From: Escherichia coli | GTDB lineage: Bacteria > Pseudomonadota > Gammaproteobacteria > Enterobacterales > Enterobacteriaceae | Strand: one strand, 5' to 3' | Length of the DNA: 64,000 bases | Assembly (NCBI RefSeq): GCF_048403405.1 | Contig: NZ_CP183131.1 | Part shown: piece by piece, positions 1-64,000 of the stretch | Layout: each line of letters starts with the position of its first letter | Position numbering within the stretch: position 1 is the stretch's first letter | Made by a program: the position numbers and the translations under genes | Notes under the pieces: model-generated | What the model was told of the DNA's origin: nothing | What the model saw: the letters and a program-made list of their open reading frames with translations, nothing else | Databases searched by the model: none

Positions 1-1007
1 CCAACGTTCAGAATCGAGCGGAACTGGCTCCAGGATGTCCTGTATGCGACTTTCCTTGGTGCGAACAGGCTGAACCTTCTCAAGTTCAAACCCGTCGATC
101 CCGTGGGAAAGCGCAACAACACAAAGACGCTTGCGGCGCTCAATAACCCCAAACTCATTGCCGTCGAGAATGCGCTCTTGTAGGGAGTAACCCAACGAAG
201 AGAGCACCGAACGAATCACTTCCATCGAAGCGGTGTTCTGGTACTCAGGCACGTTCTCAATCAGCACAACGGCTGGGTTTAGCGCTTCTACGAATTGCAG
301 GAAGTTGAAGAACATGGCACCTGCCGCCTCATGCGATTCGGCAAACTCCAACTTGTTCTTACTGCGACCTGACTTTGACGCGCCGGTACACGGTATGCCC
401 CCCATCAAAACATCCACCTGTGGTGGGCGTTTGCTGAGATTCACAGCCTGGATTGGCGATTCGATAACAATAGAATCTTCGTTCCAAAGCTCCGGGTTAT
501 TTGCCAAAGACGAATCGAGATATTTCCCTTCCATCTCCACGGCCACAGATATGGCACTGGCAATTCCCGCCTTGTGAAAACCGGCGTGAATCGCTTTATC
601 AAGCACACCACCCCCATGAAAGAGGCTGCATACCGAAAGCGATTCTCCATTCTCCAGCTTACTGATAAGCCGGTTGACGCGCTCGATCACTCGCTCTTGT
701 TGATGGTGAGCAGAGATCACAATTGCGCCGTTACGGATGAACACGCGGAGCATCTCTACACCGTCAAAAACGGTAGCAAGCTCCTGCACGGTCAGATCGA
801 TGATTGGAGACACCCGGCCATTGCGCTCGCGCTTACTGATGGTGAACTTACCCTCCTCTTTGACGCGAAGCACAACCTGGGAATCTTTCAGCTCCAGATC
901 ATACTTCATGCCAGGATAGTAACCTTCACGCAGTAGCTTTTGGCCTTCCAGCCAGACGCGCTTCTTGCCTCGATGTTCTCCTAACTTGGTGTTTACGATA
1001 GTAGCCA
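1..1007 (-). CDS. DNA cytosine-5 methyltransferase (Dcm-like), 3' end cut by window edge
   Basis: Manual translation from ATG at 1005-1007 (RBS AGGAGAGAGC upstream) stays open to position 1; motifs FHGGGVL (motif I), GGIPCTGASKSG (motif IV with Pro-Cys), IENVPEY (motif VI); ~100 aa N-terminal extra domain. Confidence 0.7.
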
Positions 1008-1085
1008 TGAGCTCTCTCCTTTCGGTTGAGAGGCCACTACCGTCCCAATCGGGAAGTAATGGCCCCGATGGGTTTAAAGTGGTTC

Positions 1086-1388
1086 TCAGTTCACAGCGAT
1101 GCCGTGAGACTGAATGGCATTAGCAAAGCCAGCCATTTGTTCAGGGAAGGTGTAGCGGTTGATGTCCTGGCTGCGAGCCAGATTGACATGCACCTTCTTC
1201 ACCTTCGTTTCGTCAGAGTCGTACTTTTCAAGCGCCAGCTTCTCAGCTTCTTCCGGATCTCGGCCCAGCGAGTAGGCGTAAATCACAGAGGTGAAGCCAA
1301 GTCCTGAGCCGAATGCGTAGACTTGTTTCTCGAAATGGACGTCAGCGAAATAGATGCTGAATCCGGATTTGAGGTTATGTTTTTCCAT
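1086..1388 (-). CDS. hypothetical protein (100 aa)
   Basis: ORF track 1086..1469; start moved to ATG at 1386-1388 with RBS GGAGTG; preceded by conserved leader shared with module at 10066..10186. Confidence 0.5.
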   Translation of the reverse strand: MEKHNLKSGFSIYFADVHFEKQVYAFGSGLGFTSVIYAYSLGRDPEEAEKLALEKYDSDETKVKKVHVNLARSQDINRYTFPEQMAGFANAIQSHGIAVN

Positions 1389-1465
1389 GATGCACTCCAA
1401 ATAGTTTGGGGGCGCACCACGTCCCGAACCGGGCGGATGCACCCGGTTTAGGGTTAGTAGATTGC
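1389..1465 (-). promoter_or_regulatory. partial copy (proximal half) of the conserved 121-bp upstream module
   Basis: GGCGCACCACGTCCCGAACCGGGCGGATGC shared with 10066..10186 and 14901..15021, a few substitutions. Confidence 0.6.
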
Positions 1466-1810
1466 TCAAGCTGTTACGCCAGCCTGAGCCTTTATTGCTT
1501 CAAGCACGATCTCTGCTTCCTTGATAGAACCAGTGCTGTACAGCTTATGCAGCACCCGGCCAAGGTTCACAGAGATCTTTTCTTTCACTTGGAGATACTT
1601 GACATAGAAGTCATACAGTTTCTCCGCCTGCTCAAGGTGGGACATGCTCTCAACGGGAATGGTATTCCCTGGATTGCAGTACCACTTTCCGAGCACCTTT
1701 TGTACAAATCCCTCTTTGTCTCCTACGAACTGATTTGTGCCAAACACCCCACTGGTTGGTGAGCGTTGAATAACAGAAATCGGATTCGCAAAGCTGGCAA
1801 GAGTAGTCAT
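1466..1810 (-). CDS. hypothetical protein (114 aa)
   Basis: ORF track 1466..1867; start moved to internal ATG with RBS GGAGCC. Confidence 0.5.
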   Translation of the reverse strand: MTTLASFANPISVIQRSPTSGVFGTNQFVGDKEGFVQKVLGKWYCNPGNTIPVESMSHLEQAEKLYDFYVKYLQVKEKISVNLGRVLHKLYSTGSIKEAEIVLEAIKAQAGVTA

Positions 1811-1878
1811 AGTTGTGGCTCCATGTTTGTCAGGGAACCACCAGCCCGAGGGGCAGTGATCCCCCAAGGGTTATGTAG

Positions 1879-1950
1879 AATGCTGTTTGTTTGGGGAGGC
1901 CAGCTACCTCACTATTCACTCTCGACAGAGAGCAAAATCTTGCTTTCCGA
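1879..1950 (-). promoter_or_regulatory. degenerate copy (distal half) of the conserved upstream module
   Basis: GAATGCTGTTTGTTTGGGGAGGCCAGCTACCTCAC...CAAAATCTTGCTTTCC matches core of 10129..10190. Confidence 0.5.
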
Positions 1951-1959
1951 GGGGCACAA

Positions 1960-1977
1960 ACTTTCACATGTGAAAGT
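1960..1977. promoter_or_regulatory. 18-bp perfect palindrome ACTTTCACATGTGAAAGT (parS-like)
   Basis: Read directly; one of five copies of core CTTTCACATGTGAAAG. Confidence 0.6.
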
Positions 1978-2001
1978 CGATGCCACTGGGAAAGCAGGGG
2001 G

Positions 2002-2355
2002 TTAACCCCCCGCTTTAACCCGCGCTAAGCGGTTTAGGATAGACTTCACGCCTTCCCTTACTCCAGATGGATCGTAACCTGCTTCATCGCAGCAGACCAC
2101 AAATGAGAATGGATGTACCTCATCGGACATCACCCAAGCCATCGTTTCCTGCTTGATTTCACTTCCAGCTCGACCATCAGCAAGGACTCTAAGGCTATGC
2201 CATAAAAGCCCATCACGTAACTGCCTTACCTCATCATCAGTCCATTCAGGCTTTGGCTCAAATGGAATGACTTCTGCGGTCTTCGGCTCTTCATCCAGGA
2301 AGAAAAGCGGCAGCTCAAGCTGGTTTTCCTTCTGGATCATCTTCACTGCATTCAT
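2002..2355 (-). CDS. hypothetical protein (117 aa)
   Basis: ORF track 2002..2421; start moved to MNAVKM with RBS AAAAGGAGTCACC. Confidence 0.5.
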   Translation of the reverse strand: MNAVKMIQKENQLELPLFFLDEEPKTAEVIPFEPKPEWTDDEVRQLRDGLLWHSLRVLADGRAGSEIKQETMAWVMSDEVHPFSFVVCCDEAGYDPSGVREGVKSILNRLARVKAGG

Positions 2356-2423
2356 GGTGACTCCTTTTACGGGCACCATGCCCCCACAGGGGCATGAAGC
2401 CCCCAGTGGGGTTACAGTCATAG

Positions 2424-2615
2424 TTACTTCACGCCTGCCAGTTGAGAATTGATGTTCTCTTCCAGCCAGCCTTGAAGCGATTCAAGGTCACGTTTGTCTT
2501 CCGTATTGCTGGCTTTACGTGCATCTTCCGACACAGCGCTCAACATGGCGTTAGCCTCAGCAAGTGATTCAACATTGTTCCCAGGGAACACAATCGTTTG
2601 ACTGTGATCTTTCAT
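2424..2615 (-). CDS. hypothetical small protein (63 aa)
   Basis: ORF track 2424..2651; RBS AAGGAGAAGACC before internal ATG. Confidence 0.4.
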   Translation of the reverse strand: MKDHSQTIVFPGNNVESLAEANAMLSAVSEDARKASNTEDKRDLESLQGWLEENINSQLAGVK

Positions 2616-2672
2616 GGTCTTCTCCTTTGAGAATGGAGGACCGTCTCCCATCAGGAAGAGCGGCCCCGTGGG

Positions 2673-2948
2673 TTAAAAGTAAAAATCCTCCAGCTCTTCA
2701 TGGTCAGGCTTTCGCTCAACTGGTCGAAGCAACTCAGCTTCATCAGCGAACTCAAGCTCAGGATGAAAAGCAGGATGAAATCCTCGATGCCAGACTGGAC
2801 GGTCATTATCGAGGTCTAAGTAGCAGTGCCTCCCACTGGCTGGGTGATAGCAGTAAAGCCACTGTCTACCACTAACGGTAAACGGCTTCTCTGCACCTCC
2901 ACATGCCGGTACAAGGTTATCTGCTGCTATATGCGCTACAGCATCCAT
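2673..2948 (-). CDS. hypothetical protein with acidic-aromatic C-terminus (..ELEDFYF)
   Basis: ORF track 2673..2996; start moved to ATG after GAGGA; C-terminal tail read from track. Confidence 0.45.
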   Translation of the reverse strand: MDAVAHIAADNLVPACGGAEKPFTVSGRQWLYCYHPASGRHCYLDLDNDRPVWHRGFHPAFHPELEFADEAELLRPVERKPDHEELEDFYF

Positions 2949-2952
2949 AGGA

Positions 2953-3405
2953 TCAGTCCTCATCTTCGTCATCACGAACACAAAGATCACGAGCAACTAT
3001 TTCCGCAGCTATCAACGCATAATCGTTGCCCTGCCAGAACCACCGCTCCGCCAGCTCATAGGCTTCGCTGGAAGGTTCGCCATAACCATGAGCCACCACG
3101 TAATCGTGGAACACTTCATGATCAAATGCCTTGCCATCAGCTTCCATGAACCAACCGACAGGGCACTCCAGAATGCGATGCCTTACGACATCTCGCTCTG
3201 AATACCCCTCTCTGACGGCTTGCTCCAACATTTCCCGCGACATACCAGGAGGAGTGATGATCTCTATGCTGATCCCGTCACTTCCTGCAAGATTGTCCTC
3301 GTATGGAAGACCGGCAAGTGTAAGGTGATTGCGCTTGCACCAGCCGATGGTCCGAAGTATCCGACTTTTGTCAGACTCCCTGGCCGTGTATCGGTTAAGC
3401 TGCAT
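2953..3405 (-). CDS. hypothetical acidic protein (150 aa, C-terminus DDEDED)
   Basis: ORF track 2953..3462; RBS GGAGGTG before MQLNRY. Confidence 0.5.
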   Translation of the reverse strand: MQLNRYTARESDKSRILRTIGWCKRNHLTLAGLPYEDNLAGSDGISIEIITPPGMSREMLEQAVREGYSERDVVRHRILECPVGWFMEADGKAFDHEVFHDYVVAHGYGEPSSEAYELAERWFWQGNDYALIAAEIVARDLCVRDDEDED

Positions 3406-3784
3406 AGCCACCTCCAGCACACTCCCCATCTTCGATTTCACTTCCGAGCTCGACCATTCCAATCAGGTCAAGCTGGGTCATGTCCGAATCCAGAGAGCAG
3501 TCAATTGCTGACTGAATGATGCCTTTGTGGGCCAAGCCTAAAACGGACTTAATAGTCGAAAGCAGAGACTCGGCTTCGCTCTCGATTTGCTCCAGAATGT
3601 CTTTCCATTCCCAGTGCTCAAACGGTTGCCAAACGACCAGATCCTCAGGCTCGTCTCCCCGTTCGACACACTCAGACAAATACTCATAAGCCTTGCACCA
3701 ATTCTCTTGTTGGCCCAGTTCACTGAGCACTAGAGCGGTAGCATGACCGTATGCGATTTGTTCAACTTTGGTATTGATAGACAT
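3395..3784 (-). CDS. hypothetical highly acidic protein (129 aa)
   Basis: ORF track; strong RBS GAGGAGAAACACT before ATG. Confidence 0.55.
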   Translation of the reverse strand: MSINTKVEQIAYGHATALVLSELGQQENWCKAYEYLSECVERGDEPEDLVVWQPFEHWEWKDILEQIESEAESLLSTIKSVLGLAHKGIIQSAIDCSLDSDMTQLDLIGMVELGSEIEDGECAGGGYAA

Positions 3785-3845
3785 AGTGTTTCTCCTCGTA
3801 ATGGATAGAGGAGCCCCACCCGCAGGAAAGGCTCCTCCGGATGGG

Positions 3846-4076
3846 TTAAATTTCCAAGGTCACATCGGTTTTTGCTTTAGCGCAGCAAACCAACACTTCC
3901 CCTTCTTTGACAAATGCGATGGGCGTCTCGTCATAGGCCACTTGACCTTCGAGTAGACGAACCCGGCACATGCCACAAAAGCCACTGCGACAATGCGTTT
4001 CAACAGTGAGGCCTTTGCTTTCGATTTGCGCCAACAGCACATTGTTGCTGGCTTGAAGTTGTACGTTCATGGTCAC
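3846..4076 (-). CDS. 2Fe-2S ferredoxin-like small protein
   Basis: CRSGFCGMC (C-x4-C-x2-C) plus downstream CC; RBS AAAGGAGCG. Confidence 0.6.
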   Translation of the reverse strand: MTMNVQLQASNNVLLAQIESKGLTVETHCRSGFCGMCRVRLLEGQVAYDETPIAFVKEGEVLVCCAKAKTDVTLEI

Positions 4077-4135
4077 GCTCCTTTGTTGTTGATGAGCGCG
4101 ACCAATCCCCTCCGGGATGTCACGCCCCGGTTGGG

Positions 4136-5020
4136 CTACTCAGCAAGTGCATAGACACCTACCTCGATGCGAATAAAGAACCTGGCATCTTGAAGAACTT
4201 GCCTGACCTTTGCTTGCCAGTGGTTGTTCTCTCGATGCTTTGCGTAGGGTTCAATCTCTTTGTAAATCTGCTCCAGCTTCAACGTTTTCCCCTGTAGGGT
4301 TCGGCGTATTGCAGCTTTCCACGTAGTCGAAACCATATTGGTTGCTCGACGGTGTACGGCAGCAAGAAGACAGAGCGATGAGGCAACGTCGTTACGACGA
4401 AACACCAACAGCTTTTCATGGGCGATACGCACCAGCTTCCCGGAATACTGAGTTCGGTCACTCACACAGTTGTGCTGTGTTTTGATGATCTCATCCACCA
4501 GCTTCCCAGGTGCGATACGTTCCACAAGGCTGGACAGGTTGAAATAATCCCCATCGCGCCTCAGGTTTCCCATGAGGATTCCGTAATGCCCTCCTCGCTC
4601 ACAGGCGTCATGAATATTCATAACGGCCAGCTCAAGGGCTTCAACGAACTCAGGCAAATTCATGCGGCTCATATCCCATTTGTTGGGCTCGCCCCACTGC
4701 TTACCTGAATACTGGATCATGTCCCAGTAAGGAGGGTGCCACCAGATCAGGTGTGCAGGCTCTCCGAGGAACGAAAGGAAGTCATCCCGCAACAGGTTGA
4801 ACCCCTGATGCAAGTCTGTCCCTTTGAAACGGACACCAAGTTCATTGGCAACGTCGATGCTAGAGCCACCCCCAACACTTGGGTCTGCCACCAGCCCGTT
4901 CGGCTTTCTCATGTAAGACTCAATGAAGTCTTTAACGATAAAGCCCGAGCAGTTGCCTCGGTACTTGTTGTTTCCGTAAGGCCCCCTGTTTTCGTAGGAG
5001 CATACTGATGATTTGAACAT
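4136..5020 (-). CDS. DNA amino-methyltransferase (N6A/N4C type, motif I before PPY)
   Basis: ADPSVGGGSS (motif I-like) then WWHPPYWD (motif IV PPY); RBS GGAGGA before MFKSS; ORF track 4136..5059. Confidence 0.6.
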   Translation of the reverse strand: MFKSSVCSYENRGPYGNNKYRGNCSGFIVKDFIESYMRKPNGLVADPSVGGGSSIDVANELGVRFKGTDLHQGFNLLRDDFLSFLGEPAHLIWWHPPYWDMIQYSGKQWGEPNKWDMSRMNLPEFVEALELAVMNIHDACERGGHYGILMGNLRRDGDYFNLSSLVERIAPGKLVDEIIKTQHNCVSDRTQYSGKLVRIAHEKLLVFRRNDVASSLCLLAAVHRRATNMVSTTWKAAIRRTLQGKTLKLEQIYKEIEPYAKHRENNHWQAKVRQVLQDARFFIRIEVGVYALAE

Positions 5021-5093
5021 GGCGTCCTCCATCATAGATGGGGCGCACCATGCTCCCATCAGGGGCCGGTTCGCCCCTGGTTAGGGATTAAGA

Positions 5094-5594
5094 TCAAGCG
5101 TTATCTGCATACCACCAGCTAAGGCGATTGCAATCACGAAAGAAGGTTGCTTCATCAGGAGCCTTCATCATGACCACATCACCTTCGCAGTAGGTGCATA
5201 GCTCAAGCGTTGCTTCATTTTTCCAAAAGGCACTGCACCCCGATTCTTGATACACAACCTCCCATTTGGGATGTCGCAAGTACCGATGGAAGAAATCGAG
5301 AGTGTCACCATAAGGGAAGTTGAAGCGCTCCATCACTGAACCATTTTCTGTCAGTTCAGGTTTAACCTTGCCGGTTTTCAAGCGCTTCTTGATGATGCGC
5401 TGAACCCAACGAAGTCGTGCAAACAGCCGATTGGTGTCTTTCTCGTACCACTGGGGATTACGCTTGCTCCAGTAGAGCTTGGCGAAGATTTCCCCGGACA
5501 AATCCTTCATCTGGTTTTCGTTGAGCTCATCAAGAAAACGTCGAGAAGGTTTGTCGTAGTCAAGAACTGCTTCCAAAGCTGATAGGTTTTTCAT
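5094..5594 (-). CDS. hypothetical protein (166 aa)
   Basis: ORF track; RBS AAGGAGTCCCT. Confidence 0.55.
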   Translation of the reverse strand: MKNLSALEAVLDYDKPSRRFLDELNENQMKDLSGEIFAKLYWSKRNPQWYEKDTNRLFARLRWVQRIIKKRLKTGKVKPELTENGSVMERFNFPYGDTLDFFHRYLRHPKWEVVYQESGCSAFWKNEATLELCTYCEGDVVMMKAPDEATFFRDCNRLSWWYADNA

Positions 5595-5684
5595 AGGGAC
5601 TCCTTATTGCGATTGCGGAGCCCCGTCCCCTCAGGGCTATCGGAGCCCCATAGGGTTAATTAGGGTTAATGGTTGAACGGCGAT

Positions 5685-6224
5685 TTATCGAGGGTTGGTG
5701 AATCGAATGGCTTTACCAACGAAATCGGCCATCAGTCGATTCCCAGTAGAGCTGAAATAGCTCTGCCACTCTTTCCAACCACCAACGGATTCCACCGAGC
5801 TTGGAGACTCGAAGATACCCCAGATACGCATTTCACAACCTCGTTGCAACACTCGGTTTACCTGGTCAACCAAGTATTCCTTGTTCTGCAATGAAGAGAG
5901 GTTGCAAGGCATCTGCATGATCAGCTTTTCAGCTTGCTCGAAGTCGATTTTTTCAATCAACCCCGTGCGGGTATCCACAGAGAATGGAACCACCTGTTGA
6001 CCGTGGTTAGACCACAACCAATGGGTGATATAGATCGGATTAACGCCAACTTCCGCTGGCACCAATACGCTGCCGCAAGACCGCAACAGCCAGACCAGAC
6101 GTAAACCATCGAATCGATCCAGAGACTCCACATCGGTAGTGATGTCATCCTGGTAGATTTCAGGCAGCTTATGTTCGGCGGCGAGAGAGATCATTACGGA
6201 TTTGAGATTGTTCAGATGAGACAT
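5685..6224 (-). CDS. hypothetical protein (179 aa)
   Basis: ORF track; RBS AAGGAGCACAC; first gene downstream of a module copy. Confidence 0.55.
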   Translation of the reverse strand: MSHLNNLKSVMISLAAEHKLPEIYQDDITTDVESLDRFDGLRLVWLLRSCGSVLVPAEVGVNPIYITHWLWSNHGQQVVPFSVDTRTGLIEKIDFEQAEKLIMQMPCNLSSLQNKEYLVDQVNRVLQRGCEMRIWGIFESPSSVESVGGWKEWQSYFSSTGNRLMADFVGKAIRFTNPR

Positions 6225-6290
6225 GTGTGCTCCTTAAAGTAACTTGGGCACACAGAGCCTGTCAGGCGCAGTGCGCCCTTAGGCTGAGGT

Positions 6291-6365
6291 TGAATGCTGT
6301 TTGTTTTTGGCGACCAGCTATCGCACGTTTCGCCCTCAGAGAGGACAAAATTCACTTTCTCAGCA
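6291..6365 (-). promoter_or_regulatory. degenerate copy (distal half) of the conserved upstream module
   Basis: GAATGCTGTTTGTTTTTGGCGACCAGCTATCGCACGTTTCGCC nearly identical to core at 10129..10165. Confidence 0.55.
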
Positions 6366-6488
6366 ACCCTCAATGAAGGCCTCTGAGAAAGTGGGAGGGT
6401 ATTCCCTCCTCACTTTGATTGTTCCACGAGAGCTGTGTGAACAGGAACGCTCAAACTGCCCTTTTCGGGTGCAAAGCTCAAAGACGCA

Positions 6489-6824
6489 TCAACTGCCCCG
6501 TCTTTTCAGTTCTTCGACCAGATGTTCAGGCACCTTACTCGCAGTACAGGCCAGCAATACATCGAGGCCTACCGGCTTGTGAAAGCGCTTATTTGACCAG
6601 GAATCGCCAACTGATGACTTTGCCCAGTCGATTGCTTGCCCAAGACTGTGGAACTGCCGCCTGCCTGTGTATCCCATACGACTATCCAAAGTAACACCCT
6701 GGAACAGTCTCCAGTACATCGGAGGAATGCGCTTAGCAAGCAGTAAAAAAGGCGTCTCCGGCACTGTAGCCCTTCTACCTTTGTTCCGATGATACAAATC
6801 CAAAGATGAATGGAATTGGTTCAT
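6489..6824 (-). CDS. hypothetical protein (111 aa)
   Basis: ORF track; RBS GGAGAG. Confidence 0.45.
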   Translation of the reverse strand: MNQFHSSLDLYHRNKGRRATVPETPFLLLAKRIPPMYWRLFQGVTLDSRMGYTGRRQFHSLGQAIDWAKSSVGDSWSNKRFHKPVGLDVLLACTASKVPEHLVEELKRRGS

Positions 6825-6833
6825 AGACTCTCC

Positions 6834-6867
6834 AAATAAAAACGGCCACCCCCGAAGGGATAGCCGT
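6834..6867 (-). terminator. intrinsic terminator after vWA gene
   Basis: Minus-sense ACGGCUAUCCC-UUCG-GGGGUGGCCGU followed by UUUUUAUUU. Confidence 0.6.
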
Positions 6868-6885
6868 TTGTCGTTTCACTTCCTG

Positions 6886-8682
6886 TTAAGCTGCAAAAGC
6901 AGTCAATGACCGCTCCATCAACTTAAACAGTGTGCGTTGCAGAGCTGCCGCATCATCAATGACAATGTTCTTTTGGAACAGTCCTGACACTGCGGTAGTC
7001 TCTACCCCTATGCCGATCACCTCAACATCGCTTCGTTCACAGAGGTCAATCACTGAGCGACATGCCGGGGCGCTTTGAGGCTGCCCGTCAGTCACTACGA
7101 TCAACATTTTTCGCTCTTCACGGGTCTTGGTGAGTTCAAAAGCTGCATACCACATAGCTTCCGCCATAGGCGTACCGCCAGTTGCTTTGAACCCAAACCG
7201 ACCGGCCCGATTCTGAACCGTATCTCCATGCTTCACGACACTGAACACTGGCTGGTTCCGGTTGCCACCAAAAAAGGTGACTGCCGGGTTTACGCCGGGT
7301 ATTGCTTCCAGAGCCATCGAAATAGCCAAGGACGCTTCCCGCGCAATGTCTTGACGCTCCTTTCCATTGGCGGCCTTGTAGGCCATCGAGGAGCTCATAT
7401 CAACCAGGATGTGAACCGCCGTATTAGGGCGTTTCTTGGCTTCCGGCTTGAGGAATACGCGGGTATCACCCGTCACTACACGATGTAGTTTCCGAGCATC
7501 CACACGCTTCCCTGATCGTTGGTTACGGTGAGCAACTCGCTGGCTGGCCTGGACCAATCCGTAGAGCTGCGTTCTTATCTTTGAAGTGGTGCTCTTCACA
7601 TCCCCTACCAGGCTTTTGCCAACAGCAGGGTTGTCCTGGGTGTTCACAGCAGAGCGAACAGTCATATAGCTACTGTCCCCCTTATCTTGAGCCACCCGGT
7701 TGAGCTCGGCTTTAAGTGCATCATGCGCGTCACCACGCAAATCACCGGCACCGGCATTCAGAACCTGCTGGAGCATTTTGGCCGCGTCTTGTTTCGCCGC
7801 GTCAGAATTGCCACCAGCCTGGCTTTGTCCTGCCTTGCTGCCACCATCAGTATCCGACTTGCCTTGGTCGCCCTGTCCTTTCGGATCAGATTTCCCGTTA
7901 GCATCGTCTTGCTTCTGGTCTTTACCTTGCTGATCACCACCATTGGCATCAGGCCCTTGGTTTTGATCGTTACCACTTCCGCCCTGACTGTTCTGAGGTT
8001 GGTTGCCACCAGCATTCTGCTGGTTGTTACCATCCTGACCATTCAGGGGCTTTTGCTCTTCTTTCTCCTTTTCCTCCTCGATCATCTTGATGATTTGGTC
8101 GGCCAAGGATGTCACCTCTGCGGTTGACTTAGTGTTCACAGCCTTACGCAGTAAAGCGTTCAGCCGAACAACAACACCCTGAGGGAACACGCGCTCGAAT
8201 ACGGGGGTAGCCGAATCGAGATAGGGTTGAAGGACGGATTGCCCTACAGCCTTGGTTTGCAACCAGTACAAACAAAACCCTGTCAGAATGGAGGCAGGGG
8301 CCTCTTTGTCTGTGACGTGCTCGTAATGACCAGCTTGAGCCATATAGCGAGCAACCTCATTCAGGGTCTGCGACGTACCGGGGAAGAGTTCCATCATGGC
8401 CCGTTCTATGCGGCAGTCCTCCAAAACGTTGGACAACTCAGCATGAAGACCTCTGCGGCGCTCAACACCAAAGTCCGTAAACCGGACATGGGCTGCTTCA
8501 TGGGCCAAATACCCCCAGACAGCATCCATGTGAGGATAGTCGTCGGGGATATTCGGAACCACGATGGTCTTACCATCGGTGTATGCGTCATCGTTACCGA
8601 TGGCGACTTTGACACCGAGTTTTTCACCATAGGCTGCGGCCACGATTGGTAGAGCGCTGTAAATGGTGCGTTTTTTGGACAT
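6886..8682 (-). CDS. von Willebrand factor A domain protein (CobT-like) with long Q/G/D-rich disordered linker
   Basis: C-terminal MIDAS-like DMSSSM in a vWA-like segment; low-complexity middle; RBS CAGGAGAAAAGAT. Confidence 0.75.
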   Translation of the reverse strand: MSKKRTIYSALPIVAAAYGEKLGVKVAIGNDDAYTDGKTIVVPNIPDDYPHMDAVWGYLAHEAAHVRFTDFGVERRRGLHAELSNVLEDCRIERAMMELFPGTSQTLNEVARYMAQAGHYEHVTDKEAPASILTGFCLYWLQTKAVGQSVLQPYLDSATPVFERVFPQGVVVRLNALLRKAVNTKSTAEVTSLADQIIKMIEEEKEKEEQKPLNGQDGNNQQNAGGNQPQNSQGGSGNDQNQGPDANGGDQQGKDQKQDDANGKSDPKGQGDQGKSDTDGGSKAGQSQAGGNSDAAKQDAAKMLQQVLNAGAGDLRGDAHDALKAELNRVAQDKGDSSYMTVRSAVNTQDNPAVGKSLVGDVKSTTSKIRTQLYGLVQASQRVAHRNQRSGKRVDARKLHRVVTGDTRVFLKPEAKKRPNTAVHILVDMSSSMAYKAANGKERQDIAREASLAISMALEAIPGVNPAVTFFGGNRNQPVFSVVKHGDTVQNRAGRFGFKATGGTPMAEAMWYAAFELTKTREERKMLIVVTDGQPQSAPACRSVIDLCERSDVEVIGIGVETTAVSGLFQKNIVIDDAAALQRTLFKLMERSLTAFAA

Positions 8683-8766
8683 ATCTTTTCTCCTGGTAGG
8701 GAAGGAGATAGTCCACCCCTGGAGGGAATGGCTATCCCCTCCGGGTCGGTTTAGTTGAAGTGACTA

Positions 8767-10044
8767 TTAGAAGAAATAGTCGCCATCGTCGTCAGTTTTA
8801 GGCAGCTCCTGGTTGAGAGGCTCCTCTGTCGGCTCCTCTTGGACAGGCTCTTGCTCTACCGGAGTTTCCTCAGGCAAAACCGGCTCATCCTCAACATCAA
8901 CGCGCTCTTCTCGAACCACATCACCGGCATTGGATTCATCTTCCGATTCACCCTCGCCTCGTTCTGCAAAACTCTTGAAGAAGTTGTCGATGTCTTCATC
9001 CAGGTCAACAGCGTTACCACCGCTGTTAGTCTGTTCTGATTGAACAGATTCAGTACCACCTACCTGTTGCTGCTTGGTTTCGCCACCCTCTGTTGCAGGG
9101 ATAAGCTCACCGGCTTTATCGCTTTTCTGTTCGGCCTTTTCATCTTTAGAACGGTCCCCCATCTGGGCTCCCGAACCGCCAATGTCATTAGCCATGCCCT
9201 CTACAGTAATCGAGCCATTGGCATACTGCTCGATGCGGTCCCTCTCGCTCATGATCAGCACTGCGGCCACGACCTGATAAAAGAAAGGCGCAACGATGTT
9301 TCGGCCATCGGCATGTTGCTCGTATCCCCGGAGGGTTTGGTCGAGCAGCTTGACCAGAGGGTTAAAAGCGCTGTTCAGGAAGCTAAGCCCATCCACCTTG
9401 TCGCGGATGTTACGGAGTGTCTGCCGAGTAGTGACCGCACATTGGTCTCGACCGGCCAAACGTTCCATATAGAACTTATTCGCTTCCTGAACCACTTCGG
9501 AGATGAGATCGTCACCCAAGCGCTCAACCTTGCGGTTAAGGCGTTTGGCGTTGGCCTCATCTTCGTTCACAGGCTGGATCATGAACACCTGGTACTCAAA
9601 GCCAATCCGCTCCTCGACCGTTTCCTTTGGAAGGGCTCCGGCACGGATAGCTCGTTCATACTCAGGGTTCTCCTGACACCATTCATCCACGGCTTTGTTG
9701 TAACCTTTGATGAAATCCTGTTTCAGTTGGTTAAACTGAAAGTTTATGTCATTCAGCTTGTTACAGATTTCATCGGTCTTGCTGACGGGTACGGCAAATC
9801 CGTTCATGAACGGCATACCGAATTTCAGCAGGAGGCGACGAGTTTCTGTTTTCAGGCGATGAAAGCCTTTCAGCTTAGCCGGATCACAGATCTTCTTACT
9901 TCCCAGTTGAGCTACTTTCTCAGGTGGAATTTCACCACCCTCGCCCAGCTTGAGATCAGATGCAGACAAACGGGTTTGTCCACTCCAGATGTCAAAGTCT
10001 ACGTGGATAACACAGAGGCTTTGTAGATGGTTCACTTTAGTCAT
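8767..10044 (-). CDS. hypothetical protein with E/P-rich acidic tail ending DDDGDYFF
   Basis: ORF track 8767..10056; start moved to ATG after GGAGTGCATC. Confidence 0.55.
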   Translation of the reverse strand: MTKVNHLQSLCVIHVDFDIWSGQTRLSASDLKLGEGGEIPPEKVAQLGSKKICDPAKLKGFHRLKTETRRLLLKFGMPFMNGFAVPVSKTDEICNKLNDINFQFNQLKQDFIKGYNKAVDEWCQENPEYERAIRAGALPKETVEERIGFEYQVFMIQPVNEDEANAKRLNRKVERLGDDLISEVVQEANKFYMERLAGRDQCAVTTRQTLRNIRDKVDGLSFLNSAFNPLVKLLDQTLRGYEQHADGRNIVAPFFYQVVAAVLIMSERDRIEQYANGSITVEGMANDIGGSGAQMGDRSKDEKAEQKSDKAGELIPATEGGETKQQQVGGTESVQSEQTNSGGNAVDLDEDIDNFFKSFAERGEGESEDESNAGDVVREERVDVEDEPVLPEETPVEQEPVQEEPTEEPLNQELPKTDDDGDYFF

Positions 10045-10065
10045 GATGCACTCCAAAAAGTTGGG

Positions 10066-10186
10066 GGCGCACCACGTCCCGAACCGGGCGGATGCGCCCG
10101 GTTGGGCTAGTAAATTAACGTTAATTTGCTGTTTGTTTTTGGCGACCAGCTATCGCACTTTTCGCTCTCCGAAGAGAACAAAATCT
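10066..10186 (-). repeat. conserved 121-bp upstream module, copy 1 (identical to 14901..15021)
   Basis: 121 bp identical by direct reading; contains hairpin CCGGGCG-N4-CGCCCGG and palindrome AAATTAACGTTAATTT. Confidence 0.85.
10112..10127. promoter_or_regulatory. 16-bp perfect palindrome AAATTAACGTTAATTT (operator-like) inside module copy 1
   Basis: Read directly. Confidence 0.5.
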
Positions 10187-10243
10187 TGCTTTCCGTTGGA
10201 GACTCCCAGAATCCCCAAGGGAAAGCGGGGGAAAATCCCCCAC

Positions 10244-11254
10244 TCACCAGTAGAACGTCTCTACTTCTTCCGGCAAATCATCAAGAGGAGCAAGCACGTC
10301 CTCATCAACAATGTACCGTGGCTTCACAGAGCCAGTAACCGTTACACGGCACCGCTCTGATGACTTCTCTCTGTACTGGTCAACATCCTCAGGCTTCACG
10401 CCTGACGCCTTATCAGCCAACAGCTTTTTGTAGTCTACCCGGCCAGCCGCTTTGTATCTCGTTACCATCACACCGCAGTAGTCGGCATGGAAGTATTCCC
10501 CCATGAGGGACTTCATGGTGTCGAGATGAGGCTTTTGCCTTTCTTGAAGCTCAGACAGTCGCTGTTTCAGCTCCTGAATCTCAGCATCATAGAGGCGGTA
10601 TTCCTCAGCAGCAGCAATCCAACGGTTGACCTCTTCACCTTGCGGTATGTACAGGTCTCTCTCTGGATCTTTGTCGGGCTCCTTCTTGTCTACTACCTGT
10701 TGCCAGAACTTTTTAGCCTCGGCCAAGATTTCTTGAATCATGGCTTCGTCTCGGAGTATTGGAAACTCCTGAATCTGACCTTCAAAGTAGAAGACTAACC
10801 AGCCTTGCTTGGCCCCCGTTACCAGGAGCTGGTGTTGCACCTGCGGGTAATAAAGCTGGTATGCCTTGCTGTTTGCTTTCTCAGCACAAACATCTTCCCA
10901 GACAGTCGCACTCGGGCTTTTCAGCTCGACGGGCTCCCCGTTATCTCTCAGGCCATCCAGGGAGGCCCTCATGAGCGGGTATTGAACCGATTCGACACAG
11001 GCGGGGAGCAGCATGTCATCATACTTCTCCTCGAAAGCGCGTCTTGCAGCATCTTCGTTTTCTATCCCCCGGCGAACCAGCGGATTAAGACTCAGATCGA
11101 CTTCACGCGCATACCCAGTCTTCTCGGCCCACAGTCTCCATCGTGTTTTGTACGGAGACCGATTGAGCAGGATAGCGGCGTCAGTGGCTGTTACACCTTG
11201 ACGCCGCCAATCAAGCCAATCTTCCTCTCGTTGCGATAGGTTGACTATTTTCAT
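10244..11254 (-). CDS. exo: alkaline exonuclease (lambda Exo / YqaJ-like) of ssb-bet-exo module; C-terminus ..EEVETFYW
   Basis: Size and gene order after bet as in SXT/IncC elements; RBS TGGAGAGAGG. Confidence 0.75.
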   Translation of the reverse strand: MKIVNLSQREEDWLDWRRQGVTATDAAILLNRSPYKTRWRLWAEKTGYAREVDLSLNPLVRRGIENEDAARRAFEEKYDDMLLPACVESVQYPLMRASLDGLRDNGEPVELKSPSATVWEDVCAEKANSKAYQLYYPQVQHQLLVTGAKQGWLVFYFEGQIQEFPILRDEAMIQEILAEAKKFWQQVVDKKEPDKDPERDLYIPQGEEVNRWIAAAEEYRLYDAEIQELKQRLSELQERQKPHLDTMKSLMGEYFHADYCGVMVTRYKAAGRVDYKKLLADKASGVKPEDVDQYREKSSERCRVTVTGSVKPRYIVDEDVLAPLDDLPEEVETFYW

Positions 11255-11316
11255 GGACCTCTCTCCAATGGTTAGGAGGGAGATCTCCCCCAGCGGGGGA
11301 GTCCCCCCCGTTGGGG

Positions 11317-12306
11317 TTAGTAGTAACTGCCTTCCGCGCCCTCCTCTTCTGTAACAGGGATCATGTCCTCGTCACTCAAAGGCGGCATTTCTTCGGCACC
11401 AGGTTCAGCATTTGCAGAACCACCAGCGGCGGACTCTTGCTCGTGCGCTTCCTGGTAGTCAGGTTTCGGAGGCTCCATTTGATCCATCTCCTTGTCACGA
11501 AGGAATTGAGTCGCATATTGCAGTTCCGAACCTTCATACCGTCCCTTCACATACTCATGCGCCGCAGACCATGCGTTTTCAGCAATGGCGCGATTTGCGA
11601 GTTTGGTTAGGATCGGGTCAAGCTCTTTGTGCTCAATAGCCAAAGGCTCTTGGCTTTGAACTTGAGATGGTGAAGGGAGATTGGCAATAGCCGGGTTAAT
11701 GGCCGATGCCTGCTCCATTTCACGGATGCGTTCAGCTTCATCCTGGTCATAAATACCAGAGAAACCAAATGCGACACGAGAACACTGGATCAGCGACTTG
11801 TGCCGGAGTTGACGCTTGGTGTGCGTTTGCCAGGGGCCATCAACAGTGTAAGCACCATTGCGACCTTGACCCTGAAACGGTTCACGGTACACCTCATCAA
11901 TGAACTCCTTGATGCGGATAGGGCGAGATCTGTCCTTACGGTAAATCACGCATTCAATCCACTCAGGGCAGTCAACTTTCGCCCCCTGCATTCTGACCAT
12001 CTTGTCCGAATACACGAACTCGACGCCATCATACTGGGGATGCTCGTTGATGATGCGGCTCCAACCATCAACACCTACTACCGGAATGATCCCATTTTGC
12101 TTGTCAGGAAACGCATAGATTTCCCGAGTGAAAGGGTTCAAACCGTACTGTTCAGCCACGATCAGGAGCGTCATCATCTGCTCATCGGTCGGGGCACTTC
12201 CATCTCGCTGCTTGAATGCGGTCGCCTTCAAAGTTTCATAGAACTTTCGGGTGTCCACGCCAAACCGGCTTGCGATACGGGTTACAAGAGATTTGTTATC
12301 AGACAT
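11317..12306 (-). CDS. bet: single-strand annealing protein (Bet/RecT-type); C-terminus ..EEEGAEGSYY
   Basis: ORF track 11317..12348; start moved to MSDNK after RBS GGAGA; position between ssb and exo. Confidence 0.75.
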   Translation of the reverse strand: MSDNKSLVTRIASRFGVDTRKFYETLKATAFKQRDGSAPTDEQMMTLLIVAEQYGLNPFTREIYAFPDKQNGIIPVVGVDGWSRIINEHPQYDGVEFVYSDKMVRMQGAKVDCPEWIECVIYRKDRSRPIRIKEFIDEVYREPFQGQGRNGAYTVDGPWQTHTKRQLRHKSLIQCSRVAFGFSGIYDQDEAERIREMEQASAINPAIANLPSPSQVQSQEPLAIEHKELDPILTKLANRAIAENAWSAAHEYVKGRYEGSELQYATQFLRDKEMDQMEPPKPDYQEAHEQESAAGGSANAEPGAEEMPPLSDEDMIPVTEEEGAEGSYY

Positions 12307-12400
12307 GGTGTTTCTCCAATTCACGAATGAACGGTTTGAGGACACCATGACCCCCTCGGGGCATGAGTGCCCCCGTGGGGTTTAGTAAGAGTTGGCGGTG

Positions 12401-12928
12401 TTACCCGCCAGCCAAGTGGTGCAGCCGCATGAACGGGATGTCATCATCCCAGCCATCAGGAGCGGGACCATAGCCTCCGCCCATACCACCTTGCGGTGCT
12501 GATTGCTGCACAGGAGCAGATTGCGTACCGGCTCCTGTACGTTGCCCTTTTTGGGGCGCTGCACGTTGAGAGTTGTCCTGAGGTGCATTTCCACGACCAC
12601 CAAGCATCTGCATTTCAACGCAGTGTACTTCGGTGGTGTAGCGCTCGATTTGTTGGCTGTCAGTCCACTTCCGGGTGCGGTTGCTCCCTTCGAGATAGAC
12701 TTGGGAGCCCTTTTTCAGGTACTCACCAGCGACTTCTGCCAAACGACCTTTAAGCACAATACGGTGCCACTCAGTATGCTCTCTTTGCTCGCCAGACTGC
12801 TTATCGCGCCACGTATCCGTTGTTGCAACGTTGAAGTTGGCAACGGCAGTTCCGCTTGGCATGTAGCGAATTTCCGGGTCAGAACCGAGATTACCGACCA
12901 GAATTACTTTGTTGACGCCTTTAGACAT
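12401..12928 (-). CDS. ssb: single-stranded DNA-binding protein with 9-aa extension after DDDIPF
   Basis: N-terminus [15 protein letters not shown].., Gly-rich linker, DDDIPF then MRLHHLAGG before stop (verified by manual translation). Confidence 0.9.
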
Positions 12929-12991
12929 CATGACCTCCAAGTTATTTGGAGAGGGCCAACGCCCCTTTCGGGGAGCAAGCCCCCGTAAGGG

Positions 12992-13900
12992 TTAAAAAAA
13001 GTGATCCTCTTGTTCGGCGTCGATCTCTGCCAGGCGAATCAGCTCAGATACAAGGCCAAGCCTTTCTGCATCTGCTCTTACTTCGTCGTAGCTGAAACCA
13101 AACCGTTCAATGAGGGGTTTTAGTGAATCAAAACGCTCGTAGTCGAAGGTATCACCCTGTTCATCACAGAATGCCACCAGCGGCTTCTCTACGTTTGAAA
13201 AGTCATCCGCGAAACGCTGTTGCAGGTAAACCAACATCAGCAGGGGTTTGTGACCATGTTCCGGGCGGAGTTCACCAGCGCCTTCCAGCGTAGCTGGATG
13301 GATAGTGTTTTCGCCTAGTCCAGTGCTAACCCCAAGCTCATAACCGCTGTCAGTACGCATCAGCACACTGGGTAGCAAGTCATTTGAGCCTTCGCTCCGA
13401 GCAACCTCAAAGCCGATTAAACCGGCTCCTTTGGCAAAAACCCCAGCAACAAAACCTTTGAAGAGGTTTATGTCACCTGGAGGTAACTCAGAGGGCGGAG
13501 ATAACAGCCAGTTGAGAGATCCCAAGCTGGCTGTTTGTCCGGCTGAAACATTCCCCCCTTCCAGCACCGTCTGTGTCTCTGCGTTTACCAGCACCTCATC
13601 CAGAAAGGTGTACCCCTGGCTGAGAAACTGTGACACATACTGGCTTTCTTTGTCCTTGTAGGACATTGGGATCGTGTCTGGGCCGTTAGCTTCAAAAGGT
13701 CCTTCGAGCTTTGTCTCAGACCAATTTTCAGCTTTCCCATCAGTGACGGTTCGGCGTAGCTCGACCATCGTGAATTGGCCTGGCTCCGAGGAGCTGGGCT
13801 CCCGGAGCAACTTGTAGCCAATGAAGACTTCTATTGTGGTTTCGTCATTGCCCCACTCTTTAGCAGTGTAACGACGGCACAAACAGTCATTTTTCTTCAT
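12992..13900 (-). CDS. hypothetical protein (302 aa) ending ..AEQEDHFF
   Basis: ORF track; RBS AAGGGG; 10-nt gap after the AAA+ gene. Confidence 0.55.
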   Translation of the reverse strand: MKKNDCLCRRYTAKEWGNDETTIEVFIGYKLLREPSSSEPGQFTMVELRRTVTDGKAENWSETKLEGPFEANGPDTIPMSYKDKESQYVSQFLSQGYTFLDEVLVNAETQTVLEGGNVSAGQTASLGSLNWLLSPPSELPPGDINLFKGFVAGVFAKGAGLIGFEVARSEGSNDLLPSVLMRTDSGYELGVSTGLGENTIHPATLEGAGELRPEHGHKPLLMLVYLQQRFADDFSNVEKPLVAFCDEQGDTFDYERFDSLKPLIERFGFSYDEVRADAERLGLVSELIRLAEIDAEQEDHFF

Positions 13901-13910
13901 GCGTCACCCC

Positions 13911-14879
13911 TTAGCGCCATTGGTCCCCGAACACATCCTTCGCAACACGCAGGATGGCTTCACGCTCCTCTTTGGCCGCACGGATAAGCAGAGCTTGATC
14001 CAGGGCGTATTCAAGAGCATTTGGGGCACCACGGAACGCTAGAGACAGTTTCGCCCAACGCACCAACGTCCGAGTGGACATGGTGACGCTGATCTGACCA
14101 TCTTCACCGTTTTCGCCAAGAAACAGTTTGCGGACCTGATTAGCAATCCGAACCATTCCCTTCCGCACATTTTCCGGAAGTTTCGGAGTAACACGGCCAA
14201 GAATGCTGAGTTCAGCTTCCTCATCCGCATACCCTACTTTGGTGAAACGATAGCGATCCATAGCTGCGAGGTTCTGCATCATCACCCCCTGGTACAAACC
14301 AGAAGCATCACCGGACCCCGTAGAGTTACCAGTAACGACCACACGAAACATCGGGTGCGGCTTGATGATTTCCCCGCCATTCTGAGCGATCACAAGGGGA
14401 CGCCCTTCAAGGACATCGTTGAGACCAGCCAGCTCGGCAGGGTCGGCCAAATCCACCTCGTTGATGAGGAGCAGATGACCTTCACGCATAGCGACTGCCA
14501 GAGGTCCATACATGAACTTCATGACAGGTGGTTGACCAGGCTTTTCCGCGACCAGAGCGTGATGTCCAATCAGATCTGTCAGCTCCATCCGCCCGTGGGC
14601 AGTGATTTGCTGAACAGGCCAGTTGAGACGACCAGCGATCTCGGTGATACCTGAGGTTTTGCCAGACCCGGTAGGGCCGGTTACGAACAATGCGTCACCG
14701 CCAGGCTCTTTGAGATAGGCCAAGACCTCTCGCAGAAACTCTTTGCGGAAAACGTAGTTGGTATCAGTGGCAGGGATGAAAGGGTTTGAACCGTCAGCGT
14801 AGCCGATGGCCGTTACCTTCTCCGGAATGCTGGGCATACCGAAAACCTTGCTTACTGAGAATTGAGAGTATTGAGACAT
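13911..14879 (-). CDS. AAA+ ATPase (CobS/MoxR-like)
   Basis: Walker A GPTGSGKT, Walker B LLLINEVD; RBS TAGGAGCGCACCT. Confidence 0.8.
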   Translation of the reverse strand: MSQYSQFSVSKVFGMPSIPEKVTAIGYADGSNPFIPATDTNYVFRKEFLREVLAYLKEPGGDALFVTGPTGSGKTSGITEIAGRLNWPVQQITAHGRMELTDLIGHHALVAEKPGQPPVMKFMYGPLAVAMREGHLLLINEVDLADPAELAGLNDVLEGRPLVIAQNGGEIIKPHPMFRVVVTGNSTGSGDASGLYQGVMMQNLAAMDRYRFTKVGYADEEAELSILGRVTPKLPENVRKGMVRIANQVRKLFLGENGEDGQISVTMSTRTLVRWAKLSLAFRGAPNALEYALDQALLIRAAKEEREAILRVAKDVFGDQWR

Positions 14880-14900
14880 AGGTGCGCTCCTATTGTGACA

Positions 14901-15021
14901 GGCGCACCACGTCCCGAACCGGGCGGATGCGCCCGGTTGGGCTAGTAAATTAACGTTAATTTGCTGTTTGTTTTTGGCGACCAGCTATCGCACTTTTCGC
15001 TCTCCGAAGAGAACAAAATCT
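14901..15021 (-). repeat. conserved 121-bp upstream module, copy 2
   Basis: Identical to 10066..10186. Confidence 0.85.
14947..14962. promoter_or_regulatory. palindrome AAATTAACGTTAATTT inside module copy 2
   Basis: Read directly. Confidence 0.5.
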
Positions 15022-15098
15022 GCTTACTGATGGTATTCACCATGAGTAAGAAGACTTTTAAGGAGCGAGGAGAGTAGCCTCTCCTGGAGGCCACTCCC

Positions 15099-15284
15099 TC
15101 AATGGACGAACATCACCACATCGTCGTTTTGACCAATGACCCCGGTTTCTTTGGCCCACTTCACTGCTTCACTGTGCGCCTGGTAGGAGCTGGAATACAG
15201 TTTCGGATCAAATTTCACCTCGCGTCCATCAGCCAGATAGATGATGCCTGCGTGATCGTCGTAAACATGAAGATTCTGTTGCAT
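15099..15284 (-). CDS. hypothetical small protein (61 aa)
   Basis: ORF track 15099..15350; RBS AGGGGGA before internal ATG. Confidence 0.4.
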   Translation of the reverse strand: MQQNLHVYDDHAGIIYLADGREVKFDPKLYSSSYQAHSEAVKWAKETGVIGQNDDVVMFVH

Positions 15285-15400
15285 TCGACATTCCCCCTGT
15301 AGCTTGTCGTCAAAGCCAACTGACACCAGAAGACTTTGAGGACAAGCCACAGAGGCTTGACCAGAAAGAGAGGGGTTGCCCCCTCCCTTTGCGTTGACTA

Positions 15401-15493
15401 TCAGCAGTAACCGAACGATTCAGCGATTCTCACGAAAGGACGAGAGATTGCCCAACCAGTAGGGATACACAAAGCGATGATAGCGATTTCCAT
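15401..15493 (-). CDS. small hydrophobic peptide (30 aa, MEIAIIALCIPTGWAISRPFVRIAESFGYC)
   Basis: Not in ORF track (under 60 aa); found manually; RBS TAGGAGCAACATC identical in style to the neighbouring gene. Confidence 0.35.
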   Translation of the reverse strand: MEIAIIALCIPTGWAISRPFVRIAESFGYC

Positions 15494-15507
15494 GATGTTG
15501 CTCCTAA

Positions 15508-15547
15508 GCAAAAAGGGGCAACATCCCCGTCGGGGTATGGTTGCCCC
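15508..15547 (-). terminator. terminator-like hairpin with U-tract in the leader of the small peptide gene
   Basis: Minus-sense GGGGCAAC..(CCCC-GAC-GGGG)..GUUGCCCC UUUUUGC. Confidence 0.5.
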
Positions 15548-15587
15548 GATGGGTTTGAAAGTGTCGAAGATTACTCAGCGACAGTTA

Positions 15588-15908
15588 TTACCAAACAAGT
15601 TCCTTGCCCTTACGAAGGTAAGTCGGGATTTCGAGATAATCCCAGTCAGGTTCTTGTTTAGCGACTTCTTGAACTTGAGTTACCTCAGGTTCAACGACTG
15701 CTTTGGCTTGTTCAGCCTTGGCAGCACGTTCTTTGATGACGGCCTGTACAGACCGCATTGCAGGAACTGCGAATTTGTTCCAAAGGAACAAACCGATACG
15801 CTGGAACACTTTAGCGAGAACGATGAAGGAAAAAGCAAATGCCTTCGCGCCTACGTACAGTGCGCCCAGAGATGCAAGCAGAACTACAATGAAAGTGATG
15901 ATGTGCAT
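15588..15908 (-). CDS. small membrane protein (106 aa, N-terminal TM helix)
   Basis: Hydrophobic N-terminus; RBS TAGGAGCAACACC. Confidence 0.5.
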   Translation of the reverse strand: MHIITFIVVLLASLGALYVGAKAFAFSFIVLAKVFQRIGLFLWNKFAVPAMRSVQAVIKERAAKAEQAKAVVEPEVTQVQEVAKQEPDWDYLEIPTYLRKGKELVW

Positions 15909-15923
15909 GGTGTTGCTCCTATG

Positions 15924-15966
15924 TAAAAAAACAGGGGCAACACCCGAAAACCGGGAGAAGCCCCCG
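15924..15966 (-). terminator. terminator-like nested hairpin with U7 in the leader of the membrane protein gene
   Basis: Minus-sense GGGGC..CCCGG-UUUU-CGGG..GCCCC UGUUUUUUU. Confidence 0.5.
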
Positions 15967-16003
15967 GCTTGGGGTTAAGTAATGCCATACGGCATAAGAC
16001 TAG

Positions 16004-16050
16004 ATGCTGTTTGTTTTCGGAGACCAGCTATCTCACCTATAGCCGCAGAG
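16004..16050 (-). promoter_or_regulatory. degenerate copy (distal half) of the conserved upstream module
   Basis: AGATGCTGTTTGTTTTCGGAGACCAGCTATCTCAC. Confidence 0.45.
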
Positions 16051-16104
16051 CGACTAAGATGATTCAAATATAGCTCACCTTTGCTAAACAGAAAACGCTG
16101 TAAC

Positions 16105-16120
16105 TGTCCATTTTGGGCAC
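16105..16120 (+). promoter_or_regulatory. FlhDC-family (SetCD/AcaCD-like) activator box TGTCCATTTTGGGCAC
   Basis: One of six related GCCC/GTCC-N5-GGGC boxes in promoter regions; ~80 bp upstream of the 16202 start. Confidence 0.5.
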
Positions 16121-16201
16121 TTCGAGAGGTCAGGTTACAGATTGACCGCATTTATCCTTTCCAGTGCGTTTATCTGTACCTCAAATTTAGGAGTATCTCT
16201 A

Positions 16202-16843
16202 ATGGCAGAAGCACAAGTAGCACTGGACACAAACAACGACCGCAGCAACCACTACTCTCGCCCTGTTTTCAAGCAAGTTCTGAAAGTAAACAGCCTCCAA
16301 GCTCAGCGCGTCATGGAACGCAGCTTTGAGCGAGTTTCCAACTCCCTGTTCTCCATCGACGTGATCCTTCGCATCATCGGTGAGCAGGACGAAATCGACC
16401 AGGTTGAAACCGTCATCCTGGAACACATTTCCAAGGTCTCCGAAGACCTGGACAAAGCTACCGCCCAGCTCAACAAGCTGATGGAAGACAACGGCATCGA
16501 CATGATGCCCGGCTACACCAACCCGAATGAATACACCATCGAGATCAACTCTCCTCAGGTTGCTCAGTTTGCACACCTGATCCGCAAACTGGATACCCTG
16601 ATGGGGATCGTTGACACTCTCTGGCTGAACACCGTACTGACCAGCAAGCAGCGCACCGACGCCACTTACCAATGGCAGCAACGCCTCATCAAGCTGGCCG
16701 GTCGAATCATCGGCATCGAGAAACGGGCTCGCATTTCCGCCCACAGCAAAGGCAAAGAAGGTGAAGTGGCCGAAGCCGCTCCGGAATCTGCAACCGGCGA
16801 CAAGGAAATCGCAGACGAAGCCGAGAAAACAAAAGCAGCATAA
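16202..16843 (+). CDS. hypothetical protein (213 aa), box-associated
   Basis: ORF track 16142..16843; RBS AGGAG before internal ATG. Confidence 0.55.
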   Translation: MAEAQVALDTNNDRSNHYSRPVFKQVLKVNSLQAQRVMERSFERVSNSLFSIDVILRIIGEQDEIDQVETVILEHISKVSEDLDKATAQLNKLMEDNGIDMMPGYTNPNEYTIEINSPQVAQFAHLIRKLDTLMGIVDTLWLNTVLTSKQRTDATYQWQQRLIKLAGRIIGIEKRARISAHSKGKEGEVAEAAPESATGDKEIADEAEKTKAA

Positions 16844-16859
16844 CCCAGCCCAAACCTTT

Positions 16860-16887
16860 GCCCCTCGCCCGAGGGGCTTTTTTTTGT
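16860..16887 (+). terminator. intrinsic terminator
   Basis: GCCCCTCG-CC-CGAGGGGC followed by T8. Confidence 0.7.
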
Positions 16888-16965
16888 CTTTTATGGTTGC
16901 ATTTTTTGATGCTGTGATATTATCGAAGTAAATCAGATTCAACTCAGGTAAGAACGGAGAACAAC

Positions 16966-17826
16966 ATGAAAAAGGCTTTAATCACCACCGTGGCTCTGGC
17001 TGTAGCAGCTCTATCTGGCTGTGCATCCACCAGCAGTTACGAACCCACAGCGTACAAAACCAATCACAGTCGCGCTTACAACATCGCGGAGGCCGGTGGC
17101 CTGGTAACAGGCATCCAAGACGCTTCTGTTCCGCGTGACAAGCTGGAGCGTCTGACCGACACCAAAACGTTTGGGGCAGCCTACGTGCTGTCTGGCTACA
17201 TGTCCCCTCAGCTCGGAATGACCGACTGGCAAGGTGGCTTGGTCAACCTTGCGAACTGGGCTATCGGCCCCAAACAGCATGGCGCTCGCAATAGCTTGAT
17301 CGCTTGGATGCCTGCTAACGAAGCAGTTTCACCGGCAGACGCTCAGGCCAAATTTCTTTCACATGTGAAAGTTTCCATTGAGTCAGCGCTGACTGATTTG
17401 GGTGCCAATTTCACGCTTCTGTATGACAAAGATGGTCGCCTAACCTATCAGTTCTACAAGAATGAATGGGGTTGCCCGACGTGGGTGAACGGACAAAGTA
17501 AGGTAGCTGACATGTGTTCCGTTAAGGTGAAAATCGTGGAGCCTCGCCTAGGGTCAGCTCCTAATTTTGTCTCTGGCGTTCAAGGTACAGCGTATGCCTT
17601 CACATCAGGCCATGAGACCGCATACAACTTTGTGAATGTCGGTAATGGGGCAGCAAGCCATGCTCCTCAGCAAGCGATCTACGCAGCTATTAGCAAACAG
17701 CTACCAGCTTGGGCCTACCTCTACCTTGCTCCAAAATCGGTTGAGCTGGATAATGGCGAAAAAGTTGCTTTCCCTTACCTTCTTGATCAGGGAAAAGCAG
17801 AGTTATTTGTTTACCCAGAAGCGTAA
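16966..17826 (+). CDS. lipoprotein (286 aa)
   Basis: Signal peptide with lipobox LSGC; RBS ACGGAGAA. Confidence 0.6.
   Translation: MKKALITTVALAVAALSGCASTSSYEPTAYKTNHSRAYNIAEAGGLVTGIQDASVPRDKLERLTDTKTFGAAYVLSGYMSPQLGMTDWQGGLVNLANWAIGPKQHGARNSLIAWMPANEAVSPADAQAKFLSHVKVSIESALTDLGANFTLLYDKDGRLTYQFYKNEWGCPTWVNGQSKVADMCSVKVKIVEPRLGSAPNFVSGVQGTAYAFTSGHETAYNFVNVGNGAASHAPQQAIYAAISKQLPAWAYLYLAPKSVELDNGEKVAFPYLLDQGKAELFVYPEA
17356..17371. promoter_or_regulatory. palindrome CTTTCACATGTGAAAG (parS-like), intragenic copy
   Basis: Read directly; inside the lipoprotein CDS. Confidence 0.5.
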
Positions 17827-17840
17827 TCAATCTACATGAG

Positions 17841-17867
17841 AAAGGGGCCGAAAGGCCCCTTTTTTTA
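17841..17867. terminator. convergent terminator between lipoprotein gene and traN
   Basis: GGGGCC-GAAA-GGCCCC with T7 on plus strand and A-tract upstream. Confidence 0.65.
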
Positions 17868-20663
17868 TCCACCACCACCAGTTGGCGCGCCTGTTTGAGG
17901 GTCTATGCTGTTTGTCGCCTCTTTTCGCTTCGCGTCAATATCAATCCCTTCCAACCGCTCCAACGCCCTTTCCTGAGCATTCTTCCGCGTCCCGTCAATA
18001 TTGAAGTCATTCCCTGCTCCAGTCAGCGAGTCGAGATTTATTGAGGCCGGATCAGGGAATTTACCGTTCTGCTGTAATATCCCAAGCCACTCATCCAAAT
18101 TAATTTTGCTCCAATCAATTTCGGCAATTTTATCTAGTGGAATCCCTTCACACTGAGGATTTTTGGGGTCTCCAAAGTTCTGCCCCAATTGAGGGCGAAC
18201 CTGTTCTTGTATAATACGAGAGAGCGGAGAATTGAAGCAGCAATACGCTTCTCTTTTTTCAATACAAGCGCCCAACACCTTAGATTTACAATAAGAGCCT
18301 ACATAGGTGCAATTCTTGAGCGCTCTTTTGGCGTTCATAGTGAACTCTTCTTCCTCGCACTTATAAATCATCTGGATCATCACCATCGCAACGACATAGA
18401 CGGTATATATCGTCATGGCAGTGCTAAGCCATGTTGTCGCAGTCTCCATCATTGCTTCGGCAGCTTGTTCAGATGCTGCGGCAGCCGCCTGCTCTGTTGC
18501 TGCATCTTGGCCTGCTGATTTCATGACATCCATCATCACTTCTTTGACTTGCTCTTTGAGCTGGTCAATGAGTTGATCAACAAACTGCTCTACAGGCTGG
18601 AAGAACGAATCAACAGCACCTGAAACGTTCTCTATATAACTTGTGAACGGTTTTGTGACTTCTGTCCACCCTTGAAGGGCAGGTTCCCTAAGTACCTGAT
18701 AAGCACCTTTAAGCGCATTACCATCAGTCAGCCCCATCACTGCGCCATCGAGCTTTGGAACGGCCATTATTAGGTTCAGATAATCGGCAAGAGATATATT
18801 GGTTGGCTTTTCACAGCAATCAGAAACTCCCCCAACAGCTATCTTGCATTCGCCAGCTTCCCCTGCAAAAGCAGAGCAAATAACGTTTTCATCCCCGGTA
18901 GGATTGTCATCCCCATCTTGGCCTGTGCAGCTCATATCCTGCGTCATGAATTGGGCTGCATTGAGCAACGCAGTAGCGCGAGCAAAATCAGTGCTTTGTG
19001 TTTTGGTCAAATCAAGGCAGTCATCTCCCATGCAGCGTATAGGCCCACCGCACTGGTACTCAGTTTCCTTTTCCAAGGTCGGAACAGAAACATCTGTACC
19101 ACAGTCATAAGTATCCTCGTGGACGTAGCACGTACCAGAACTTCCCTGAGCACCATCAACACATTTGGAACTGATGAAGCCGCACTGAGGGTTTTCTTCA
19201 TATTTCTGACAGCTATCGAGATTCCCGCCCGTGTTTACCGGACAGTGCGTTTCACCTTGAGGGTCTGTCCAGCAGTCCATTTGCCCCTTATAAAAGTCAT
19301 AGTCAGCTTTAACTCGAACCTTTTTGCATAGTTTTGGAATACCAGGCAAAGGTGACGGCTTGAGTTGAGATTCGCAAACTTTGATCCCATTGATGACTGT
19401 GCAGCCCGTAGCATCAGTCGGGTCATCTATACATGTGATCTCGCCTTCCGCAAAACCATCTACAACCCCTTTGGCTGAATCCATGCAGCTCTGTGGAGCC
19501 CACTCATCCTTGGTAATGGCTTTTGATGGGTCATAGCGTAGCTTTATGCGGCCAAAACCCTCACCTGCGCCAGTTACTGAAACGCGGATCTTAAACGTAA
19601 CAACATCACCATCTTTCACATTCTTGAAATAGGGAGTGACATCAATATTAGGGTTTCGCTCCCAACTTGTTGACAATTCACATCGGCCAGCCGTTTCTGG
19701 AGGGAAATTGCCGTCAGGGCCGGACCATACTTTAGTTTCCTGACCTGATTTACCAACCCAAACTTGCATGTAGTCATCCCACTTGGCGTACTCAAGAGTT
19801 GCAGACACTATGGCGTCTGGATTACTGACTTGGACCCGCGTGTATTCCTCATAAATCGAACAGTTGCCACTCCAGTAGTCGTTACCAACTCGGCCAATCC
19901 ACAACTCAGTACAGCCTTCTCCACAAGATTTGAGGTTATATGGACCATCATAGTGCTTCACCACAGAGGCATCGTAGTCATGGACAACCTCACAGTCCGC
20001 GCTTTGATCTACAACACGCTGACACCGTTCATACTCTGGAATGTGGGCGTTGATAGTATTCTGATTGATGGTTGTTTCGGCAGAACAATCCCCAAAGCCA
20101 CCTGCGATGAGGTCCATATCCTCATAGGTCTTTTTGCTTAGATTTAGTACAGGGTCATTACTGAAATCAGGGCGTGATCGATTAGAGGCATCGAGAAGAA
20201 CCTTGTATGCCGCACCAGAGATTGATGGATTAGCACTATTGGCATCACTCCACAGCGACCCTTTTGCATTATTCCCCACGCTGTCCATGTCATCGCCAGA
20301 GTCGTAAATGCCTTGCAGACCGCCCACATCAGGTTTATTGGCATCAGGGAAGTAATAACTATCAGGTTTATTGTTGGTCCCGCTCGTTCCGGGGAATAGA
20401 TCATTGACATTAATCTGACTCCCCCCGTTCATTTGGAATTGACCGTCTTTCAACGTCGGCATAGAGATTGTGCCATCTTGCACAGTCCCCGAGCTCGACT
20501 TGAATGAGTTTGAGAGGTTTTGTCCGAAAGCCTGGGCCTCTTTACCCACCGCTGTGATGTCCTGGTCTTGGCTACCGTTAGCGTAGGAATGTATCGGCAG
20601 CGCAGACATGGTTACTGTCAACAGCGAGGCCACAGCTTTCATAAAGTAATTATGACTTCGCAT
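17865..20663 (-). CDS. traN: mating-pair stabilisation outer-membrane protein TraN
   Basis: Cys-rich 932 aa with signal peptide; position after traU; ORF track 17865..20675, RBS TGGAGAA before MRSHNYF. Confidence 0.85.
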   Translation of the reverse strand: MRSHNYFMKAVASLLTVTMSALPIHSYANGSQDQDITAVGKEAQAFGQNLSNSFKSSSGTVQDGTISMPTLKDGQFQMNGGSQINVNDLFPGTSGTNNKPDSYYFPDANKPDVGGLQGIYDSGDDMDSVGNNAKGSLWSDANSANPSISGAAYKVLLDASNRSRPDFSNDPVLNLSKKTYEDMDLIAGGFGDCSAETTINQNTINAHIPEYERCQRVVDQSADCEVVHDYDASVVKHYDGPYNLKSCGEGCTELWIGRVGNDYWSGNCSIYEEYTRVQVSNPDAIVSATLEYAKWDDYMQVWVGKSGQETKVWSGPDGNFPPETAGRCELSTSWERNPNIDVTPYFKNVKDGDVVTFKIRVSVTGAGEGFGRIKLRYDPSKAITKDEWAPQSCMDSAKGVVDGFAEGEITCIDDPTDATGCTVINGIKVCESQLKPSPLPGIPKLCKKVRVKADYDFYKGQMDCWTDPQGETHCPVNTGGNLDSCQKYEENPQCGFISSKCVDGAQGSSGTCYVHEDTYDCGTDVSVPTLEKETEYQCGGPIRCMGDDCLDLTKTQSTDFARATALLNAAQFMTQDMSCTGQDGDDNPTGDENVICSAFAGEAGECKIAVGGVSDCCEKPTNISLADYLNLIMAVPKLDGAVMGLTDGNALKGAYQVLREPALQGWTEVTKPFTSYIENVSGAVDSFFQPVEQFVDQLIDQLKEQVKEVMMDVMKSAGQDAATEQAAAAASEQAAEAMMETATTWLSTAMTIYTVYVVAMVMIQMIYKCEEEEFTMNAKRALKNCTYVGSYCKSKVLGACIEKREAYCCFNSPLSRIIQEQVRPQLGQNFGDPKNPQCEGIPLDKIAEIDWSKINLDEWLGILQQNGKFPDPASINLDSLTGAGNDFNIDGTRKNAQERALERLEGIDIDAKRKEATNSIDPQTGAPTGGGG

Positions 20664-20778
20664 TGTGTTCTCCATTTCAACCTTCCCATGCTATCTGAGA
20701 AGACAAGGGCCACCTGTACGTGTAGTGGCCCTTTTGGGGCATAATCTAAAATGCCCGTGCAAATTCGTTAGGGTCTGC

Positions 20779-21786
20779 TCAATTGTTACAGCAATCATTC
20801 CATCGCCAGATGGTGTAAATAGGGTCTTGCCCAATTGCCGGTATAGTTCGCGCCAGACCCCACGTAAGAGTGGATTCGCCAATTACGTGAGATGAGTTTG
20901 TCTCTGGAACCGGATGCAATAGCGTGAATTTGTACTGCGTTTTGGGTAGTGTTGGGCTAATAACACCTCTACACATAGCCTCAGAACCCATTGTCTTCCA
21001 CGCTAACCCCCGGCGATGCAAAGCAGCCAGAACCCTTGTGCTAAGAAGACTGCTATCGCGGATAACACCTTTTCCACCATTCTGGTTGCCACTAAATGGA
21101 TACAGGGTGCCCCATGAACCAGCACACCAGAAAAGCTGTTTTAAAGGTTTTCCAGCGGTTGATGAGACAGCATCAGCAGTACACGCAGCCGCCGCAATTG
21201 GGTTTGCTACTGCCGCCGCCTCTGGATTGGTAAAAAAAGCGAGCTCATCATTGTTCCAGGTCGGGTCGAGCTCCGACATGTACATGATGTCGAGATCCAT
21301 ATACCCATCAGCATTACAGGTCTGCTTAATAAATAAATCGAGCATCACCAACAGAGGAAACGCATAGTAGTGATAGTGCATAAAAGAACCATCACCACCA
21401 TCCATGTCTCCCATGCCATGATGCCCTTGGTTAGTCCTATCAAACGGGAACCTGACACCATTCAAGACAGATGAGCAGCCAGGCACTCTCTGAAATTCAA
21501 CAAGCCGTGCTGGCTCCCACATAGAAGTGGTGACTCCAGGCCGAGGGACCCCTAGATTATCCTCGCACATACACAGAGGGTTGCTTACGGCTTCACTCGG
21601 GAATGATCCGCCTCCACCACTTATAGGAACCCCTGCTACTTTGATGGGAAAAATACAGCTCCAGCAGATGTCAGTAATCAGTTTTCCGCCGATTACTTCC
21701 GCATTCTGGCACCCAGGGTCAGCCGATACCGAACGAACCCAAAAGACCGCGCTAACGGCAATGACCCGTAGAATTTTTTGCATCAT
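20779..21786 (-). CDS. traU: conjugal transfer pilus assembly protein TraU
   Basis: Signal peptide and Cys-containing TraU-like sequence; gene order; ORF track 20779..21858. Confidence 0.85.
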   Translation of the reverse strand: MMQKILRVIAVSAVFWVRSVSADPGCQNAEVIGGKLITDICWSCIFPIKVAGVPISGGGGSFPSEAVSNPLCMCEDNLGVPRPGVTTSMWEPARLVEFQRVPGCSSVLNGVRFPFDRTNQGHHGMGDMDGGDGSFMHYHYYAFPLLVMLDLFIKQTCNADGYMDLDIMYMSELDPTWNNDELAFFTNPEAAAVANPIAAAACTADAVSSTAGKPLKQLFWCAGSWGTLYPFSGNQNGGKGVIRDSSLLSTRVLAALHRRGLAWKTMGSEAMCRGVISPTLPKTQYKFTLLHPVPETNSSHVIGESTLTWGLARTIPAIGQDPIYTIWRWNDCCNN

Positions 21787-22454
21787 GGTAAGGCCTTTAC
21801 GTAATTCAAGTGTTTCTCCATGACAGCAGGCTTCCCGTGATAGAAACCTTGTTGCCATGACAGTCCAAGTAATTTGGCGCTCTCCCCCAATGGGAAGCTC
21901 TCCACCTGCTCAGCAATGAGCTGTATGCCTTTTCGGCGGCAGTGGAGGATGGCCGAGTAGTCTTCAAGCGACCGCAGTCTTCTCGCGTCAAACTTGCAAT
22001 AGTGCCAGTCATAACGACTCAGGCGCTCCAGCGAAGAGTTTTTGTCTCCATAGTCATCCAGCGCCAGCTCAACCCCTATTTCGGTAAGAGCCTCCCATCT
22101 CAATGCGAGAGAGGCATCCTGAATGCCCTCGGTAATCTCGATGACAAGCCGTGATGAGTGATTCTTAGCAATGTCGCGGACAACCCTCCACCACGCTTTG
22201 AAAATGACGTCTGATTGCAAAGTATGTTCAGAGACATTCAGAAAAAGAGCTGGGTACAGATCCAAGCAATAATGAAGGTTGTCCTGAATGAACCGTGCCA
22301 TCTCCATATCCACCAGCCCCCAATAAGGAGGTGATGACAGAGAGGATGGTGTAAGAACCCGGCCTTCGTCGTACCAACGAGCCAGTACCTCAGCAGCGAC
22401 AAACGAACCTGTGCCGACGTCTTTAATTGGTTGGAAAGCCGGGGCAAAAATCAT
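21783..22454 (-). CDS. stand-alone EAL-domain protein (putative c-di-GMP phosphodiesterase)
   Basis: EAL-like motifs EVLAR, N, EITE, DDYGD, KFD, AEQVES, QQGFYHGKP; start and stop overlap traW and traU. Confidence 0.7.
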   Translation of the reverse strand: MIFAPAFQPIKDVGTGSFVAAEVLARWYDEGRVLTPSSLSSPPYWGLVDMEMARFIQDNLHYCLDLYPALFLNVSEHTLQSDVIFKAWWRVVRDIAKNHSSRLVIEITEGIQDASLALRWEALTEIGVELALDDYGDKNSSLERLSRYDWHYCKFDARRLRSLEDYSAILHCRRKGIQLIAEQVESFPLGESAKLLGLSWQQGFYHGKPAVMEKHLNYVKALP

Positions 22455-23716
22455 TCACCGCCCTCCTCAGCAAGTTCGCGGACAACAAACTTCTTGCCTC
22501 TGGCAGTAATGACGCTCGGTGTGTGCTCCAGCTCGAACCGGGTAATCAGATCTGGCGTCAGCAGATATACCGGCGCGTCAAAGTTGTCGGTGACACTCTT
22601 GTAGGAATCCCAGCCTTTGTCTTTGTCGAACTCTGTGGCGATATAGGTAATCCGTTGTACGCCAGGTTCCTGCTTAATTTCAGGCAGCTTCTTGGCGAGC
22701 AGCTCCATTTGCTTTTTGTCCAGCGGGTCGAAAACTACGACCGCTTGGGTAAATGGCCGCGTTCCAGGCTTGCAAACTTCCTTCGGATCGCACAATGGGT
22801 TGATCACGTCACCCGCGTGAGCGAACACAGTGCCATCCGGAGTGCTGATGTCACTGGTGATCATGACGCTAGGGTCAATTTCTCGTGTTCGAGATTTTGG
22901 CGCTCTGGGCAGCTCATTGAAATTCTGCTTGGTCCAGAAGCGCTCTATAGCCTGTTTCTTCTTCTCTTCCCAGTCGATATTGGCAAGGCGTTTCTTGGCA
23001 ACATCAATAAGGTCTGGCTCACTGATTTTCTCCACCGGCCCCTTAACGCCGAGATCGCCTTTTTCTCCGTTATCCACTTCCCGAGCCAACCATACCGGGT
23101 CGGACAACCCGGAGACCTGGGCGACGACGTTTGGTTGTTCGCCAGGCAGCGGCTCATCCTCCAGCATCACAATCGTGGGAACGGCTGTGATGTTGTACGT
23201 TTTGAACAACGTAGGGTTGATGATGATGTTCGGCACTGGGTCTTTTTTGGCCGCGAGCGCCTGAATAGCTTTAACTCCCTGCCCCAAGTTCATTCCTTCC
23301 GGGATGCCACGGAACACAATTACAGAATCAGGCTGGCCTGACACCGCCGTTAGGACGTCATCTAACCCCTGTTCGCCAAGAGACAACGAGGCGAAAACCA
23401 GTATCCGATGGTCAGAGTAGATACCCTTTTCAGCCTGTTTCCGGTGCATCTCCTTGAGCGTTGGGTTAGTAGTTTGGAGCTGCTTGAAAAATGCCTTGGC
23501 TTCGGCCTGAGCCTCGTCCATGTGTTGGTTTTGCAACAGAGATGGCATTTCCATCTTCTGGGCCTTTTGGGCAATTTGCTTTCCTTTCTCAATAAGCGCC
23601 TTATCCTGCTCTGTGAGCGGAGACTCTTGAGCGTATGCCCCGCCAGCCACAGAGAATATCAACGCCACCAGAACGCTCTTAGAACAGGGGATATGCGCGG
23701 CCAATGATCTGATCAT
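22451..23716 (-). CDS. traW: TraW-like pilus assembly protein (long form, possibly TrbC-TraW fusion)
   Basis: Signal peptide; position between trhF and traU; 421 aa, longer than F-plasmid TraW. Confidence 0.7.
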   Translation of the reverse strand: MIRSLAAHIPCSKSVLVALIFSVAGGAYAQESPLTEQDKALIEKGKQIAQKAQKMEMPSLLQNQHMDEAQAEAKAFFKQLQTTNPTLKEMHRKQAEKGIYSDHRILVFASLSLGEQGLDDVLTAVSGQPDSVIVFRGIPEGMNLGQGVKAIQALAAKKDPVPNIIINPTLFKTYNITAVPTIVMLEDEPLPGEQPNVVAQVSGLSDPVWLAREVDNGEKGDLGVKGPVEKISEPDLIDVAKKRLANIDWEEKKKQAIERFWTKQNFNELPRAPKSRTREIDPSVMITSDISTPDGTVFAHAGDVINPLCDPKEVCKPGTRPFTQAVVVFDPLDKKQMELLAKKLPEIKQEPGVQRITYIATEFDKDKGWDSYKSVTDNFDAPVYLLTPDLITRFELEHTPSVITARGKKFVVRELAEEGGE

Positions 23717-24209
23717 TTTTCACAGTCCCCCAGTAACGTGAGTCGAAGCTGAATGGGCTTTTGCCCATAAACCAGTAGTTATTCTCTTTCAGCGTGGTCT
23801 TGCCGTAAAAGTGGCTCTCTGGCAGATGTAGTTTCCCTGCGAGCTGGAGCCCCTCTCCGACGACATCACCATTGACGGTGATCTTCCACTTATCGTTGAT
23901 CTCGACTTTATCCCCCGGCATACCGGTGAGGATTTTGACCATGCGAGTCCCGTCCTTGTAGAAAGGCTGCATGTTCTTGGCTTGGAAGGCGTAAACAGCT
24001 CCCCTCTCCAGAGTTTGGTCGTTCAGATCAATGAGGAAGAAGGTGTAACCCGGCAGGCACTTCTCCTGTTGTGGATCAATGCCAATACGGTAGCGGCTGG
24101 CAAAGGCCGCACCAGCAGCCCAAAGAACCAGTAGTGTCACACCGGCCTTAACCCCGAAGCGCTTCCAGGATTCCTTTTTGACGAAATACTTCTTGAGTGG
24201 AAAATTCAT
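23679..24209 (-). CDS. trhF: signal peptidase I-like conjugative peptidase (TraF/TrhF)
   Basis: S26 peptidase box SFDSRYWG; N-terminal TM; RBS GAGGTG. Confidence 0.8.
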   Translation of the reverse strand: MNFPLKKYFVKKESWKRFGVKAGVTLLVLWAAGAAFASRYRIGIDPQQEKCLPGYTFFLIDLNDQTLERGAVYAFQAKNMQPFYKDGTRMVKILTGMPGDKVEINDKWKITVNGDVVGEGLQLAGKLHLPESHFYGKTTLKENNYWFMGKSPFSFDSRYWGTVKNDQIIGRAYPLF

Positions 24210-24523
24210 TTCAGCACCTCATCAGGGAGGTACACGTCACTTGGAGCACCGACGACAGCACTTGCGTCAAGGACCAAATAACCTGCGTCTTTCAACTTCA
24301 AAATTGCGTCATTGGTCTTGACCATCAGTCTTTCAACTTCCTCCTGAGAGGCACCAGCGGGATACGCCGACGCCACTTTAGCGAAGTCAACCACGACCAC
24401 TGGCGGGGTTTGATTCAAACGCTGATGGATGCTTGCCGTTTGTTCGCTCATCACGTAGTAGCTACCGCCGAAGCCACCAGCGGCACCGAGAATGGCGGCG
24501 ATTGCGATTGATTTAATGTCCAT
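24206..24523 (-). CDS. TrbI-like inner-membrane conjugation protein
   Basis: N-terminal TM and ..YLVLDASAVVGAPSDV.. resembling F TrbI ..VILVSPAVVQGAPDIT.. Confidence 0.5.
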   Translation of the reverse strand: MDIKSIAIAAILGAAGGFGGSYYVMSEQTASIHQRLNQTPPVVVVDFAKVASAYPAGASQEEVERLMVKTNDAILKLKDAGYLVLDASAVVGAPSDVYLPDEVLK

Positions 24524-24537
24524 TACTGTCTCCCTGG

Positions 24538-26985
24538 TTATGCAGCCTGCTGACGGCTTCGCATCACGGCCTTGATTGCCTCAGGAATGCTCATGCCTTG
24601 TTTCACAAACTGGTCGATGGCGTTAACGTCCACCGGATCGGTCGAATAAAGCAGCTTCTGGAAGTCGCCCACTATCAAGCGTCCGACGCCCATGCCGCTC
24701 TTCGATTTGATAAAGATTTCTGAGTACACGCCCTGGATGGTGTGTACCGTCTTGAGGGTGTGGAACCCGCCCTCTGAAAGGGTCAGACGACCGCTACGTT
24801 TAACAGATTCCACGGTTTCTTCGGTTTGGCCGAGCAAGTACATGCTGGCCGAGTTCTCCGCGATGGCGCGGCCCACTGCGTTCTCATAGAGGTCGTTGAT
24901 GGACTGCGTTGCAATGACAACGGAGCCACCGTACTTACGGAATTTGCGGTAGGCATGTTCCATGAAGACCGAGACCTCGCCCTCTTTGAGCAGGTCCCAG
25001 GCCTCATCCACGATGACGACTTTCTTGCGGTTACGTTCACCCAGGAATACTTCTTGCTGGATCTGGTAAATAAGCTGGAGCAGTACAACCTGACGCAAGT
25101 GCTTACGCCCTTGCAGTTCATCGAGCTCCAGTACAGTGAACTGGTTCTGGAAGCTGACGTTGTTCTTGCGAGAGAAGTATTTCCCGTAGCTACCTTTCGA
25201 CGTAAAGGCGTAGAGCTGCTGACCAATATCCTTGAGGCGCTGGTCGTTTTCTTCTTCCAGACAGCGCTCAGCGATGTCGTCAACCTTCATCTCTTTACCT
25301 TTCTCTTCCCACAGGCGAGAAAGGACCTGTTTCAGCGCAGAGATTTGCCATTCATCCAGCAAGCCTTTGGCCGACGCCATTGCACAAACGAGGCTGACAA
25401 TCGCGTCTTCTTCGTCCTCGTAGTTCTGTATGAGCTCGAACGGGTTGAGGCAGACGTGCGTTCCTTCTTCAAAGTGAACGAAGTCGCCATTGAGCATTTC
25501 CGACAGCTTCTGGTAGGACTTACCGGCATCAATAACCCAGACCTGAGCACCCTCGGACAAGTAGGAAAAAATCAGTTCGTTGGTAAGGAACGATTTACCC
25601 GAGCCGGATTCGGCTGCGATCACCAGGTTTTTGTTGGTATTACTGTCGTGAAGAGACAGACTCATGAGCTGGCCGTTGCGGGAAATCAGCGCTGCATGAT
25701 AGGTCCCGGTCCCCTTCCATTCCCCAAACACCGGCAGGACCACAGCCGCCTGCTCGGTTGTCATGGTCTTGTAGCGGAATAGGTCTCGCACTGCATCCCG
25801 GTCTGTACAGAATGGCAGGCAGTTGAGGAACATCGGCAGAGCAACGAACTTATCCTCCATCAGCTCGAACCGAGATTCACGCCAGATGTTTCGTGCGGCC
25901 ATCGCCGCCGCTTCAACACGTTCTTTGGTTGGAGCAAATAAAACCACCGAGTAGGTGATCTTGACTGGCTTAGCCCCCTCTTTCATGGACTCATAGAGAG
26001 TGTCGAAGCTCTCCTTTTTGTCCGCCAGCACCGGCACGAATTTGAGCATCGGCCCGTAGGCTTGGTTTACAGTGAACTGGCGTTTGCGCTCCAGAGTGTT
26101 TTTCGTGCTTTCTGCCTCAGGGAAAAACACATTGGTCACAACCATGTAGTTTTCTTTGATGCTGGAGTTGCCGCCGCTGAGATCCCCGGCATAGGTCAAC
26201 GCATCACCAAAGTAGAAAACGTCAGGCAGCTTTTTCGCTGACATGACTTTCGCGTGGTAGTCCCCCAGCCTGATGCCGTTCTTGCTGACTTCCACATCAG
26301 TGCCGTAATCGAAGATTTGCTCGCAGATGGGCTTATCCATCTCCCAATCCACAGAGTCATGTCGCCATGAAGCATCCGGCCCCCAATTCAGGATGGTGCT
26401 CATGATCCGGATGTAGTTCACCGCCGTCATTGTGCGGGGACGCAGACCAACGGTTTGAAGCGATGATTCGACCTTCGTGCGAAGCTGTGCGAGCTGCTGG
26501 AGTTCGCTTTCAGTCGGGTTATTGTTCTTGATGGGGACTTTGCACGTAACGAACAGCTTGAGGTCTTGGATCAAGCCATTGTCGTAGATACCTTTGTTGG
26601 TCTTGGCAAATATGCGTTCTGTCGTGTGGTGCTGGAGGAAGTTAATCCGTTCCTTGATGACAGATGTCAGCAGCTCGTGACGGAAGCCATCACGCAACCC
26701 CATCATCCGGTACATCTCCTGATTGATGTCCGGGGAGCGGAACAGAACAAACTGGAGCGTAGTCTTCGACGGGAACTCCTGATTCAGGAAACCGTTCATT
26801 CGCTCCTGAACTTTTTCATCGGCACCACACAGGGGCTCACACATGAAACCAAAGCCTGCACTGTGGTCATCCATAAGGAAGACATGATCGTCTTCGTCAT
26901 AGGCCAGGACAGGAATAATCCCGGCAGCTCGCAAGTGCTCCGGGATCAACGTTTCTTCGAGTTTCTTTTTGATGGTTACGATCAT
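24538..26985 (-). CDS. traC: conjugative transfer ATPase TraC (VirB4-like)
   Basis: 815 aa; Walker A AAESGSGKS; gene order. Confidence 0.9.
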   Translation of the reverse strand: MIVTIKKKLEETLIPEHLRAAGIIPVLAYDEDDHVFLMDDHSAGFGFMCEPLCGADEKVQERMNGFLNQEFPSKTTLQFVLFRSPDINQEMYRMMGLRDGFRHELLTSVIKERINFLQHHTTERIFAKTNKGIYDNGLIQDLKLFVTCKVPIKNNNPTESELQQLAQLRTKVESSLQTVGLRPRTMTAVNYIRIMSTILNWGPDASWRHDSVDWEMDKPICEQIFDYGTDVEVSKNGIRLGDYHAKVMSAKKLPDVFYFGDALTYAGDLSGGNSSIKENYMVVTNVFFPEAESTKNTLERKRQFTVNQAYGPMLKFVPVLADKKESFDTLYESMKEGAKPVKITYSVVLFAPTKERVEAAAMAARNIWRESRFELMEDKFVALPMFLNCLPFCTDRDAVRDLFRYKTMTTEQAAVVLPVFGEWKGTGTYHAALISRNGQLMSLSLHDSNTNKNLVIAAESGSGKSFLTNELIFSYLSEGAQVWVIDAGKSYQKLSEMLNGDFVHFEEGTHVCLNPFELIQNYEDEEDAIVSLVCAMASAKGLLDEWQISALKQVLSRLWEEKGKEMKVDDIAERCLEEENDQRLKDIGQQLYAFTSKGSYGKYFSRKNNVSFQNQFTVLELDELQGRKHLRQVVLLQLIYQIQQEVFLGERNRKKVVIVDEAWDLLKEGEVSVFMEHAYRKFRKYGGSVVIATQSINDLYENAVGRAIAENSASMYLLGQTEETVESVKRSGRLTLSEGGFHTLKTVHTIQGVYSEIFIKSKSGMGVGRLIVGDFQKLLYSTDPVDVNAIDQFVKQGMSIPEAIKAVMRSRQQAA

Positions 26986-27689
26986 TCAACACTCTCCAAC
27001 CATGATTTCAGGTTCTTCGGACGTCCTTTGCTGACACGACCATCCGGAGCAACCACGAACGGAACGCCCTCAATCCCAATGAAATGAGCTGTCAGCAGCG
27101 TTTGATCGTATTGGCCGGGGTCGCAGGTTTCTTTTGAAGGAAGGGAACCCAAGGTGTTGTTCATCAGCGCATCGAGCGCGTGGGTTTTGTCTTTCGCGCA
27201 GTACAAGTTCTTTGCCAAGCGGTTGGACTCAGCACCCAGAGCAGGAATCACGATAAATTTAAAGGTGTAATCATCCACCAGCGATTTGGCATCACCCATG
27301 AGCTGATGGCAAACCGCGCATCTAGGATCGACAAAGACCACCACCTCTTTGTCACCACGCCCCATCGAAACGGTGTTCAGCGTGTCCACATCCATGCCCA
27401 TGCTCTTGAAGTGGATACGCTCCGCTACATCCCTCATTTGGGACATCGTGTTGAGGGGCTTCTTGCTCCACAGGTCGTAGATTTGTCCTGAAATAACAAA
27501 TCGCCCGTTTTCAGAGAGGAACATGATCTGCCCATCACTTTGGACGGCTCGAACCCCTTTGATGGGTAGCTCTACGATGTCCTCTATCTTCGCCGCTCTG
27601 GGATCGGTGATTTCCAATTTCGATGACGCATGAGCCGTGCCGGTAATAATCCCGAACACCATCAGCGCCCCGAGTAATTTTGTCCGCAT
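26982..27689 (-). CDS. dsbC: thiol:disulfide interchange protein DsbC-like
   Basis: Signal peptide; thioredoxin-like CxxC active site (CAVC); upstream of traC. Confidence 0.8.
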   Translation of the reverse strand: MRTKLLGALMVFGIITGTAHASSKLEITDPRAAKIEDIVELPIKGVRAVQSDGQIMFLSENGRFVISGQIYDLWSKKPLNTMSQMRDVAERIHFKSMGMDVDTLNTVSMGRGDKEVVVFVDPRCAVCHQLMGDAKSLVDDYTFKFIVIPALGAESNRLAKNLYCAKDKTHALDALMNNTLGSLPSKETCDPGQYDQTLLTAHFIGIEGVPFVVAPDGRVSKGRPKNLKSWLESVE

Positions 27690-27765
27690 GTCTATCCCCT
27701 AAGATTGGATTACTGGATGCTGGGCAGTGTATCCGGGGGAGGGAAATAGACTCGCCTCTGTAATA

Positions 27766-27779
27766 GCCCAATTTGGACA
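27766..27779 (-). promoter_or_regulatory. FlhDC-family activator box (minus-sense TGTCCAAATTGGGC)
   Basis: Plus strand GCCCAATTTGGACA, reverse orientation of the 16105 box; ~80 bp upstream of dsbC. Confidence 0.5.
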
Positions 27780-27837
27780 ATTCCAGCGCGATACAAAAAA
27801 AAGCCCGGTCTGAACCGGGCTTTGAGAGGAATGAACC

Positions 27838-30800
27838 TTAGTTCATGGTAACAGCTTCGGATTTGCCACCAGAGTCATCGACCCCAACCAGAGAGATGGT
27901 CGGCATCGTTTCATAGGTGCCCTTGCTGATAGTCACTCGATCAGAGCTGATGCTCTGCAACTCACCGGCAATGGTCCATTCGTAGGACTTCATGCGGCCA
28001 TCGGTATCTTCGCAGTTCGCATAAACGATCCACGACCCAACGGTCTCTCGTGAGCTCAGGCTACATGCAGGCAACTTGTTCTCTGCCACATTGATGTTCA
28101 CCTCGCCCTCAGCTTCATGCCCCATTTCTGAGGTTATTTTCAGCTTGATGCTGTGCTCACCAGCGCCCAGAGTTGCTCTGCCGTAGTAACCGCTGCTTTC
28201 CAACGGCGTACCATCTACCGAGTAGACGCGAGTCGAAATACGGTCGCGTGGGTGGCCGCCAGAAATGTACGGTCGCAACAGCACATCCAGAGGCTCACGC
28301 TCGTATTTGTTCGAGCCAGAGTATTGCAGGTCGATAGCATAGGGCTCTGCCTGGCCGATCTTGAGCGGTTGCTCGATCACGGTTTCATGGCCGCGAGCAT
28401 CACGGACAGTCACCTTGATGTTGTAATCGCCCGGCTCATTGATCACAAAGGACCGGACAATATCCTGCCGCTGATCCTGAATCACTGCGTCTTCCGGCAA
28501 CTCCCACTCGTAGGTCGGTTCTTCCAGCTTGCCGTTGAAGGCAATTGGCCGCACTGACGCGGTGATCGTCGCAGGAGCCACGTCAGCGTTCTTCCTGACC
28601 TGCATTCCGAAGCTCGGCCATACATACTGCCACACGCGGGAGCGTAGGCTATGCGAGGCTTCTGCACCCTGATCTCGGTATCCTTCGATCCAGGTGGTGT
28701 ACTTCGTTTCTACAGTAGCCTGGTTGAGGTCAGTGTCCGAAGGCACGTACTCAGCAGTATCACCCTGCACAATTGAGCCATCAGGCAGCGTGAAGAACCC
28801 GTTCAGCTTCACGTCCATCCCACGGTAAGGCAGGCTGGTTTCGGCTTTGAACACATACTTCTTACCGGTCTCAATGACTCGCGGCCCTGTCACGTAAGGA
28901 CGGGGGGCCTTCACTGCTCGGAAGTCAACTGCCGTTTTCGCAACTTCATAGGCATAGCCGTCATCAGCCGGTGCAGTGGCAGAGCGCACACGAGCCCACA
29001 GGCGGTATCGGGTTTCTTCATCGCTCGAAAGCGTGATGCTATCCCCTGTCTGCGCGTAGGTTTTGCCACCGTCAGTAGACCACTCAACAATGGCATTGCC
29101 ACCGGAGATTGGCTCATCGTTCAACGTCAGGTTCGCTGTGTACTTGCCTTCACTTCCGACAAACAACGTGGTCGGGCCGATAACAGCAATATCAGGTTTG
29201 TCGTAAGCGACAACACTGACCGCTTCGGTGTACTTTTCCGCACCTGAGTTGACGTTCACCACCTTGGCCCGAACCTGGTACTCCCCCTTGTCGAAGGTCT
29301 TCACAAGCTGATACTTGTATCGATCTTCTGGGATGAACTGCTCCCAGGTTTTACCGTCGTCCTTACTGGTTTCCCACACAACCTGGCCGGTAGCCCGGAG
29401 ATCCTGACGGTCGTCCAAAGATAGCTTGAACACAGCAGTGAACGGAGCTTCACCAGACAACTTGCGAGCCTCCACGCCAGCACCGATGGCACCACCACGA
29501 AGCACTGTCAAGAAGGCAGGTCTGATAGACAACTCTGTGCGGTTGTAACCCTCAACAGGGCTTTCCAGAACAGCCTCAGCAGCGATACGGACGGAGGAAG
29601 TATCCACACCAGACAGGTCTACTGAGAACTGAGCTTCACCGTTCGATGCTTCCGCATAATCAGTGAGCGCAACCGTCTCGTTGTAGGCCTTTTGCTGGAT
29701 CAGGCGTACTTTCCACACCCCCATCGTGTTAGCGTCATAGTCACCATCAGGTTTGTACTGATCACGGATGAGAACCCTAACCGGCAATGCCTGGGTGTCA
29801 ATCGCGGTATCACCTTTAACTTCAACGATAGGACGGATACTGTCAGAAGGTGCAGAGATAGCCCGGTAGACAACCTCAGTCTTCACATCAGGCACCTTGT
29901 TGTAGGCCGCGTTCACCTTGTAGGTGGTCTCCTCCCACAACGCTCGCTCATCGGTATTGATGCGGCGATACACCTTATTGGTGGCACCCCATCCCGGAGT
30001 GAAGGTCTCAGACTCAAGAACATCAGAGTTGCGCGATATGGCAATATCCAGATCAGCTCGTTCAGAGTTGATAATGGCATCACCCAGGTAGTTACCTGTC
30101 ATCGGCACCAAGTAGATGTTGTCTTTGAAGTTGTAGTCGGAGGCTAGTTCAACGGTCGGAGCTGGTGGGTCAACCGCTTCGACATTGAAAGTCTCGTCGT
30201 TCAACGTCACCCGAGTGCCGTTACGGGTGAAAATACTTACCCGCCACCCCAGAGGGTGATCACCGTTCTCGGCCAGGGAACCTGACAACGAAGGAGATTC
30301 CGATAACGGGTCTTGGACCAGTCCATCGGGGATCTGCTGCCACTCGAACAGACAGGTGCGGCTTGCACTGCCAACAGCTTTGTTCGCGGCCTCGTTTTTC
30401 GCACGGTCAGCACTGAGAGTGATTGAACAATCAGGACCTTTGCTCTGCTTGAAGTTCACATCAAAGTCTTCAATGACGCGATTCACCTGAGCAATGTCAT
30501 CAATCGGGGTGTAACCAACAGAGCCATAGGCAGTAGTTACCGTCAGGTTCTGAGAGCCAGACCCAACTTTTACCTTGGAACCGTCACCACTGAACAGGTA
30601 CAGGCTGTATTCGACAGGTTGTTCACCAATGCTCACAGCCTGCCCCACCAGCCCGGCAACTTTCATCCCGTTGTTGTCCTGCGTAGTTTGTTCAGCCTCA
30701 TCCGGAGTTCTGTCCCATTGGAGCAAACACACCGGGTCACGAATTGGGTCTGCGGCCATAGCCACATCCTCTTTCGTGGTGAACCGGCAAGGCACACCCG

Positions 30801-33369
30801 ACTCTGGCAGGGCATAGATTTTCACCGGGTCAATAACCTGGCGAATTGTCCATGATTCAGCCGAGAGCTTGGCCGTCCCTTTCCAGGTATTGATGTCCAC
30901 AACCAAGATGGGTGAGTTCGGCGCGGAGGTCATGACAAGAAGACTGGAAGAGCCGACCACATCAGGAACAGCCGGTTTAACCGGAATGCTCAAACGACCA
31001 CCTGACGCACCGAAATCATGTTGGCTCATGATCCCCATTGTCTGGCCCGGCTCGATACGCACCCCATTCACCACCAGCGGCACTTTCGCATCAGAACGGA
31101 GGGTCGCAAACACGTCGTATGAACCTGTCACGACAGCACCATCACTGAGCGTCAGCGGCTTGGTCTCGATGATCCGCTTGCCATCTGCATGAACAAATTC
31201 ATGAGTGACAGCGGGGACCATAACCTTGCCATCCATCCCATCCGCCAGCATCACCTGACGCGGTTTGTACTCGAAGCCAACCGCCTTTTGAACCGCGTTG
31301 CCTTGTGCGTCCTCACCGGAAACAGTCAGCGTGTAAGATTCCCCTTCCTTCAAAGACGGGAACATTACCGGGTACTCAAGGCGGAATCGACCTTTCGACT
31401 CCTCACGCCAAGACAACTGCACCTTGTCATCGGCTGGGCCTCCGACGAGGGCAATAGAGGTCAGCTTAGGACTCGGGTCGGCAGTATCAGTCAAGGTGAT
31501 TACAACATCATCCAAAGACTGGATTGGTGCTCCATCACTGATCGATACGGTTAGTGTCGGCGCTGAATTATCTATGCTCATAGCATATTGGGAGCCAGTG
31601 AATACCTGCTTAACCTCATTACCGAAAGCATCTTTAGCTACGAGAGATATGCCGGTATATGTGCCCTCTGACAGATTCTCAGCAGAAAATGTGAAAAACC
31701 AATCATTTGTGCTACTACGAAGAACTTCAGTACGAGACAACGGACGTTCTTCGCCAGTCGAGGTTATCGCAGACGCACTTGAGTTGTTAGAAATAACCCA
31801 CTGGTTAACACCCCAACCGTCAAATGAATCAGGCTCACGGAAATGAGCTTTAAAAATCCGCCCATTTCGTTCTAACCCAGCAATTTCAGGAGGGTTAAGG
31901 TCATAGCAGAACGTTGCCCCAATCCGATCAGACGGAAGTTCAGGCTTCCCTTCCGGTCGAGACCAATATCCAGGCCATGAACATGAGCGCCCACTGAACG
32001 ATATATCCGTATCCACTTCTGCATAAGAAGCATTTGCCGGAATTTTAGTAGTAGGCAACCAAGATCCCCATAACTCCTGAGCGTAAGGTCTCGGCTCAAC
32101 ATGAAATCTCAGTTTTTTATAATGGTTAACTGAGCTCATATTAATGGTTTCACCGCGGACCCACTGACCATCATCCCTAAGATATTCAACATACTTACCG
32201 ATGGGAGCCAAGCTAACCGATGGATCAGCTTTCACACTGACGGATGTATTACCAAGAGAGTTCATAACCCAGTCGTAAATAATAAACGACTTAGTTTTTG
32301 TCCCATGTTGCTGGAATACATCAGCTTGCGTCTGCCGATAATCATATGTACCGTCTTCGGCAATGATATTGCCTTCAATACAGTTTTTATAATCACACCA
32401 GTTACCGCTTTGAGCACCGTAAGGTGAAGAAGGATAGGAGTTTGTTTTGGGTATCCGGTAGAGCACCCTGTAGGTATCGGAATAAATGGTCATTCCGTTC
32501 TGATAAGGCGCAAAACCTGATAGGGCCTGACCATTAACCTTAAAAGTTGAGGCCTGCGGGTTCTTAGGGTCATACACTGCTACTGGCTCAGGATTCTCTC
32601 CAGACTTTGCACCTACTGAATCCCAAGCAATAGGATAGGCTATTGACCCTTTGTTCCCTGCTTTATCCAGGGCCTCGAAATGAAGCGTATATAGATCCTC
32701 CCCATTAGGGAACACAGTGCTCCAGTTCAACAACTGGCCTTGGCCGTTGGCGTAATTAACCGAGACAACAGGACTCCTCTTGCCTTTGCTATCTACAGCA
32801 TACGCCTGTATAGAGGAAACCGAAGAACCGGCATCAGATGCAGACACATCTATACCTGAAAATCGGTTAGGACCTCGCAGTAGCGTTCCATCAGAAAGCG
32901 CCCGGTTCCATTCCCCTTTTACTGTCACGTTTGCCAAACTTGGCGCTGTCGTATCGACTTGAAGCGGGTATTCATCAGTCTGAACGGAACTTCCGTCTGA
33001 CGCCAGTATTTCGGCCCTTAGTTTGTAGACTCCCTCGGAAGGAGCCGGTAGTTGAAGTTCCGCACCATAGTAGGATTTTCCACCCACTGTGATGCGATCA
33101 GTAGCCCCAAGAAGGTGGCTGGTCGCTGTCGAAACCACTGTTCCATCCGACCGAATCACCGAAATCTTTACCTTTCGGTCGATACCGGCACTCAAGGCAA
33201 ACGAGATATTGCCCGTTGGGTTGGCATAGTTGGCATTCGGAGTCAGAGACCGTTGCGTACCATCTGGAGCCTTAAAGGTGTATTCCAGCAGCTCTGCATG
33301 AGCAGCACCAGCGGTAAGAACCGCCAGAGCCCCAAGCATCGCCGGAATTTTAGGCTTGAAATTGATCAT
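27838..33369 (-). CDS. giant secreted repetitive protein (1843 aa) in the T4SS cluster
   Basis: ORF track 27838..33405; start moved to MINFKP (RBS TGGAGAA); signal peptide ..LTAGAAHA; very long G/T/S/V-rich sequence; Ig-like fold is inference only. Confidence 0.7.
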   Translation of the reverse strand: MINFKPKIPAMLGALAVLTAGAAHAELLEYTFKAPDGTQRSLTPNANYANPTGNISFALSAGIDRKVKISVIRSDGTVVSTATSHLLGATDRITVGGKSYYGAELQLPAPSEGVYKLRAEILASDGSSVQTDEYPLQVDTTAPSLANVTVKGEWNRALSDGTLLRGPNRFSGIDVSASDAGSSVSSIQAYAVDSKGKRSPVVSVNYANGQGQLLNWSTVFPNGEDLYTLHFEALDKAGNKGSIAYPIAWDSVGAKSGENPEPVAVYDPKNPQASTFKVNGQALSGFAPYQNGMTIYSDTYRVLYRIPKTNSYPSSPYGAQSGNWCDYKNCIEGNIIAEDGTYDYRQTQADVFQQHGTKTKSFIIYDWVMNSLGNTSVSVKADPSVSLAPIGKYVEYLRDDGQWVRGETINMSSVNHYKKLRFHVEPRPYAQELWGSWLPTTKIPANASYAEVDTDISFSGRSCSWPGYWSRPEGKPELPSDRIGATFCYDLNPPEIAGLERNGRIFKAHFREPDSFDGWGVNQWVISNNSSASAITSTGEERPLSRTEVLRSSTNDWFFTFSAENLSEGTYTGISLVAKDAFGNEVKQVFTGSQYAMSIDNSAPTLTVSISDGAPIQSLDDVVITLTDTADPSPKLTSIALVGGPADDKVQLSWREESKGRFRLEYPVMFPSLKEGESYTLTVSGEDAQGNAVQKAVGFEYKPRQVMLADGMDGKVMVPAVTHEFVHADGKRIIETKPLTLSDGAVVTGSYDVFATLRSDAKVPLVVNGVRIEPGQTMGIMSQHDFGASGGRLSIPVKPAVPDVVGSSSLLVMTSAPNSPILVVDINTWKGTAKLSAESWTIRQVIDPVKIYALPESGVPCRFTTKEDVAMAADPIRDPVCLLQWDRTPDEAEQTTQDNNGMKVAGLVGQAVSIGEQPVEYSLYLFSGDGSKVKVGSGSQNLTVTTAYGSVGYTPIDDIAQVNRVIEDFDVNFKQSKGPDCSITLSADRAKNEAANKAVGSASRTCLFEWQQIPDGLVQDPLSESPSLSGSLAENGDHPLGWRVSIFTRNGTRVTLNDETFNVEAVDPPAPTVELASDYNFKDNIYLVPMTGNYLGDAIINSERADLDIAISRNSDVLESETFTPGWGATNKVYRRINTDERALWEETTYKVNAAYNKVPDVKTEVVYRAISAPSDSIRPIVEVKGDTAIDTQALPVRVLIRDQYKPDGDYDANTMGVWKVRLIQQKAYNETVALTDYAEASNGEAQFSVDLSGVDTSSVRIAAEAVLESPVEGYNRTELSIRPAFLTVLRGGAIGAGVEARKLSGEAPFTAVFKLSLDDRQDLRATGQVVWETSKDDGKTWEQFIPEDRYKYQLVKTFDKGEYQVRAKVVNVNSGAEKYTEAVSVVAYDKPDIAVIGPTTLFVGSEGKYTANLTLNDEPISGGNAIVEWSTDGGKTYAQTGDSITLSSDEETRYRLWARVRSATAPADDGYAYEVAKTAVDFRAVKAPRPYVTGPRVIETGKKYVFKAETSLPYRGMDVKLNGFFTLPDGSIVQGDTAEYVPSDTDLNQATVETKYTTWIEGYRDQGAEASHSLRSRVWQYVWPSFGMQVRKNADVAPATITASVRPIAFNGKLEEPTYEWELPEDAVIQDQRQDIVRSFVINEPGDYNIKVTVRDARGHETVIEQPLKIGQAEPYAIDLQYSGSNKYEREPLDVLLRPYISGGHPRDRISTRVYSVDGTPLESSGYYGRATLGAGEHSIKLKITSEMGHEAEGEVNINVAENKLPACSLSSRETVGSWIVYANCEDTDGRMKSYEWTIAGELQSISSDRVTISKGTYETMPTISLVGVDDSGGKSEAVTMN

Positions 33370-33502
33370 CGCATTCTCCATTCGTTTTGAGTTACAAGAA
33401 CCCAATGCTGGAGGTTACGGGAGGGAGTGCATAAACATGGGCTGTGGAAGTGCCCTTTTTGAGCAAATAAGGAAATAGTTGGAATTTGTTATGACTGGAC
33501 TT

Positions 33503-33538
33503 TTTGCCAAAAAATAAGGGCAGCTTTTAGGCTGCCCC
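33503..33538 (-). terminator. intrinsic terminator after pilin gene traA
   Basis: Minus-sense GGGGCAGC-CUAAAA-GCUGCCC followed by UUAUUUUUUGG. Confidence 0.7.
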
Positions 33539-33569
33539 TATCACCCGTTGATTAACGGCAAGGTGTCTT

Positions 33570-33962
33570 TTACACCCCCAGGCCATTGCTGAGTTGCACA
33601 ACAGCCGGGATGACCTTCTCTGCATGTTCCAGAGTAGCAGACATGATGGATTCCACTACGGTCGGGGAGTTGTACAGGCCCATACCGCCACCGATACCCA
33701 TAGCGAAAGCCATGAGGCTCTGGCGAGCGATACCACCAACAACACCGACCAGGATCATCGCACCCGCAACGATTCGACCCAAAGTACCTTGGGTCCAATC
33801 CTTGAGAGTTACCCATACGTCGTCAAACGCTGTACCACCAGTACCAGCGTGGGCCTGATCCGGCACGAGCAGGAAGGCTACCACCATCAACCCCAGGAAG
33901 AGGAAGAGTGCGTTGTTTTTACTTGAGGCATTCGCCAACTGATTTGCGTTCATCAAGAACAT
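33570..33962 (-). CDS. traA: F-type pilin precursor TraA
   Basis: 130 aa, long leader then hydrophobic mature region; upstream of the terminator. Confidence 0.7.
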   Translation of the reverse strand: MFLMNANQLANASSKNNALFLFLGLMVVAFLLVPDQAHAGTGGTAFDDVWVTLKDWTQGTLGRIVAGAMILVGVVGGIARQSLMAFAMGIGGGMGLYNSPTVVESIMSATLEHAEKVIPAVVQLSNGLGV

Positions 33963-33965
33963 CTC

Positions 33966-34544
33966 CTATTTGGTTGTTTCAGACTTCGGTTCGTGTTGTA
34001 CCGTTTGCAGCGGTCTCAAAACTGGCTCACTTTGCGGTGTGCCATCCCCAATCACCCACCTGCGCGGTTCGATTTCGGTATAGACATACCCTGTCACGAT
34101 GAGATCACCATTGGTGTCCTCCCAGGGAGCTACCCAAATCCGCATAACCTGTGCTGGTGTACGAATTGGAATCGGGCGATCCGGAAGACGCGGTGCGACA
34201 TAGTTGTCAATCACCGGGTCTCCGGAGCTAGATGAGTTCGCTGAAACGTTTGAGGAACCTTCGCCATCCGCTTCCGCTTTGGCCTCGACTTCCTCTGGTT
34301 TCATTGGGCGCGGGACATTTCCGTCATTGGTTGCGGCGTAAACGTCTCGCGCTGACATACACTGAACACCATTCGGCATTCCCGGACAGCTATACTCATC
34401 CTTGCCGATGTTGAACGTCGAACAGCCCGACAAAATAAGTAGCGCTGCACCCACCCCCAACATCTTTGCGGATCTTACTGCCTGTTCCTTTTGAGCCTCG
34501 CCTCTGGAACTGCCCTTTCTGGTCAAAATGTTCAAATTTTTCAT
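33966..34544 (-). CDS. traV: T4SS lipoprotein TraV
   Basis: Lipobox LILSGCS; gene order. Confidence 0.75.
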   Translation of the reverse strand: MKNLNILTRKGSSRGEAQKEQAVRSAKMLGVGAALLILSGCSTFNIGKDEYSCPGMPNGVQCMSARDVYAATNDGNVPRPMKPEEVEAKAEADGEGSSNVSANSSSSGDPVIDNYVAPRLPDRPIPIRTPAQVMRIWVAPWEDTNGDLIVTGYVYTEIEPRRWVIGDGTPQSEPVLRPLQTVQHEPKSETTK

Positions 34545-35857
34545 TTCTTGGTTCCCCCGGTGGAACGAATTTGTAGCTTGGTTCCTTTGGTCACGATGAT
34601 GTCTACCTGACGGCCAGCATCGACCTCGATAACGGGGAAGATGCCTTCGGCCATGTCGATATAGAACTGAGCGATGCGATCTAGCGCCTTACTGGCCCCC
34701 TTCACTGCTGCTCCCTGCAACATCTGGTCGGAGAACACAGACTGGTACTGGGTATTTGAGCCAGGGTTAGTGCTGACGACCGGCACAGGATTGACGTCAA
34801 AGGCTTCGGAAACGCCACCAAGGAAGCCTGCCATCAAGCTCTTGGCGATGATTTGCCCCTGCTTCGATACGACGCGACCACGGACACCGGCCTTACCGTC
34901 TTCACCCACTGCATAGGAATCCAGCTTCGCTTCTATGACCCCCCCATCATCCCGAACGCACGAGAAGGTCTCGCCACGCAGGTACGCTCGCTCTGAACTG
35001 AGATCTCCATAGCCTGAAACAATCAGGAAGCACTCACGAACATCCGCACGGAAGCGGTTAGGCAAAATAGCCTCTTTCTGAATCCTGAGGGTCGAAGGGA
35101 ACGGATCTCGACGAGCACCTTGAGATGTTGGTGCGTCCATACCGTTGATGAGCACCCCTGTCAGGATGGAGCCAGAAGGTAGGTAGATAGACTCATCATC
35201 CTTGTTGTCCTTCTCTTCAACTTCTGGCGCTTTCTGCGAGTAGCTCACTATTTGGATGCCTGGTTTAGTTGCATCACGACCGTCTCCCTTGCCAGTTGCA
35301 GGAGCCCCACCCTTCGAGTCAGGAAGCGGTGCGTCCCGAAAAAAGGATGCTGGATCTTTGTAGTCGAGCTTTTTCTCCATGAACTGACCATCACCACCAG
35401 ATGCACCATTAACATCGGCTCTGGCATCCTCTGATGAAGAGGATGTTTTTCCACCAGCAGCGCCGGTTTCGACTTTCTTAGCCAATTCCATGTTCTTCTG
35501 GGTCAGGCGGTCCAAATCTTGACGAAGGCGGGTCATCTCACGGCCAACATCACTGGATTTCCCGGCAGTGGTTTTGGTTTCCTCCAGCTCTTTCTTGACT
35601 CGTTCCAGCTCCTTTTTCAGGTCGGAGTTTTCACGAGACACCATCTTCACATCGGCAGACAACGAATCTATCCCGATCTCACGGGTGTTTTTGTCTGTGA
35701 GAACGTGCTTGATGGTTTCTTGGCGACCGCGCTTCTCTTCTTTCTTGGGTTCACCAGAGAACATTGTCACGACCGCAAAAAGAACGAAGACGCCGCCAGC
35801 GATAGACACCCAACGCTTCTTGTTGGGGTCTAACTGTGTCCAAAATCGCTTAATCAT
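34541..35857 (-). CDS. traB: T4SS protein TraB (VirB10-like)
   Basis: 438 aa, N-terminal TM, charged coiled region, conserved C-terminal domain; gene order. Confidence 0.8.
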   Translation of the reverse strand: MIKRFWTQLDPNKKRWVSIAGGVFVLFAVVTMFSGEPKKEEKRGRQETIKHVLTDKNTREIGIDSLSADVKMVSRENSDLKKELERVKKELEETKTTAGKSSDVGREMTRLRQDLDRLTQKNMELAKKVETGAAGGKTSSSSEDARADVNGASGGDGQFMEKKLDYKDPASFFRDAPLPDSKGGAPATGKGDGRDATKPGIQIVSYSQKAPEVEEKDNKDDESIYLPSGSILTGVLINGMDAPTSQGARRDPFPSTLRIQKEAILPNRFRADVRECFLIVSGYGDLSSERAYLRGETFSCVRDDGGVIEAKLDSYAVGEDGKAGVRGRVVSKQGQIIAKSLMAGFLGGVSEAFDVNPVPVVSTNPGSNTQYQSVFSDQMLQGAAVKGASKALDRIAQFYIDMAEGIFPVIEVDAGRQVDIIVTKGTKLQIRSTGGTKK

Positions 35858-36771
35858 TGGGCACCTCCCAGCAGCGATGGACGCTTAGACGTTGGTGCGA
35901 GACCACGCTTCTGCTTCTTCGCCACATAGATCTCCGTCTTCTGGCCGGGCTCAAGCACGTTAAGCGGCCACGTAGTCACCGCAGCCACATCCCAGCTCCC
36001 ACACAACGCCTCTTTGAACTCAATAGGCTGATCAGAGACGTTCAGGGCGACACCGATGAACACGTTAAGGTGGTGGCCCATCATGTATTGCCCCTTGCTA
36101 AAATCCACCTTTACCCCAGGATGAGCGCAGCTCGGCACCGCAGCACCAGCAGGGATGCGGTTCAACGTGTAACCTTGAGGGACTTCACCAAGAGCAATCT
36201 TTCGGAATACTGACCGGATGGTTTCGACATAAGGCTGGCTCTGTTCCCAGGTCTCAGCCTTGGTATTGGCAAAAGCACCAGTGATACCTACACCACCATC
36301 GAGCTTGAGAAAGACTTCTCTGGGCGGAATACGACGGGGAACCATCGTCAGGCTGAGAGCTTGGGCTTCCGAGCCTTTTTCAGTAATGAACATAGTCACC
36401 GGATACTGCTTATCCGTGGCGACATAGACCACATTCTCTTTGATGCAGACCTCACCACACTGGCCGTTATCCGTCGCCCCGGTCAGAGATGTTGAAACGA
36501 TCTCAGGATTGCTGAAAGGCGTGACGATTCGGTTCGGATGACCAACGGCTATCGGGATGATCTGGTTAACCCCCGGCTTCATCGTCAGTAAGGGGTTTTC
36601 ATTCATGCTGCCCACAACCTCATGGGAGCTTTGTCCTGACGTCACAGGGGCAGGAACATCCTTTTTCATAACACTGGCCGGGACAACAGGAATGTCATCC
36701 GAGGCATAGGCCATTGAAGTTCCAAGCGCCAAGGACAGCGCCAGGAGCGAAAGTTTAGCGTTGTTCTTCAT
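35854..36771 (-). CDS. traK: T4SS protein TraK (VirB9/secretin-like)
   Basis: Signal peptide; gene order. Confidence 0.75.
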   Translation of the reverse strand: MKNNAKLSLLALSLALGTSMAYASDDIPVVPASVMKKDVPAPVTSGQSSHEVVGSMNENPLLTMKPGVNQIIPIAVGHPNRIVTPFSNPEIVSTSLTGATDNGQCGEVCIKENVVYVATDKQYPVTMFITEKGSEAQALSLTMVPRRIPPREVFLKLDGGVGITGAFANTKAETWEQSQPYVETIRSVFRKIALGEVPQGYTLNRIPAGAAVPSCAHPGVKVDFSKGQYMMGHHLNVFIGVALNVSDQPIEFKEALCGSWDVAAVTTWPLNVLEPGQKTEIYVAKKQKRGLAPTSKRPSLLGGAQ

Positions 36772-37381
36772 GCTTTCTCCGGTTTTCTTCTTTGCGCTGG
36801 AGTTGCTCCAAAACAGTTTTGGTGCGTGGCTTTCCTACATAGGTGTCGATGTAGTCCAGCACGGGCGCGTAGTTTGAAATCTTGATGGCGAACTCGTAGG
36901 AGCGTTCGCTACGCTCTTCGTTAGAAGAAGCCCCTTTGACGTAGGAATATCCGTAGACAAACACCTTGTCGCTCTTGGGCTCGTACTCAACAAAACGCGG
37001 CTCAAACCGCATGGTTACGCGGTCGTTCTTGATCTGTTGAGCTTGAATTTCGATGGCATCAATCACGTCCTGATAGATGCTCGGGGAGAGAAGCGGGGTG
37101 ATCCGTTCTTTCACAAAGTCAACGGTTCCTGGCGTCACATTGCCAAGGAGCTGAGCAAAAGCGAAACCCCAAGCCTCTTTATAGGACTGAGAGGCGTTAT
37201 TTTTCGTCACCCAGGCTTCTTCCGTGAGCGTGAAAGGCTGGATAGTGACGATGGTTTCCTTGCTGAATACTTGGACCACCAGCAGGAAAACGATAGCAAT
37301 AAGACCACCCTGGAAGATTCGTCCCCACTTATTTTCTGTTTGGGTCCCTTCCCAGGTCTTGAGATACTTTTTCAGGTTCAA
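36755..37381 (-). CDS. traE: T4SS protein TraE (VirB8-like)
   Basis: Single N-terminal TM, 208 aa; gene order. Confidence 0.75.
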   Translation of the reverse strand: MNLKKYLKTWEGTQTENKWGRIFQGGLIAIVFLLVVQVFSKETIVTIQPFTLTEEAWVTKNNASQSYKEAWGFAFAQLLGNVTPGTVDFVKERITPLLSPSIYQDVIDAIEIQAQQIKNDRVTMRFEPRFVEYEPKSDKVFVYGYSYVKGASSNEERSERSYEFAIKISNYAPVLDYIDTYVGKPRTKTVLEQLQRKEENRRKHEEQR

Positions 37382-37659
37382 GGCAAATACCTCCGGACAA
37401 ACGGATTCTTGAGAGATTTGGCCTTGGTCATGATGAACCCGGCCCAGTAGATCATGTGGAGCAGGTATCCATCCGGATGGTTATCCCTGAATCGGCGATA
37501 AAGGTTGGTTACAAGTAACCCCCCCAGAAAGCAGATCAGGGCCTTACCGATGATGACCCCTATCGTTAGCCCCAAAAGCATCGGGGCCAACTCATCTGCG
37601 CTCCACAACAGCAGATGCGGGGGCTCATCGACCCGGCGCGGTATCTTTACAGGCTTCAT
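37378..37659 (-). CDS. traL: T4SS protein TraL (VirB3-like)
   Basis: 93 aa membrane protein; first gene of traLEKBVA. Confidence 0.75.
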   Translation of the reverse strand: MKPVKIPRRVDEPPHLLLWSADELAPMLLGLTIGVIIGKALICFLGGLLVTNLYRRFRDNHPDGYLLHMIYWAGFIMTKAKSLKNPFVRRYLP

Positions 37660-37727
37660 AGCAACCCTCTTCTTTTCCTAGTGGCCTGTATTCTCATTCA
37701 GGGTCACTGATTTTCTGCCACGGCTTC

Positions 37728-37744
37728 GCGCCCTTTTCGGGCAC
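37728..37744. promoter_or_regulatory. FlhDC-family activator box GCGCCCTTTTCGGGCAC upstream of traL
   Basis: ~70-85 bp upstream of traL start. Confidence 0.5.
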
Positions 37745-37756
37745 TTCCAGCGACAA

Positions 37757-37788
37757 ATAAAAAAAGGCGGCCTAAGCCGCCTTTTTTG
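37757..37788. terminator. bidirectional intrinsic terminator
   Basis: A9-GGCGGC-CTAA-GCCGCC-T6. Confidence 0.7.
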
Positions 37789-37803
37789 CGTTTACTGGAT
37801 CGG

Positions 37804-38181
37804 TTATTGATTTTGAGGAACCGCTTCCGAATGTTTTTCCGAAGCCGCAACGCTAACTTCATTGGCTGGTCGGGCCACCCCCAGAGTTTTCACTTCCTTG
37901 TTAGCATTGGCTTTAAACTTGAACATCAGACTGTACGCCGCCAGCAGGAAGAAGCTGAGAATGCCCCAGTAGGTCTGAACCGTGCCCAGAGCCTTGGCCG
38001 GGTCACTTGCAGCTCTGTTGGCCGTATCAGCAGCCAACTTAACCCACTGACTCCAGTCAAAACCTGCCGCAAAAGCAGACAGCCAAAACGCGACGGCCAC
38101 TGGAACGATGAAGATGCACATCAGCACCGCGTTCATCAAAAACCAGAAAAATTGTTTATTAAGGTTCACACTTCCTCCCAT
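37804..38181 (-). CDS. small membrane protein (125 aa)
   Basis: ORF track; hydrophobic; start overlaps upstream stop (TAATG). Confidence 0.45.
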   Translation of the reverse strand: MGGSVNLNKQFFWFLMNAVLMCIFIVPVAVAFWLSAFAAGFDWSQWVKLAADTANRAASDPAKALGTVQTYWGILSFFLLAAYSLMFKFKANANKEVKTLGVARPANEVSVAASEKHSEAVPQNQ

Positions 38182-38324
38182 TAACCTAGAAAATTGAATG
38201 CGTGTTCCAGGTTCATCCCTGCAACAACACCTATAACGAACATCACCTGCCAGACAAGGAACTGCCAGGAGATGAATGAACCAGATGAGCTTTCGCTTTC
38301 TCTGACGTGAGCTTGTGCGGACAT
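38181..38324 (-). CDS. small membrane peptide (47 aa)
   Basis: Manual; RBS GGAGGG; TAATG overlap with next gene. Confidence 0.35.
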   Translation of the reverse strand: MSAQAHVRESESSSGSFISWQFLVWQVMFVIGVVAGMNLEHAFNFLG

Positions 38325-38399
38325 AGACCCTCCAAATAACTTGTCGTCATCACGGAGTAATCGTCTCTTAATTGATCAATCTAGGAACAGTGCTGTTAC

Positions 38400-38415
38400 G
38401 GCCCATTTTGGGCAC
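38400..38415. promoter_or_regulatory. FlhDC-family activator box GGCCCATTTTGGGCAC
   Basis: In the 38325..38504 intergenic region. Confidence 0.5.
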
Positions 38416-38460
38416 TTTATGGAGGTTTATTCGAGGAGATGATAAGAGCGGGAGGCGAAA

Positions 38461-38480
38461 AACTTTCACATGTGAAAGTT
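38461..38480. promoter_or_regulatory. 20-bp perfect palindrome AACTTTCACATGTGAAAGTT (parS-like)
   Basis: Read directly. Confidence 0.6.
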
Positions 38481-38504
38481 CAAAGCGGCCAATGGCCGCT
38501 TGTT

Positions 38505-39167
38505 TCACACTGTTCTATTGTAACGGAGTTCTCGATAAGCATCCCATGCTTGCTCTGATGAGACACCTCGACAACCAACATCTGTGGCGCACTCAAGGTC
38601 CATCTTGTACTGCTTAACCTTCTGGTCTGCTGTATCGCCCCAGCTCATGGCTGATGGGTACTTGGAAACACTAAACACATTTTCAAGTTCAGCCTGATAG
38701 TCGTCGTTTTGTAACAGAGGTTCGGTTTCACCATCATCCCAGCGAATGTAAGCCTTACCCTGGAGAGCCTTCAAATGCAAAGGCACCAGTAAGGTGGAAA
38801 TCACTTCGTCAGCCCTGATGTCTTTGTAAGCACACCAGTGAGGTTTAACGGTGATCACACCATTTACCAAAACGATGTCACACGCCAGTGTCGCTTCAAC
38901 ATTATCGTTAACATCCTGCCGAGCGTAGATCTCCACGAAACCAACCTGCTCTGGAACAACCTTGTCGATGAAGCTCCAAAAGCTGGGGTACGACGTTCCA
39001 TCGCTGAGCGTCAACTGACCGTCATGCTCTTTCAGCATACGGTTCAGTTGTGCAGTGAAGAACTCTGCCGACACTTTTCTTGCCAATGGTTCCATATCAC
39101 TCAGTCGTAGAGTGGCTCCTGCACCCCCCTCATACACCTCTCCAAAAAAGAAATCTCTCTTACGCAT
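38505..39167 (-). CDS. hypothetical protein (220 aa)
   Basis: ORF track; RBS GGAGG inside upstream gene, TAATG overlap. Confidence 0.5.
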   Translation of the reverse strand: MRKRDFFFGEVYEGGAGATLRLSDMEPLARKVSAEFFTAQLNRMLKEHDGQLTLSDGTSYPSFWSFIDKVVPEQVGFVEIYARQDVNDNVEATLACDIVLVNGVITVKPHWCAYKDIRADEVISTLLVPLHLKALQGKAYIRWDDGETEPLLQNDDYQAELENVFSVSKYPSAMSWGDTADQKVKQYKMDLECATDVGCRGVSSEQAWDAYRELRYNRTV

Positions 39168-39544
39168 TAGACTTTGCCTCCTTTAATCGCTTGCTGGGTC
39201 AGCTTGATCCAGTTCAACGGGTTTTCACAGTCAACATGGTTGCCAGCGGCACCAACTACCGTTTTGTATGCCTCCGAGCCTGCCGCTGTGTGTACTGCCA
39301 GCATAAACGAAAACATAGGGTCATTTTGCATGGTGCCAATCATCATTGCACTGGAAGTGTCTTTGAGCTGGCAGTTTTCAACCCGCAGATTGAGTACATC
39401 TTTTGCCACCATCTTACAGTCGGGACACACCTTCTCAAGGTTCTTGAGCTTTGCGTCGTCATTGAGCACATCAGGAGCCGCGATGGCAGTACCGGCCATA
39501 CACAGCCCCAGTGCCAGCAGTTTGAGTTTATTGGTTACTTTCAT
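39167..39544 (-). CDS. secreted protein (125 aa, signal peptide)
   Basis: ORF track; N-terminal signal sequence. Confidence 0.5.
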   Translation of the reverse strand: MKVTNKLKLLALGLCMAGTAIAAPDVLNDDAKLKNLEKVCPDCKMVAKDVLNLRVENCQLKDTSSAMMIGTMQNDPMFSFMLAVHTAAGSEAYKTVVGAAGNHVDCENPLNWIKLTQQAIKGGKV

Positions 39545-39553
39545 GGTTCCTCT

Positions 39554-40000
39554 CTATATCGTTCCAATTTCGTTTCGGTAAAAGAACAGTGGCCCAGTGA
39601 CTGTTCTGAGTTCCGGCGTTACTTGCTTTACTCTTGAGCAAATATGCTGCTTGAAAAAGTTGTGGTATCCGTACAAAGCTGGGCGTGTAAAAACGGAATA
39701 GATAATGAGGGTGATGGCCGCACCAGCGGCCCACCCGATCACGTCCGGAGAGATAAGTCCTGGCACGTCTGAGATACGTTCTGGTTCAACCAAGCGGCAC
39801 ACCACCAGCACCCAGAACCACATTACCGGCATCACAAAGATCATCTTTCCGACGCAAGCAATGAGCACCTTCACCAAATTCAAGCTCTGCGCCCAGTAAA
39901 GCCACAACGCAGACAAGGATTGGCGACGTATCACCTGGTAGACGTTCAATGGGATGTCGCACAGATGCACCCCATCTTGATTTATAACGGAGTAGCTCAT
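39554..40000 (-). CDS. membrane protein (148 aa)
   Basis: ORF track; hydrophobic segments. Confidence 0.5.
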   Translation of the reverse strand: MSYSVINQDGVHLCDIPLNVYQVIRRQSLSALWLYWAQSLNLVKVLIACVGKMIFVMPVMWFWVLVVCRLVEPERISDVPGLISPDVIGWAAGAAITLIIYSVFTRPALYGYHNFFKQHICSRVKQVTPELRTVTGPLFFYRNEIGTI

Positions 40001-40009
40001 CCTCCCTCC

Positions 40010-40639
40010 CTATACCCGTTTCTGGAGGTTGCCGAACGTCAGGCCAACCAGGACACAGCACGTCATCATTGTCATCGGGATGACAACCGGATCGAGCGCT
40101 ATGGGGATGAAGAACGCGATGAACAATCCGGCCATCAGGTACATCGTTCCGCGAACGCTATAACGATGGAGAACCGGACTCGCATAATCGAAGTTGGTCC
40201 GCTTAATTCGCCATGTCATCATCCCGTCATATACCGCAGGTACGAACAGGATCAGCATATAGGGAGCCCACGCGGCTAACAGCGCCAACCGTGTGTAGAA
40301 CTGGTAAATGACGTTGACAAAGGCTTCCATGCGGCCTTTGACCCACACAAACCAGCCCTTGCCCATATCCTGCATCCCCTTGGACTTCTGGCGCTCCTCT
40401 TCTGATGGGATCAGCGTTTGGTACATCCCCTCATAGAAGCCTGAATCAATAACGCTCGACCTGAACCAGGTAGATGCTTTGTTCTGTATCCAGTCTCTTG
40501 CTTCGACACCAAGACTCTGTTCCACCAGCACGGATTCCCTTTTGATGGCTCTGTCTGTCCAGTCGCCAGGGATCAGCAGCAATATTGCCAGCAACTCAAT
40601 AACCAGCAGCCATGCGACCAGCAACCACGGCTTCTTCAT
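40010..40639 (-). CDS. polytopic membrane protein (TraJ-like position)
   Basis: ORF track; multiple TM segments; located between traD-proximal genes and traL as in SXT/IncC. Confidence 0.5.
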   Translation of the reverse strand: MKKPWLLVAWLLVIELLAILLLIPGDWTDRAIKRESVLVEQSLGVEARDWIQNKASTWFRSSVIDSGFYEGMYQTLIPSEEERQKSKGMQDMGKGWFVWVKGRMEAFVNVIYQFYTRLALLAAWAPYMLILFVPAVYDGMMTWRIKRTNFDYASPVLHRYSVRGTMYLMAGLFIAFFIPIALDPVVIPMTMMTCCVLVGLTFGNLQKRV

Positions 40640-41180
40640 AGTCGGTTCTCCTTAAAACAGTTTTCACGCTCTCACAGGTGATGAGCTCATACAGCAAGCC
40701 ACGCAAAGAGGTCTCATCCTCATGGGGCTGCGGGTTAATGGATAGTTCTCCTGGATGGGAAGAAAGCCACAGTGAGAACGACTCTCCTGAATCGACAGAC
40801 CATGAATCACCGCCACTATCGACAATTTGCACTTCCAACGCCCGGCAGGTTTCGGTGATCAGGGTTTCCAGAAATGCCCCAATTCTGGCCGGGTCTTCAT
40901 ATTTCTCTCTCTGCTCATGAAACACGAGCTGGCTGTAGCGATGCAGAGCTTCTTCAATGATCGGGTAAATCACAGGCTCCTGATTAGCCTTAATCCCGTC
41001 TGTGATGTAGCAGCTCAGCTTCTCGATGATGGCCTCCGATGCAGGCCAGTCGAATTGGAGGATGCTCAGGATGTGAGCGTTCTTGCGGCCACGACTTTTC
41101 AATTCATTCATAACCCTGTCGAAAGGGTTCACATCGACCATGATGGCTACCTCGTAATCTCTATACTTCTTGTCACACAT
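40596..41180 (-). CDS. hypothetical protein (194 aa) downstream of traD
   Basis: ORF track. Confidence 0.5.
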   Translation of the reverse strand: MCDKKYRDYEVAIMVDVNPFDRVMNELKSRGRKNAHILSILQFDWPASEAIIEKLSCYITDGIKANQEPVIYPIIEEALHRYSQLVFHEQREKYEDPARIGAFLETLITETCRALEVQIVDSGGDSWSVDSGESFSLWLSSHPGELSINPQPHEDETSLRGLLYELITCESVKTVLRRTDYEEAVVAGRMAAGY

Positions 41181-41190
41181 AGCTCTGCTC

Positions 41191-43056
41191 TTACTGGGTC
41201 AATATGGGCAGACGGCCTTTTACGATTGTTCCGCCTGAAATTTTGGCTATGTATTCCAGGTTCGGAAGCATTCCCAATAACTGGGCTGGGAACAGATCAG
41301 CTTCCTCCTCCATCAAACGCTCGCCTTGGTTGCCTCCGTGCATAATGGGCTCCTTGCCATCCGAGTTCTGGCCTTGAGTCCGCATGACGTACTTGAGCCG
41401 GGTCTTCGGCAGGTTATCCGCGATATACTCCTGGGTTTCACCATCGACGATACGCAGAGCAAACGTGTTGTTGATGTTCCCCAACACCTGGAGCGCTTTG
41501 TCTTTGCTACCCAGTCGAGCTGCGAAGTCAGCAAAAGTCTGAGTTGCAACGAAAAGACGAAGTTTCGCACCGCGACCTTTGTTCAGGAGCTGGATGAACG
41601 GGTCGTTGATCACCTCGGCAGCCTCATCAACAAAGATATTTACGGGTCTGTTGTTGACGCCGTAGTTGTATCTGTCACCGGCAACCGCTGTCAGGTCTGA
41701 CAGGAAGATGGACCCCATAGCACTACCAACCATGTTGTCGGTCAGGGAGTCGAGCCCCAGATAAGCAACTTGAGCGTTGTTGATGATTTTTGCGGAATCG
41801 GTGATCTGGCGTTCGTCGCTCAGATCAGATGAGTCTGGAGACAGCAGAGGGCCTAGCTCCCCGGACGTCAGCATATTCATGATCGGCAGGAGGTTCGCCA
41901 CCATCTTGGAGAAGTGGGTTTGGTCGTGCTGGAACATCGACAGCAAGCCTTCCAGGTCAGAGTTCGGGTGCTCAGGTTGGATGATGTCGTAGTAGAACTT
42001 CATCAACGCGAAAGCGATCTTCTCACGCGAACCGTTTTTGGCTTTTTCCAAGTAAGCCGCTGCTTCTGCCTCCCAGTCGGGCATAACTCGCTCTGAGTAA
42101 GCCTGAACGGCCTTGATGACCAAGCCAGCAGCGCCACCTTCAAGGAATCGGCGGAGCTTTGTCAGGTTGGGACGATCATGAGTGATGACCAAGCCCTGAG
42201 CGATGTTGTTCAGTGCCTGCCATCCAAATGATTTGAACGGGTCGGCCCCTGCTTCGGACGGGATCAACGCTGCCAAACGACTTGCGATTTCAGTCACGCG
42301 GGTGAAGTTACGCAGAGGGTCGATACGCACCGACTCTTCCGGGAATGCTGGATGAAATGAGACGAATCTTTCCGGCTGCCCCATAGCTTCACAGGCACGT
42401 CGGGCATTGTCCCGCATCTCCTTATCCCCTTTCGGGTCTATGATGATCACGGCTTCCCCACGCAGAATGGCCTGTGAAATCAGGATGTCGAACATACGGG
42501 TCTTGCCCGAGCCGGTGGTCCCAACGATCAGCGAATGCCCCTCAGTGTGCTTGAGTGGCTGCATCAGCTTCTCTTCTTTGGGCTCTACCCCGTGAATCCA
42601 GGGCTGGCCGATTGGCAGCTCCTTTTTCTTACCCTGTATCTTCCGGACAACCTTTTTGACCGTGGACTCTCTCCCTACGATGGAAGTCCAGTCGCGTTTC
42701 AGGATCTCAAACACGCGCTGGGCATGGCGGTTTTCCCACAGGAACCCACTACCAAGCCACATATCGTCCGGCGTGTCCTTGATGTACTTTTGGAGCTCCG
42801 CAATGGAAATAAACTCCAGATCACGCCCCTTCAAATGCTTTTGGAGCAGGTGAAGTTTGATAGCCTTGGGCAAACGAGCCATCGCCATCACGCCACAGAT
42901 CCCCGTCATCCAATAGAATGGCTCCGGCGGCATCGTGCTGACTTGCTCTACGGCCAAAGCCGCGCCGGAGGCGGCAAGCCAGCCTGCTACAGCATTTTTT
43001 TCATAGTTGGGCCGCCACGGCATCTCGTAGGCGAGCGGGTCATAACTCATTGTCAT
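41191..43056 (-). CDS. traD: type IV coupling protein TraD
   Basis: 621 aa; Walker A GTTGSGKT; N-terminal TM; follows traI. Confidence 0.9.
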   Translation of the reverse strand: MTMSYDPLAYEMPWRPNYEKNAVAGWLAASGAALAVEQVSTMPPEPFYWMTGICGVMAMARLPKAIKLHLLQKHLKGRDLEFISIAELQKYIKDTPDDMWLGSGFLWENRHAQRVFEILKRDWTSIVGRESTVKKVVRKIQGKKKELPIGQPWIHGVEPKEEKLMQPLKHTEGHSLIVGTTGSGKTRMFDILISQAILRGEAVIIIDPKGDKEMRDNARRACEAMGQPERFVSFHPAFPEESVRIDPLRNFTRVTEIASRLAALIPSEAGADPFKSFGWQALNNIAQGLVITHDRPNLTKLRRFLEGGAAGLVIKAVQAYSERVMPDWEAEAAAYLEKAKNGSREKIAFALMKFYYDIIQPEHPNSDLEGLLSMFQHDQTHFSKMVANLLPIMNMLTSGELGPLLSPDSSDLSDERQITDSAKIINNAQVAYLGLDSLTDNMVGSAMGSIFLSDLTAVAGDRYNYGVNNRPVNIFVDEAAEVINDPFIQLLNKGRGAKLRLFVATQTFADFAARLGSKDKALQVLGNINNTFALRIVDGETQEYIADNLPKTRLKYVMRTQGQNSDGKEPIMHGGNQGERLMEEEADLFPAQLLGMLPNLEYIAKISGGTIVKGRLPILTQ

Positions 43057-46031
43057 GTTTCATTTACCTCTAAATACAATTTTCCCTGACGTTTCTTGAG
43101 CAAAGGGCGTCTCTGTGCCCGGCTCAGCATCCCGCAGAGGATGTGTTTGCTGATGCCGATGTTTTCACCGGCAATCATGTCGAAGGCTTTGTCACTGGTT
43201 ACTAAGCAGCCATCCTCTTCCAGGACAGGTGTCACGAGCCATCGGCCCGAGCGTTTTTGGATCATGTCCTTGAGCATCTGGAGTGCTTTCTGAGGCGTAA
43301 CACCAGACGGCAAGAAATCTTCCGCGTTGATGTCTTTCGGGTTTGTTTTCGCCTTAGGCGGCTCAAACTCCCTAACCTCTGGATCTTCCCTTTCTCGCAC
43401 CTCGACGTGTCCCAATTCCTTCTCACGCTCAACTTTGGGCTCAGGAGCCACCGGTTGAGCCTCCCGCTTAGGAAGGCGAGCCACGTTCTGTTTTTCTTGG
43501 ACCGGCTTGCGCTGTTGCTCTTCAACCGGAGAAGTAACATCGACCTTCTTCTCCTTCGGCTGTGGCTGGGAGTCCTTACCTTTCGCCTTTTGTTCAGGCG
43601 AGGCTTTACCGGCATTAACCTCAGGCTTCTGCTGCTGCGCCTTTTTTCGGCTTTGTTGTTTCGGTGCAGACTTATTTTTGCTTGCATCCAAGCCAGGGGG
43701 AGAGACGAGCTCAAAGGCATCCTGGTATCCACCCATTGACGCCTCGGCATCCTTAATGGCCGCCACGACTGCATCTGAAAGCTGCTCCGCCAGTACAATT
43801 GCCTTCACTCCGCTGAAATCACGAACTTTGCGACCTGGCATAATCGGGTCCGGAACAATCGCGTTGGCGTGGGACAGCTTCGAGAGAACCTCTGACGGCG
43901 CACCCAGCGACCGAGCGCCATCCGGGTACAAAATGACGGCTTGCCCCTTCATCAGGCATAGGACTTCGCCCAGCGTCGTTTTACCTTCCAAAACAGGCAT
44001 GATCGCTTGTTCAAGCAACGCCGATGCTTCCCCGTATCCAGACAACATCTCAACGAGCAAGGTCTTTGCGTCCTTCTCATGCTGATTAACGTTGTCCGTA
44101 TGCGGCATTTCTGGCGTGTGCGTTGGTTGTTCTGGTGCGTCAGTCAGCATAGGGAGCGGCTCAATCGCCCATGATGGCGGTTCATCAGAACCACCGAACA
44201 TTGGAAAGTCATCGCCCTGCAGGGAGTTTTGTTCTTGTGGAACGAAGTCCTGTTTTGGCTGCTCCTCTTGCTTTCCGGGCATTGCCACATCTGGGATTTC
44301 TGAGTTTGTTGCGTCAGTGCTGGTTGTCTCTGCCGATGCGTTGAATGCGTCAAACGGGAAGTCGATGTCCCCCAGTCCACCCCCAACATCCTTGAGTGCT
44401 TGTAACGGATTGTCGTTTGCCAAAGGTGGTGCGTTTTTGGCAATGTCCTGAGGGGACAGATCCTCTTTTGCCTCTGGTTTATGGGGTTGTTTCTCCGTAT
44501 CACTCTTCGGTTTTGCTTTGCCCGGTTTGCTCTGCGGCTTACCCTTCTTGCCAGCGTCAGGCTTAGATGATTCCGTTGGTCCCGCATCTTTTTGCTCTGG
44601 CTTCTCCTCGACAGCATCGGAGGTGCTTTTCAGCATCTCCATCGCATCACCAAAGCCAAGGCCAGCTAGAGCTTTCTCTGCTTCCTGCTCTGCGGCCAAC
44701 ATGTCATCGTTCAGAGCTGCTTCACCTTCCTCTTGGTCGTCACCGTCATCGGCTTCCTCAGGATCAACGAACTCAATCTCAGCGTCCTCAACATCACCAA
44801 CAACTTCCGCAGCAACAGCCGCAGGAGGCTCAGTCGTAAACACCAGGTCGTTTGATTCGAGTCGGAGCATCAAGATCTTCACCGAACCCGCCGCCTCCTG
44901 GAGCATCTCAGGCAAAACTTCCCAGTAGCGGTAGTACGCACGTTCACCCTTCTCCTGCACCGTGTTTGGTACAGCAAAACCACGTTCGATGAGAATGTCG
45001 GCCAGTGTGTCAGGGTCTCGTGGGATACCGGGGATCTTGTCGTGGCTGATCAAGTCATAAAGGTCCCCAAGCTGTTTCCAGGCAATGAATACACCTTGGT
45101 TGAGGTGCCAGACTTTCGCGCCTGGCTCATTGACCTTCCATTTTCCGGTTTTAACCAGGCGGCGGATGGCATCGAACACGTAACGCTCGACGGGCACACC
45201 ATAGGAGAACTCGTCCACATCGAGACGACTCTGGCGAAGGTCCCGTGAGACGCTCTCTTGGTCAGCGCGAAGCATCAGCTTGGTCACAGGCTGATTGACG
45301 CTGGTTCCTGAGATAGCTTCCAGCATCGCTTCCATGATGGACGGGCCAGACTTGGACAGAAACTCCCGAGTCTCAGCCGGAATAATTCGATCCACCGCCA
45401 GCAGCGAGAATTGCTCATGTCTTTTGTGTCGCTTGTCGCGCCACCGGATAAAGTAACGGTCGATTTCGTGACGGTGTGCCCAGTCATGAAGTGACTCCGA
45501 ATACGGGTTCCATGTGATTGACCCGTCTTTGTCCGTAATGGACACATCCGAGAGCGGTTTACCCACATCATGCAGCAGCCCAGAGAAACAGCTCGCCAGT
45601 CTCCAACGCGGCTCATTGTCACGGCGTTCCCGAGGCGTCCCCTCGATGGAAAAGATAACTGACTCAGATGCCTGAGCTGCCCAGAAGGCCACTTCAAGCC
45701 CATGTCGGAACAGACCACCAGCGCCACGGTGGTGGTGTGATTCGGAAGCTGGCAACAGGTGAACAAACGCGGCATACCGCTGGATCACCGGCAAAACAAG
45801 CCGGTTGAAGTCGTCCACAGTGAAACCGAGAGAGTTCCGCACTTTCTCAATCAGTTCAGCTTGGGTTGCCAGTATCTTGTCTAGTGGGGCCACTGGCAGG
45901 CCCTTGGCAAAAGGTGGGTATCGAGGGATTTCTTCATCTTCCACGTCTTTAAGCGGCAACACTCTGGCGCTCGGCGCGGTCTCGATCACTCCACTTCGCC
46001 CACCAAATAACTTGTTAAGGGCTTTCAGCAT
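43053..46031 (-). CDS. traI: relaxase TraI (HD-domain, MOBH-type)
   Basis: 992 aa; HD hydrolase motifs (HHHRGAGGLFRHGLEV, LLHDVGK); long disordered acidic/lysine-rich middle; precedes traD. Confidence 0.8.
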   Translation of the reverse strand: MLKALNKLFGGRSGVIETAPSARVLPLKDVEDEEIPRYPPFAKGLPVAPLDKILATQAELIEKVRNSLGFTVDDFNRLVLPVIQRYAAFVHLLPASESHHHRGAGGLFRHGLEVAFWAAQASESVIFSIEGTPRERRDNEPRWRLASCFSGLLHDVGKPLSDVSITDKDGSITWNPYSESLHDWAHRHEIDRYFIRWRDKRHKRHEQFSLLAVDRIIPAETREFLSKSGPSIMEAMLEAISGTSVNQPVTKLMLRADQESVSRDLRQSRLDVDEFSYGVPVERYVFDAIRRLVKTGKWKVNEPGAKVWHLNQGVFIAWKQLGDLYDLISHDKIPGIPRDPDTLADILIERGFAVPNTVQEKGERAYYRYWEVLPEMLQEAAGSVKILMLRLESNDLVFTTEPPAAVAAEVVGDVEDAEIEFVDPEEADDGDDQEEGEAALNDDMLAAEQEAEKALAGLGFGDAMEMLKSTSDAVEEKPEQKDAGPTESSKPDAGKKGKPQSKPGKAKPKSDTEKQPHKPEAKEDLSPQDIAKNAPPLANDNPLQALKDVGGGLGDIDFPFDAFNASAETTSTDATNSEIPDVAMPGKQEEQPKQDFVPQEQNSLQGDDFPMFGGSDEPPSWAIEPLPMLTDAPEQPTHTPEMPHTDNVNQHEKDAKTLLVEMLSGYGEASALLEQAIMPVLEGKTTLGEVLCLMKGQAVILYPDGARSLGAPSEVLSKLSHANAIVPDPIMPGRKVRDFSGVKAIVLAEQLSDAVVAAIKDAEASMGGYQDAFELVSPPGLDASKNKSAPKQQSRKKAQQQKPEVNAGKASPEQKAKGKDSQPQPKEKKVDVTSPVEEQQRKPVQEKQNVARLPKREAQPVAPEPKVEREKELGHVEVREREDPEVREFEPPKAKTNPKDINAEDFLPSGVTPQKALQMLKDMIQKRSGRWLVTPVLEEDGCLVTSDKAFDMIAGENIGISKHILCGMLSRAQRRPLLKKRQGKLYLEVNET

Positions 46032-46109
46032 GTAGGTTGACCATATTCCTATCGTATTTCTCGTCGCTACATGCTCTCAAAACACCTTTAGATCGCACAC
46101 ACGCCTATC

Positions 46110-46124
46110 TGTCCAATTTGGGCA
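46110..46124 (+). promoter_or_regulatory. FlhDC-family activator box TGTCCAATTTGGGCAG
   Basis: Between divergent traI and lipoprotein gene; same orientation as the 16105 box. Confidence 0.5.
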
Positions 46125-46198
46125 GTTTGAGAAACCAGCTTTCCATCCCCCCCCTTTTAGAATGGGCTCATCGACAATTTTTGATGAGGAACGACACG

Positions 46199-46816
46199 AT
46201 GAGACAACTGATAGCAATTCTGGGAGTGGCAATTCTGGCCGGGTGTGCCTCTAACGCCCCCGAGCAAAAGCCTCAGCCCCAGACTGCCCCTGCCGAAAAT
46301 GACAAACCTGCCCGAGTTAGCCGGGAACTGTCGATGGCATGGGACAACATGGGGCGCGGTGGTGCTGCATTACGTCAACCTGGTTATATCCATGTGCTGG
46401 GCGACGGTAATGTCAGCGCAACGATGAACAAGGTCAAAGATGACTCCGCTGGTTCAGATAAAACTCCAGCAGGGATCAAGCAGCACGGGGATGTGAACGA
46501 AGCCATCAATACCTTCAAGTCCATGAATAAAGGCAAAGGCTACTCGCTGTACGAGTTGTCACGCTGGGAACGCTATTGCGATGGCGGCAAAGGTATGGAC
46601 GAGCACGATTGGCGCTTTGTGGAAGCCGAGGGGACTACAAACATCCCCAAGGATGTTGTAACCGGCTGCATACCACCTACCCACACCTATCAAGATTATC
46701 TGAATGCCTGGACGCACTTTTGCACCAGCCAGGCTGTAACTGACGCAGATCGCCGCATTGTGCGCGAGTCCGTGCGTCCCTATTCAGTGGTGAACCCATG
46801 CAAAGCTCTGAAATAA
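46199..46816 (+). CDS. lipoprotein (205 aa)
   Basis: ORF track 46037..46816; start moved to MRQLIAILGVAILAGC (lipobox) after RBS GAGGAA. Confidence 0.55.
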   Translation: MRQLIAILGVAILAGCASNAPEQKPQPQTAPAENDKPARVSRELSMAWDNMGRGGAALRQPGYIHVLGDGNVSATMNKVKDDSAGSDKTPAGIKQHGDVNEAINTFKSMNKGKGYSLYELSRWERYCDGGKGMDEHDWRFVEAEGTTNIPKDVVTGCIPPTHTYQDYLNAWTHFCTSQAVTDADRRIVRESVRPYSVVNPCKALK

Positions 46817-47031
46817 GAAACCAGACAGAGCCAAGCCGTAAGGCTGAGCTCTTCGACGCTTTATCAATCATGCTCCAGGAGGCCGGTTCGAGGGGTAATT
46901 CCCGCGAAGCGGCCTATGTCATTTCTGGAGTCCTCGAAAACCTCTCCAGAGACTACCCCGAAGTCAAAGGTCTGGCCCAAAGCTGGGCTGAGCTGGCGAA
47001 TCTGGAATCAAAGATGAGAGGAGCTGCTTAA
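46798..47031 (+). CDS. hypothetical small protein (77 aa)
   Basis: ORF track; fills gap before topB; weak RBS. Confidence 0.35.
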   Translation: MQSSEIRNQTEPSRKAELFDALSIMLQEAGSRGNSREAAYVISGVLENLSRDYPEVKGLAQSWAELANLESKMRGAA

Positions 47032-49223
47032 TGGACCTTTATATCTGCGAGAAGCCTTCTCAGGCCAAAGATTTGGCTGGCGTAATGAAGGCCTCCCAAC
47101 GAGGTGATGGATTTCTCCATGATGGAGGAAACCGCGTTATTACGTGGGCGTTCGGCCACCTGCTGGAATTGTATATGCCAGACGATTATGACGAACGCTA
47201 CAAGTCATGGTCACTGGAGACCCTCCCTATTGCACCAGAGTCATGGCGGTACAACGTTCGCAAGAGTGCGTTCAAACAGTACAAAATTGTTGAGGGACTG
47301 GTCAAAAAGGCGAGCACCATCTACATCTCAACGGACTACGACCGAGAAGGTGAGGCTATCGCCCGTTCGCTTCTGGATCGATTCCGCTACTCTGGCCCTA
47401 TTCGCCGGGTTTGTTTGACGGCTCTCGATGAGTCAAGCATCAAGAAAGCGCTGAACAACGTAAAGGATGGCAAGGATACGGTCTCACTCTACTACGCCGC
47501 ATTGGCACGGCAACGCGCTGACTGGTTGGTAGGCATGAACGTGAGCCGCCTCTACACAGTGCTGGCCCGAGATGTCGGCTTCAACCACACTCTTCACGTT
47601 GGCAGGGTTATCACCCCAACCGTCGCTCTTGTTTGTCAACGGGACCGAGAGATCGCCGGTTTCACCCCCTCACCATACTGGACTCTGGGTGTGAACGTGT
47701 CCGTACAGAATGGACAGTTTGCCGCCCAATGGATACCACCAGAAGAGTGCAGTGACGAGCAAGGCCGGTGCGTCAATAAGGCCTATGCCGAGCAGGTAGC
47801 CTCCCAGGTCAATGGTGCCAATGCTGTTATCAGCAAAGCAGAAACCAAACCAGGTAAAGAGTCAGCCCCCCTCCCCTTCGATCTAACGTCGCTGCAACAA
47901 TACGCAAGCAAACGATGGGGATACACCGCTCAGCAGGTACTGGATGCAGCTCAAGCTCTGTACGAGACGCACAAAGCGACCACCTACCCTCGTACTGATA
48001 GTCGTTATCTACCCGAGAGCCAAAAGGAAGACATTCCGGACATTCTCCAGGCGCTCATTTTGTCCGATCAGAACGTCTCTGGGCTGGTGGCTGGCGCAGA
48101 TCCTCATCGCAAGGCCAGGGTATTCAATGACGCCAAAGTGACCGCGCACCACGCGATCATTCCAACACCGGCCAGAACAGACATCAGTGCCATGTCTGAG
48201 ATCGAGTTCAATCTTTACGACGCCATCCGTCGTTTCTACATCGCGCAGTTCTACAGCGAGTTCGAGTTCACCAAAACCTCCATCGAGGTGCAGTGTGGGC
48301 GTCACCTCTTTGCGGCCTCTGGTAAGACACCTGCCAAACAAGGCTGGAAGGTTTTGTTTGCTTCTGATAGTGAAAGCAGTCCCAAGGACGAGGGGGAAGA
48401 CACCGACGCGCCGGTTGAACAAGAGAAGCTCCCCAGGGTTAGCCAGGGCGAACCCGCTTTGCTTAATGGTGCCGAGCTGGCAAACAAAATGACGCGGCCA
48501 GCACCGCACTTCACCGAAGCCACATTGCTTGCCGCGATGGAGAACATTGCCCGGTTCGTGACTGAGGAGAAGTTCAAGCAAATTCTCAAAGACACAGCCG
48601 GTTTAGGCACTCCAGCAACACGCGCAAGCATCATCCAGGGCGCTGTTGATAAAGGCTACTTCAAACGTCAGAAAAAGGTACTGCTTGCAACTGATAAGGC
48701 TCATGCGCTTATCGCAGTGCTTCCACCAGCCATCAAATCACCCGGCATGACTGCGGCTTGGGAGCAGGAGCTTGAGAAAGTCGCCTCCGGCTCCGGGAAT
48801 ATGTCTGTCTTCATGAAGCAGATTTCCACCTGGATCTGCCAAATGGTTGAGCAGCTCAAAGTGCCCGCACCGGTTCTGACCAAAGAAGGTGGCGCGATGG
48901 CTAAAGCCTTCGAGGGCGCTAAGCCGCCTTCACACGAATGCTTCAACTGCGGTGGAGAGATGCACCGGATCAAAGGGAAGAACGGATTTTTCTGGGGCTG
49001 CCAGAACGAGGCTTGCAAGAAGACGTTCCCAGACAACCGAGGGAAACCCGAGAAGCGTATCGCGGCTGAGGATTGTCCAGACTGCCCAGATTGCGGTAGC
49101 CCGATGCGTCTCAGGAAAGGAAAAGCGCCCGGCAAGAAGCGAGCTTCTAAGTTCTGGGGCTGCACCGCCTATCCCGATTGCAAAGGCACTATGCCCTTCA
49201 AAAAGTCGGACTTTATGGATTGA
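47031..49223 (+). CDS. topB: DNA topoisomerase III
   Basis: Toprim N-terminus, active-site region TYPRTDSRYL, two C-terminal Cys4 zinc ribbons. Confidence 0.9.
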   Translation: MDLYICEKPSQAKDLAGVMKASQRGDGFLHDGGNRVITWAFGHLLELYMPDDYDERYKSWSLETLPIAPESWRYNVRKSAFKQYKIVEGLVKKASTIYISTDYDREGEAIARSLLDRFRYSGPIRRVCLTALDESSIKKALNNVKDGKDTVSLYYAALARQRADWLVGMNVSRLYTVLARDVGFNHTLHVGRVITPTVALVCQRDREIAGFTPSPYWTLGVNVSVQNGQFAAQWIPPEECSDEQGRCVNKAYAEQVASQVNGANAVISKAETKPGKESAPLPFDLTSLQQYASKRWGYTAQQVLDAAQALYETHKATTYPRTDSRYLPESQKEDIPDILQALILSDQNVSGLVAGADPHRKARVFNDAKVTAHHAIIPTPARTDISAMSEIEFNLYDAIRRFYIAQFYSEFEFTKTSIEVQCGRHLFAASGKTPAKQGWKVLFASDSESSPKDEGEDTDAPVEQEKLPRVSQGEPALLNGAELANKMTRPAPHFTEATLLAAMENIARFVTEEKFKQILKDTAGLGTPATRASIIQGAVDKGYFKRQKKVLLATDKAHALIAVLPPAIKSPGMTAAWEQELEKVASGSGNMSVFMKQISTWICQMVEQLKVPAPVLTKEGGAMAKAFEGAKPPSHECFNCGGEMHRIKGKNGFFWGCQNEACKKTFPDNRGKPEKRIAAEDCPDCPDCGSPMRLRKGKAPGKKRASKFWGCTAYPDCKGTMPFKKSDFMD

Positions 49224-49237
49224 TAGAGGAATTAAGT

Positions 49238-49726
49238 ATGTTTGGAACAATCATTTTAACTGCGATGCTCACCACCAGCTCAGCCACTGCCGAAGATGCA
49301 GGGAAGAACATCGCCTCAGGCTTGGCGGCGGCATCCGCCAGCCAAATGGGGCAGGCCGTAATGCCAACTTTAGCTACCAGCTCGGCCATTGCAAAAAGCG
49401 CAGGTAAAGGCATGGTGTCAGGTTTGGCTGCGGCGACTGCCAGCTACATTCCCCAAGACGAGCTGAGCTTTACTCGAAGCTATAAGAACTCTGAGGCTGT
49501 GGATATGGCAAAGGGCCTGGGGACATTGAAAGAAGCGCCTGAGTTTCTCTACGTTGTTACAGACGTAAATGCCAACATGGCGGTCAAATGCAAGCGCGTC
49601 TGGGAGCCTCAATCTCTGGCTTTAAGTCCAGTGATTGTTGAGCTGGTGGAACTACGTAAGACGAACAACAAAGACAGCTACGAACAAGCACTATCCCACC
49701 TCGATTGTTCAATGTTCACAGACTAA
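49238..49726 (+). CDS. secreted protein (162 aa)
   Basis: ORF track 49178..49726; RBS GAGGAA before MFGTIILTAML signal peptide. Confidence 0.5.
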   Translation: MFGTIILTAMLTTSSATAEDAGKNIASGLAAASASQMGQAVMPTLATSSAIAKSAGKGMVSGLAAATASYIPQDELSFTRSYKNSEAVDMAKGLGTLKEAPEFLYVVTDVNANMAVKCKRVWEPQSLALSPVIVELVELRKTNNKDSYEQALSHLDCSMFTD

Positions 49727-49735
49727 AACAATTAA

Positions 49736-49758
49736 GGGGCCGATGGCCCCTAATTTTT
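49736..49758 (+). terminator. intrinsic terminator
   Basis: GGGGCC-GAT-GGCCCC then TAATTTTT. Confidence 0.65.
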
Positions 49759-49817
49759 AATAACCCAATTTCTTTTGATACCTGATTTTCCTACCAAGCA
49801 CAGTTGTCATACACCAT

Positions 49818-50096
49818 TCAATTCACATGGATAGCGAATACTTCAACCGGACAATCTCCAAAGTGCGGGTGCGTTATAACACTCCTTGAGAAGCCACGCC
49901 AAGGGCGAATCTCTATCCTGGACATATCTCCAGCCTTTGGGTAGCCACACTTAACATGGACTTCATCATACTCGCGCCCCTCTAGTCTTTTTATCCAGTA
50001 GTCTGTAACGAGGCGATATTCATCTGGTTTTTCTCCAGATTTGATCTGATCGAAGTAAATCTTTTTTACGGGCAGATGAAGTATTCTCTTTTTCAT
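49818..50096 (-). CDS. ASCH/PUA-like small protein
   Basis: ORF track 49818..50117; RBS AGGTGG before MKKRILHL; ASCH-like pattern is a weak motif-level call. Confidence 0.4.
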   Translation of the reverse strand: MKKRILHLPVKKIYFDQIKSGEKPDEYRLVTDYWIKRLEGREYDEVHVKCGYPKAGDMSRIEIRPWRGFSRSVITHPHFGDCPVEVFAIHVN

Positions 50097-50121
50097 AATC
50101 ACCACCTGATAGCCCATCAGA

Positions 50122-50328
50122 CTATCTAACTATTCGACAAAACATCCCTTTTTCAATTTCTGTCTCTCTCGCCTCATGGGCCAATACAATATCCGCGATA
50201 ACACGAATATTCCCTTCATAGTTGCGAATGGCCGCATCCCTCATCGTGTCTAAAGTGTCCTGACACTTCGCTCGCCTGAATTTAACGAGCCAACTTTGCC
50301 GATCTATCTTGTCCACACCAAATCCCAT
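50122..50328 (-). CDS. hypothetical small protein (68 aa)
   Basis: ORF track. Confidence 0.35.
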   Translation of the reverse strand: MGFGVDKIDRQSWLVKFRRAKCQDTLDTMRDAAIRNYEGNIRVIADIVLAHEARETEIEKGMFCRIVR

Positions 50329-50946
50329 TTAGCGAACCATGTATCCAGCTTTTTTGGCCGCAGCATCAAGCTCGGAGGAGAAGTTAACGTCGGACTTTTC
50401 TGCCGCGTTATAGAGGGCTCCACACTTGGGCCATGAGCGTCCTACCAGTTTCATCGCCAACGCATCCGCCAGCATTTCTCGGATCTGTGTTTCAGCCTCA
50501 CCAAAATCGGCCAGAGTTTCGTCTATGCCCGACTCTTCCATCAGCTCGATGAGCTGTGGTTGTTTGAGCCAGACGCCTGTTTGCATTTCCAACTGATCTC
50601 TTGCATCGGCCACCAATTGGCGTTCAAGGGTTACGCCATTCACGGTCTTAACAAATTGCTTTGGCTGACGCTTTACCTTTTTTGGCCTGGACACATCAGA
50701 GATAACCGTCACCGGCTTCCCACGCAGTTCACGCGGCAACGGTCCACTTAGCCCCAGAACTAAGCGACGAGCGTACTCATGCTCGTATGGTTTCAACCCT
50801 CGACCTTCACGGTACATTTCAGTATCCACCAGCAGATCACCGCGCAGCCTCGCATTTTTCCGCACTTGTTCGGACAAGACCGATTTACCCTTCCCGCTGG
50901 CTCCCATTACGAGCGAGTGAGATTCTACTTTGTTATCAAAAAACAT
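50329..50946 (-). CDS. P-loop NTPase / kinase-like protein
   Basis: N-terminal Walker A GASGKGKS. Confidence 0.55.
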   Translation of the reverse strand: MFFDNKVESHSLVMGASGKGKSVLSEQVRKNARLRGDLLVDTEMYREGRGLKPYEHEYARRLVLGLSGPLPRELRGKPVTVISDVSRPKKVKRQPKQFVKTVNGVTLERQLVADARDQLEMQTGVWLKQPQLIELMEESGIDETLADFGEAETQIREMLADALAMKLVGRSWPKCGALYNAAEKSDVNFSSELDAAAKKAGYMVR

Positions 50947-51039
50947 AATTCCGCCCCCAAGGAGGTGTTGCTATAAAACATGGTTTGAACATCCGTATTT
51001 TCACGGCAATAACCGCCGGATAATGCAAGACTCCCAAAC

Positions 51040-51258
51040 CTAAATAGGTCTCCAGGTGATGACATCGAAGTCATAGCTGACTTCCGAGTTGTCGTCCGCC
51101 GTTCGCCACGAACAATCATCTTCCTGAACATGGATCAAGTCGTACTCAACAATTTTGCCCGACCAACATCCTTTAAGCTGGCAATGAACAGGCACACCGA
51201 CGACCGGCATCTTGTCGTTGACGCTGATCCACGGTTCTTGCTTTTGATCCAGATCCAC
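51040..51258 (-). CDS. hypothetical small protein (DUF551-like pattern)
   Basis: ORF track; W-x-S-V-x-D-x-x-P ... TWRPI pattern. Confidence 0.35.
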   Translation of the reverse strand: MDLDQKQEPWISVNDKMPVVGVPVHCQLKGCWSGKIVEYDLIHVQEDDCSWRTADDNSEVSYDFDVITWRPI

Positions 51259-51261
51259 CGG

Positions 51262-51525
51262 TTAGTCCTCTATGAACGATTTAATGGATCGCCCATCAAA
51301 AAACAGTTTCCCAGTTCCTGATACCGAATGTACTTCTGGAGCTGCCTTCCCTTTCAGGAGTTTCTGATAGCGCACCGCGTCTTTGAGCTCAGAGATCCTG
51401 ACGCCAATGAGTGTGGCCGTCTCCTCAACTGTTAAAATACGGTCCCAAAAGCTGGTGGCGCTGTTATTGCGCCCACCGATACTCTGGGCAACGCACTCTG
51501 TTCTGGCCGCTTTTCCCTTTGCCAT
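51262..51525 (-). CDS. small HTH DNA-binding protein
   Basis: ORF track 51262..51543; helix-turn-helix-like TVEETATLIGVRISELKDAVR. Confidence 0.45.
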   Translation of the reverse strand: MAKGKAARTECVAQSIGGRNNSATSFWDRILTVEETATLIGVRISELKDAVRYQKLLKGKAAPEVHSVSGTGKLFFDGRSIKSFIED

Positions 51526-52120
51526 TGGCAATGTCCTCTTCATTCTTCTCAGCCCCCAGCTTACTCAGTATTTCAGCTTTTGTAGCGCGATGGCCGCGCA
51601 TTAAAAGAGCATTCAGCAGGTATCCAGTGAACACCTCTGTACTCGGCATACGGTCAAGCAACTCAACATACTGCTCATCCGTCAAATCATGGATCTCACA
51701 ATATTTTTCCACCGCCTTTTCGTAGGCTTCTGCGTAGCCATGAGTGGAAATCCTGAAAGCAATATCCCCATTGCCGTAGCCTGGCTTTGTGACGAGAAAA
51801 CAAGGCGCGAAGTAGGTTCTCTTCACCCCCATCCGGCTCCGGTTCTCAATGCTGATATAAGCCCTCAGCCCCTCAGCAATGATGTTTGGCCCGGAGTTGC
51901 GTCGCCGCTTACAAGTCTTATTCTGACGCTTCACCTCTTCTGCCTCAGCTTCCCACTTTCGGTCCAAGCTGTAGGCCAGCCGGTGAGCTGTTGCGTAGGA
52001 ATACTCTCTCAAGGAGAAGTATTCCTGCCGGTAATCATCCGCCACCCCAACTGTTCGTGCGACACGGAACCCGACGAAACCGGCGTCATGGGTTCCCTCG
52101 CCGTAGTAAATGACTGCCAT
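51464..52120 (-). CDS. DNA-binding protein with two AP2-like repeats
   Basis: Repeated Y..G.F...EEA..AY-like patterns (REYSYATAHRLAYSLD; GYAEAYEKAVEKY). Confidence 0.4.
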   Translation of the reverse strand: MAVIYYGEGTHDAGFVGFRVARTVGVADDYRQEYFSLREYSYATAHRLAYSLDRKWEAEAEEVKRQNKTCKRRRNSGPNIIAEGLRAYISIENRSRMGVKRTYFAPCFLVTKPGYGNGDIAFRISTHGYAEAYEKAVEKYCEIHDLTDEQYVELLDRMPSTEVFTGYLLNALLMRGHRATKAEILSKLGAEKNEEDIANGKGKSGQNRVRCPEYRWAQ

Positions 52121-53547
52121 TATCTACCTTCCTTACTTCTGATACCGTGCTGCACCACGGTATGGCGACCGCAATTCACATTCAGGTGATCCCGAACTGC
52201 GGCCATGACCGCTGAATGCAATCTGTAATCCACACTCTGCCCAAGCGTTTCTGTCGCTTGTTCTTTTGCCATCCACGAAACATCAAAGCTATCAGGTATC
52301 GACATCAACTCCTGAACCAGATCGACCGATGGCTTGTAAATGCGGCCACCGTCTTGGATGTACACTGCATCCTTTACCCCACGATCCTGAGACTTGAGGA
52401 TGGTCGGGCAACTGGTGCTTTCTCTCGTCAAGAACGCAGGCATCCTGCGAGAAGTTGACTCTCTGGCCTGAATTGACTTCAACACTGTGACGTCAGCACA
52501 ATCCCCGAGGTGCTTCTCGATCACCGGCCACAATCGTCCACCAGCTCTCTGCTCAGGTTTCGGTGGAACGAACCCAGGGAAGACCGACGCCACCATGTAA
52601 TAGCGTTCTCGCCCCTGGTAAGCGCCGAAATCCAGACCGTTCAAGACCATCTCAGTGAGGAAGTACCCCATCCGCCGCAGTGTCGTTCCCATCATCGCCC
52701 CGGCTCCGGATGCTTTGAAGTTCGGGACGTTTTCCACCAGCACGACGGCAGGGTTCACGACCTCGATCTGTTTTAGTGCCGGGTAAACCATGTCGAGCAT
52801 GGTGGAGAGATCCTCAAGAGAACGCTCTTTGTCCCTTGGACTTTTGGCGTTTGAGTGGTCATCACACCCCAACGAGTAATGGGCCAAACCAATTGGTGGG
52901 CACTCCGCCAGCAAGGCTCCAAGGCGATCCAGCTCCAGGTGATGAATGTCTTCATTCAGCAGGATACGCGGGGAGCTGTTCACCAGCGTATTGAGCGCAT
53001 GTACTTCACTCAGGTTCCGCCCGGATGCTCTGTCTCTGGCTTCAACTGGACGATGCTCCAAAACAATCTCAGCCTTCCAGCCAAGCGCTTCCATAACATG
53101 AATGTCTACCCCGCCAGTCAATGCCACAAAGGCACGGAAAGGGCTGGTTTTTCTGAACCGATCCGCAATGGCAAAGGCTCTGTTTGCGACAGGAGTGAAG
53201 ACTACTCGGCCTTTTCGCATTTCGACGTGGAAACGCTCTGTATAGCGAGGGAAGCACTTATCTATGAGCCCTTGTCCAGAAAACTCAATAACGGTTTCCA
53301 GCGGGTTGTTGGAGCGACTCTTTGGTTGATACCGGCGCTGATAAACCTGGTGTGTCTGTAGTTCATCGGTCGCTGGGATCACCGAAAAACCGCCCATCCC
53401 CTCCCCTGGCTCAACGGCGATGCCCATACCTGGCTTGAACCCCATAACATCCAAAAAGTTGGACGAAACCCTAACCTTGCGTTTATCGCCTACTCGATTG
53501 AACGCAAGTTGTTTGGTTACTACGGAGGGGGAGACGATCGGTAACAT
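52120..53547 (-). CDS. C5-methyltransferase-like protein, paralog of the gene at 1..1007, Gly-Cys in place of catalytic Pro-Cys
   Basis: ALTGGVD (motif I-like), SLGCDDHSNAKS (motif IV position), VENVPNF (motif VI); related N-terminal domain. Confidence 0.6.
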   Translation of the reverse strand: MLPIVSPSVVTKQLAFNRVGDKRKVRVSSNFLDVMGFKPGMGIAVEPGEGMGGFSVIPATDELQTHQVYQRRYQPKSRSNNPLETVIEFSGQGLIDKCFPRYTERFHVEMRKGRVVFTPVANRAFAIADRFRKTSPFRAFVALTGGVDIHVMEALGWKAEIVLEHRPVEARDRASGRNLSEVHALNTLVNSSPRILLNEDIHHLELDRLGALLAECPPIGLAHYSLGCDDHSNAKSPRDKERSLEDLSTMLDMVYPALKQIEVVNPAVVLVENVPNFKASGAGAMMGTTLRRMGYFLTEMVLNGLDFGAYQGRERYYMVASVFPGFVPPKPEQRAGGRLWPVIEKHLGDCADVTVLKSIQARESTSRRMPAFLTRESTSCPTILKSQDRGVKDAVYIQDGGRIYKPSVDLVQELMSIPDSFDVSWMAKEQATETLGQSVDYRLHSAVMAAVRDHLNVNCGRHTVVQHGIRSKEGR

Positions 53548-53550
53548 TGG

Positions 53551-54051
53551 TCAACCTCTTTTCTTCTTGTTTTGCTCGCGCTTCACCATTGCTCCAGCAG
53601 CTTTCAGAAGTCTCTGGTTCTCCGCCAGCTCCTCTTGGAGTTCCTGAGTATCCTCTTCTGTCTGAGGCTTTTTCAGCTCGGCCTCGCAATATTGGACCTC
53701 TTCCTGCAAGCTGACTTTCGCAAACTTGAGAGCGGCCAGTCGCGTCGTATAAACGCCAAAAGGCAATTCGCCACCTTCCCGGAACTGCTTCAAACACCAG
53801 CTCGGTATAGATGGCAACCAACCAAAGTCCCCATTCTTCCGTGACCTTTTCCCCCACGTAATCCCATCTAACTTTTGGGCAAGATTGACATAGCGTTGAT
53901 CGCTGGTTGAGTTGCGTCGTTTCTGAATAGAGCGAACTATCCACTCTGTAACCTCGACCTTTGCTTTATCATCATCAGAGATGTAATAAAGGGCTGCGTA
54001 CAACACAGCGCCTTTACGAATGACTGATGGTGGGTATGCCTGGGCTTTCAT
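53551..54051 (-). CDS. hypothetical protein (166 aa)
   Basis: ORF track; RBS TAGGGGGATAG. Confidence 0.45.
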   Translation of the reverse strand: MKAQAYPPSVIRKGAVLYAALYYISDDDKAKVEVTEWIVRSIQKRRNSTSDQRYVNLAQKLDGITWGKRSRKNGDFGWLPSIPSWCLKQFREGGELPFGVYTTRLAALKFAKVSLQEEVQYCEAELKKPQTEEDTQELQEELAENQRLLKAAGAMVKREQNKKKRG

Positions 54052-54059
54052 CTATCCCC

Positions 54060-54392
54060 CTATCGCTTTTTCTGTCCGACAAGACGGAGATGATCGGCGG
54101 CCAAGTCATACTGCTCGTTTTTGTCGCGGCGGCGGAATCTGTCAAAAAACTTCCCTCGTGGCAGGGTTTCTTCCATAGCGATCAGGCGGTTCAGCCACAC
54201 TTCTTGAGGTAGCATCCCTGCTGGAGTCGGCCCGAGCTTACGTCCTTCCTTGACGTGCTCCATTGTTTGCGTGGCAGTAAAAATCGCACCACCAAACTTT
54301 CTCCACTTGAATTGCAGGGGCATATCTGGAGACTCATCCAGCATCAATTTCTTATTGGTTTGTTCTGTCACGACAATTACTCCACCATCCAT
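54060..54392 (-). CDS. hypothetical basic protein (110 aa)
   Basis: ORF track. Confidence 0.4.
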   Translation of the reverse strand: MDGGVIVVTEQTNKKLMLDESPDMPLQFKWRKFGGAIFTATQTMEHVKEGRKLGPTPAGMLPQEVWLNRLIAMEETLPRGKFFDRFRRRDKNEQYDLAADHLRLVGQKKR

Positions 54393-54883
54393 TCTTCACT
54401 AAGCAGGAACGCCCAGCGCTCTTCTGCTTTTTCTGGGTTGTCTTTGGCCTGTTTGATCATGATCTCGGCGGCGTTAAAGCCTACCTCTCCACTGAACCGG
54501 CCCCATGAATGGCTATGCCACTCGCGCATCACACTTCGGCCAAGCGATGCAAGTTCTGGACTTACACCCTCATGGAGGGCATAGAGCTCCCAAGCATCCC
54601 ACCCGTATCGTAATAGGTTGTGCCCTGGGGCGTTAAAGGCCTGAGCAGCCTTGAACCGCTCTCCAGGCTCCTTCCCTCTAACATCCACACCCTGGAGCAC
54701 CAACCCCATTACCACTTCAATGACCGGCTCGCGTTGCTTCTTTGCCAGCTCGATGGCAGCCACCAGCATTGCTTTGGCGTCAGCAAATTTCCCATGCCCT
54801 TGGCACATACCGCAGGTTTCTTTGGAAGGGGAAAAGTCATAAACACCGGAACCAGCACAGAGGCGGCATGTCATGTCAATCAT
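54377..54883 (-). CDS. protein with DnaJ-type zinc finger (two CxxCxGxG repeats)
   Basis: CRLCAGSG and CGMCQGHG; RBS AGGAGAGAAG; ORF track 54377..54901. Confidence 0.5.
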   Translation of the reverse strand: MIDMTCRLCAGSGVYDFSPSKETCGMCQGHGKFADAKAMLVAAIELAKKQREPVIEVVMGLVLQGVDVRGKEPGERFKAAQAFNAPGHNLLRYGWDAWELYALHEGVSPELASLGRSVMREWHSHSWGRFSGEVGFNAAEIMIKQAKDNPEKAEERWAFLLSEEWMVE

Positions 54884-55550
54884 GGGCTCTTCTCTCCTCA
54901 TACTCTTCGATGCGCTCTTTCAGACGCTGAACCACTGGTGCGAGCTCAGGGATAGCTTCCGCTTCCTCAAGCGTGTATCGCTTGTCTTCCTGGTAATCGA
55001 CTATTTGAGGAGGCCTTGGCTGTTTAGGGAACTCAGCAAAGTCATTCAGCGACATCGAGGTAGGAAGTCCTCCTTCAATCTCACCTTTTTCGTTGAGTGA
55101 CTGGGTGACGATAAGCTGTGTTCCGCCCACCTCGGTATCAAAGCGGTCATCAAAGCGCTCACCGATAGTCCAGCCGCCACGGCCAAGAACACAGGTCGTA
55201 CTCATACGTAGGCGATTGAATGCTTTAGCGTCATCCCAGTTCAAAGGATTTTCATCCATGAGGAAAAAAGGCGCTTCGTCCCGAACGAACACCTTGGACT
55301 TGGCGTTATCGAAGATCGGCCCAAACACCCCCTGCTGGAGGTATGGTTCGACCTTCTCTGCAAGATCCTGGTGCCCTTGAGAACGCAGCGCCTCATAGAG
55401 CTGGGTGATTGTTTGTTTGCCGGTGCCCGGAAGGCAGGACAATACTGTCTGCTTTTCCTCGTCACTCAGGCTTACCATTCTGGACAAAAAGCTGACTACC
55501 AGCTCGTTGTGCCCATCGACCGTTTCAATGTTGAGCTTGTTCTCGTCCAT
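54876..55550 (-). CDS. hypothetical protein (224 aa)
   Basis: ORF track 54876..55583; RBS GAGGAA. Confidence 0.45.
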   Translation of the reverse strand: MDENKLNIETVDGHNELVVSFLSRMVSLSDEEKQTVLSCLPGTGKQTITQLYEALRSQGHQDLAEKVEPYLQQGVFGPIFDNAKSKVFVRDEAPFFLMDENPLNWDDAKAFNRLRMSTTCVLGRGGWTIGERFDDRFDTEVGGTQLIVTQSLNEKGEIEGGLPTSMSLNDFAEFPKQPRPPQIVDYQEDKRYTLEEAEAIPELAPVVQRLKERIEEYEERRAHD

Positions 55551-55806
55551 CTTCTTCCTCAGTAATCGGTTCGATAAATTCAATGGAGTCCATGCTTACA
55601 TGACTGATAATGGCTTTCAGGCCGCAGCAGTCGCATGGTTCAAAGGTCAGTTCTGATCCCTTGGGAGACTGATGCGTGACCGTTGCCACAGCCCCTAGAG
55701 GGATCACCCCCCAGCCGTTTTTTAGTACCCGAGTAGTTCTGACCAGCCGACCTTTGTACTCTCGTTTCAGTTTCGGATGCGGCACTACCGCATATCGCTT
55801 ACTCAT
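55525..55806 (-). CDS. hypothetical small protein (93 aa)
   Basis: ORF track 55525..55893; RBS AAGGGG before MSKRYAV. Confidence 0.4.
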   Translation of the reverse strand: MSKRYAVVPHPKLKREYKGRLVRTTRVLKNGWGVIPLGAVATVTHQSPKGSELTFEPCDCCGLKAIISHVSMDSIEFIEPITEEEDGREQAQH

Positions 55807-56185
55807 TTCGGTCCCCTTGTACCAAAGGCTCGACAACCAGCTCTTGAGCTTCGTCCCAGTCGGACACCTTTGCATCACCAAACGCAAAGGCAATTCGCAT
55901 AGCCACTGTCGGCCTGCCTATTTTCATCAAGTAAGCCGCAGCACCGGCACACATCGACTCTTGTCCCGAAGGTGCATAGTTACCCTCTTCATCCCATTCA
56001 CCACCTGACTTTGAATGCACGGTCTTGTGGCAATGAAACGTCGTCATGTCGTTTTCAACGATGTCGTTGATGATGCCTTCTAATCGCCCAGGGACCAGCT
56101 CGATAGCGCCCTCCTTCCGGAATGGACAGTTGGCGCAAGGTTTCTTCAAACGGAGATGATTTGCTTGCTTTGGCATACATATCAC
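55799..56185 (-). CDS. hypothetical Cys/His-containing protein (possible zinc ribbon)
   Basis: CANCPF and FHCHKT; non-ATG (GTG) start in track, ATG 9 nt downstream. Confidence 0.4.
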   Translation of the reverse strand: MICMPKQANHLRLKKPCANCPFRKEGAIELVPGRLEGIINDIVENDMTTFHCHKTVHSKSGGEWDEEGNYAPSGQESMCAGAAAYLMKIGRPTVAMRIAFAFGDAKVSDWDEAQELVVEPLVQGDRNE

Positions 56186-56194
56186 TTTTACAGT

Positions 56195-56207
56195 ATCATT
56201 TTATGAT
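56195..56207. promoter_or_regulatory. palindrome ATCATTTTATGAT (operator-like), shared with parA promoter
   Basis: Same sequence reverse-complemented at 59783..59795. Confidence 0.45.
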
Positions 56208-56274
56208 TCTATGATATAGCCATATTCCGTGTAGTCAATATCTCACTAACAATTACTTTCTATCGGACGCTTAC

Positions 56275-56291
56275 GCGCCCATTTTGGGCAG
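56275..56291. promoter_or_regulatory. FlhDC-family activator box GCGCCCATTTTGGGCAG
   Basis: In divergent intergenic hub 56186..56494. Confidence 0.5.
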
Positions 56292-56341
56292 ATAGACAAG
56301 TTATTTGGGCGTTTGGAGTGTGCGAGGTGGACAGCGGGGAG

Positions 56342-56359
56342 ACTTTCACATGTGAAAGT
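56342..56359. promoter_or_regulatory. 18-bp palindrome ACTTTCACATGTGAAAGT (parS-like)
   Basis: Read directly. Confidence 0.6.
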
Positions 56360-56494
56360 TTTGTTTCTTGGTATCGTTTTATTGTCCCTTGATATTATTT
56401 TATGATGCTGTAATAATCATAAATAAGGGCCGCATCGCTCTTCGACCTTCGTTGCAGCCCTTACAACACAATCAAGCAATTAAGGAGCTTTGTT

Positions 56495-56638
56495 ATGCTG
56501 CAAGGCAATACTAACACGAATAAGCGCATCCCGCTCGCGGCGTTCATGAAATGGCCGCTGGCGAAACGTCAGGACTTCATCGACCGGGAAATGTCCGGTT
56601 GCCCCGACTTTATCAAGACGTCTTTGCTTCGGCATTAA
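56495..56638 (+). CDS. small leader ORF (47 aa)
   Basis: Manual; RBS AAGGAGCTTTGTT; followed by hairpin 56661..56691. Confidence 0.3.
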   Translation: MLQGNTNTNKRIPLAAFMKWPLAKRQDFIDREMSGCPDFIKTSLLRH

Positions 56639-56660
56639 GGCGATCAGGCAGGAAAGCAAA

Positions 56661-56691
56661 GAACCTCGCTTCGGCGGGGTTCTTCGTTTCT
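56661..56691 (+). terminator. terminator/attenuator hairpin between leader ORF and methyltransferase-like gene
   Basis: GAACCTCGC-TTCG-GCGGGGTTC then TTCGTTTCT. Confidence 0.5.
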
Positions 56692-56729
56692 ACCTCTTGA
56701 ATGTTTCGTCAGAACAAACTGGAGCGCTT

Positions 56730-57365
56730 ATGTCACCAGAAACACAGCAACTTACATCCAAGGCTTTATCTCTCATCGAGCAGTCCCGATACAGAATGGG
56801 CACATCTCGGTTTGTTGAGGCCTTTATTGACCAGTGGGCATACTTGCAGACTGGCCTATACCCAGCCAAGGAGGAGATCCCGGAAGAACTTCAGCCGGTC
56901 GCCTTCGAGCTCTCTCACGTCCTGTCTGCCGCCATTAAGCGCGACCCCACCAGCGATGTTTTGGGTTACGTCCTAAGCATGTCTGGCTTCCACAAGAAGG
57001 GCACCAATTACTTCCCCACTCCTCCAGAGATTGGCCGCTTGATGTCACTCATTGTTGGCTCACAGTCTTCGGCAGACTTTTATGAGCCCTGCTGTGGTTC
57101 TGGCATCAACGCCATTCACTGGATGGAAAACCTGATCGAGAACCACGGTCCCGAAGCATTGAGAGAAGCCTCAATCTACCTGGAAGACATCGATCCGTTG
57201 ATGGTGAAGTGCTGCATGATCCAGCTATTCCATTATTTCGAGTCCCGCAATACCACTCCCAAAACGCTGAGTATCGTCGGCATAGACACCCTTAGCAGAC
57301 GAACCAAGAACATCGCCTACTACGCCGAAAAACCTCCAGCAACCGCCGCTACCGTGGCAGCATAA
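56730..57365 (+). CDS. truncated N6-adenine methyltransferase-like protein (SAM-binding half only)
   Basis: YFPTPPEIGRLM (HsdM motif X-like) and FYEPCCGSG (motif I); no NPPF/NPPY before stop; RBS CTGGAGCG; ORF track 56697..57365. Confidence 0.55.
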   Translation: MSPETQQLTSKALSLIEQSRYRMGTSRFVEAFIDQWAYLQTGLYPAKEEIPEELQPVAFELSHVLSAAIKRDPTSDVLGYVLSMSGFHKKGTNYFPTPPEIGRLMSLIVGSQSSADFYEPCCGSGINAIHWMENLIENHGPEALREASIYLEDIDPLMVKCCMIQLFHYFESRNTTPKTLSIVGIDTLSRRTKNIAYYAEKPPATAATVAA

Positions 57366-57390
57366 AAAAACCCGCCGATTGGCGGGTTTT
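57364..57390. terminator. bidirectional intrinsic terminator
   Basis: A7-CCCGCC-GATT-GGCGGG-TTTT. Confidence 0.7.
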
Positions 57391-57417
57391 GCATTCAATG
57401 CGCTGCTCTATGGCACC

Positions 57418-57690
57418 TTACAGTTTTCCGTACCGGTTCAAGAACGAAGACCTGTCTAAGATCCCCCAGTCTGTCAGCATGTAGTAGCCGGTGGCACCTC
57501 GTTCGCCGGTAGACTCCCTGACGAACAAGATATTCATTCCGAACTCATCACGCAGGGCAGACAACTGTCTCTTGATCGTTGATTCAGGAATATTTGTTGC
57601 CTTGTGAAGGTCTTGGAGACTTGGCTTCTCCGTTTTAGACAGGGCATTCACCAAAGCAAATTTTCTTTTCATGTCCTGTGAGATCTTCAT
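57418..57690 (-). CDS. small DNA-binding protein, third gene of partition operon (IncC 053-like position)
   Basis: ORF track 57418..57696; HTH-like LQDLHKATNIPESTIKRQLSALR. Confidence 0.45.
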   Translation of the reverse strand: MKISQDMKRKFALVNALSKTEKPSLQDLHKATNIPESTIKRQLSALRDEFGMNILFVRESTGERGATGYYMLTDWGILDRSSFLNRYGKL

Positions 57691-57738
57691 ATTCACCTGT
57701 TCTTGACAGGCCCAACCTCTCTGGCTGGGCCTCCTTTA

Positions 57739-58920
57739 TTAGCCTTCGACACTCAGGAGTTCAATGTCTGACACAGGCACATGAACATGCTTTTCCTTGC
57801 CTTCGCCATCGAGCGTTTTAACCCAGACAGTAGACGGAACCAGAGCAACACGGTCGGTCATGATGACTCCACGTTTGGTCTCGCCATCCAGGTTAACGTT
57901 GACAGCAAAAATCAAACTGTCAGCCCGGACGTTCTTCCATTCCTTGTCCTTCGGCAGAGGAGGAAGAGCATCACCGCCTTCTTCATCTTTGTCCTTGCCG
58001 CTGTTATCTGGCTGCTTGACAGGATCTTTGTGCTCACCCTCTTCATCACGCAAAGGGTCTTCGTCATCATCGTCCTGACCATTGGAATTTTTACCCCCTT
58101 CCAGTTCCTCCTGGGCAAGGTTCAGGTCGTCATTCCCGGTTTGTTCCGACGTACCATCCCCACCCGAGTTGAGGGATTGCTCGTCGGTGTTGCCAGCGCC
58201 AAGCTCATCATTCTGGTGGGAGCCAGTCAGTGGGCCTTTTTCCATTTCGTCTTTGATACGTTTGGCATCATTCAGCAGCTCACGGCTTTGTTTACGAGTA
58301 ATCCCGTCAGACATAGCCACCGCGCAGACGGCGCGACATCTTTCTTCATTCAGATCGAACAAGAGACGAAGGTTATTCAAGGTCTCTGTATCAGAACATA
58401 CTTCATTATCGTATAACTCACGCACACAGTCAGGTAGCTTGAGCAACGACAGATGCGTAGATACGAAAGTGATATTCTTACCGAGCCGATCAGCAATATC
58501 CTTTTGCTTCCAACCTTCTTCAATAAACAGGTTTAACGCCTCGGCAATCTCTACCGGAGTCAAGTCATCCCGCTGGATGTTTTCGATCAGCTCACCAGCA
58601 GTCTCGTCCAAGTTGTTCTGGACCTTATCATTCACCACCAAGTCAATGGTCTCGATACCAGCGTGTTTACACGCTCTCCAACGCCGCTCCCCTTTTTGGA
58701 TGACGAACTTGCCTTCTTCGTTCTTCGGGAACACGATGATCGGAGACTGCTGCCCTTCGGTCAGCAAGGTTGCCGCCAGCTCTTCAATGTTACGGAAGCG
58801 CTTACGAACCTGGACCTTGGATACAACGTCGTCAACAGGTACGGTAAGAACCTCTTTGCCTTTCTTGCCTTTGGCGGCTTTAGCAAGTTCGGACAGGCCT
58901 TTTAAATTGTTCAATGCCAT
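57739..58920 (-). CDS. parB: partition protein ParB (KorB-like, 393 aa)
   Basis: ParB N-terminal box KGERRWRAC; acidic disordered middle; directly follows parA. Confidence 0.75.
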   Translation of the reverse strand: MALNNLKGLSELAKAAKGKKGKEVLTVPVDDVVSKVQVRKRFRNIEELAATLLTEGQQSPIIVFPKNEEGKFVIQKGERRWRACKHAGIETIDLVVNDKVQNNLDETAGELIENIQRDDLTPVEIAEALNLFIEEGWKQKDIADRLGKNITFVSTHLSLLKLPDCVRELYDNEVCSDTETLNNLRLLFDLNEERCRAVCAVAMSDGITRKQSRELLNDAKRIKDEMEKGPLTGSHQNDELGAGNTDEQSLNSGGDGTSEQTGNDDLNLAQEELEGGKNSNGQDDDDEDPLRDEEGEHKDPVKQPDNSGKDKDEEGGDALPPLPKDKEWKNVRADSLIFAVNVNLDGETKRGVIMTDRVALVPSTVWVKTLDGEGKEKHVHVPVSDIELLSVEG

Positions 58921-58923
58921 CGC

Positions 58924-59709
58924 TTAGCCCACCTTCTCTAATAGTTCTTCCAACACCGCCTCAACTTCTTTGGCCGCGACATGTCCATAGCGAAGCTCCC
59001 AGACAGGGATGCCATCAGTCGTCGCCGTATCGAGCGGAGGCCGGTGCATAATTTTGTTCTCAAACAACAGATCCGGAACTGTGTTCTCCAGCGACTTGAG
59101 GGCTTTGTCGTGATTGACAGAGCGGTCCATGTCGTTGATCACGATGCCCAGGATCTCCAAATCTTGGTTGTACGCCTCGCGCACACCAATAATCGTGTTC
59201 AGGAGACCTTCTACGCCGTCCACAGCGAAGCCAGAGAGCTTTACTGGACATGCCACATGGGTAGACATCACCAACGCTGCCACCAGCTTTCTGCCGAGGC
59301 TAGGCGGACAATCAATCAGCACGTAGTCGTAGTTCTCAAACAGCTCAGCCAAATGGCGAGCCGGATTCATGGCCTGGTCAAGAGGCACAGCCTCCATCTC
59401 AAACAGATCCGGGTCGTTTTTCGGCGTATGAATGAGGTCTGCACCGCAAGGGCAGTGCATGACCTCAATGCCGTCCAGCTCGTAAGCGAACAGCTCTGCG
59501 GTTTTGGTTCCTGTGAGGATGGGCTCGTAGTCACCATCCTCAAGCTCTCGTCTGGGGGCCAGTCGAGAGGACGTGTTCCCCTGACCATCCATATCCAAGA
59601 CCAGCACTTTCTTTTTCTTCTGTAACGCCAGATAAAAGGCCTGCTGGATACAGAGGGTACTCTTACCCACTCCGCCTTTCTGGTTGGCGAAGCTGATTAC
59701 TTTTGCCAT
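58924..59709 (-). CDS. parA: partition ATPase ParA
   Basis: Deviant Walker A KGGVGKST; RBS GAGGTG; ORF track 58924..59715. Confidence 0.85.
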   Translation of the reverse strand: MAKVISFANQKGGVGKSTLCIQQAFYLALQKKKKVLVLDMDGQGNTSSRLAPRRELEDGDYEPILTGTKTAELFAYELDGIEVMHCPCGADLIHTPKNDPDLFEMEAVPLDQAMNPARHLAELFENYDYVLIDCPPSLGRKLVAALVMSTHVACPVKLSGFAVDGVEGLLNTIIGVREAYNQDLEILGIVINDMDRSVNHDKALKSLENTVPDLLFENKIMHRPPLDTATTDGIPVWELRYGHVAAKEVEAVLEELLEKVG

Positions 59710-59757
59710 ACCCACCTCTATTTTGGTTTCTCGCAGGTGATCAAGACCACCCCCAAA

Positions 59758-59773
59758 CTTTCACATGTGAAAG
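59758..59773. promoter_or_regulatory. palindrome CTTTCACATGTGAAAG (parS-like) upstream of parA
   Basis: Read directly. Confidence 0.6.
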
Positions 59774-59782
59774 ATTGTAGCG

Positions 59783-59795
59783 ATCATAAAATGAT
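59783..59795. promoter_or_regulatory. palindrome ATCATAAAATGAT (operator-like) upstream of parA
   Basis: Read directly. Confidence 0.45.
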
Positions 59796-59837
59796 ACTGC
59801 AATATCTAATTATGGTTCTGTTAAAACAAACTTTAAA

Positions 59838-59862
59838 CAAAAAAACGGCCATGAAGGCCGCT
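59838..59862 (-). terminator. intrinsic terminator
   Basis: Minus-sense GCGGCC-TTCAT-GGCCG then TTTTTTTG. Confidence 0.6.
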
Positions 59863-59882
59863 TATTGACAAGGTTTGTGCTG

Positions 59883-60194
59883 TCAGCGCAATTGATTTGC
59901 TGCTCCAAGCCCATTCGCCAATAACTGCATCGCATCGTTGAACAGCGCGGAGCCCCGTTCCGGTGTGAGCAATTCCGGCATATCTTCTCGCGGCCAAGTA
60001 CCGGCTACTTGAATGAGCAAACTGGCAGCCCAGTGGATCTGCTTTTCTTCACTTTCATCGGCCAGAGTGCATACGACGGGGAAACCGTACTTACGCCCCC
60101 AGCGACTCACCTCTTTGAACGATACCAGCTCAGGCTTTTGCAAATCCCGGCTGTAGGCCTCAGCTATCATGTGGTTCAGTTCTTTAGCGTCCAT
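59883..60194 (-). CDS. hypothetical protein (103 aa)
   Basis: ORF track; RBS GAGTGGGA; divergent from sul2. Confidence 0.4.
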   Translation of the reverse strand: MDAKELNHMIAEAYSRDLQKPELVSFKEVSRWGRKYGFPVVCTLADESEEKQIHWAASLLIQVAGTWPREDMPELLTPERGSALFNDAMQLLANGLGAANQLR

Positions 60195-60500
60195 TTATCC
60201 CACTCTATTGTAAACAAGACATTTTTATCTTTTATATTCAATGGCTTATTTTCCTGCTAATTGGTAATACCATGAAAAATACCATGCTCAGAAAAGGCTT
60301 AACAATATTTTGAAAAATTGCCTACTGAGCGCTGCCGCACAGCTCCATAGGCCGCTTTCCTGGCTTTGCTTCCAGATGTATGCTATTCTGCTCCTGCAGC
60401 TAATGGATCACCGCAAACAGGTTACTCGCCTGGGGATTCCCTTTCGACCCGAGCATCCGTATGAGACTCATGCTCGATTATTATTATTATAGAAGCCCCC

Positions 60501-61316
60501 ATGAATAAATCGCTCATCATTTTCGGCATCGTCAACATAACCTCGGACAGTTTCTCCGATGGAGGCCGGTATCTGGCGCCAGACGCAGCCATTGCGCAGG
60601 CGCGTAAGCTGATGGCCGAGGGGGCAGATGTGATCGACCTCGGTCCGGCATCCAGCAATCCCGACGCCGCGCCTGTTTCGTCCGACACAGAAATCGCGCG
60701 TATCGCGCCGGTGCTGGACGCGCTCAAGGCAGATGGCATTCCCGTCTCGCTCGACAGTTATCAACCCGCGACGCAAGCCTATGCCTTGTCGCGTGGTGTG
60801 GCCTATCTCAATGATATTCGCGGTTTTCCAGACGCTGCGTTCTATCCGCAATTGGCGAAATCATCTGCCAAACTCGTCGTTATGCATTCGGTGCAAGACG
60901 GGCAGGCAGATCGGCGCGAGGCACCCGCTGGCGACATCATGGATCACATTGCGGCGTTCTTTGACGCGCGCATCGCGGCGCTGACGGGTGCCGGTATCAA
61001 ACGCAACCGCCTTGTCCTTGATCCCGGCATGGGGTTTTTTCTGGGGGCTGCTCCCGAAACCTCGCTCTCGGTGCTGGCGCGGTTCGATGAATTGCGGCTG
61101 CGCTTCGATTTGCCGGTGCTTCTGTCTGTTTCGCGCAAATCCTTTCTGCGCGCGCTCACAGGCCGTGGTCCGGGGGATGTCGGGGCCGCGACACTCGCTG
61201 CAGAGCTTGCCGCCGCCGCAGGTGGAGCTGACTTCATCCGCACACACGAGCCGCGCCCCTTGCGCGACGGGCTGGCGGTATTGGCGGCGCTGAAAGAAAC
61301 CGCAAGAATTCGTTAA
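60501..61316 (+). CDS. sul2: sulfonamide-resistant dihydropteroate synthase Sul2
   Basis: 271-aa protein recognised as Sul2 from memory of the sequence (MNKSLIIFGIVNITSDSF...). Confidence 0.97.
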   Translation: MNKSLIIFGIVNITSDSFSDGGRYLAPDAAIAQARKLMAEGADVIDLGPASSNPDAAPVSSDTEIARIAPVLDALKADGIPVSLDSYQPATQAYALSRGVAYLNDIRGFPDAAFYPQLAKSSAKLVVMHSVQDGQADRREAPAGDIMDHIAAFFDARIAALTGAGIKRNRLVLDPGMGFFLGAAPETSLSVLARFDELRLRFDLPVLLSVSRKSFLRALTGRGPGDVGAATLAAELAAAAGGADFIRTHEPRPLRDGLAVLAALKETARIR

Positions 61317-61376
61317 CTGCACATTCGGGATATTTCTCTATATTCGCGCTTCATCAGAAAACTGAAGGAACCTCCA

Positions 61377-62180
61377 TTGAATCGAACTAATATTTTTTTT
61401 GGTGAATCGCATTCTGACTGGTTGCCTGTCAGAGGCGGAGAATCTGGTGATTTTGTTTTTCGACGTGGTGACGGGCATGCCTTCGCGAAAATCGCACCTG
61501 CTTCCCGCCGCGGTGAGCTCGCTGGAGAGCGTGACCGCCTCATTTGGCTCAAAGGTCGAGGTGTGGCTTGCCCCGAGGTCATCAACTGGCAGGAGGAACA
61601 GGAGGGTGCATGCTTGGTGATAACGGCAATTCCGGGAGTACCGGCGGCTGATCTGTCTGGAGCGGATTTGCTCAAAGCGTGGCCGTCAATGGGGCAGCAA
61701 CTTGGCGCTGTTCACAGCCTATCGGTTGATCAATGTCCGTTTGAGCGCAGGCTGTCGCGAATGTTCGGACGCGCCGTTGATGTGGTGTCCCGCAATGCCG
61801 TCAATCCCGACTTCTTACCGGACGAGGACAAGAGTACGCCGCAGCTCGATCTTTTGGCTCGTGTCGAACGAGAGCTACCGGTGCGGCTCGACCAAGAGCG
61901 CACCGATATGGTTGTTTGCCATGGTGATCCCTGCATGCCGAACTTCATGGTGGACCCTAAAACTCTTCAATGCACGGGTCTGATCGACCTTGGGCGGCTC
62001 GGAACAGCAGATCGCTATGCCGATTTGGCACTCATGATTGCTAACGCCGAAGAGAACTGGGCAGCGCCAGATGAAGCAGAGCGCGCCTTCGCTGTCCTAT
62101 TCAATGTATTGGGGATCGAAGCCCCCGACCGCGAACGCCTTGCCTTCTATCTGCGATTGGACCCTCTGACTTGGGGTTGA
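61377..62180 (+). CDS. strA: aminoglycoside 3''-phosphotransferase APH(3'')-Ib (StrA)
   Basis: 267 aa recognised as StrA (MNRTNIFFGESHSDWLPV...). Confidence 0.97.
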   Translation: MNRTNIFFGESHSDWLPVRGGESGDFVFRRGDGHAFAKIAPASRRGELAGERDRLIWLKGRGVACPEVINWQEEQEGACLVITAIPGVPAADLSGADLLKAWPSMGQQLGAVHSLSVDQCPFERRLSRMFGRAVDVVSRNAVNPDFLPDEDKSTPQLDLLARVERELPVRLDQERTDMVVCHGDPCMPNFMVDPKTLQCTGLIDLGRLGTADRYADLALMIANAEENWAAPDEAERAFAVLFNVLGIEAPDRERLAFYLRLDPLTWG

Positions 62181-63016
62181 TGTTCATGCCGCCTGTTTTT
62201 CCTGCTCATTGGCACGTTTCGCAACCTGTTCTCATTGCGGACACCTTTTCCAGCCTCGTTTGGAAAGTTTCATTGCCAGACGGGACTCCTGCAATCGTCA
62301 AGGGATTGAAACCTATAGAAGACATTGCTGATGAACTGCGCGGGGCCGACTATCTGGTATGGCGCAATGGGAGGGGAGCAGTCCGGTTGCTCGGTCGTGA
62401 GAACAATCTGATGTTGCTCGAATATGCCGGGGAGCGAATGCTCTCTCACATCGTTGCCGAGCACGGCGACTACCAGGCGACCGAAATTGCAGCGGAACTA
62501 ATGGCGAAGCTGTATGCCGCATCTGAGGAACCCCTGCCTTCTGCCCTTCTCCCGATCCGGGATCGCTTTGCAGCTTTGTTTCAGCGGGCGCGCGATGATC
62601 AAAACGCAGGTTGTCAAACTGACTACGTCCACGCGGCGATTATAGCCGATCAAATGATGAGCAATGCCTCGGAACTGCGTGGGCTACATGGCGATCTGCA
62701 TCATGAAAACATCATGTTCTCCAGTCGCGGCTGGCTGGTGATAGATCCCGTCGGTCTGGTCGGTGAAGTGGGCTTTGGCGCCGCCAATATGTTCTACGAT
62801 CCGGCTGACAGAGACGACCTTTGTCTCGATCCTAGACGCATTGCACAGATGGCGGACGCATTCTCTCGTGCGCTGGACGTCGATCCGCGTCGCCTGCTCG
62901 ACCAGGCGTACGCTTATGGGTGCCTTTCCGCAGCTTGGAACGCGGATGGAGAAGAGGAGCAACGCGATCTAGCTATCGCGGCCGCGATCAAGCAGGTGCG
63001 ACAGACGTCATACTAG
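62180..63016 (+). CDS. strB: aminoglycoside 6-phosphotransferase APH(6)-Id (StrB)
   Basis: 278 aa from ATG at 62180 (MFMPPVFPAHW...); overlaps strA stop by 1 nt. Confidence 0.97.
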   Translation: MFMPPVFPAHWHVSQPVLIADTFSSLVWKVSLPDGTPAIVKGLKPIEDIADELRGADYLVWRNGRGAVRLLGRENNLMLLEYAGERMLSHIVAEHGDYQATEIAAELMAKLYAASEEPLPSALLPIRDRFAALFQRARDDQNAGCQTDYVHAAIIADQMMSNASELRGLHGDLHHENIMFSSRGWLVIDPVGLVGEVGFGAANMFYDPADRDDLCLDPRRIAQMADAFSRALDVDPRRLLDQAYAYGCLSAAWNADGEEEQRDLAIAAAIKQVRQTSY

Positions 63017-63221
63017 ATATCAAGCGACTTCTCCTATCCCCTGGGAACACATCAATCTCACCGGAGAATATCGCTGGCCAAAGCCTTAGCGTAGGATTCC
63101 GCCCCTTCCCGCAAACGACCCCAAACAGGAAACGCAGCTGAAACGGGAAGCTCAACACCCACTGACGCATGGGTTGTTCAGGCAGTACTTCATCAACCAG
63201 CAAGGCGGCACTTTCGGCCAT
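62988..63221 (-). mobile_element. possible IS91/ISCR-family transposase remnant
   Basis: 77-aa minus ORF with ..LVDEVLPEQPMRQWVLSFPFQLR.. recalled as IS91-family-like; bounded by strB and the Tn3 inverted repeat. Confidence 0.25.
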
Positions 63222-63283
63222 CCGCCGCGCCCCACAGCTCGGGCAGAAACCGCGACGCTTACAGCTGAAAGCGACCAGGTGCT

Positions 63284-63321
63284 GGGGTCTGACGCTCAGT
63301 GGAACGAAAACTCACGTTAAG
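63284..63321. repeat. Tn3-family 38-bp terminal inverted repeat (bla-proximal end)
   Basis: GGGGTCTGACGCTCAGTGGAACGAAAACTCACGTTAAG read directly. Confidence 0.85.
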
Positions 63322-63430
63322 GGATTTTGGTCATGAGATTATCAAAAAGGATCTTCACCTAGATCCTTTTAAATTAAAAATGAAGTTTTAAATCAATCTA
63401 AAGTATATATGAGTAAACTTGGTCTGACAG

Positions 63431-64000
<570 letters not shown>

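What the first reader, a model, noticed from the sequence alone, without database searches (positions are those of the whole stretch)
27838..33369. Giant 1843-aa secreted repetitive protein between pilin gene traA and dsbC
A 5.5-kb single ORF with a signal peptide and very long G/T/S/V-rich sequence sits in the middle of the mating-pair gene cluster, separated from traA by a strong terminator and with no activator box of its own found. An adhesin-like surface protein co-located with pilus genes could mediate donor-recipient contact or surface exclusion. I cannot identify it from sequence.
Basis: partly seen in the sequence, partly recalled or inferred. Interest (0 to 1): 0.6.

Follow-up and report, generated by a model that had tools for sequence, protein, structure and literature searches.

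The report
Known IncC secreted Ig-like conjugation protein
The 5.5-kb gene is real, but it is the already catalogued IncC-plasmid backbone gene orf1847 (vcrx076), a secreted 200-kDa chain of Ig-like domains that is switched on with the transfer genes and was shown in 2022 to help the plasmid conjugate at 25 °C, so the finding is not new.

Summary
The ORF exists on the minus strand (27838..33369, 1843 aa) between traA and dsbC. It is not unidentified. The DNA is 100% identical to hundreds of IncC plasmids, and the gene is 'orf1847', the type-2 IncC typing marker (vcrx076 in pVCR94). The protein is 1842/1843 identical to pKAZ3 ALG87338.1. The gene does have its own AcaCD activator box (33442-33470; ChIP-exo and transcription-start data in Carraro 2014). 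The protein has no sequence repeats; AlphaFold predicts β structure throughout, matching Ig-like domain arrays. A surface-exclusion role is unlikely, because IncC exclusion maps to sfx and TraN. My additions: residues 5-812 are homologous to IncHI RSP2 and residues 837-1834 to IncHI RSP, so the IncC protein is a one-chain version of that interacting pair. Residues ~140-605 form a swappable cassette with at least 9 deep classes; this cassette is the orf1832/orf1847 difference. The C-terminal ~1100-aa module defines a large family that sits at the same pilin–dsbC locus. Verdict: already known, with low interest.

The parts
27838..33369 (-). CDS of the 1843-aa Ig-like protein (orf1847 / vcrx076 / WP_000606833.1), stop codon included. 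The alternative upstream ATG at 33381 gives the 1847 codons behind the name 'orf1847'.
   Evidence: ORF and translation; 100% DNA identity to IncC plasmids. RefSeq CDS of 5532 nt in p39R861-4; 1842/1843 identical to pKAZ3 ALG87338.1.
33295..33369 (-). Sec-type signal peptide, aa 1-25 (MINFKPKIPAMLGALAVLTAGAAHA, cleavage predicted after AHA)
   Evidence: (hydrophobic core, no other TM-like segment) and direct reading. The pKAZ3 protein (1842/1843 identical) was detected in the secretome (PMC8730810).
33376..33379 (-). Shine-Dalgarno GGAG, 6 nt upstream of ATG 33369
   Evidence: Direct reading
33442..33470 (-). AcaCD activator box of the gene's own promoter (TTATTTGCTCAAAAAGGGCACTTCCACAG). The inferred transcription start is near 33405.
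   Evidence: The pVCR94 Table S3 motif at 47674-47702 (p = 1.7e-11, ChIP-exo peak 6315, TSS 47738-47740) was mapped onto the window using the identical spacing. The core TGNYCNRAWWGGGC occurs 7 times in the window against 0.23 expected, always on the minus strand.
33507..33542 (-). Intrinsic terminator after traA (12-bp stem, U-tract)
   Evidence: -25 kcal/mol, z = -3.57, 0 of 200 shuffles as stable
32947..33303 (-). DUF4165 domain (aa 23-141), conserved across the family
   Evidence: PF13752, 4e-58; windowed pairwise identity 0.64-0.67.
31555..32952 (-). Variable cassette (aa ~140-605; includes Big_3_2 at aa 140-251). This is the segment that distinguishes orf1847 (type 2) from orf1832 (type 1). 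GC is 46% against 54% downstream.
   Evidence: type 1 vs type 2 identity is ~21% here but 94-100% in the flanks; at least 9 deep classes, shuffled relative to the rest of the protein. GC dip.
31234..31704 (-). Big_3_3 bacterial Ig-like domain (aa 556-712)
   Evidence: PF13750, 1.4e-58
30934..33357 (-). RSP2-like N-terminal half (aa 5-812)
   Evidence: BLASTP against the 794-aa IncHI1 RSP2-type protein, aligned almost end to end, 26% identity, E = 2e-55; published RSP2 domain layout.
27868..30861 (-). RSP-like conserved C-terminal module (aa 837-1834), β structure throughout, with conserved Cys pairs 861/881, 981/1006 and 1769/1786 and a weak PKD-like match at aa 1601-1663
   Evidence: BLASTP against IncHI RSP, 24% identity, E = 8e-66; 592 representative clusters; the module ends within 30 aa of the protein end in 143 of 149. 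AF2 pLDDT 87.4. PKD i-E 0.002.
27792..27823 (-). Intrinsic terminator directly after the giant ORF (10-bp GC-rich stem plus T8)
27756..27784 (-). AcaCD box of the next operon (dsbC-traC...). It shows that the downstream tra genes have their own promoter.

Best explanation
Identity (near certain). This is the IncC plasmid backbone gene known as orf1847 (type-2 allele; vcrx076 in pVCR94; ALG87338.1 in pKAZ3). It is a monocistronic, AcaCD-activated gene between the pilin gene traA and dsbC.

Mechanism (partly shown elsewhere, partly inferred).
1. The master activator AcaCD turns the gene on together with the transfer genes.
2. The 200-kDa precursor is exported by Sec, its five close Cys pairs form disulfides in the periplasm, and it reaches the cell exterior.
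3. By analogy with its IncHI homologues RSP and RSP2, release probably depends on the plasmid's own F/H-type pilus-assembly machinery. The protein would then stay associated with the conjugative pilus or cell surface.
4. It is a long chain of roughly 18-20 β-sandwich domains (my estimate from domain size, not a count). I propose that the conserved C-terminal ~1000-1100 residues are the module that docks to, or is exported with, the conserved pilus apparatus.
5. I propose that the N-terminal part, especially the swappable cassette at aa ~140-605, is the exposed contact-making head.
6. The net effect is to stabilise donor-recipient contacts where they are fragile (liquid, about 25 °C). It is dispensable at 37 °C.
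For: Identity:
- 100% DNA identity over 5568 nt to many IncC plasmids; 940 records match.
- Same gene order as p39R861-4 and pKAZ3.
- 1842/1843 aa identical to ALG87338.1.
- 1847 codons from ATG 33381, and the type-1 allele is 1828+4 codons. The orf1832/orf1847 nomenclature is in PMC6872532.

Regulation:
- pVCR94 vcrx076 has its own AcaCD site, ChIP-exo peak and TSS. RNA-seq values are 380 in wild type, 3 in ΔacaCD and 2495 when complemented.
- The same box is in the window.
- Terminators lie on both sides of the gene.

Export and function:
- Signal peptide, paired Cys, pI 4.9, no TM segment.
- The protein is in the cell-free secretome. The knockout has no effect at 37 °C, a strong effect at 25 °C in liquid, and no motility effect (PMC8730810).

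Homology:
- aa 5-812 match RSP2 (E = 2e-55) and aa 837-1834 match RSP (E = 8e-66).
- R27 RSP and RSP2 co-precipitate and bind pili and flagella, RSP2 export needs RSP, and export needs TrhH/TrhA/TrhC. Δrsp abolishes R27 transfer.

Comparative:
- The gene sits right after the pilin gene in relatives down to 29% identity (L005, L013, L014); dsbC follows it in L013 and L014, while the L005 contig ends at the gene. One relative carries a 4500-aa cadherin-repeat N-terminus.
- The C-terminal module is end-anchored in 143 of 149 representatives, while N-termini vary.

Structure:
- Confident models with β structure throughout (pLDDT 87 and 85) that match only Ig/FnIII arrays, including bacterial adhesins and S-layer proteins.
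Against: - The functional evidence for the IncC protein rests on one study and one plasmid. The section I read reports P = 0.042 and describes no complementation.
- pKAZ3 also carries a transposase gene between this gene and dsbC.
- A systematic study of pMS6198A at 37 °C scored the gene as not needed for conjugation (cited).
- Natural IncC plasmids lacking or interrupting the gene exist ([H9], 14).
- T4SS-dependent export, pilus binding and any recipient contact have not been shown for the IncC protein. Unlike RSP, it did not change motility.
- In one distant relative (L004) two tandem copies lie with no tra gene within 8 kb, so linkage to conjugation genes is not universal.
- The assignment of roles to the C-terminal module and the variable head is my inference from conservation patterns only.
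Confidence: 0.6

Rival explanations
1. Surface (or entry) exclusion factor: the protein on a plasmid-bearing cell prevents redundant mating with other IncC donors.
For: The only support is its location among the mating-pair genes and its extracellular nature.
Against: A TraDIS screen plus genetics showed that sfx (vcrx085) is necessary and sufficient for the exclusion not due to eexC, and that TraN sets the specificity (PMC11493245). Sfx is expressed constitutively, as suits a recipient-side exclusion factor, whereas this gene is nearly silent without AcaCD (3 vs 2495). Its knockout lowers donor transfer.
Confidence: 0.03
2. Host-benefit cargo: an adhesin or biofilm factor for surfaces or hosts that merely sits at a permissive site (the equivalent of SXT/R391 hotspot 2), with any conjugation effect an indirect result of aggregation.
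For: In SXT/R391 ICEs the traA-s054(dsbC) junction is variable-cargo hotspot 2 (PMC2791158). The gene is self-contained, with its own promoter and terminators. It is dispensable at 37 °C and naturally lost in some plasmids. L004 copies are not next to tra genes. Structural neighbours include adhesins and S-layer proteins.
Against: The promoter is AcaCD-dependent, so the gene is co-regulated with transfer. The same locus, pilin-giant-dsbC, is kept in relatives at 29-36% identity, which is not how random cargo behaves. The homologues RSP and RSP2 bind the conjugative pilus and need T4SS components for export.
Confidence: 0.17
3. Pilus stabiliser or shield: the protein coats or braces the H/F-type pilus without contacting recipients. 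It would, for example, stabilise pili at low temperature or mask them from pilus-specific phages, and the variable cassette would reflect antigenic or phage-driven diversification.
For: Hüttener et al. suggest that pilus binding by RSP/RSP2 may stabilise the pilus. The phenotype depends on temperature. The deep cassette polymorphism is also what evasion of phages or predators could produce. The C-terminal module is conserved, like the apparatus it would bind.
Against: Within a cassette class the variable region is about as conserved as the rest of the protein (for example 0.90 vs 0.85, 0.73 vs 0.71). This points to old alleles moved by recombination, not a fast arms race. A relative with a cadherin-repeat N-terminus suggests adhesion. 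There are no data on phage sensitivity.
Confidence: 0.15
4. Functionally decaying or neutral backbone passenger with no significant role.
For: It is not required at 37 °C, is lost or IS-interrupted in some plasmids, and the published phenotype has modest statistics.
Against: An intact 5.5-kb ORF is kept at 100% identity in hundreds of plasmids. Protein length is conserved at 1805-1874 aa down to 29% identity. There are 592 representative clusters for the C-terminal module. Induction is strong and regulated. The protein is abundant enough to be seen on SDS-PAGE of secretomes.
Confidence: 0.05

Closest known systems
orf1847 / orf1832 of IncC plasmids (vcrx076 of pVCR94; MS6198_A094 of pMS6198A; ALG87338.1 of pKAZ3)
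   Same: It is the same gene. DNA is 100% identical to type-2 IncC plasmids and the protein is 1842/1843 identical to ALG87338.1. Position, length, AcaCD box and terminators all match.
   Different: Nothing of substance. The name orf1847 counts from an upstream ATG that lacks a Shine-Dalgarno sequence; the likely product is 1843 aa. The type-1 allele orf1832 differs almost only in aa ~111-647, where identity is ~21%.
RSP (R0009) of IncHI1 plasmid R27, annotated 'IncHI-type conjugal transfer protein RSP'
   Same: Homologous over ~1000 residues: ours 837-1834 match RSP 372-1405 (24% identity, E = 8e-66). Both have a Sec signal peptide, are encoded among MOBH/MPF_F transfer genes, are secreted, and promote conjugation in liquid at 25 °C.
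   Different: RSP is 1432 aa and lacks the DUF4165/Big_3_2/variable-cassette N-terminal half. Loss of RSP abolishes R27 transfer and restores motility, whereas the IncC knockout has no motility effect and shows a defect only at 25 °C. T4SS-dependent export and pilus/flagellum binding are shown only for RSP.
RSP2 (R0055) of R27
   Same: It has the same architecture as our aa 1-812 (signal peptide, DUF4165, Big, Big_3_3) and aligns almost end to end (26% identity, E = 2e-55).
   Different: RSP2 is a separate 794-aa protein that binds RSP and needs RSP for export. In IncC the two parts are one polypeptide. That fusion/fission reading is my inference; I did not see it stated in the papers I read.
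TraN, the F-type mating-pair stabilisation adhesin
   Same: The proposed role is the same: an exposed donor protein that stabilises mating pairs, with allelic variants. Both genes have their own AcaCD box here (traN at 17865..20675, box at 20728).
   Different: There is no sequence relationship. TraN is an outer-membrane Cys-rich protein that is essential for transfer. This protein is a released Ig-like chain and is conditionally dispensable.
Giant fibrillar adhesins (T1SS SiiE, LapA/Lap, BapA; T5SS intimin/invasin)
   Same: Long strings of Ig-like β-sandwich domains, with structural matches to SiiE and Lap repeat fragments. One family member carries cadherin-like repeats.
   Different: It has an N-terminal Sec signal peptide instead of a C-terminal T1SS signal. 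No RTX repeats, no neighbouring ABC/MFP genes, no β-barrel or LysM anchor, and no tandem sequence repeats.

Membership tests
IncC backbone gene orf1847 (type-2 allele) / vcrx076 | Located between traA and dsbC in an IncC (MOBH, MPF_F) transfer region | tested here: met
   gene order traB-traV-traA-[gene]-dsbC-traC, identical to p39R861-4, which is typed IncC.
IncC backbone gene orf1847 (type-2 allele) / vcrx076 | Near-identity to the type-2 allele, and divergence from the type-1 allele orf1832 in the N-proximal segment | tested here: met
   100% over 5568 nt to many IncC plasmids, while type-1 plasmids cover only 75% at 96.5%; the difference is confined to aa ~111-647; 1847 codons from ATG 33381. 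The type-2 reference pR55 itself was not compared directly.
IncC backbone gene orf1847 (type-2 allele) / vcrx076 | Own AcaCD-dependent promoter | tested here: met
   The box sequence is present at 33442-33470 with the published spacing. AcaCD binding and induction come from the literature on pVCR94 and were not measured here.
Plasmid-encoded Big proteins of MOBH plasmids (RSP/RSP2 family) | Sequence homology to RSP and/or RSP2 | tested here: met
   (RSP, E = 8e-66). (RSP2-type, E = 2e-55); about 2000-2700 further plasmid records match at <60% identity, and the listed examples are IncHI-sized records, many annotated rsp.
Plasmid-encoded Big proteins of MOBH plasmids (RSP/RSP2 family) | Big (Ig-like) domain(s), with DUF4165 in RSP2-type members | tested here: met
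   DUF4165 4e-58, Big_3_2 1e-20, Big_3_3 1e-58.
Plasmid-encoded Big proteins of MOBH plasmids (RSP/RSP2 family) | Released to the cell exterior / found in the secretome | not testable with these tools
   A signal peptide is predicted. Secretome detection by LC-MS/MS is published for a protein identical at 1842 of 1843 residues.
Plasmid-encoded Big proteins of MOBH plasmids (RSP/RSP2 family) | Export depends on the plasmid T4SS, and the protein binds the conjugative pilus/flagella | not testable with these tools
   Shown for R27 RSP/RSP2 only. For the IncC protein no motility effect was seen.
Plasmid-encoded Big proteins of MOBH plasmids (RSP/RSP2 family) | Promotes conjugation at environmental temperature | not testable with these tools
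   Published for pKAZ3: defect at 25 °C and none at 37 °C, in liquid.
Type I-secreted giant RTX adhesins (SiiE, LapA, BapA) | No N-terminal Sec signal; C-terminal T1SS signal/RTX repeats; adjacent ABC transporter, MFP and OMP genes; tandem near-identical repeats | tested here: not met
   A Sec signal peptide is present. There are no RTX or Ca-binding Pfam hits. The neighbours are tra genes. There are no sequence repeats.
Inverse autotransporters (intimin/invasin) and other T5SS Big adhesins | Outer-membrane β-barrel translocator (± LysM) joined to the Ig-like passenger | tested here: not met
   There are no such Pfam domains. Fold searches with both AF2 models return only β-sandwich (Ig/FnIII-type) matches; no barrel fold appeared.
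Surface exclusion factors (TraT, Sfx) | Necessary and sufficient in the recipient for exclusion of related plasmids | not testable with these tools
   The literature assigns this role to sfx (vcrx085) and eexC in IncC. This gene did not emerge from that screen.
Anti-phage defence or phage-derived protein | Match to PADLOC or PHROGs models | tested here: not met
   no family matched.

The most novel reading that the evidence does not exclude
The protein may be a modular, pilus-associated adhesin with three features not described in the papers I read.
(i) It is a natural single-chain fusion of the two IncHI proteins RSP2 (head) and RSP (stalk), which in R27 must bind each other.
(ii) Its conserved ~1100-aa C-terminal module is a widespread 'adaptor' that couples very different N-terminal heads (DUF4165/Big, cadherin-like repeats, others) to MOBH/MPF_F conjugative pili.
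(iii) The aa ~140-605 cassette occurs in at least 9 ancient classes, is shuffled by recombination and is sometimes present as two tandem paralogues. It would determine which recipients or surfaces the donor engages. [quoted passage not shown]
Probability: 0.3. Interest if true: 0.55.

Novelty: already known. Interest (0 to 1): 0.2.

Why it matters
IncC plasmids are major carriers of carbapenemase and other multidrug-resistance genes across Enterobacterales, Vibrio and Aeromonas. This protein is an exposed, plasmid-specific component that helps transfer at environmental temperature. It has already been proposed, by analogy with RSP, as a target for antibodies or nanobodies (PMC11268884).

The finding itself adds nothing new. 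[quoted passage not shown] These are the swappable head cassette, the relation to RSP2 plus RSP, and the large family at the pilin-dsbC locus. They point to a testable specificity determinant for mating in liquid and in cool environments.

Tried and rejected
- NCBIfam, PHROGs and PADLOC scans of the whole protein gave no family.
- A PDB sequence search gave no hit at E <= 1.
- Rfam found nothing in the window.
- Tandem-repeat and self-BLAST searches for the claimed repetitiveness were negative.
- The simple terminator scan missed the traA terminator, which I confirmed by folding instead.
I used the protein alignment instead.
- One relative (P0075) could not be located on any contig.
- I did not run the costly genome contigs or metagenome scans, because identity was already settled. 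Absence from every SXT/R391 ICE is therefore not proven. The literature shows only that the traA-s054 junction is variable hotspot 2, not a conserved giant gene.
- I considered and rejected T1SS adhesin, inverse autotransporter, surface exclusion, lipoprotein (no Cys after the signal peptide) and defence-system readings.
Full report
1. THE OBSERVATION

The window holds one long ORF on the minus strand, 27838..33405 counted from a TTG. In-frame ATGs lie at 33381 (1847 codons) and 33369 (1843 codons). ATG 33369 is the likely start for three reasons:
- GGAG at 33376-33379 precedes it by 6 nt.
- It is the start annotated in RefSeq, pVCR94 and pKAZ3.
- The published transcription start maps to ~33405, which excludes the TTG.

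The neighbours are traA (NCBIfam TraA_gammapb, 1e-34), a DsbC-family gene and traC (TIGR02746, 2.5e-204).

The N-terminus, MINFKPKIPAMLGALAVLTAGAAHA|E, looks like a Sec signal peptide. There is no lipobox Cys and no other hydrophobic segment. The mature protein is 198 kDa with pI 4.9, and its ten Cys fall into five close pairs.

A strong hairpin with a U-tract follows traA. A second terminator follows the giant ORF at 27800-27823.

Two details of the finding do not hold.
- The protein is not repetitive in sequence. Tandem Repeats Finder found no real repeat, self-BLASTP gave no HSP at E <= 10, and window entropy is normal. G+T+S+V is only 32.8%.
- The gene does have its own activator box (section 3).

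2. IDENTITY

Megablast of the ORF against PLSDB found 940 plasmid records, nearly all conjugative.
- 369 records are at >=99% identity, and many match at 100% over the full 5568 nt.
- Hosts include Klebsiella, Escherichia, Salmonella, Citrobacter, Providencia, Proteus, Vibrio and Aeromonas.
- The feature is annotated 'Ig-like domain-containing protein' or 'DUF4165 domain-containing protein'.

The match in p39R861-4 (IncC, MOBH, MPF_F) shows the same gene order, traL-E-K-B-V-A-[gene]-dsbC-traC.

A second group of IncC plasmids matches only 75% of the query, at 96.5% identity in two pieces. Their protein is 1828 aa. Adding the four upstream codons gives 1832 and 1847. These are the names 'orf1832' (type 1) and 'orf1847' (type 2) used to type IncC plasmids (PMC6872532). 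The window therefore carries the type-2 allele.

3. REGULATION, FROM THE LITERATURE AND THE WINDOW

Carraro et al. 2014 (PMC4207636) list pVCR94 vcrx076 at 47775..53306, which is 5532 nt, the same length as here. Their data for this gene are:
- an AcaCD motif at 47674-47702 (p = 1.7e-11) under a ChIP-exo peak;
- a transcription start at 47738-47740, with no operon partner;
- RNA-seq values of 380 in wild type, 3 in ΔacaCD and 2495 when complemented.

The intergenic distances are identical in the window: 200 nt from traA and 148 nt to dsbC. Mapping the motif gives 33442-33470, with the sequence TTATTTGCTCAAAAAGGGCACTTCCACAG. It aligns with the boxes mapped in the same way upstream of dsbC, traL and traV.

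The core TGNYCNRAWWGGGC, derived from those four sites, occurs 7 times in the window, all on the minus strand, against 0.23 expected. The three extra sites (20728, 38401, 56277) are independent of the pattern's derivation.

The gene is thus a self-contained, AcaCD-activated unit. The downstream dsbC operon has its own box and promoter. In a backbone like this one, that argues against polar effects of a knockout.

4. PUBLISHED FUNCTION

Hüttener et al. 2022 (PMC8730810) studied ALG87338.1 of the IncA/C plasmid pKAZ3. It is a 1,843-aa, 200.75-kDa protein with Big_3_2, Big_3_3 and DUF4165 domains. They report:
- Its deletion did not change motility.
- Its deletion did not change conjugation at 37 °C.
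- Its deletion strongly reduced conjugation at 25 °C in liquid.

I fetched pKAZ3 (KR827392.1). ALG87338.1 lies between traA and dsbC and is 1842/1843 identical to the window protein. My computed precursor mass is 200.78 kDa.

The same paper notes that a systematic study of pMS6198A at 37 °C scored the orthologue MS6198_A094 as not affecting conjugation.

Some natural IncC plasmids lack the gene or carry an IS in it (hit H9).

Surface exclusion in IncC plasmids is explained by sfx (vcrx085), with TraN setting specificity (PMC11493245).

5. ANATOMY

Pfam finds three strong domains in the first 720 residues: DUF4165 (aa 23-141, 4e-58), Big_3_2 (140-251, 1e-20) and Big_3_3 (556-712, 1e-58). In the remaining 1100 residues it finds only a weak PKD match at aa 1601-1663.

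AlphaFold2 with family alignments gave confident models that are β structure throughout:
- aa 700-1843: pLDDT 87.4, pTM 0.40, as expected for beads on a string;
- aa 26-720: pLDDT 84.6, pTM 0.63.

From domain size I estimate roughly 18-20 β-sandwich domains. This is an inference, not a count.

Fold searches returned no β-barrel match, and I found no LysM, RTX or other anchor or secretion module.

6. RELATIVES

(a) Close family. There are 38 clusters at 90% identity. All are 1805-1874 aa, at 100% down to 29% identity, from Vibrio, Shewanella, Photorhabdus, Xenorhabdus, Enterobacter and metagenomes.

(b) IncHI proteins.
- The C-terminal part, aa 837-1834, aligns with aa 372-1405 of the IncHI protein annotated 'IncHI-type conjugal transfer protein RSP' (24% identity, E = 8e-66).
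- The N-terminal part, aa 5-812, aligns almost end to end with the 794-aa RSP2-type protein of an IncHI1A plasmid (26% identity, E = 2e-55).
- The published RSP2 layout (DUF4165 23-142, Big 143-254, Big_3 537-693) mirrors ours.
- In R27, RSP and RSP2 co-precipitate, RSP2 export depends on RSP, and both bind flagella and conjugative pili.
- RSP release needs TrhC, release of both proteins needs TrhH and the pilin TrhA, and Δrsp abolishes transfer at 25 °C.
- All three proteins start with Sec-type signal peptides.
- The IncC protein therefore looks like a single-chain equivalent of the RSP2+RSP pair. I did not see this stated in the papers I read. The authors say they found the IncA/C proteins by domain annotation, not by sequence similarity.

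(c) Wider family. A full HMMER search with aa 700-1843 found 592 representative clusters, 355 of them at E <= 1e-30. Among the best 149:
- the module ends within 30 aa of the C-terminus in 143;
- total length ranges up to 5417 aa, the shortest complete-looking members being about 1160 aa;
- only 44 carry a DUF4165-like N-terminal domain.

(d) Synteny.
- In relatives at 29-36% identity (L005, L013, L014) the giant gene directly follows the small pilin-like ORF after traL-E-K-B-V. In L013 and L014 it is followed by dsbC-traC-trhF-traW-traU(-traN); the L005 contig ends at the giant gene.
- The 5417-aa member carries cadherin-like and Big_9 repeats at its N-terminus.
- A Pseudomonas MOBH/MPF_F plasmid has a 2427-aa homologue right after traV.
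- The exception is L004, where two tandem copies lie with no tra gene within 8 kb.

7. THE VARIABLE CASSETTE

Type-1 and type-2 IncC proteins are 94-100% identical except between aa ~111/140 and ~603/647, where identity is ~21%. That stretch, window ~31555-32952, has 46% GC against 54% for the rest of the gene.

Across 37 family members this region falls into at least 9 classes that share only ~20% identity with each other. The classes are uncoupled from the rest of the protein:
- P0005 is 92% identical outside the cassette but 22% inside it.
- P0034 is 31% identical outside but 48% inside.

Within a class the cassette is about as conserved as the flanks (for example 0.90 vs 0.85). The pattern therefore looks like old alleles moved by recombination, not hypermutation.

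An element integrated in an Enterobacter hormaechei chromosome carries two tandem paralogues between traA and dsbC. They differ mainly in this cassette.

8. MECHANISM

Shown, by others, on an essentially identical protein or on pVCR94:
- AcaCD-dependent expression;
- presence in the secretome;
- a conjugation defect at 25 °C.

Shown here:
- identity with orf1847/vcrx076/ALG87338.1;
- the AcaCD box and both terminators in the window;
- the signal peptide and paired Cys;
- the Ig-like architecture;
- homology to RSP and RSP2;
- conserved synteny;
- the modular conservation pattern.

Inferred:
- Sec export followed by release that depends on the pilus-assembly machinery;
- the conserved C-terminal module acting as the part that engages the pilus or apparatus;
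- the variable N-terminal head making contacts that stabilise mating pairs in liquid and cool conditions.

I give this mechanism about 0.6. The rivals are adhesin cargo with an indirect effect (0.17), pilus stabiliser or shield (0.15), neutral passenger (0.05) and surface exclusion (0.03).

9. COMPARISON AND NOVELTY

The feature is a member, in fact the same gene, of a known and partly characterised IncC backbone locus, and it belongs to the RSP/RSP2 family of plasmid 'Big' proteins. It is not a T1SS RTX adhesin, not an inverse autotransporter, not an exclusion factor and not a defence gene (see the membership table).

In SXT/R391 ICEs the corresponding traA-s054(dsbC) junction is variable hotspot 2 and does not hold a conserved giant gene (PMC2791158). 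I did not scan all ICEs.

Novelty: already known. Interest: 0.2. The residual novel reading is the head cassette as a mating-specificity determinant, the RSP2+RSP fusion, and a widespread C-terminal adaptor module. I give it about 0.3 probability and 0.55 interest if true.

Noticed in passing
window 20728-20741, 38401-38414, 56277-56290 (all minus strand): Three further matches to the AcaCD-box core TGNYCNRAWWGGGC that were not used to derive the pattern. The first lies just upstream of traN (17865..20675). The other two lie upstream of other minus-strand operons. In total there are 7 sites against 0.23 expected, all in the direction of transcription.
   Followed up: partly
L007 (Enterobacter hormaechei chromosome CP042571.1) 2326-7812 and 8001-13448: An IncC-like transfer region integrated in a chromosome carries TWO tandem giant paralogues (1828 and 1815 aa) between traA and dsbC. 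They differ mainly in the aa ~140-605 cassette. This looks like a doubling of 'head' types.
   Followed up: partly
L004 (GCA_041253695.1 contig JBESYN010000093.1) 8001-13517 and 13682-19180: Two tandem family members (1838 and 1832 aa; ~31% identity to ours outside the cassette but 48% within it) lie next to Calx-beta/Lcl_C and subtilase genes, with no tra gene within 8 kb. The family is therefore not always linked to a conjugation cluster.
   Followed up: no
L014 (ENA ERZ650667 NODE_410) 8001-24254; L013 8001-15989: At the same pilin-dsbC locus of distant MOBH/MPF_F elements sit a 5417-aa protein with dozens of Cadherin_4/Cadherin_5/Big_9 repeats and a 2662-aa protein. Both end in the same ~1100-aa C-terminal module as orf1847.
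   Followed up: partly
L011 (pKAZ3 KR827392.1) 8452-9789; plasmid NZ_CP024571.1 (hit H9): pKAZ3, the plasmid used for the published knockout, has a transposase gene inserted between the giant gene and dsbC. Another IncC plasmid has an IS3-family element inside the giant gene, which is a natural knockout.
   Followed up: no
L001 18952-19623 (p39R861-4); from the gene order in L001, about 21.8-22.5 kb on the window minus strand: An EAL-domain protein (putative c-di-GMP phosphodiesterase; vcrx082 in pVCR94) is encoded inside the dsbC-traC-trhF-traW-traU operon. It is also present in the distant relative L013. A c-di-GMP link to motility or adhesion during mating was not examined.
   Followed up: no
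window 31500-33000: GC falls to ~0.45-0.46 against 0.52-0.56 around it. The dip coincides exactly with the type-2-specific cassette and suggests acquisition from a lower-GC donor.
   Followed up: yes
hits H28-H30 (for example NZ_CP023356.1, NZ_CP043208.1): Short 5' fragments of the gene (73-466 nt, 92-100% identity) occur in non-IncC-sized E. coli plasmids next to IS elements. They are probably remnants of IncC backbone.
   Followed up: no

What the first reader, a model, noticed from the sequence alone, without database searches (positions are those of the whole stretch)
37804..38504. Tiny membrane protein pair under combined activator-box and parS-like palindrome control
A 47-aa and a 125-aa membrane protein with TAATG stop-start overlap are transcribed from the 38325..38504 region, which carries both a GCCCATTTTGGGCA box and the 20-bp perfect palindrome, and ends at a bidirectional terminator just upstream of the traL promoter. 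Placement directly upstream of the pilus operon suggests an exclusion, pilus-accessory or holin-like function co-regulated with transfer.
Basis: partly seen in the sequence, partly recalled or inferred. Interest (0 to 1): 0.45.

Follow-up and report, generated by a model that had tools for sequence, protein, structure and literature searches.

The report
IncC plasmid genes vcrx068-vcrx069
This is the already described vcrx068-vcrx069 operon of IncC resistance plasmids: two tiny membrane proteins of unknown function that are switched on with the conjugation genes by the master activator AcaCD and sit next to one of the plasmid's partition (parS) sites.

Summary
The window is IncC plasmid backbone with its genes on the minus strand. 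The two ORFs are vcrx068 (47 aa) and vcrx069. The box is an AcaCD-binding motif supported by published ChIP-exo and 5'-RACE data. The palindrome is the IncC centromere site parS, which binds the KorB-like ParB. A 2024 paper already lists the vcrx068 promoter among four AcaCD promoters with an adjacent parS.

One correction: the conserved start of vcrx069 is the GTG at 38169 (121 aa, with a GGAGG ribosome-binding site). The TAATG overlap is missing in three of the relatives aligned.

Both ORFs are under purifying selection (dN/dS 0.1-0.4). They sit directly upstream of traL in every IncA/IncC-like relative examined. The terminator shows compensatory changes.

The proteins are orphans. Pfam, NCBIfam, PHROGs, PADLOC, PDB and an exhaustive HMM search of 1.84 billion proteins found no family beyond this plasmid lineage. 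A vcrx068 homologue exists in pAQU plasmids without vcrx069. The one SXT/R391 element examined has neither.

Published work disfavours an exclusion role: eexC plus sfx account for all IncC exclusion.

The most likely role is a lineage-specific inner-membrane accessory of the mating apparatus. That is an inference. Control by ParB through parS is untested.

The parts
38483..38501 (-). GC hairpin AAGCGGCCATTGGCCGCTT, starting 4 nt after the vcrx066 stop codon. It is a probable terminator or insulator for the AcaCD-independent vcrx066 transcript.
   Evidence: It folds together with parS at -23.6 kcal/mol, z = -2.9. L004 carries a compensatory change, GCAGCC/GGCTGC. Published RNA-seq without AcaCD gives vcrx066 1134, the vcrx067 region 517 and vcrx068 0.
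38460..38481 (.). IncC parS: 14-bp core TTTCACATGTGAAA with AAAC/GTTT-type flanks. It is one of about 14 dispersed binding sites for the KorB-like ParB.
   Evidence: Searches give the sequence. (PMC10954446) gives the consensus, EMSA on three other sites, and names the vcrx068 promoter. The core is invariant in all relatives.
38391..38419 (-). 29-bp AcaCD-binding motif TAAAGTGCCCAAAATGGGCCGTAACAGCA (pVCR94 42725-42753)
   Evidence: Coordinates were mapped from Table S3 of PMC4207636 using window = 81144 - pVCR94. The same mapping lands correctly on the traL motif and start codon. The core is conserved in relatives.
38353..38355 (-). Transcription start site of the vcrx068-069 mRNA (published 5'-RACE, pVCR94 42789-42791), giving a 28-nt 5'UTR that carries the GGAGG ribosome-binding site
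38181..38324 (-). vcrx068: a 47-aa single-pass membrane micro-protein with a Ser/Glu-rich N-terminus, one TM segment around residues 17-37 and a short C-terminus
   Evidence: ORF. RefSeq WP_001275801. dN/dS 0.20-0.44, with length and ribosome-binding site conserved. Hydropathy. Homologues occur in IncA/C-like and pAQU plasmids.
37804..38169 (-). vcrx069: a 121-aa two-pass inner-membrane protein starting at GTG 38169. TM1 spans about residues 7-37 and ends in the motif GFDW..W. An amphipathic loop of about 30 aa follows, then TM2 at about residues 67-85, a Lys-rich stretch and a variable tail ending in QNQ. The alternative ATG at 38181 would give 125 aa.
   Evidence: dN/dS 0.10-0.26. Hydropathy. 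AF2 model is helical but low confidence, pLDDT 61.
37760..37787 (-). Intrinsic terminator AAAAAAGGCGGCTTAGGCCGCCTTTTTT that ends the vcrx068-069 transcript
   Evidence: Pattern scan. Fold -20.4 kcal/mol, z = -3.5. Compensatory change GGCAGC/GCTGCC in L007, L006 and L010.
37720..37748 (-). AcaCD motif of the separate traL promoter. Its TSS is at 37682-37684 and traL occupies 37659..37378.
   Evidence: TraL TIGR02762, E = 2.5e-13

Best explanation
Shown, from the sequence and published experiments:
- The region is the vcrx068-vcrx069 transcription unit of the IncC plasmid backbone.
- AcaCD, the FlhDC-like master activator of transfer, binds the 29-bp motif at 38419..38391. It starts transcription at 38355-38353 in a class-II-activator arrangement.
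- The roughly 0.6-kb mRNA encodes a 47-aa single-pass membrane protein and a 121-aa two-pass membrane protein. It stops at the intrinsic terminator at 37787..37760, just before the independent AcaCD promoter of traL.
- The palindrome 40 bp upstream of the AcaCD motif is one of the plasmid's dispersed parS centromere sites for the KorB-like ParB.

Inferred:
- The parS sits in the untranscribed gap between the vcrx066 terminator hairpin and the promoter. Its main job is partition. Any effect on this promoter would be a secondary modulation by ParB.
- The two proteins act in the donor inner membrane while the type IV secretion system and pilus are being built, as lineage-specific, non-core accessory factors of mating-pair formation or envelope homeostasis.
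- vcrx068 is the older partner. vcrx069 is an addition specific to IncA/IncC.
For: Identity and regulation:
- The region is 100% identical to about 880 IncC plasmids.
- Table S3 and Dataset S1 of PMC4207636 give the ChIP-exo peak, motif, TSS and AcaCD-dependent expression.
- A vcrx068 promoter-lacZ fusion was built in single copy in the chromosome. The paper reports virtually all 23 fusions as AcaCD/SgaCD-activated, and names only vcrx035, vcrx036 and vcrx087 as constitutive.
- parS identity and its adjacency to four AcaCD promoters, including vcrx068, are published.

Coding status:
- dN/dS is 0.10-0.44, indels are in frame, and the ribosome-binding sites are conserved.

Link to the transfer apparatus:
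- The order 068-069-traL is kept in all IncA/C-like relatives checked, even where vcrx064-066 are lost or replaced.
- parS and the AcaCD box are kept in the most divergent relative, L014.
- TM residues are highly conserved, with 36 invariant columns in vcrx069.

Accessory rather than core:
- pAQU plasmids keep a vcrx068 homologue but lack vcrx069.
- The SXT/R391 element R997 has neither.
- More distant MOBH/MPF_F plasmids carry other genes in the traJ-traL slot.

Terminators:
- Both hairpins show compensatory changes and fold better than shuffled sequence.
Against: - No functional data exist for either protein.
- There is no homology to any known T4SS, pilus, holin, exclusion or defence family.
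- Structure prediction is low confidence, and the fused pair gave no interface.
- The T4SS of the SXT/R391 element examined, R997, has no such pair, so the proteins may have nothing to do with the secretion machine itself.
- parS lies closer to AcaCD boxes than random placement predicts: 2 of 5 sites in the window, P about 0.009. This argues against a purely incidental position.
- In SGI1, a parS mutation next to an AcaCD promoter changed copy number. That hints ParB may be a real co-regulator.
Confidence: 0.6

Rival explanations
1. ParB bound at parS is a genuine co-regulator of the vcrx068 promoter and of the three other AcaCD promoters with an adjacent parS. It would act like KorB of RK2, by spreading or sliding from the site to damp or insulate the promoter. 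That would couple partition status to expression of the transfer regulon.
For: - IncC ParB carries a KorB domain and gives high-order shifts in EMSA.
- parS-AcaCD adjacency recurs at vcrx012, vcrx036, vcrx068 and traF, and at two SGI1 promoters. Mutating the SGI1 DR1 parS lowered SGI1 copy number.
- The adjacency is conserved in all relatives and is tighter in pAQU2.
- It is non-random within the window, P about 0.009.
Against: - The promoter is already silent without AcaCD (0 reads) and is induced with ParB present.
- The reporter fusions were assayed in a strain without the plasmid, so without ParB.
- Spacing between the parS core and the AcaCD box varies from about 25 to 64 bp among relatives. 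That argues against a fixed ParB-AcaCD contact.
- No experiment has tested this site.
Confidence: 0.3
2. The pair is an exclusion or immunity factor that blocks redundant transfer into cells already carrying the plasmid.
For: These are small inner-membrane proteins next to the mating-pair genes. The cytoplasmic tail of vcrx069 is variable and could act as a specificity determinant. This is reasoning by analogy only.
Against: - eexC plus sfx account for all IncC exclusion. A TraDIS screen for exclusion factors did not recover vcrx068 or vcrx069.
- The genes are off without AcaCD, whereas that paper describes sfx as constitutively expressed.
Confidence: 0.05
3. The pair is a holin-like or toxin-like membrane-permeabilising module. 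It would either help a lytic transglycosylase reach the wall or kill or arrest donors.
For: vcrx069 has two TM segments and a Lys-rich segment after TM2. vcrx068 has the size and shape of small membrane toxins.
Against: - No PHROGs holin hit and no PADLOC hit.
- No lysin or antitoxin neighbour.
- The pair is expressed in wild-type pVCR94 cultures at 242 and 844 units.
- No antisense RNA family was found.
Confidence: 0.07
4. The ORFs are evolutionary passengers with no function of their own. On this view what is conserved is the DNA: the promoter, parS and terminator that insulate the traL operon.
For: - Constraint is weaker than on traL (dN/dS 0.1-0.4 against 0-0.07).
- vcrx069 is absent from pAQU, and both genes are absent from R997.
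- One metagenomic variant has a stop codon in vcrx068.
- A Hamiltonella plasmid has a deletion that removes vcrx069.
Against: - dN/dS is well below 1 in both genes, all indels are in frame, and the ribosome-binding sites and start positions are conserved.
- vcrx069 has 36 invariant residues across relatives down to 59% identity.
- vcrx068 keeps its length and TM pattern at 32% identity in pAQU.
Confidence: 0.08

Closest known systems
vcrx068-vcrx069 of pVCR94 (AcaCD regulon; Carraro et al. 2014, PMC4207636; Durand et al. 2021, PMC8373056)
   Same: These are the same genes. The motif, TSS, operon end and AcaCD dependence all map one-to-one onto the window.
   Different: Nothing differs. The published work leaves the function unknown. 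It also annotates a probably spurious vcrx067 ORF across the parS/AcaCD-box region.
IncC parS / ParB (parAB053) system (PMC10954446)
   Same: The site has the identical 14-bp core and flanks. That paper names the vcrx068 promoter among the AcaCD promoters with an adjacent parS.
   Different: ParB binding was shown by EMSA for three other sites, not this one. A regulatory role is only hypothesised.
KorB-OB operators of IncP plasmid RK2/RP4
   Same: A ParB-family protein with a KorB domain has a dozen or so palindromic sites scattered over the plasmid, some beside promoters of transfer and maintenance genes. This comparison rests on established knowledge and on the discussion seen.
   Different: The operator sequence is different. 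Repression by IncC ParB has been shown only for its own parA promoter. No KorA-like partner is known here.
Small non-essential inner-membrane Trb/Tra proteins of the F transfer operon (for example TrbI, TrbJ, TrbE, TraP)
   Same: They are small, lineage-specific membrane proteins embedded among MPF_F genes and co-expressed with them. This comparison rests on my own knowledge.
   Different: There is no sequence similarity. No phenotype is known for vcrx068 or vcrx069.
Class II holins (two TM segments, N-in/C-in)
   Same: The predicted two-TM topology with a basic segment after TM2 is the same.
   Different: vcrx069 is larger, has no holin family hit and no endolysin neighbour, and sits in a conjugative rather than lytic context.

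Membership tests
AcaCD-activated promoter (IncA/C transfer regulon) | 29-bp AcaCD motif with the core TGCCCAAAATGGGC | tested here: met
   Window 38419..38391 reads TAAAGTGCCCAAAATGGGCCGTAACAGCA. It aligns with the traL and vcrx036 motifs.
AcaCD-activated promoter (IncA/C transfer regulon) | AcaCD occupancy, a TSS about 64 nt from the motif start, and AcaCD-dependent transcript levels | not testable with these tools
   Published for the identical sequence: ChIP-exo peak 42805, TSS 42789-91, expression 0 to 550 and 1 to 2699. Single-copy lacZ fusions of the AcaCD-activatable promoters, including vcrx068, were reported as activated apart from three named exceptions.
IncC parS centromere site | Invariant 14-bp core TTTCACATGTGAAA flanked by AAAC/GTTT, with the G and T of the right flank present | tested here: met
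   The minus strand at 38481..38460 reads GAACTTTCACATGTGAAAGTTT.
IncC parS centromere site | Binding by IncC ParB | not testable with these tools
   EMSA was done on the R55_174, PparA and SGI1 DR2 sites, not on this copy.
Rho-independent terminator | GC-rich stem-loop followed by a U run, with the stem maintained by compensatory change | tested here: met
   At 37787..37760: 12 pairs followed by a T run, z = -3.5, and GGCGGC/GCCGCC changed to GGCAGC/GCTGCC in three relatives.
Core MPF_F type IV secretion or pilus proteins (TraL/E/K/B/V/A/C/W/U/N/F/H/G, pilin TraA/TrbC) | Match to the family profile | tested here: not met
   No Pfam or NCBIfam hit for either protein. vcrx069 against the IncC TraA pilin gives E = 15. 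Both genes are absent from R997, an SXT/R391 element whose T4SS genes are homologous.
Holin | Holin family profile match and an adjacent endolysin or lysis cassette | tested here: not met
   PHROGs gave no holin family; the best hit had E = 0.72 and unknown function. The neighbours are vcrx066 and traL.
Holin | Small protein with at least one TM segment and a charged C-terminus | tested here: met
   Hydropathy shows two TM segments followed by KFKANANKEVK. This feature is not specific.
Entry or surface exclusion factor (EexC/TraS, Sfx/TraT type) | Reduces entry of the same plasmid when expressed in the recipient | not testable with these tools
Anti-phage defence systems (PADLOC) | Profile match | tested here: not met
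   No family matched at E <= 1.

The most novel reading that the evidence does not exclude
The 47-aa vcrx068 micro-protein, conserved from IncA/IncC to pAQU plasmids and always wedged between a parS-flanked AcaCD promoter and traL, is a previously unrecognised small subunit or assembly factor of this MOBH/MPF_F mating apparatus, with vcrx069 as its IncA/C-specific partner. In addition, ParB bound at the upstream parS acts KorB-like to tune this and three other AcaCD promoters, which would link plasmid partition to transfer.
Probability: 0.2. Interest if true: 0.55.

Novelty: already known. Interest (0 to 1): 0.22.

Why it matters
IncC plasmids are major carriers of multidrug resistance, and about a third of their AcaCD regulon still has no known function. 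If vcrx068 or vcrx069 turned out to matter for mating-pair formation, or if ParB-parS tuned AcaCD promoters, that would add a component or a control layer to a clinically important conjugation system. As it stands, the locus and its cis-elements are already described. This analysis adds only comparative detail: the true start codon, the distribution of the pair, and the conservation of the hairpins.

Tried and rejected
Family and homology searches that found nothing:
- NCBIfam, PHROGs, PADLOC and Pfam gave no significant family for either protein or for vcrx064-066.
- A PDB sequence profile search gave only compositional hits to GLIC TM helices at E > 2.
- An exhaustive HMM search of 1.84 billion representatives with the vcrx069 profile returned 8 hits. 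Seven belong to the same family. The eighth is an unexplained 2215-aa protein at E = 1.4e-5.
- tblastn against plasmids found vcrx069 only in IncA/IncC-like plasmids.
- Rfam gave nothing above gathering score.

Structure prediction:
- The AF2 model of vcrx069 has pLDDT 61 and pTM 0.27.
- A vcrx068-linker-vcrx069 fusion with a 9-row paired alignment gave pLDDT 47, so nothing can be said about an interface.
- Foldseek against PDB returned 0 hits.

Hypotheses rejected:
- A second pilin, suggested because traA sits upstream of traL in F, is rejected at the sequence level.
- An exclusion role is rejected on published evidence.

Not obtained:
- The TraDIS study of IncC conjugation genes (Hancock et al. 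2020, Nat Microbiol) is not in the held library. Whether insertions in these genes affect transfer could not be checked.

Full report
**What is in the sequence**

The window is IncC (IncA/C2) plasmid backbone. The 901-bp region is at least 99% identical in 884 PLSDB plasmids, nearly all typed as IncC and conjugative. The genes here run on the minus strand in the order traJ, three hypothetical genes, the two small ORFs, then traL-traE-traK-traB-traV-traA.

- The 47-aa ORF lies at 38324..38181. The 125-aa ORF lies at 38181..37804. They share one base inside TAATG.
- GCCCATTTTGGGCA is at 38401-38414.
- The 20-bp perfect palindrome is at 38461-38480. Four near-identical copies occur elsewhere in the window, against none expected by chance.
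- A GC hairpin flanked by A and T runs lies at 37760-37787.

**What the elements are**

The ORFs are vcrx068 and vcrx069 of the model IncC plasmid pVCR94.

Table S3 of Carraro et al. 2014 lists an AcaCD ChIP-exo peak, a 29-bp AcaCD motif (42725-42753) and a 5'-RACE start site (42789-42791) upstream of vcrx068. With the mapping window = 81144 - pVCR94, these fall at 38419..38391 and 38355..38353. The same mapping puts the traL motif, TSS and start codon exactly where they are in the window.

Dataset S1 gives the following expression values, in the order wild type, ΔacaCD, complemented:

| Gene | Wild type | ΔacaCD | Complemented |
|---|---|---|---|
| vcrx068 | 242 | 0 | 550 |
| vcrx069 | 844 | 1 | 2699 |

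Durand et al. 2021 fused the vcrx068 promoter to lacZ in single copy in the chromosome. [quoted passage not shown]

The palindrome is the IncC parS. A 2024 NAR paper defines the fully conserved core TTTCACATGTGAAA with AAAC/GTTT flanks. It shows by EMSA that the KorB-domain ParB binds three such sites. It also states that four AcaCD-regulated promoters (vcrx012, vcrx036, vcrx068 and traF) have a parS just upstream, and suggests possible crosstalk that is "under investigation".

The other window copies fit that paper's list:
- one lies 57 bp upstream of parA;
- one lies inside the 286-aa gene after traN, which is sfx;
- one is intergenic;
- one lies 44 bp upstream of the vcrx036 AcaCD motif.

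**Correction to the ORF call**

I aligned the region with eight relatives that are 57-92% identical. They comprise IncA, Xenorhabdus, Shewanella, Oceanospirillaceae and Plesiomonas-type elements.

The conserved start of the second ORF is GTG or ATG at window 38169, preceded by GGAGG. This gives 121 aa, as in RefSeq and pVCR94. The ATG of the TAATG overlap is absent in three of these lineages (L013, L012 and L004). The stop-start overlap is therefore probably an accident of this particular sequence.

**Are the ORFs real genes?**

- Pairwise dN/dS against five relatives is 0.20-0.44 for vcrx068 and 0.10-0.26 for vcrx069. For traL it is 0-0.07. The counts for vcrx068 are small.
- All indels are in frame: 6 nt in vcrx068, and 18 and 45 nt in the vcrx069 tail.
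- Both ribosome-binding sites are conserved.
- vcrx069 has 36 invariant positions across relatives down to 59% identity. Most are in the two hydrophobic segments and in a GFDW..W motif.
- Hydropathy indicates one TM segment in vcrx068. In vcrx069 it indicates two, separated by an amphipathic loop of about 30 residues and followed by a Lys-rich stretch and a variable tail ending in QNQ.

**Distribution**

The order 068-069-traL is kept in every IncA/IncC-like relative examined. This holds even where vcrx064-066 are missing, truncated or replaced by unrelated genes. The parS and the AcaCD box are kept as well.

- pAQU-group plasmids keep a 47-50-aa homologue of vcrx068 (32% identity, same length and TM pattern). 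It sits behind the same hairpin, parS and AcaCD-like motif, and there is no vcrx069.
- The SXT/R391 element R997 has two reverse-strand cargo genes in this slot and no comparable ORF.
- More distant MOBH/MPF_F plasmids carry a thioredoxin-domain gene there.
- The exhaustive HMM search with the vcrx069 profile found only this family.

The pair is therefore a lineage-restricted occupant of a variable slot, not a core secretion component. vcrx068 is the older member.

**Function**

No family, structure or defence-system match was found. The AF2 models are of low confidence.

- An exclusion role is disfavoured. Rivard et al. 2024 show that eexC plus sfx account for all IncC exclusion, and their TraDIS candidates do not include these genes.
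- A holin role lacks any specific support.
- A pilin paralogue is rejected at the sequence level.

The best-supported reading is inferred from four observations: strict AcaCD co-expression, fixed position at the head of the traL operon, strong conservation of TM residues, and dispensability in sister lineages. On that basis the pair is a lineage-specific inner-membrane accessory of mating-pair formation, or of envelope homeostasis while the apparatus assembles. I put this at roughly one in three. The transcription-unit description itself is secure.

**The parS question**

The parS lies 40 bp upstream of the AcaCD motif, centred near -116 from the TSS.

Immediately upstream of it is a conserved GC hairpin that begins 4 nt after the vcrx066 stop codon. 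One lineage carries a compensatory change in it, and in L004, L008 and L009 the hairpin-plus-parS module is duplicated.

Published RNA-seq shows vcrx066 expressed without AcaCD (1134). The signal falls to 517 over the hairpin/parS/box interval and to 0 in vcrx068. This fits termination at or just after the hairpin and parS. That is my inference from summary numbers.

Two readings remain open.
- parS simply occupies an untranscribed gap, which suits a centromere.
- ParB acts KorB-like on the promoter.

For the second reading: the adjacency recurs and is non-random, and a parS mutation in SGI1 had an effect. Against it: parS-to-box spacing varies from about 25 to 64 bp, the promoter is already silent without AcaCD, and the published reporter fusions sat in strains without the plasmid and so without ParB.

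**Verdict**

The cis-architecture and the genes are already in the literature, and the function of the proteins remains unknown. Interest is low to moderate.

Noticed in passing
window 38505-39167 (-), vcrx066: Published RNA-seq shows vcrx066 expressed at similar levels with and without AcaCD (1134 against 1344 in wild type). Its upstream neighbours vcrx064 and vcrx065 drop to 3 and 37. An AcaCD-independent promoter must therefore lie within or just before vcrx066.
   Followed up: no
window 38368-38508 (-), 46-aa ORF (vcrx067 in pVCR94): This annotated ORF spans the terminator hairpin, the parS and the AcaCD box. RefSeq does not call it. It is probably spurious.
   Followed up: partly
window 38483-38520 (-): A conserved TGTGAAA half-site precedes the GC hairpin and can pair with the left half of parS. 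This gives a nested two-hairpin RNA fold of -23.6 kcal/mol, z = -2.9. The half-site is conserved even in L010, where no vcrx066 coding sequence is present.
   Followed up: partly
L004 about 3570-3720; L008 and L009 3500-3700: The hairpin-plus-parS module upstream of vcrx068 is tandemly duplicated in this lineage, giving two parS cores about 105 bp apart.
   Followed up: no
L018 (pAQU2) 2550-2640: In pAQU2 the parS abuts the AcaCD-like motif with a gap of about 8-10 bp, compared with 40 bp in IncC. The motif core is degenerate (TTCCCAAATGGAC). The 47-aa gene is followed directly by a terminator and the traL promoter, with no vcrx069.
   Followed up: partly
L017 250-560 (metagenome contig): This vcrx068 homologue carries an in-frame TAG (from TGG), and the AcaCD box reads GACC instead of GCCC, while vcrx069 is intact. 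This could be decay of the promoter and first gene, or a sequencing error.
   Followed up: no
P0037/P0038 (Candidatus Williamhamiltonella defendens plasmid): The N-terminal 37 residues of vcrx068 are fused to sequence that matches the out-of-frame ORF across the terminator and traL box. This implies a deletion that removed the rest of vcrx068 and all of vcrx069 in this endosymbiont plasmid.
   Followed up: no
window 37804-38169 compared with 37378-37659: Synonymous divergence of vcrx069 (dS 0.27-0.73) is about 2-3 times that of the adjacent traL (0.08-0.41) against the same relatives. This suggests a recombination boundary or a different evolutionary history across the terminator.
   Followed up: no
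window 17354-17373: This parS copy lies inside the coding sequence of the 286-aa gene downstream of traN, which by position and size is the surface-exclusion gene sfx.
   Followed up: partly
window 1959-2010: This intergenic parS copy is followed, about 20 nt further on, by a GC hairpin (AGCAGGGGGTTAACCCCCCGCT). It is a second case of a parS paired with a terminator-like hairpin.
   Followed up: no
P0041 (2215 aa, residues about 1073-1108 and four other stretches): This is the only non-family hit of the vcrx069 profile (E = 1.4e-5). It matches the end of TM1 and the loop region (profile positions 30-65) five times in a very long protein. I did not inspect it, and it may be compositional.
   Followed up: no

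What the first reader, a model, noticed from the sequence alone, without database searches (positions are those of the whole stretch)
46032..49760. Plus-strand island: lipoprotein, small ORF, topoisomerase III and secreted protein between two leftward blocks
The only sizeable plus-strand unit in the backbone, driven from the region containing the 46110 box and ended by a terminator convergent with the 13-gene operon. Topoisomerase III co-expressed with exported proteins under a transfer activator box suggests it acts during conjugative DNA processing.
Basis: inference. Interest (0 to 1): 0.3.

Follow-up and report, generated by a model that had tools for sequence, protein, structure and literature searches.

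The report
IncC plasmid vcrx059–topB transfer-regulated operon
This is the already-described four-gene operon of IncC (IncA/C2) resistance plasmids (lipoprotein, small protein, topoisomerase III, small exported-looking protein) that the transfer activator AcaCD switches on back-to-back with the relaxase gene; the switch is published, but what the genes do for transfer is still untested.

Summary
The window is an IncC conjugative plasmid backbone, 100% identical here to hundreds of clinical plasmids. Bases 46199-49726 (+) carry four tightly packed genes: a lipoprotein (205 aa), a 77-aa protein, a 730-aa topoisomerase III with two C-terminal zinc ribbons, and a 162-aa protein. A bidirectional hairpin terminator follows at 49735-49751. 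This is the vcrx059-vcrx056 operon of pVCR94.

Carraro et al. 2014 mapped its AcaCD site, which corresponds to window 46106-46134, and its transcription start at 46169-46171. They also showed zero expression without AcaCD. Durand et al. 2021 confirmed the activation with lacZ fusions.

The functional half, that topoisomerase III acts in conjugative DNA processing, is plausible but untested. I found that the pairing of relaxase gene and lipoprotein gene, usually followed by topB, is conserved with the activator box in distant relatives. topB is under strong purifying selection (dN/dS 0.03-0.04). Against necessity, a complete IncC plasmid from a clinical isolate carries an IS-disrupted topB, and two relatives lack topB.

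Corrections: the lipoprotein starts at 46199, not 46037. This is the largest plus-strand backbone unit but not the only one (acaB-sfx, 16202-17826).

Novelty: already known. Interest: low.

The parts
46106..46134 (+). AcaCD binding motif for the vcrx059 promoter. The core TGTCCAATTTGGGCAG is at 46110-46125, followed by TTTGAG. It overlaps by 24 nt the oppositely oriented motif for PtraI (46101-46129, minus strand).
   Evidence: Table S3 of Carraro 2014 places the motif at pVCR94 35010-35038 (p=3.6e-7) inside a ChIP-exo peak. The mapping w = 81144 - p reproduces all six gene coordinates exactly. The pattern is enriched over chance. The box sits at the same position in distant relatives.
46158..46171 (+). 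The -10 hexamer TAGAAT (46158-46163) and the transcription start (46169-46171). There is no recognisable -35, which fits an activator-dependent promoter. The 5' UTR is about 29 nt.
   Evidence: The 5'-RACE start is at pVCR94 34973-34975 with signal 3458. The sequence was read. TAnAAT/TAAACT is conserved at a fixed distance from the box in six aligned elements.
46199..46816 (+). vcrx059: a 205-aa predicted lipoprotein (lipobox LAGC, Cys16). It has four further invariant cysteines, a disordered linker and a confidently predicted helical C-terminal domain. Function unknown.
46798..47031 (+). vcrx058: a 77-aa acidic protein that is translationally coupled (19-nt overlap upstream, TAATG junction with topB). 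Function unknown.
   Evidence: Homologues are present in L003 (44% identity), L014 and L015; the gene is frameshifted in L005 and absent in L006 and L017. RNA-seq reads 0 without AcaCD and 484 with it.
47031..49223 (+). vcrx057 / topB: a 730-aa type IA DNA topoisomerase III. It has a Toprim domain (E7, D102-x-D104-x-E106), catalytic Tyr319, a decatenation loop and two C-terminal C4 zinc ribbons.
   Evidence: Pfam and NCBIfam: NF005829 scores 768.8 bits against a cut-off of 597. Alignment to E. coli Topo III structures gives E=1e-128. dN/dS is 0.03-0.04. RNA-seq reads 131 (wild type), 0 (acaCD deletion) and 854 (AcaCD supplied).
49238..49726 (+). vcrx056: a 162-aa protein with a conserved hydrophobic N-terminus (MFGTIILTAMLTTSSATA|ED) and an internal duplication of about 30 aa. 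It is lineage-restricted and fast-evolving. Export is plausible but unproven.
   Evidence: Amino-acid identity between IncC lineages is 81.6%, against 99.5% for its neighbours. The AF2 model is low-confidence.
49735..49751 (.). Bidirectional intrinsic terminator (AGGGGCC-GAT-GGCCCCT) with T-rich tails on both strands. It ends this operon and the converging vcrx036-vcrx055 cluster.
43053..46031 (-). traI (MOBH relaxase), first gene of the divergent traI-traD-... operon. Its promoter shares the AcaCD site, and its transcription start maps to 46064-46066.

Best explanation
This is the vcrx059-vcrx058-vcrx057(topB)-vcrx056 operon of IncC plasmids, an accessory part of the DNA-transfer module.

Shown in published work: the FlhDC-like activator AcaCD binds one composite site in the 167-bp traI/vcrx059 intergenic region. 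Acting as a class II activator, with its motif spanning about -64 to -36, it fires both divergent promoters. The relaxase/coupling-protein operon and this operon are therefore made together, and only when transfer is induced.

Inferred: the enzyme is a genuine Topo III-type single-strand decatenase. Its likely job is to unlink or resolve the gapped, ssDNA-containing plasmid intermediates that conjugative rolling-circle replication and complementary-strand synthesis create. It would work alongside the plasmid's own SSB, whose gene is also on the plasmid. This would be a host-independent back-up that helps a broad-host-range plasmid but is redundant with chromosomal TopB and Topo IV in E. coli. 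I therefore expect it to be dispensable, or only mildly beneficial, in laboratory matings.

The lipoprotein is the member most tightly tied to the relaxase gene. It probably serves the envelope side of transfer; its role is unknown. The fourth gene is a variable slot.

On confidence: identity and regulation are near certain. The stated confidence refers to the inferred transfer-linked, non-essential decatenase role.
For: - Identity: the region matches 992 PLSDB plasmids, 385 of them at 99% identity or more, typed IncC/MOBH/MPF_F.
- Published regulation: ChIP-exo peak, motif, 5'-RACE start and RNA-seq (0 without AcaCD, 180-854 with it) and a predicted operon vcrx059-vcrx056. Reporter fusions were activated by AcaCD and SgaCD.
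- Operon anatomy: overlapping or abutting genes and a single terminator.
- Enzyme: catalytic residues, decatenation loop and zinc ribbons are all present, and dN/dS is 0.03-0.04.
- Conserved linkage: in 8 of 8 distant homologue contexts the lipoprotein gene is divergent from a MOBH traI. In 6 of 8, topB with zinc ribbons follows.
- Conserved promoter: box and -10 hold their position in IncC, IncA and two distant elements; in a third the box is degenerate.
- Precedent: the IncP-1 TraE-type Topo III is 39.6% identical and sits inside the relaxase operon. Type IA topoisomerase genes occur on at least 5000 PLSDB plasmids, 87% of them conjugative.
- From my own knowledge, not checked here: RP4 TraE has Topo III activity, complements E. 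coli topB and is not needed for RP4 transfer (Li et al. 1997, cited).
Against: - No experiment links these genes to transfer. No paper in the searchable library studies them beyond their promoter.
- The IncC conjugation TraDIS study (Hancock 2020) is not held. My recollection is that topB was not among its 27 conjugation genes.
- A complete IncC plasmid typed as conjugative (typing was in silico, by MOB-suite) carries topB split by ISKpn18.
- Two relatives keep the lipoprotein but have no topB.
- The lipoprotein and the 77-aa and 162-aa proteins have no family, defence or fold match.
Confidence: 0.55

Rival explanations
1. Vegetative maintenance role. TopB decatenates daughter plasmids or resolves recombination intermediates during ordinary replication, so that the operon is a stability module rather than a transfer module.
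For: - Topo III decatenates gapped replication intermediates; this is established for E. coli TopB (my knowledge).
- Wild-type pVCR94 expresses topB at a moderate level (131) because AcaCD is partly active.
- Purifying selection is strong.
Against: - Expression is zero without AcaCD, whereas replication and partition genes are AcaCD-independent.
- An IS-disrupted topB persists in a clinical IncC plasmid.
- The gene is wired to the relaxase promoter region in all relatives examined.
Confidence: 0.12
2. The envelope proteins are the point of the operon. The lipoprotein, perhaps with the variable fourth protein, is an uncharacterised envelope component of A/C-like conjugation, acting in mating-pair formation, T4SS assembly or protection of the donor envelope. 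On this reading topB is a frequent passenger.
For: - The lipoprotein is the invariant neighbour of traI (8 of 8 contexts), while topB is absent in 2 of 8.
- Four invariant cysteines suggest periplasmic disulfides, and the plasmid encodes its own DsbC.
- The slot downstream of topB often holds surface-type proteins with Lcl_C or Calx-beta domains.
- The 5'-RACE signal of Pvcrx059 (3458) is among the strongest in the regulon.
Against: - There is no similarity to any known T4SS or exclusion component.
- IncC exclusion is already fully accounted for by eexC plus sfx.
- topB is itself strongly conserved.
Confidence: 0.25
3. Establishment in the recipient or counter-defence. The operon's products act after entry, for example TopB helping to convert the incoming strand into a supercoiled replicon or countering host systems.
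For: - The zinc-ribbon C-terminus suits ssDNA binding.
- A gene cluster with DNA methyltransferases, which carries its own AcaCD box (though Durand 2021 found that promoter constitutively active in reporter assays), converges on the same terminator.
Against: - There is no evidence of early expression in recipients.
- The promoter needs AcaCD rather than an ssDNA promoter.
- The only PADLOC hit is generic topoisomerase-domain similarity to DpdF.
Confidence: 0.08

Closest known systems
vcrx059-vcrx056 operon of IncC plasmid pVCR94 (Carraro et al. 2014, PMC4207636; Durand et al. 2021, PMC8373056)
   Same: It is the same locus. All six gene coordinates map exactly by w = 81144 - p. It has the same AcaCD motif, transcription start and divergent traI promoter.
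   Different: Nothing substantive. The window comes from a closely related IncC plasmid; over the two overlapping stretches checked it is collinear with, and where scored identical to, pKP64477c.
TraE, the topoisomerase III homologue of IncP-1 plasmids (RP4; pBP136 orthologue)
   Same: It is a plasmid-borne Topo III linked to the relaxase/Dtr module. It shares 39.6% identity over 92% of the IncC protein.
   Different: In IncP-1 the gene lies inside the relaxase operon (traJ-traI-traG-traF-topo III). Here it lies in a divergent operon behind a lipoprotein gene. The relaxase family (MOBP against MOBH), the T4SS type (MPF_T against MPF_F) and the regulator all differ.
E. coli chromosomal TopB (PDB 1D6M, 1I7D)
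   Same: The catalytic core aligns over residues 1-615 (E=1e-128). The Toprim acidic residues, the catalytic tyrosine and the decatenation loop are all conserved.
   Different: The plasmid enzyme carries two TopA-style C4 zinc ribbons at its C-terminus (residues about 636-725), which E. coli TopB lacks. Its decatenation loop is 3 residues shorter.
topB-hns (sfx) module of IncX plasmids
   Same: A plasmid Topo III conserved in the backbone and proposed, but not shown, to assist conjugation. Protein identity is about 33%.
   Different: The partner gene differs (an H-NS homologue rather than a lipoprotein), as does the regulation.

Membership tests
DNA topoisomerase III (type IA, TopB subfamily) | Toprim plus Topoisom_bac domains scoring above the curated Topo III model cut-offs | tested here: met
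   NF005829 scores 768.8 bits (cut-off 597) and TIGR01056 scores 680.4 (cut-off 515.75). PF01131 E=1.3e-108; PF01751 E=2.7e-13.
DNA topoisomerase III (type IA, TopB subfamily) | Catalytic tyrosine and Toprim acidic cluster | tested here: met
   Y319 aligns with E. coli Y328 in the TYPR motif. E7 and D102-x-D104-x-E106 align with E7, D103, D105 and E107.
DNA topoisomerase III (type IA, TopB subfamily) | Decatenation loop, the insertion that distinguishes Topo III from Topo I | tested here: met
   The query has IPPEECS---DEQGR aligned to E. coli residues 241-255 (QPSEACEPYQDEEGR), which is 3 residues shorter.
DNA topoisomerase III (type IA, TopB subfamily) | ssDNA-dependent relaxation and decatenation activity | not testable with these tools
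   This requires purified protein.
AcaCD regulon of IncA/IncC plasmids | AcaCD motif upstream at class II distance from the transcription start | tested here: met
   The core TGTCCAATTTGGGCAG lies at 46110-46125. The motif maps to 46106-46134 and the published start to 46169-46171.
AcaCD regulon of IncA/IncC plasmids | AcaCD occupancy and AcaCD-dependent transcription | not testable with these tools
   Shown experimentally by others for the same locus in pVCR94, whose gene coordinates map exactly onto the window: ChIP-exo peak height 8308, expression 0 without AcaCD and 297 with it, and a lacZ fusion.
Bacterial lipoprotein (Sec/SPII substrate) - vcrx059 | Basic n-region, hydrophobic h-region and a lipobox L-[AS]-[GA]-C | tested here: met
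   The N-terminus is MRQLIAILGVAILAGC. The cysteine is invariant in all 39 aligned homologues. No SignalP run was possible.
Sec-secreted protein - vcrx056 | Canonical signal peptide with a charged n-region, an h-region and an AxA cleavage site | tested here: inconclusive
   The hydrophobic N-terminus and the ATA|ED site are conserved, but there is no Lys or Arg in the n-region, and the segment is duplicated internally. No predictor was available.
Known conjugation envelope or exclusion proteins (TraV, TraT, Sfx, Eex) - vcrx059 | Sequence or fold similarity to a characterised family | tested here: not met

The most novel reading that the evidence does not exclude
The vcrx059 lipoprotein family has 231 clusters at 50% identity and no annotation. 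It was divergent from a MOBH relaxase gene, usually behind a shared activator box, in all eight contexts examined. It may be an unrecognised, functionally important component of A/C-like conjugation systems. With the small protein and the zinc-ribbon Topo III it may form a dedicated 'transfer-intermediate resolution plus envelope' module that measurably affects transfer or establishment in natural, non-E. coli hosts.
Probability: 0.25. Interest if true: 0.45.

Novelty: already known. Interest (0 to 1): 0.15.

Why it matters
IncC plasmids are major carriers of carbapenemase and other resistance genes, so every AcaCD-controlled gene is a candidate transfer factor. The operon and its regulation are already in the literature, so this finding adds no new biology.

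What remains open is why a transfer-specific operon pairs a lipoprotein with a Topo III, and why at least 5000 plasmids in PLSDB, mostly conjugative, carry type IA topoisomerases. A clear phenotype would give the first assigned role for plasmid Topo III in a MOBH system. It would also identify a new conserved lipoprotein of these transfer systems.

Tried and rejected
- Surface exclusion: I checked whether either exported protein is the IncC surface-exclusion factor Sfx. It is not; sfx is vcrx085, at 16966-17826.
- Family and fold searches: Pfam, NCBIfam, PADLOC and PHROGs gave nothing for the three small proteins. The exceptions were PHROG matches confined to the lipoprotein's signal peptide and, for topB, generic topoisomerase-domain similarity to DpdF.
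- vcrx056 structure: the AF2 model was too poor to search (mean pLDDT 51.8), so I ran no fold search on it.
- Phase variation: the C8 tract between box and -10 (46147-46154) was considered as a phase-variation switch. I found no length variation among the IncC and IncA plasmids compared and no conservation in distant relatives, so this is not supported.
- RNA and repeats: Rfam found nothing in the whole window, and there are no meaningful repeats in the island.
- Missing sources: the Hancock 2017 and 2020 TraDIS papers are not held. RP4 (BN000925) and pVCR94 (KF551948) are not in the plasmid collection.
- Long ORF: the 259-aa ORF starting at TTG 46037 is rejected because the mapped transcription start lies downstream of it.
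Full report
**What the window is.** The region 46000-49800 matches 992 plasmids in PLSDB. Of these, 385 match at 99% identity or more, and nearly all are typed IncC or IncA, MOBH, MPF_F and conjugative. Where I compared them, the window lines up base for base with pKP64477c (NZ_MF150121.1) from record position 28900. Window 40000-64000 matches it at 100% in one piece, and its annotation for record 28900-78899 falls on the window's ORF coordinates. The minus-strand gene ending at 46031 is the MOBH relaxase traI. traD and the traLEKBVA genes lie downstream of it.

**Checking the observation.**
- On the plus strand, PGAP and the ORF list agree on four genes: 46199-46816 (205 aa), 46798-47031 (77 aa), 47031-49223 (730 aa) and 49238-49726 (162 aa).
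- The junctions are those of an operon. There is a 19-nt overlap, then a TAATG stop/start overlap preceded by AGGAG, then a 14-nt gap containing GAGGAA.
- A 7-bp, 6-GC hairpin at 49735-49751 has T-rich tails on both strands. It sits 66 nt from the end of the converging minus-strand cluster.
- The first protein begins MRQLIAILGVAILAGC, a textbook lipobox. That cysteine is invariant in 39 aligned homologues.
- The third protein passes NCBI's curated Topo III models: NF005829 scores 768.8 bits against a cut-off of 597. It has Toprim and Topoisom_bac domains and two Zn_ribbon_Top1 stretches.
- The box at 46110 (TGTCCAATTTGGGCA) is a perfect instance of a pattern found at 7 sites in the window against 1.6 expected, with no shuffle out of 100 reaching 7.

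The observation therefore stands, with three corrections.
- The lipoprotein starts at ATG 46199, not at the TTG at 46037.
- acaB (16202-16843) and sfx (16966-17826) form a second plus-strand backbone unit, so this one is the largest rather than the only one.
- 'Secreted' is plausible but unproven for the fourth protein. Its hydrophobic N-terminus has an ATA|ED site but no basic residue, and the segment is duplicated internally.

**It is a published operon.** Carraro et al. 2014 (PMC4207636) characterised the AcaCD regulon of the IncC plasmid pVCR94 by ChIP-exo, genome-wide 5'-RACE and RNA-seq.
- Their gene coordinates for vcrx055, vcrx056, vcrx057, vcrx058, vcrx059 and traI convert exactly to the window by w = 81144 - p.
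- Their Table S3 lists one ChIP peak (height 8308) in the vcrx059/traI intergenic region with two overlapping, oppositely oriented motifs.
  - The vcrx059 motif maps to window 46106-46134 (p=3.6e-7), with a transcription start at window 46169-46171 and a 5'-RACE signal of 3458.
  - The traI motif maps to 46101-46129, with a start at 46064-46066.
- Expression of vcrx059 goes from 0 in the acaCD deletion to 297 with AcaCD. Rockhopper calls vcrx059-vcrx056 one operon.
- Dataset S1 gives, for wild type / acaCD deletion / complemented strain: vcrx059 12/0/297; vcrx058 24/0/484; vcrx057 (topB) 131/0/854; vcrx056 14/0/180.
- The paper singles out this divergent pair as two partially overlapping initiation complexes of a class II activator.
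- Durand et al. 2021 (PMC8373056) cloned the vcrx059 promoter in front of lacZ. [quoted passage not shown]

In the sequence, TAGAAT at 46158-46163 lies 6-7 nt upstream of the mapped start. There is no -35 match, which fits activator dependence.

**What I could add about the enzyme.**
- Against E. coli Topo III structures (1D6M, 1I7D) the protein aligns over residues 1-615 at E=1e-128. It conserves E7, D102-x-D104-x-E106, the catalytic tyrosine (Y319, equivalent to E. coli Y328) and the decatenation loop, which is 3 residues shorter.
- Unlike E. coli TopB, it ends in two C4 zinc ribbons.
- It is under strong purifying selection. dN/dS is 0.04 between the two IncC lineages compared (window versus p33676) and 0.03 against IncA.
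- Type IA topoisomerases of this kind occur on at least 5000 PLSDB plasmids, 87% of them conjugative.
- The IncP-1 TraE-type enzyme is 39.6% identical. In pBP136 it sits inside the relaxase operon, traJ-traI-traG-traF-topo III.

**What I could add about the neighbours.**
- The lipoprotein belongs to an unannotated family. There are 65 clusters by word-seeded search and 231 representative clusters at 50% identity by profile search. Four cysteines besides the lipobox cysteine are invariant, and two motifs are highly conserved: GRGGAALRQPxYIHVLG and YSLYELSRWERYC..GKGMDE.DWRF.
- I looked at the genomic context of eight distant family members, seven of them 37-50% identical to the IncC lipoprotein and one more distant. 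They come from Vibrio, Marinobacterium, Marinomonas, Pseudoalteromonas, one further genome assembly and metagenomes.
  - In 8 of 8, the lipoprotein gene is divergent from a MOBH traI-traD-dtrJ-traL cluster.
  - In 6 of 8, a zinc-ribbon topB follows.
  - In 4 of 8, a homologue of the 77-aa gene lies between them, frameshifted in one case.
  - The gene after topB is different every time, and twice it encodes Lcl_C or Calx-beta proteins.
- In the three distant contexts whose promoter regions I aligned, the intergenic region stays about 165 nt long. The activator box and a TAnAAT-like -10 keep their positions in the Vibrio and Marinobacterium elements, and the box is degenerate in one metagenomic element.
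- The fourth gene, vcrx056, is restricted to IncA/C plasmids and close relatives. It is only 52% identical between IncC and IncA. Between the two IncC lineages compared it is far more diverged than its neighbours: 81.6% against 99.5% amino-acid identity, and dS 0.29 against 0.05. That pattern indicates a recombination patch.

**Mechanism.** Shown by others: AcaCD binds the shared site and drives both operons, so the relaxase, the coupling protein and this operon appear together, and only in transfer-competent cells. Inferred by me: the enzyme is a real Topo III decatenase. It is wired to the DNA-transfer module in two unrelated plasmid lineages (MOBH here, MOBP in IncP-1). The most economical role is resolving gapped or hemicatenated plasmid intermediates produced by conjugative rolling-circle replication and complementary-strand synthesis. 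It would act together with the plasmid's SSB (gene at 12401-12931). This would be a host-independent back-up for a broad-host-range plasmid.

I expect it to be non-essential in E. coli, for four reasons:
- A complete K. pneumoniae IncC plasmid typed as conjugative (in silico, by MOB-suite) has topB split by ISKpn18 at window position about 48492.
- Two relatives lack topB.
- RP4 TraE is reported to be dispensable for transfer (Li et al. 1997, cited; its content is my recollection).
- As I recall, topB was not among the conjugation genes in the IncC TraDIS study, which I could not read.

The maintenance alternative is weakened by the complete AcaCD dependence of expression. The alternative that the lipoprotein is the functional core of the operon is viable, because it is the invariant partner of traI.

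**Verdict.** The feature is real and correctly described in outline. Its regulation is published, and its function is still unassigned. No paper in the searchable library goes beyond the promoter. Novelty: already known. Interest is low. A modest residual question concerns the conserved, unannotated lipoprotein and the general role of plasmid Topo III.

Noticed in passing
window 16105-17826: A second plus-strand backbone unit. It consists of acaB (16202-16843) and the surface-exclusion gene sfx (16966-17826), with a perfect AcaCD core at 16105-16119 shared with a divergent minus-strand gene (vcrx087, 15588-15908).
   Followed up: partly
window 46147-46154: A C8 homopolymer lies in the spacer between the AcaCD box and the -10 of the vcrx059 promoter. 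IncA has T+C7 with the same total spacing. I saw no length variation in the plasmids compared, so there is no sign of phase variation, but I did not survey all roughly 1000 plasmids.
   Followed up: partly
window 49238-49726: vcrx056 is a divergence hot spot. Amino-acid identity between IncC lineages is 81.6% and dS is 0.29, against 99.5% and 0.05 for the adjacent genes. The IncC copy also carries an N-terminal duplication of about 30 aa that is absent from the IncA and Photorhabdus homologues.
   Followed up: partly
L007 (NZ_CP024192.1), corresponding to window ~48492-48497: ISKpn18 is inserted in topB of a complete 221-kb K. pneumoniae IncC plasmid. This is a natural knock-out of the enzyme in a plasmid still typed (in silico) as conjugative.
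   Followed up: partly
L009 (LT904892.1), corresponding to window 49699-49707: A 1057-bp insertion flanked by a 9-bp duplication lies in the last codons of vcrx056 in an S. Typhi IncC plasmid. The size and duplication fit an IS903-like element, but I did not identify it.
   Followed up: no
L008 (CP041052.1, pEnC126NDM): This IncC derivative has lost everything from the region upstream of traI through the first ~560 codons of topB. It has no relaxase and is typed as mobilizable only.
   Followed up: no
window 56276-56290: An AcaCD box-like site (CGCCCATTTTGGGCA) lies upstream of the converging minus-strand cluster (12 genes in PGAP; vcrx036-vcrx055 in pVCR94). It appears to correspond to the published vcrx035/vcrx036 divergent site. 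Durand 2021 found those two promoters constitutively active in reporter assays.
   Followed up: partly
window 45530-45544: A box-like sequence TGTCCGTAATGGACA (1 mismatch) lies inside the traI coding region. It is not among the published ChIP-exo sites and is probably a chance match.
   Followed up: no
L005 8663-8961 (Marinobacterium aestuariivivens contig): The homologue of the 77-aa gene is split across two reading frames between the lipoprotein gene and topB. This could be a frameshift, a pseudogene or a sequencing error.
   Followed up: no
L014 9192-11248 and L017 9692-11799: In two distant relatives the slot downstream of topB encodes large proteins with Lcl_C (and, in L017, Calx-beta) domains, which are adhesin-like surface proteins. 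This suggests the position is a cargo slot for envelope proteins.
   Followed up: no
window 60501-63013: sul2, aph(3'')-Ib (strA) and an APH(6)-I family gene (strB-like) form a resistance island. This explains why pVCR94 coordinates stop mapping beyond about 60 kb.
   Followed up: yes
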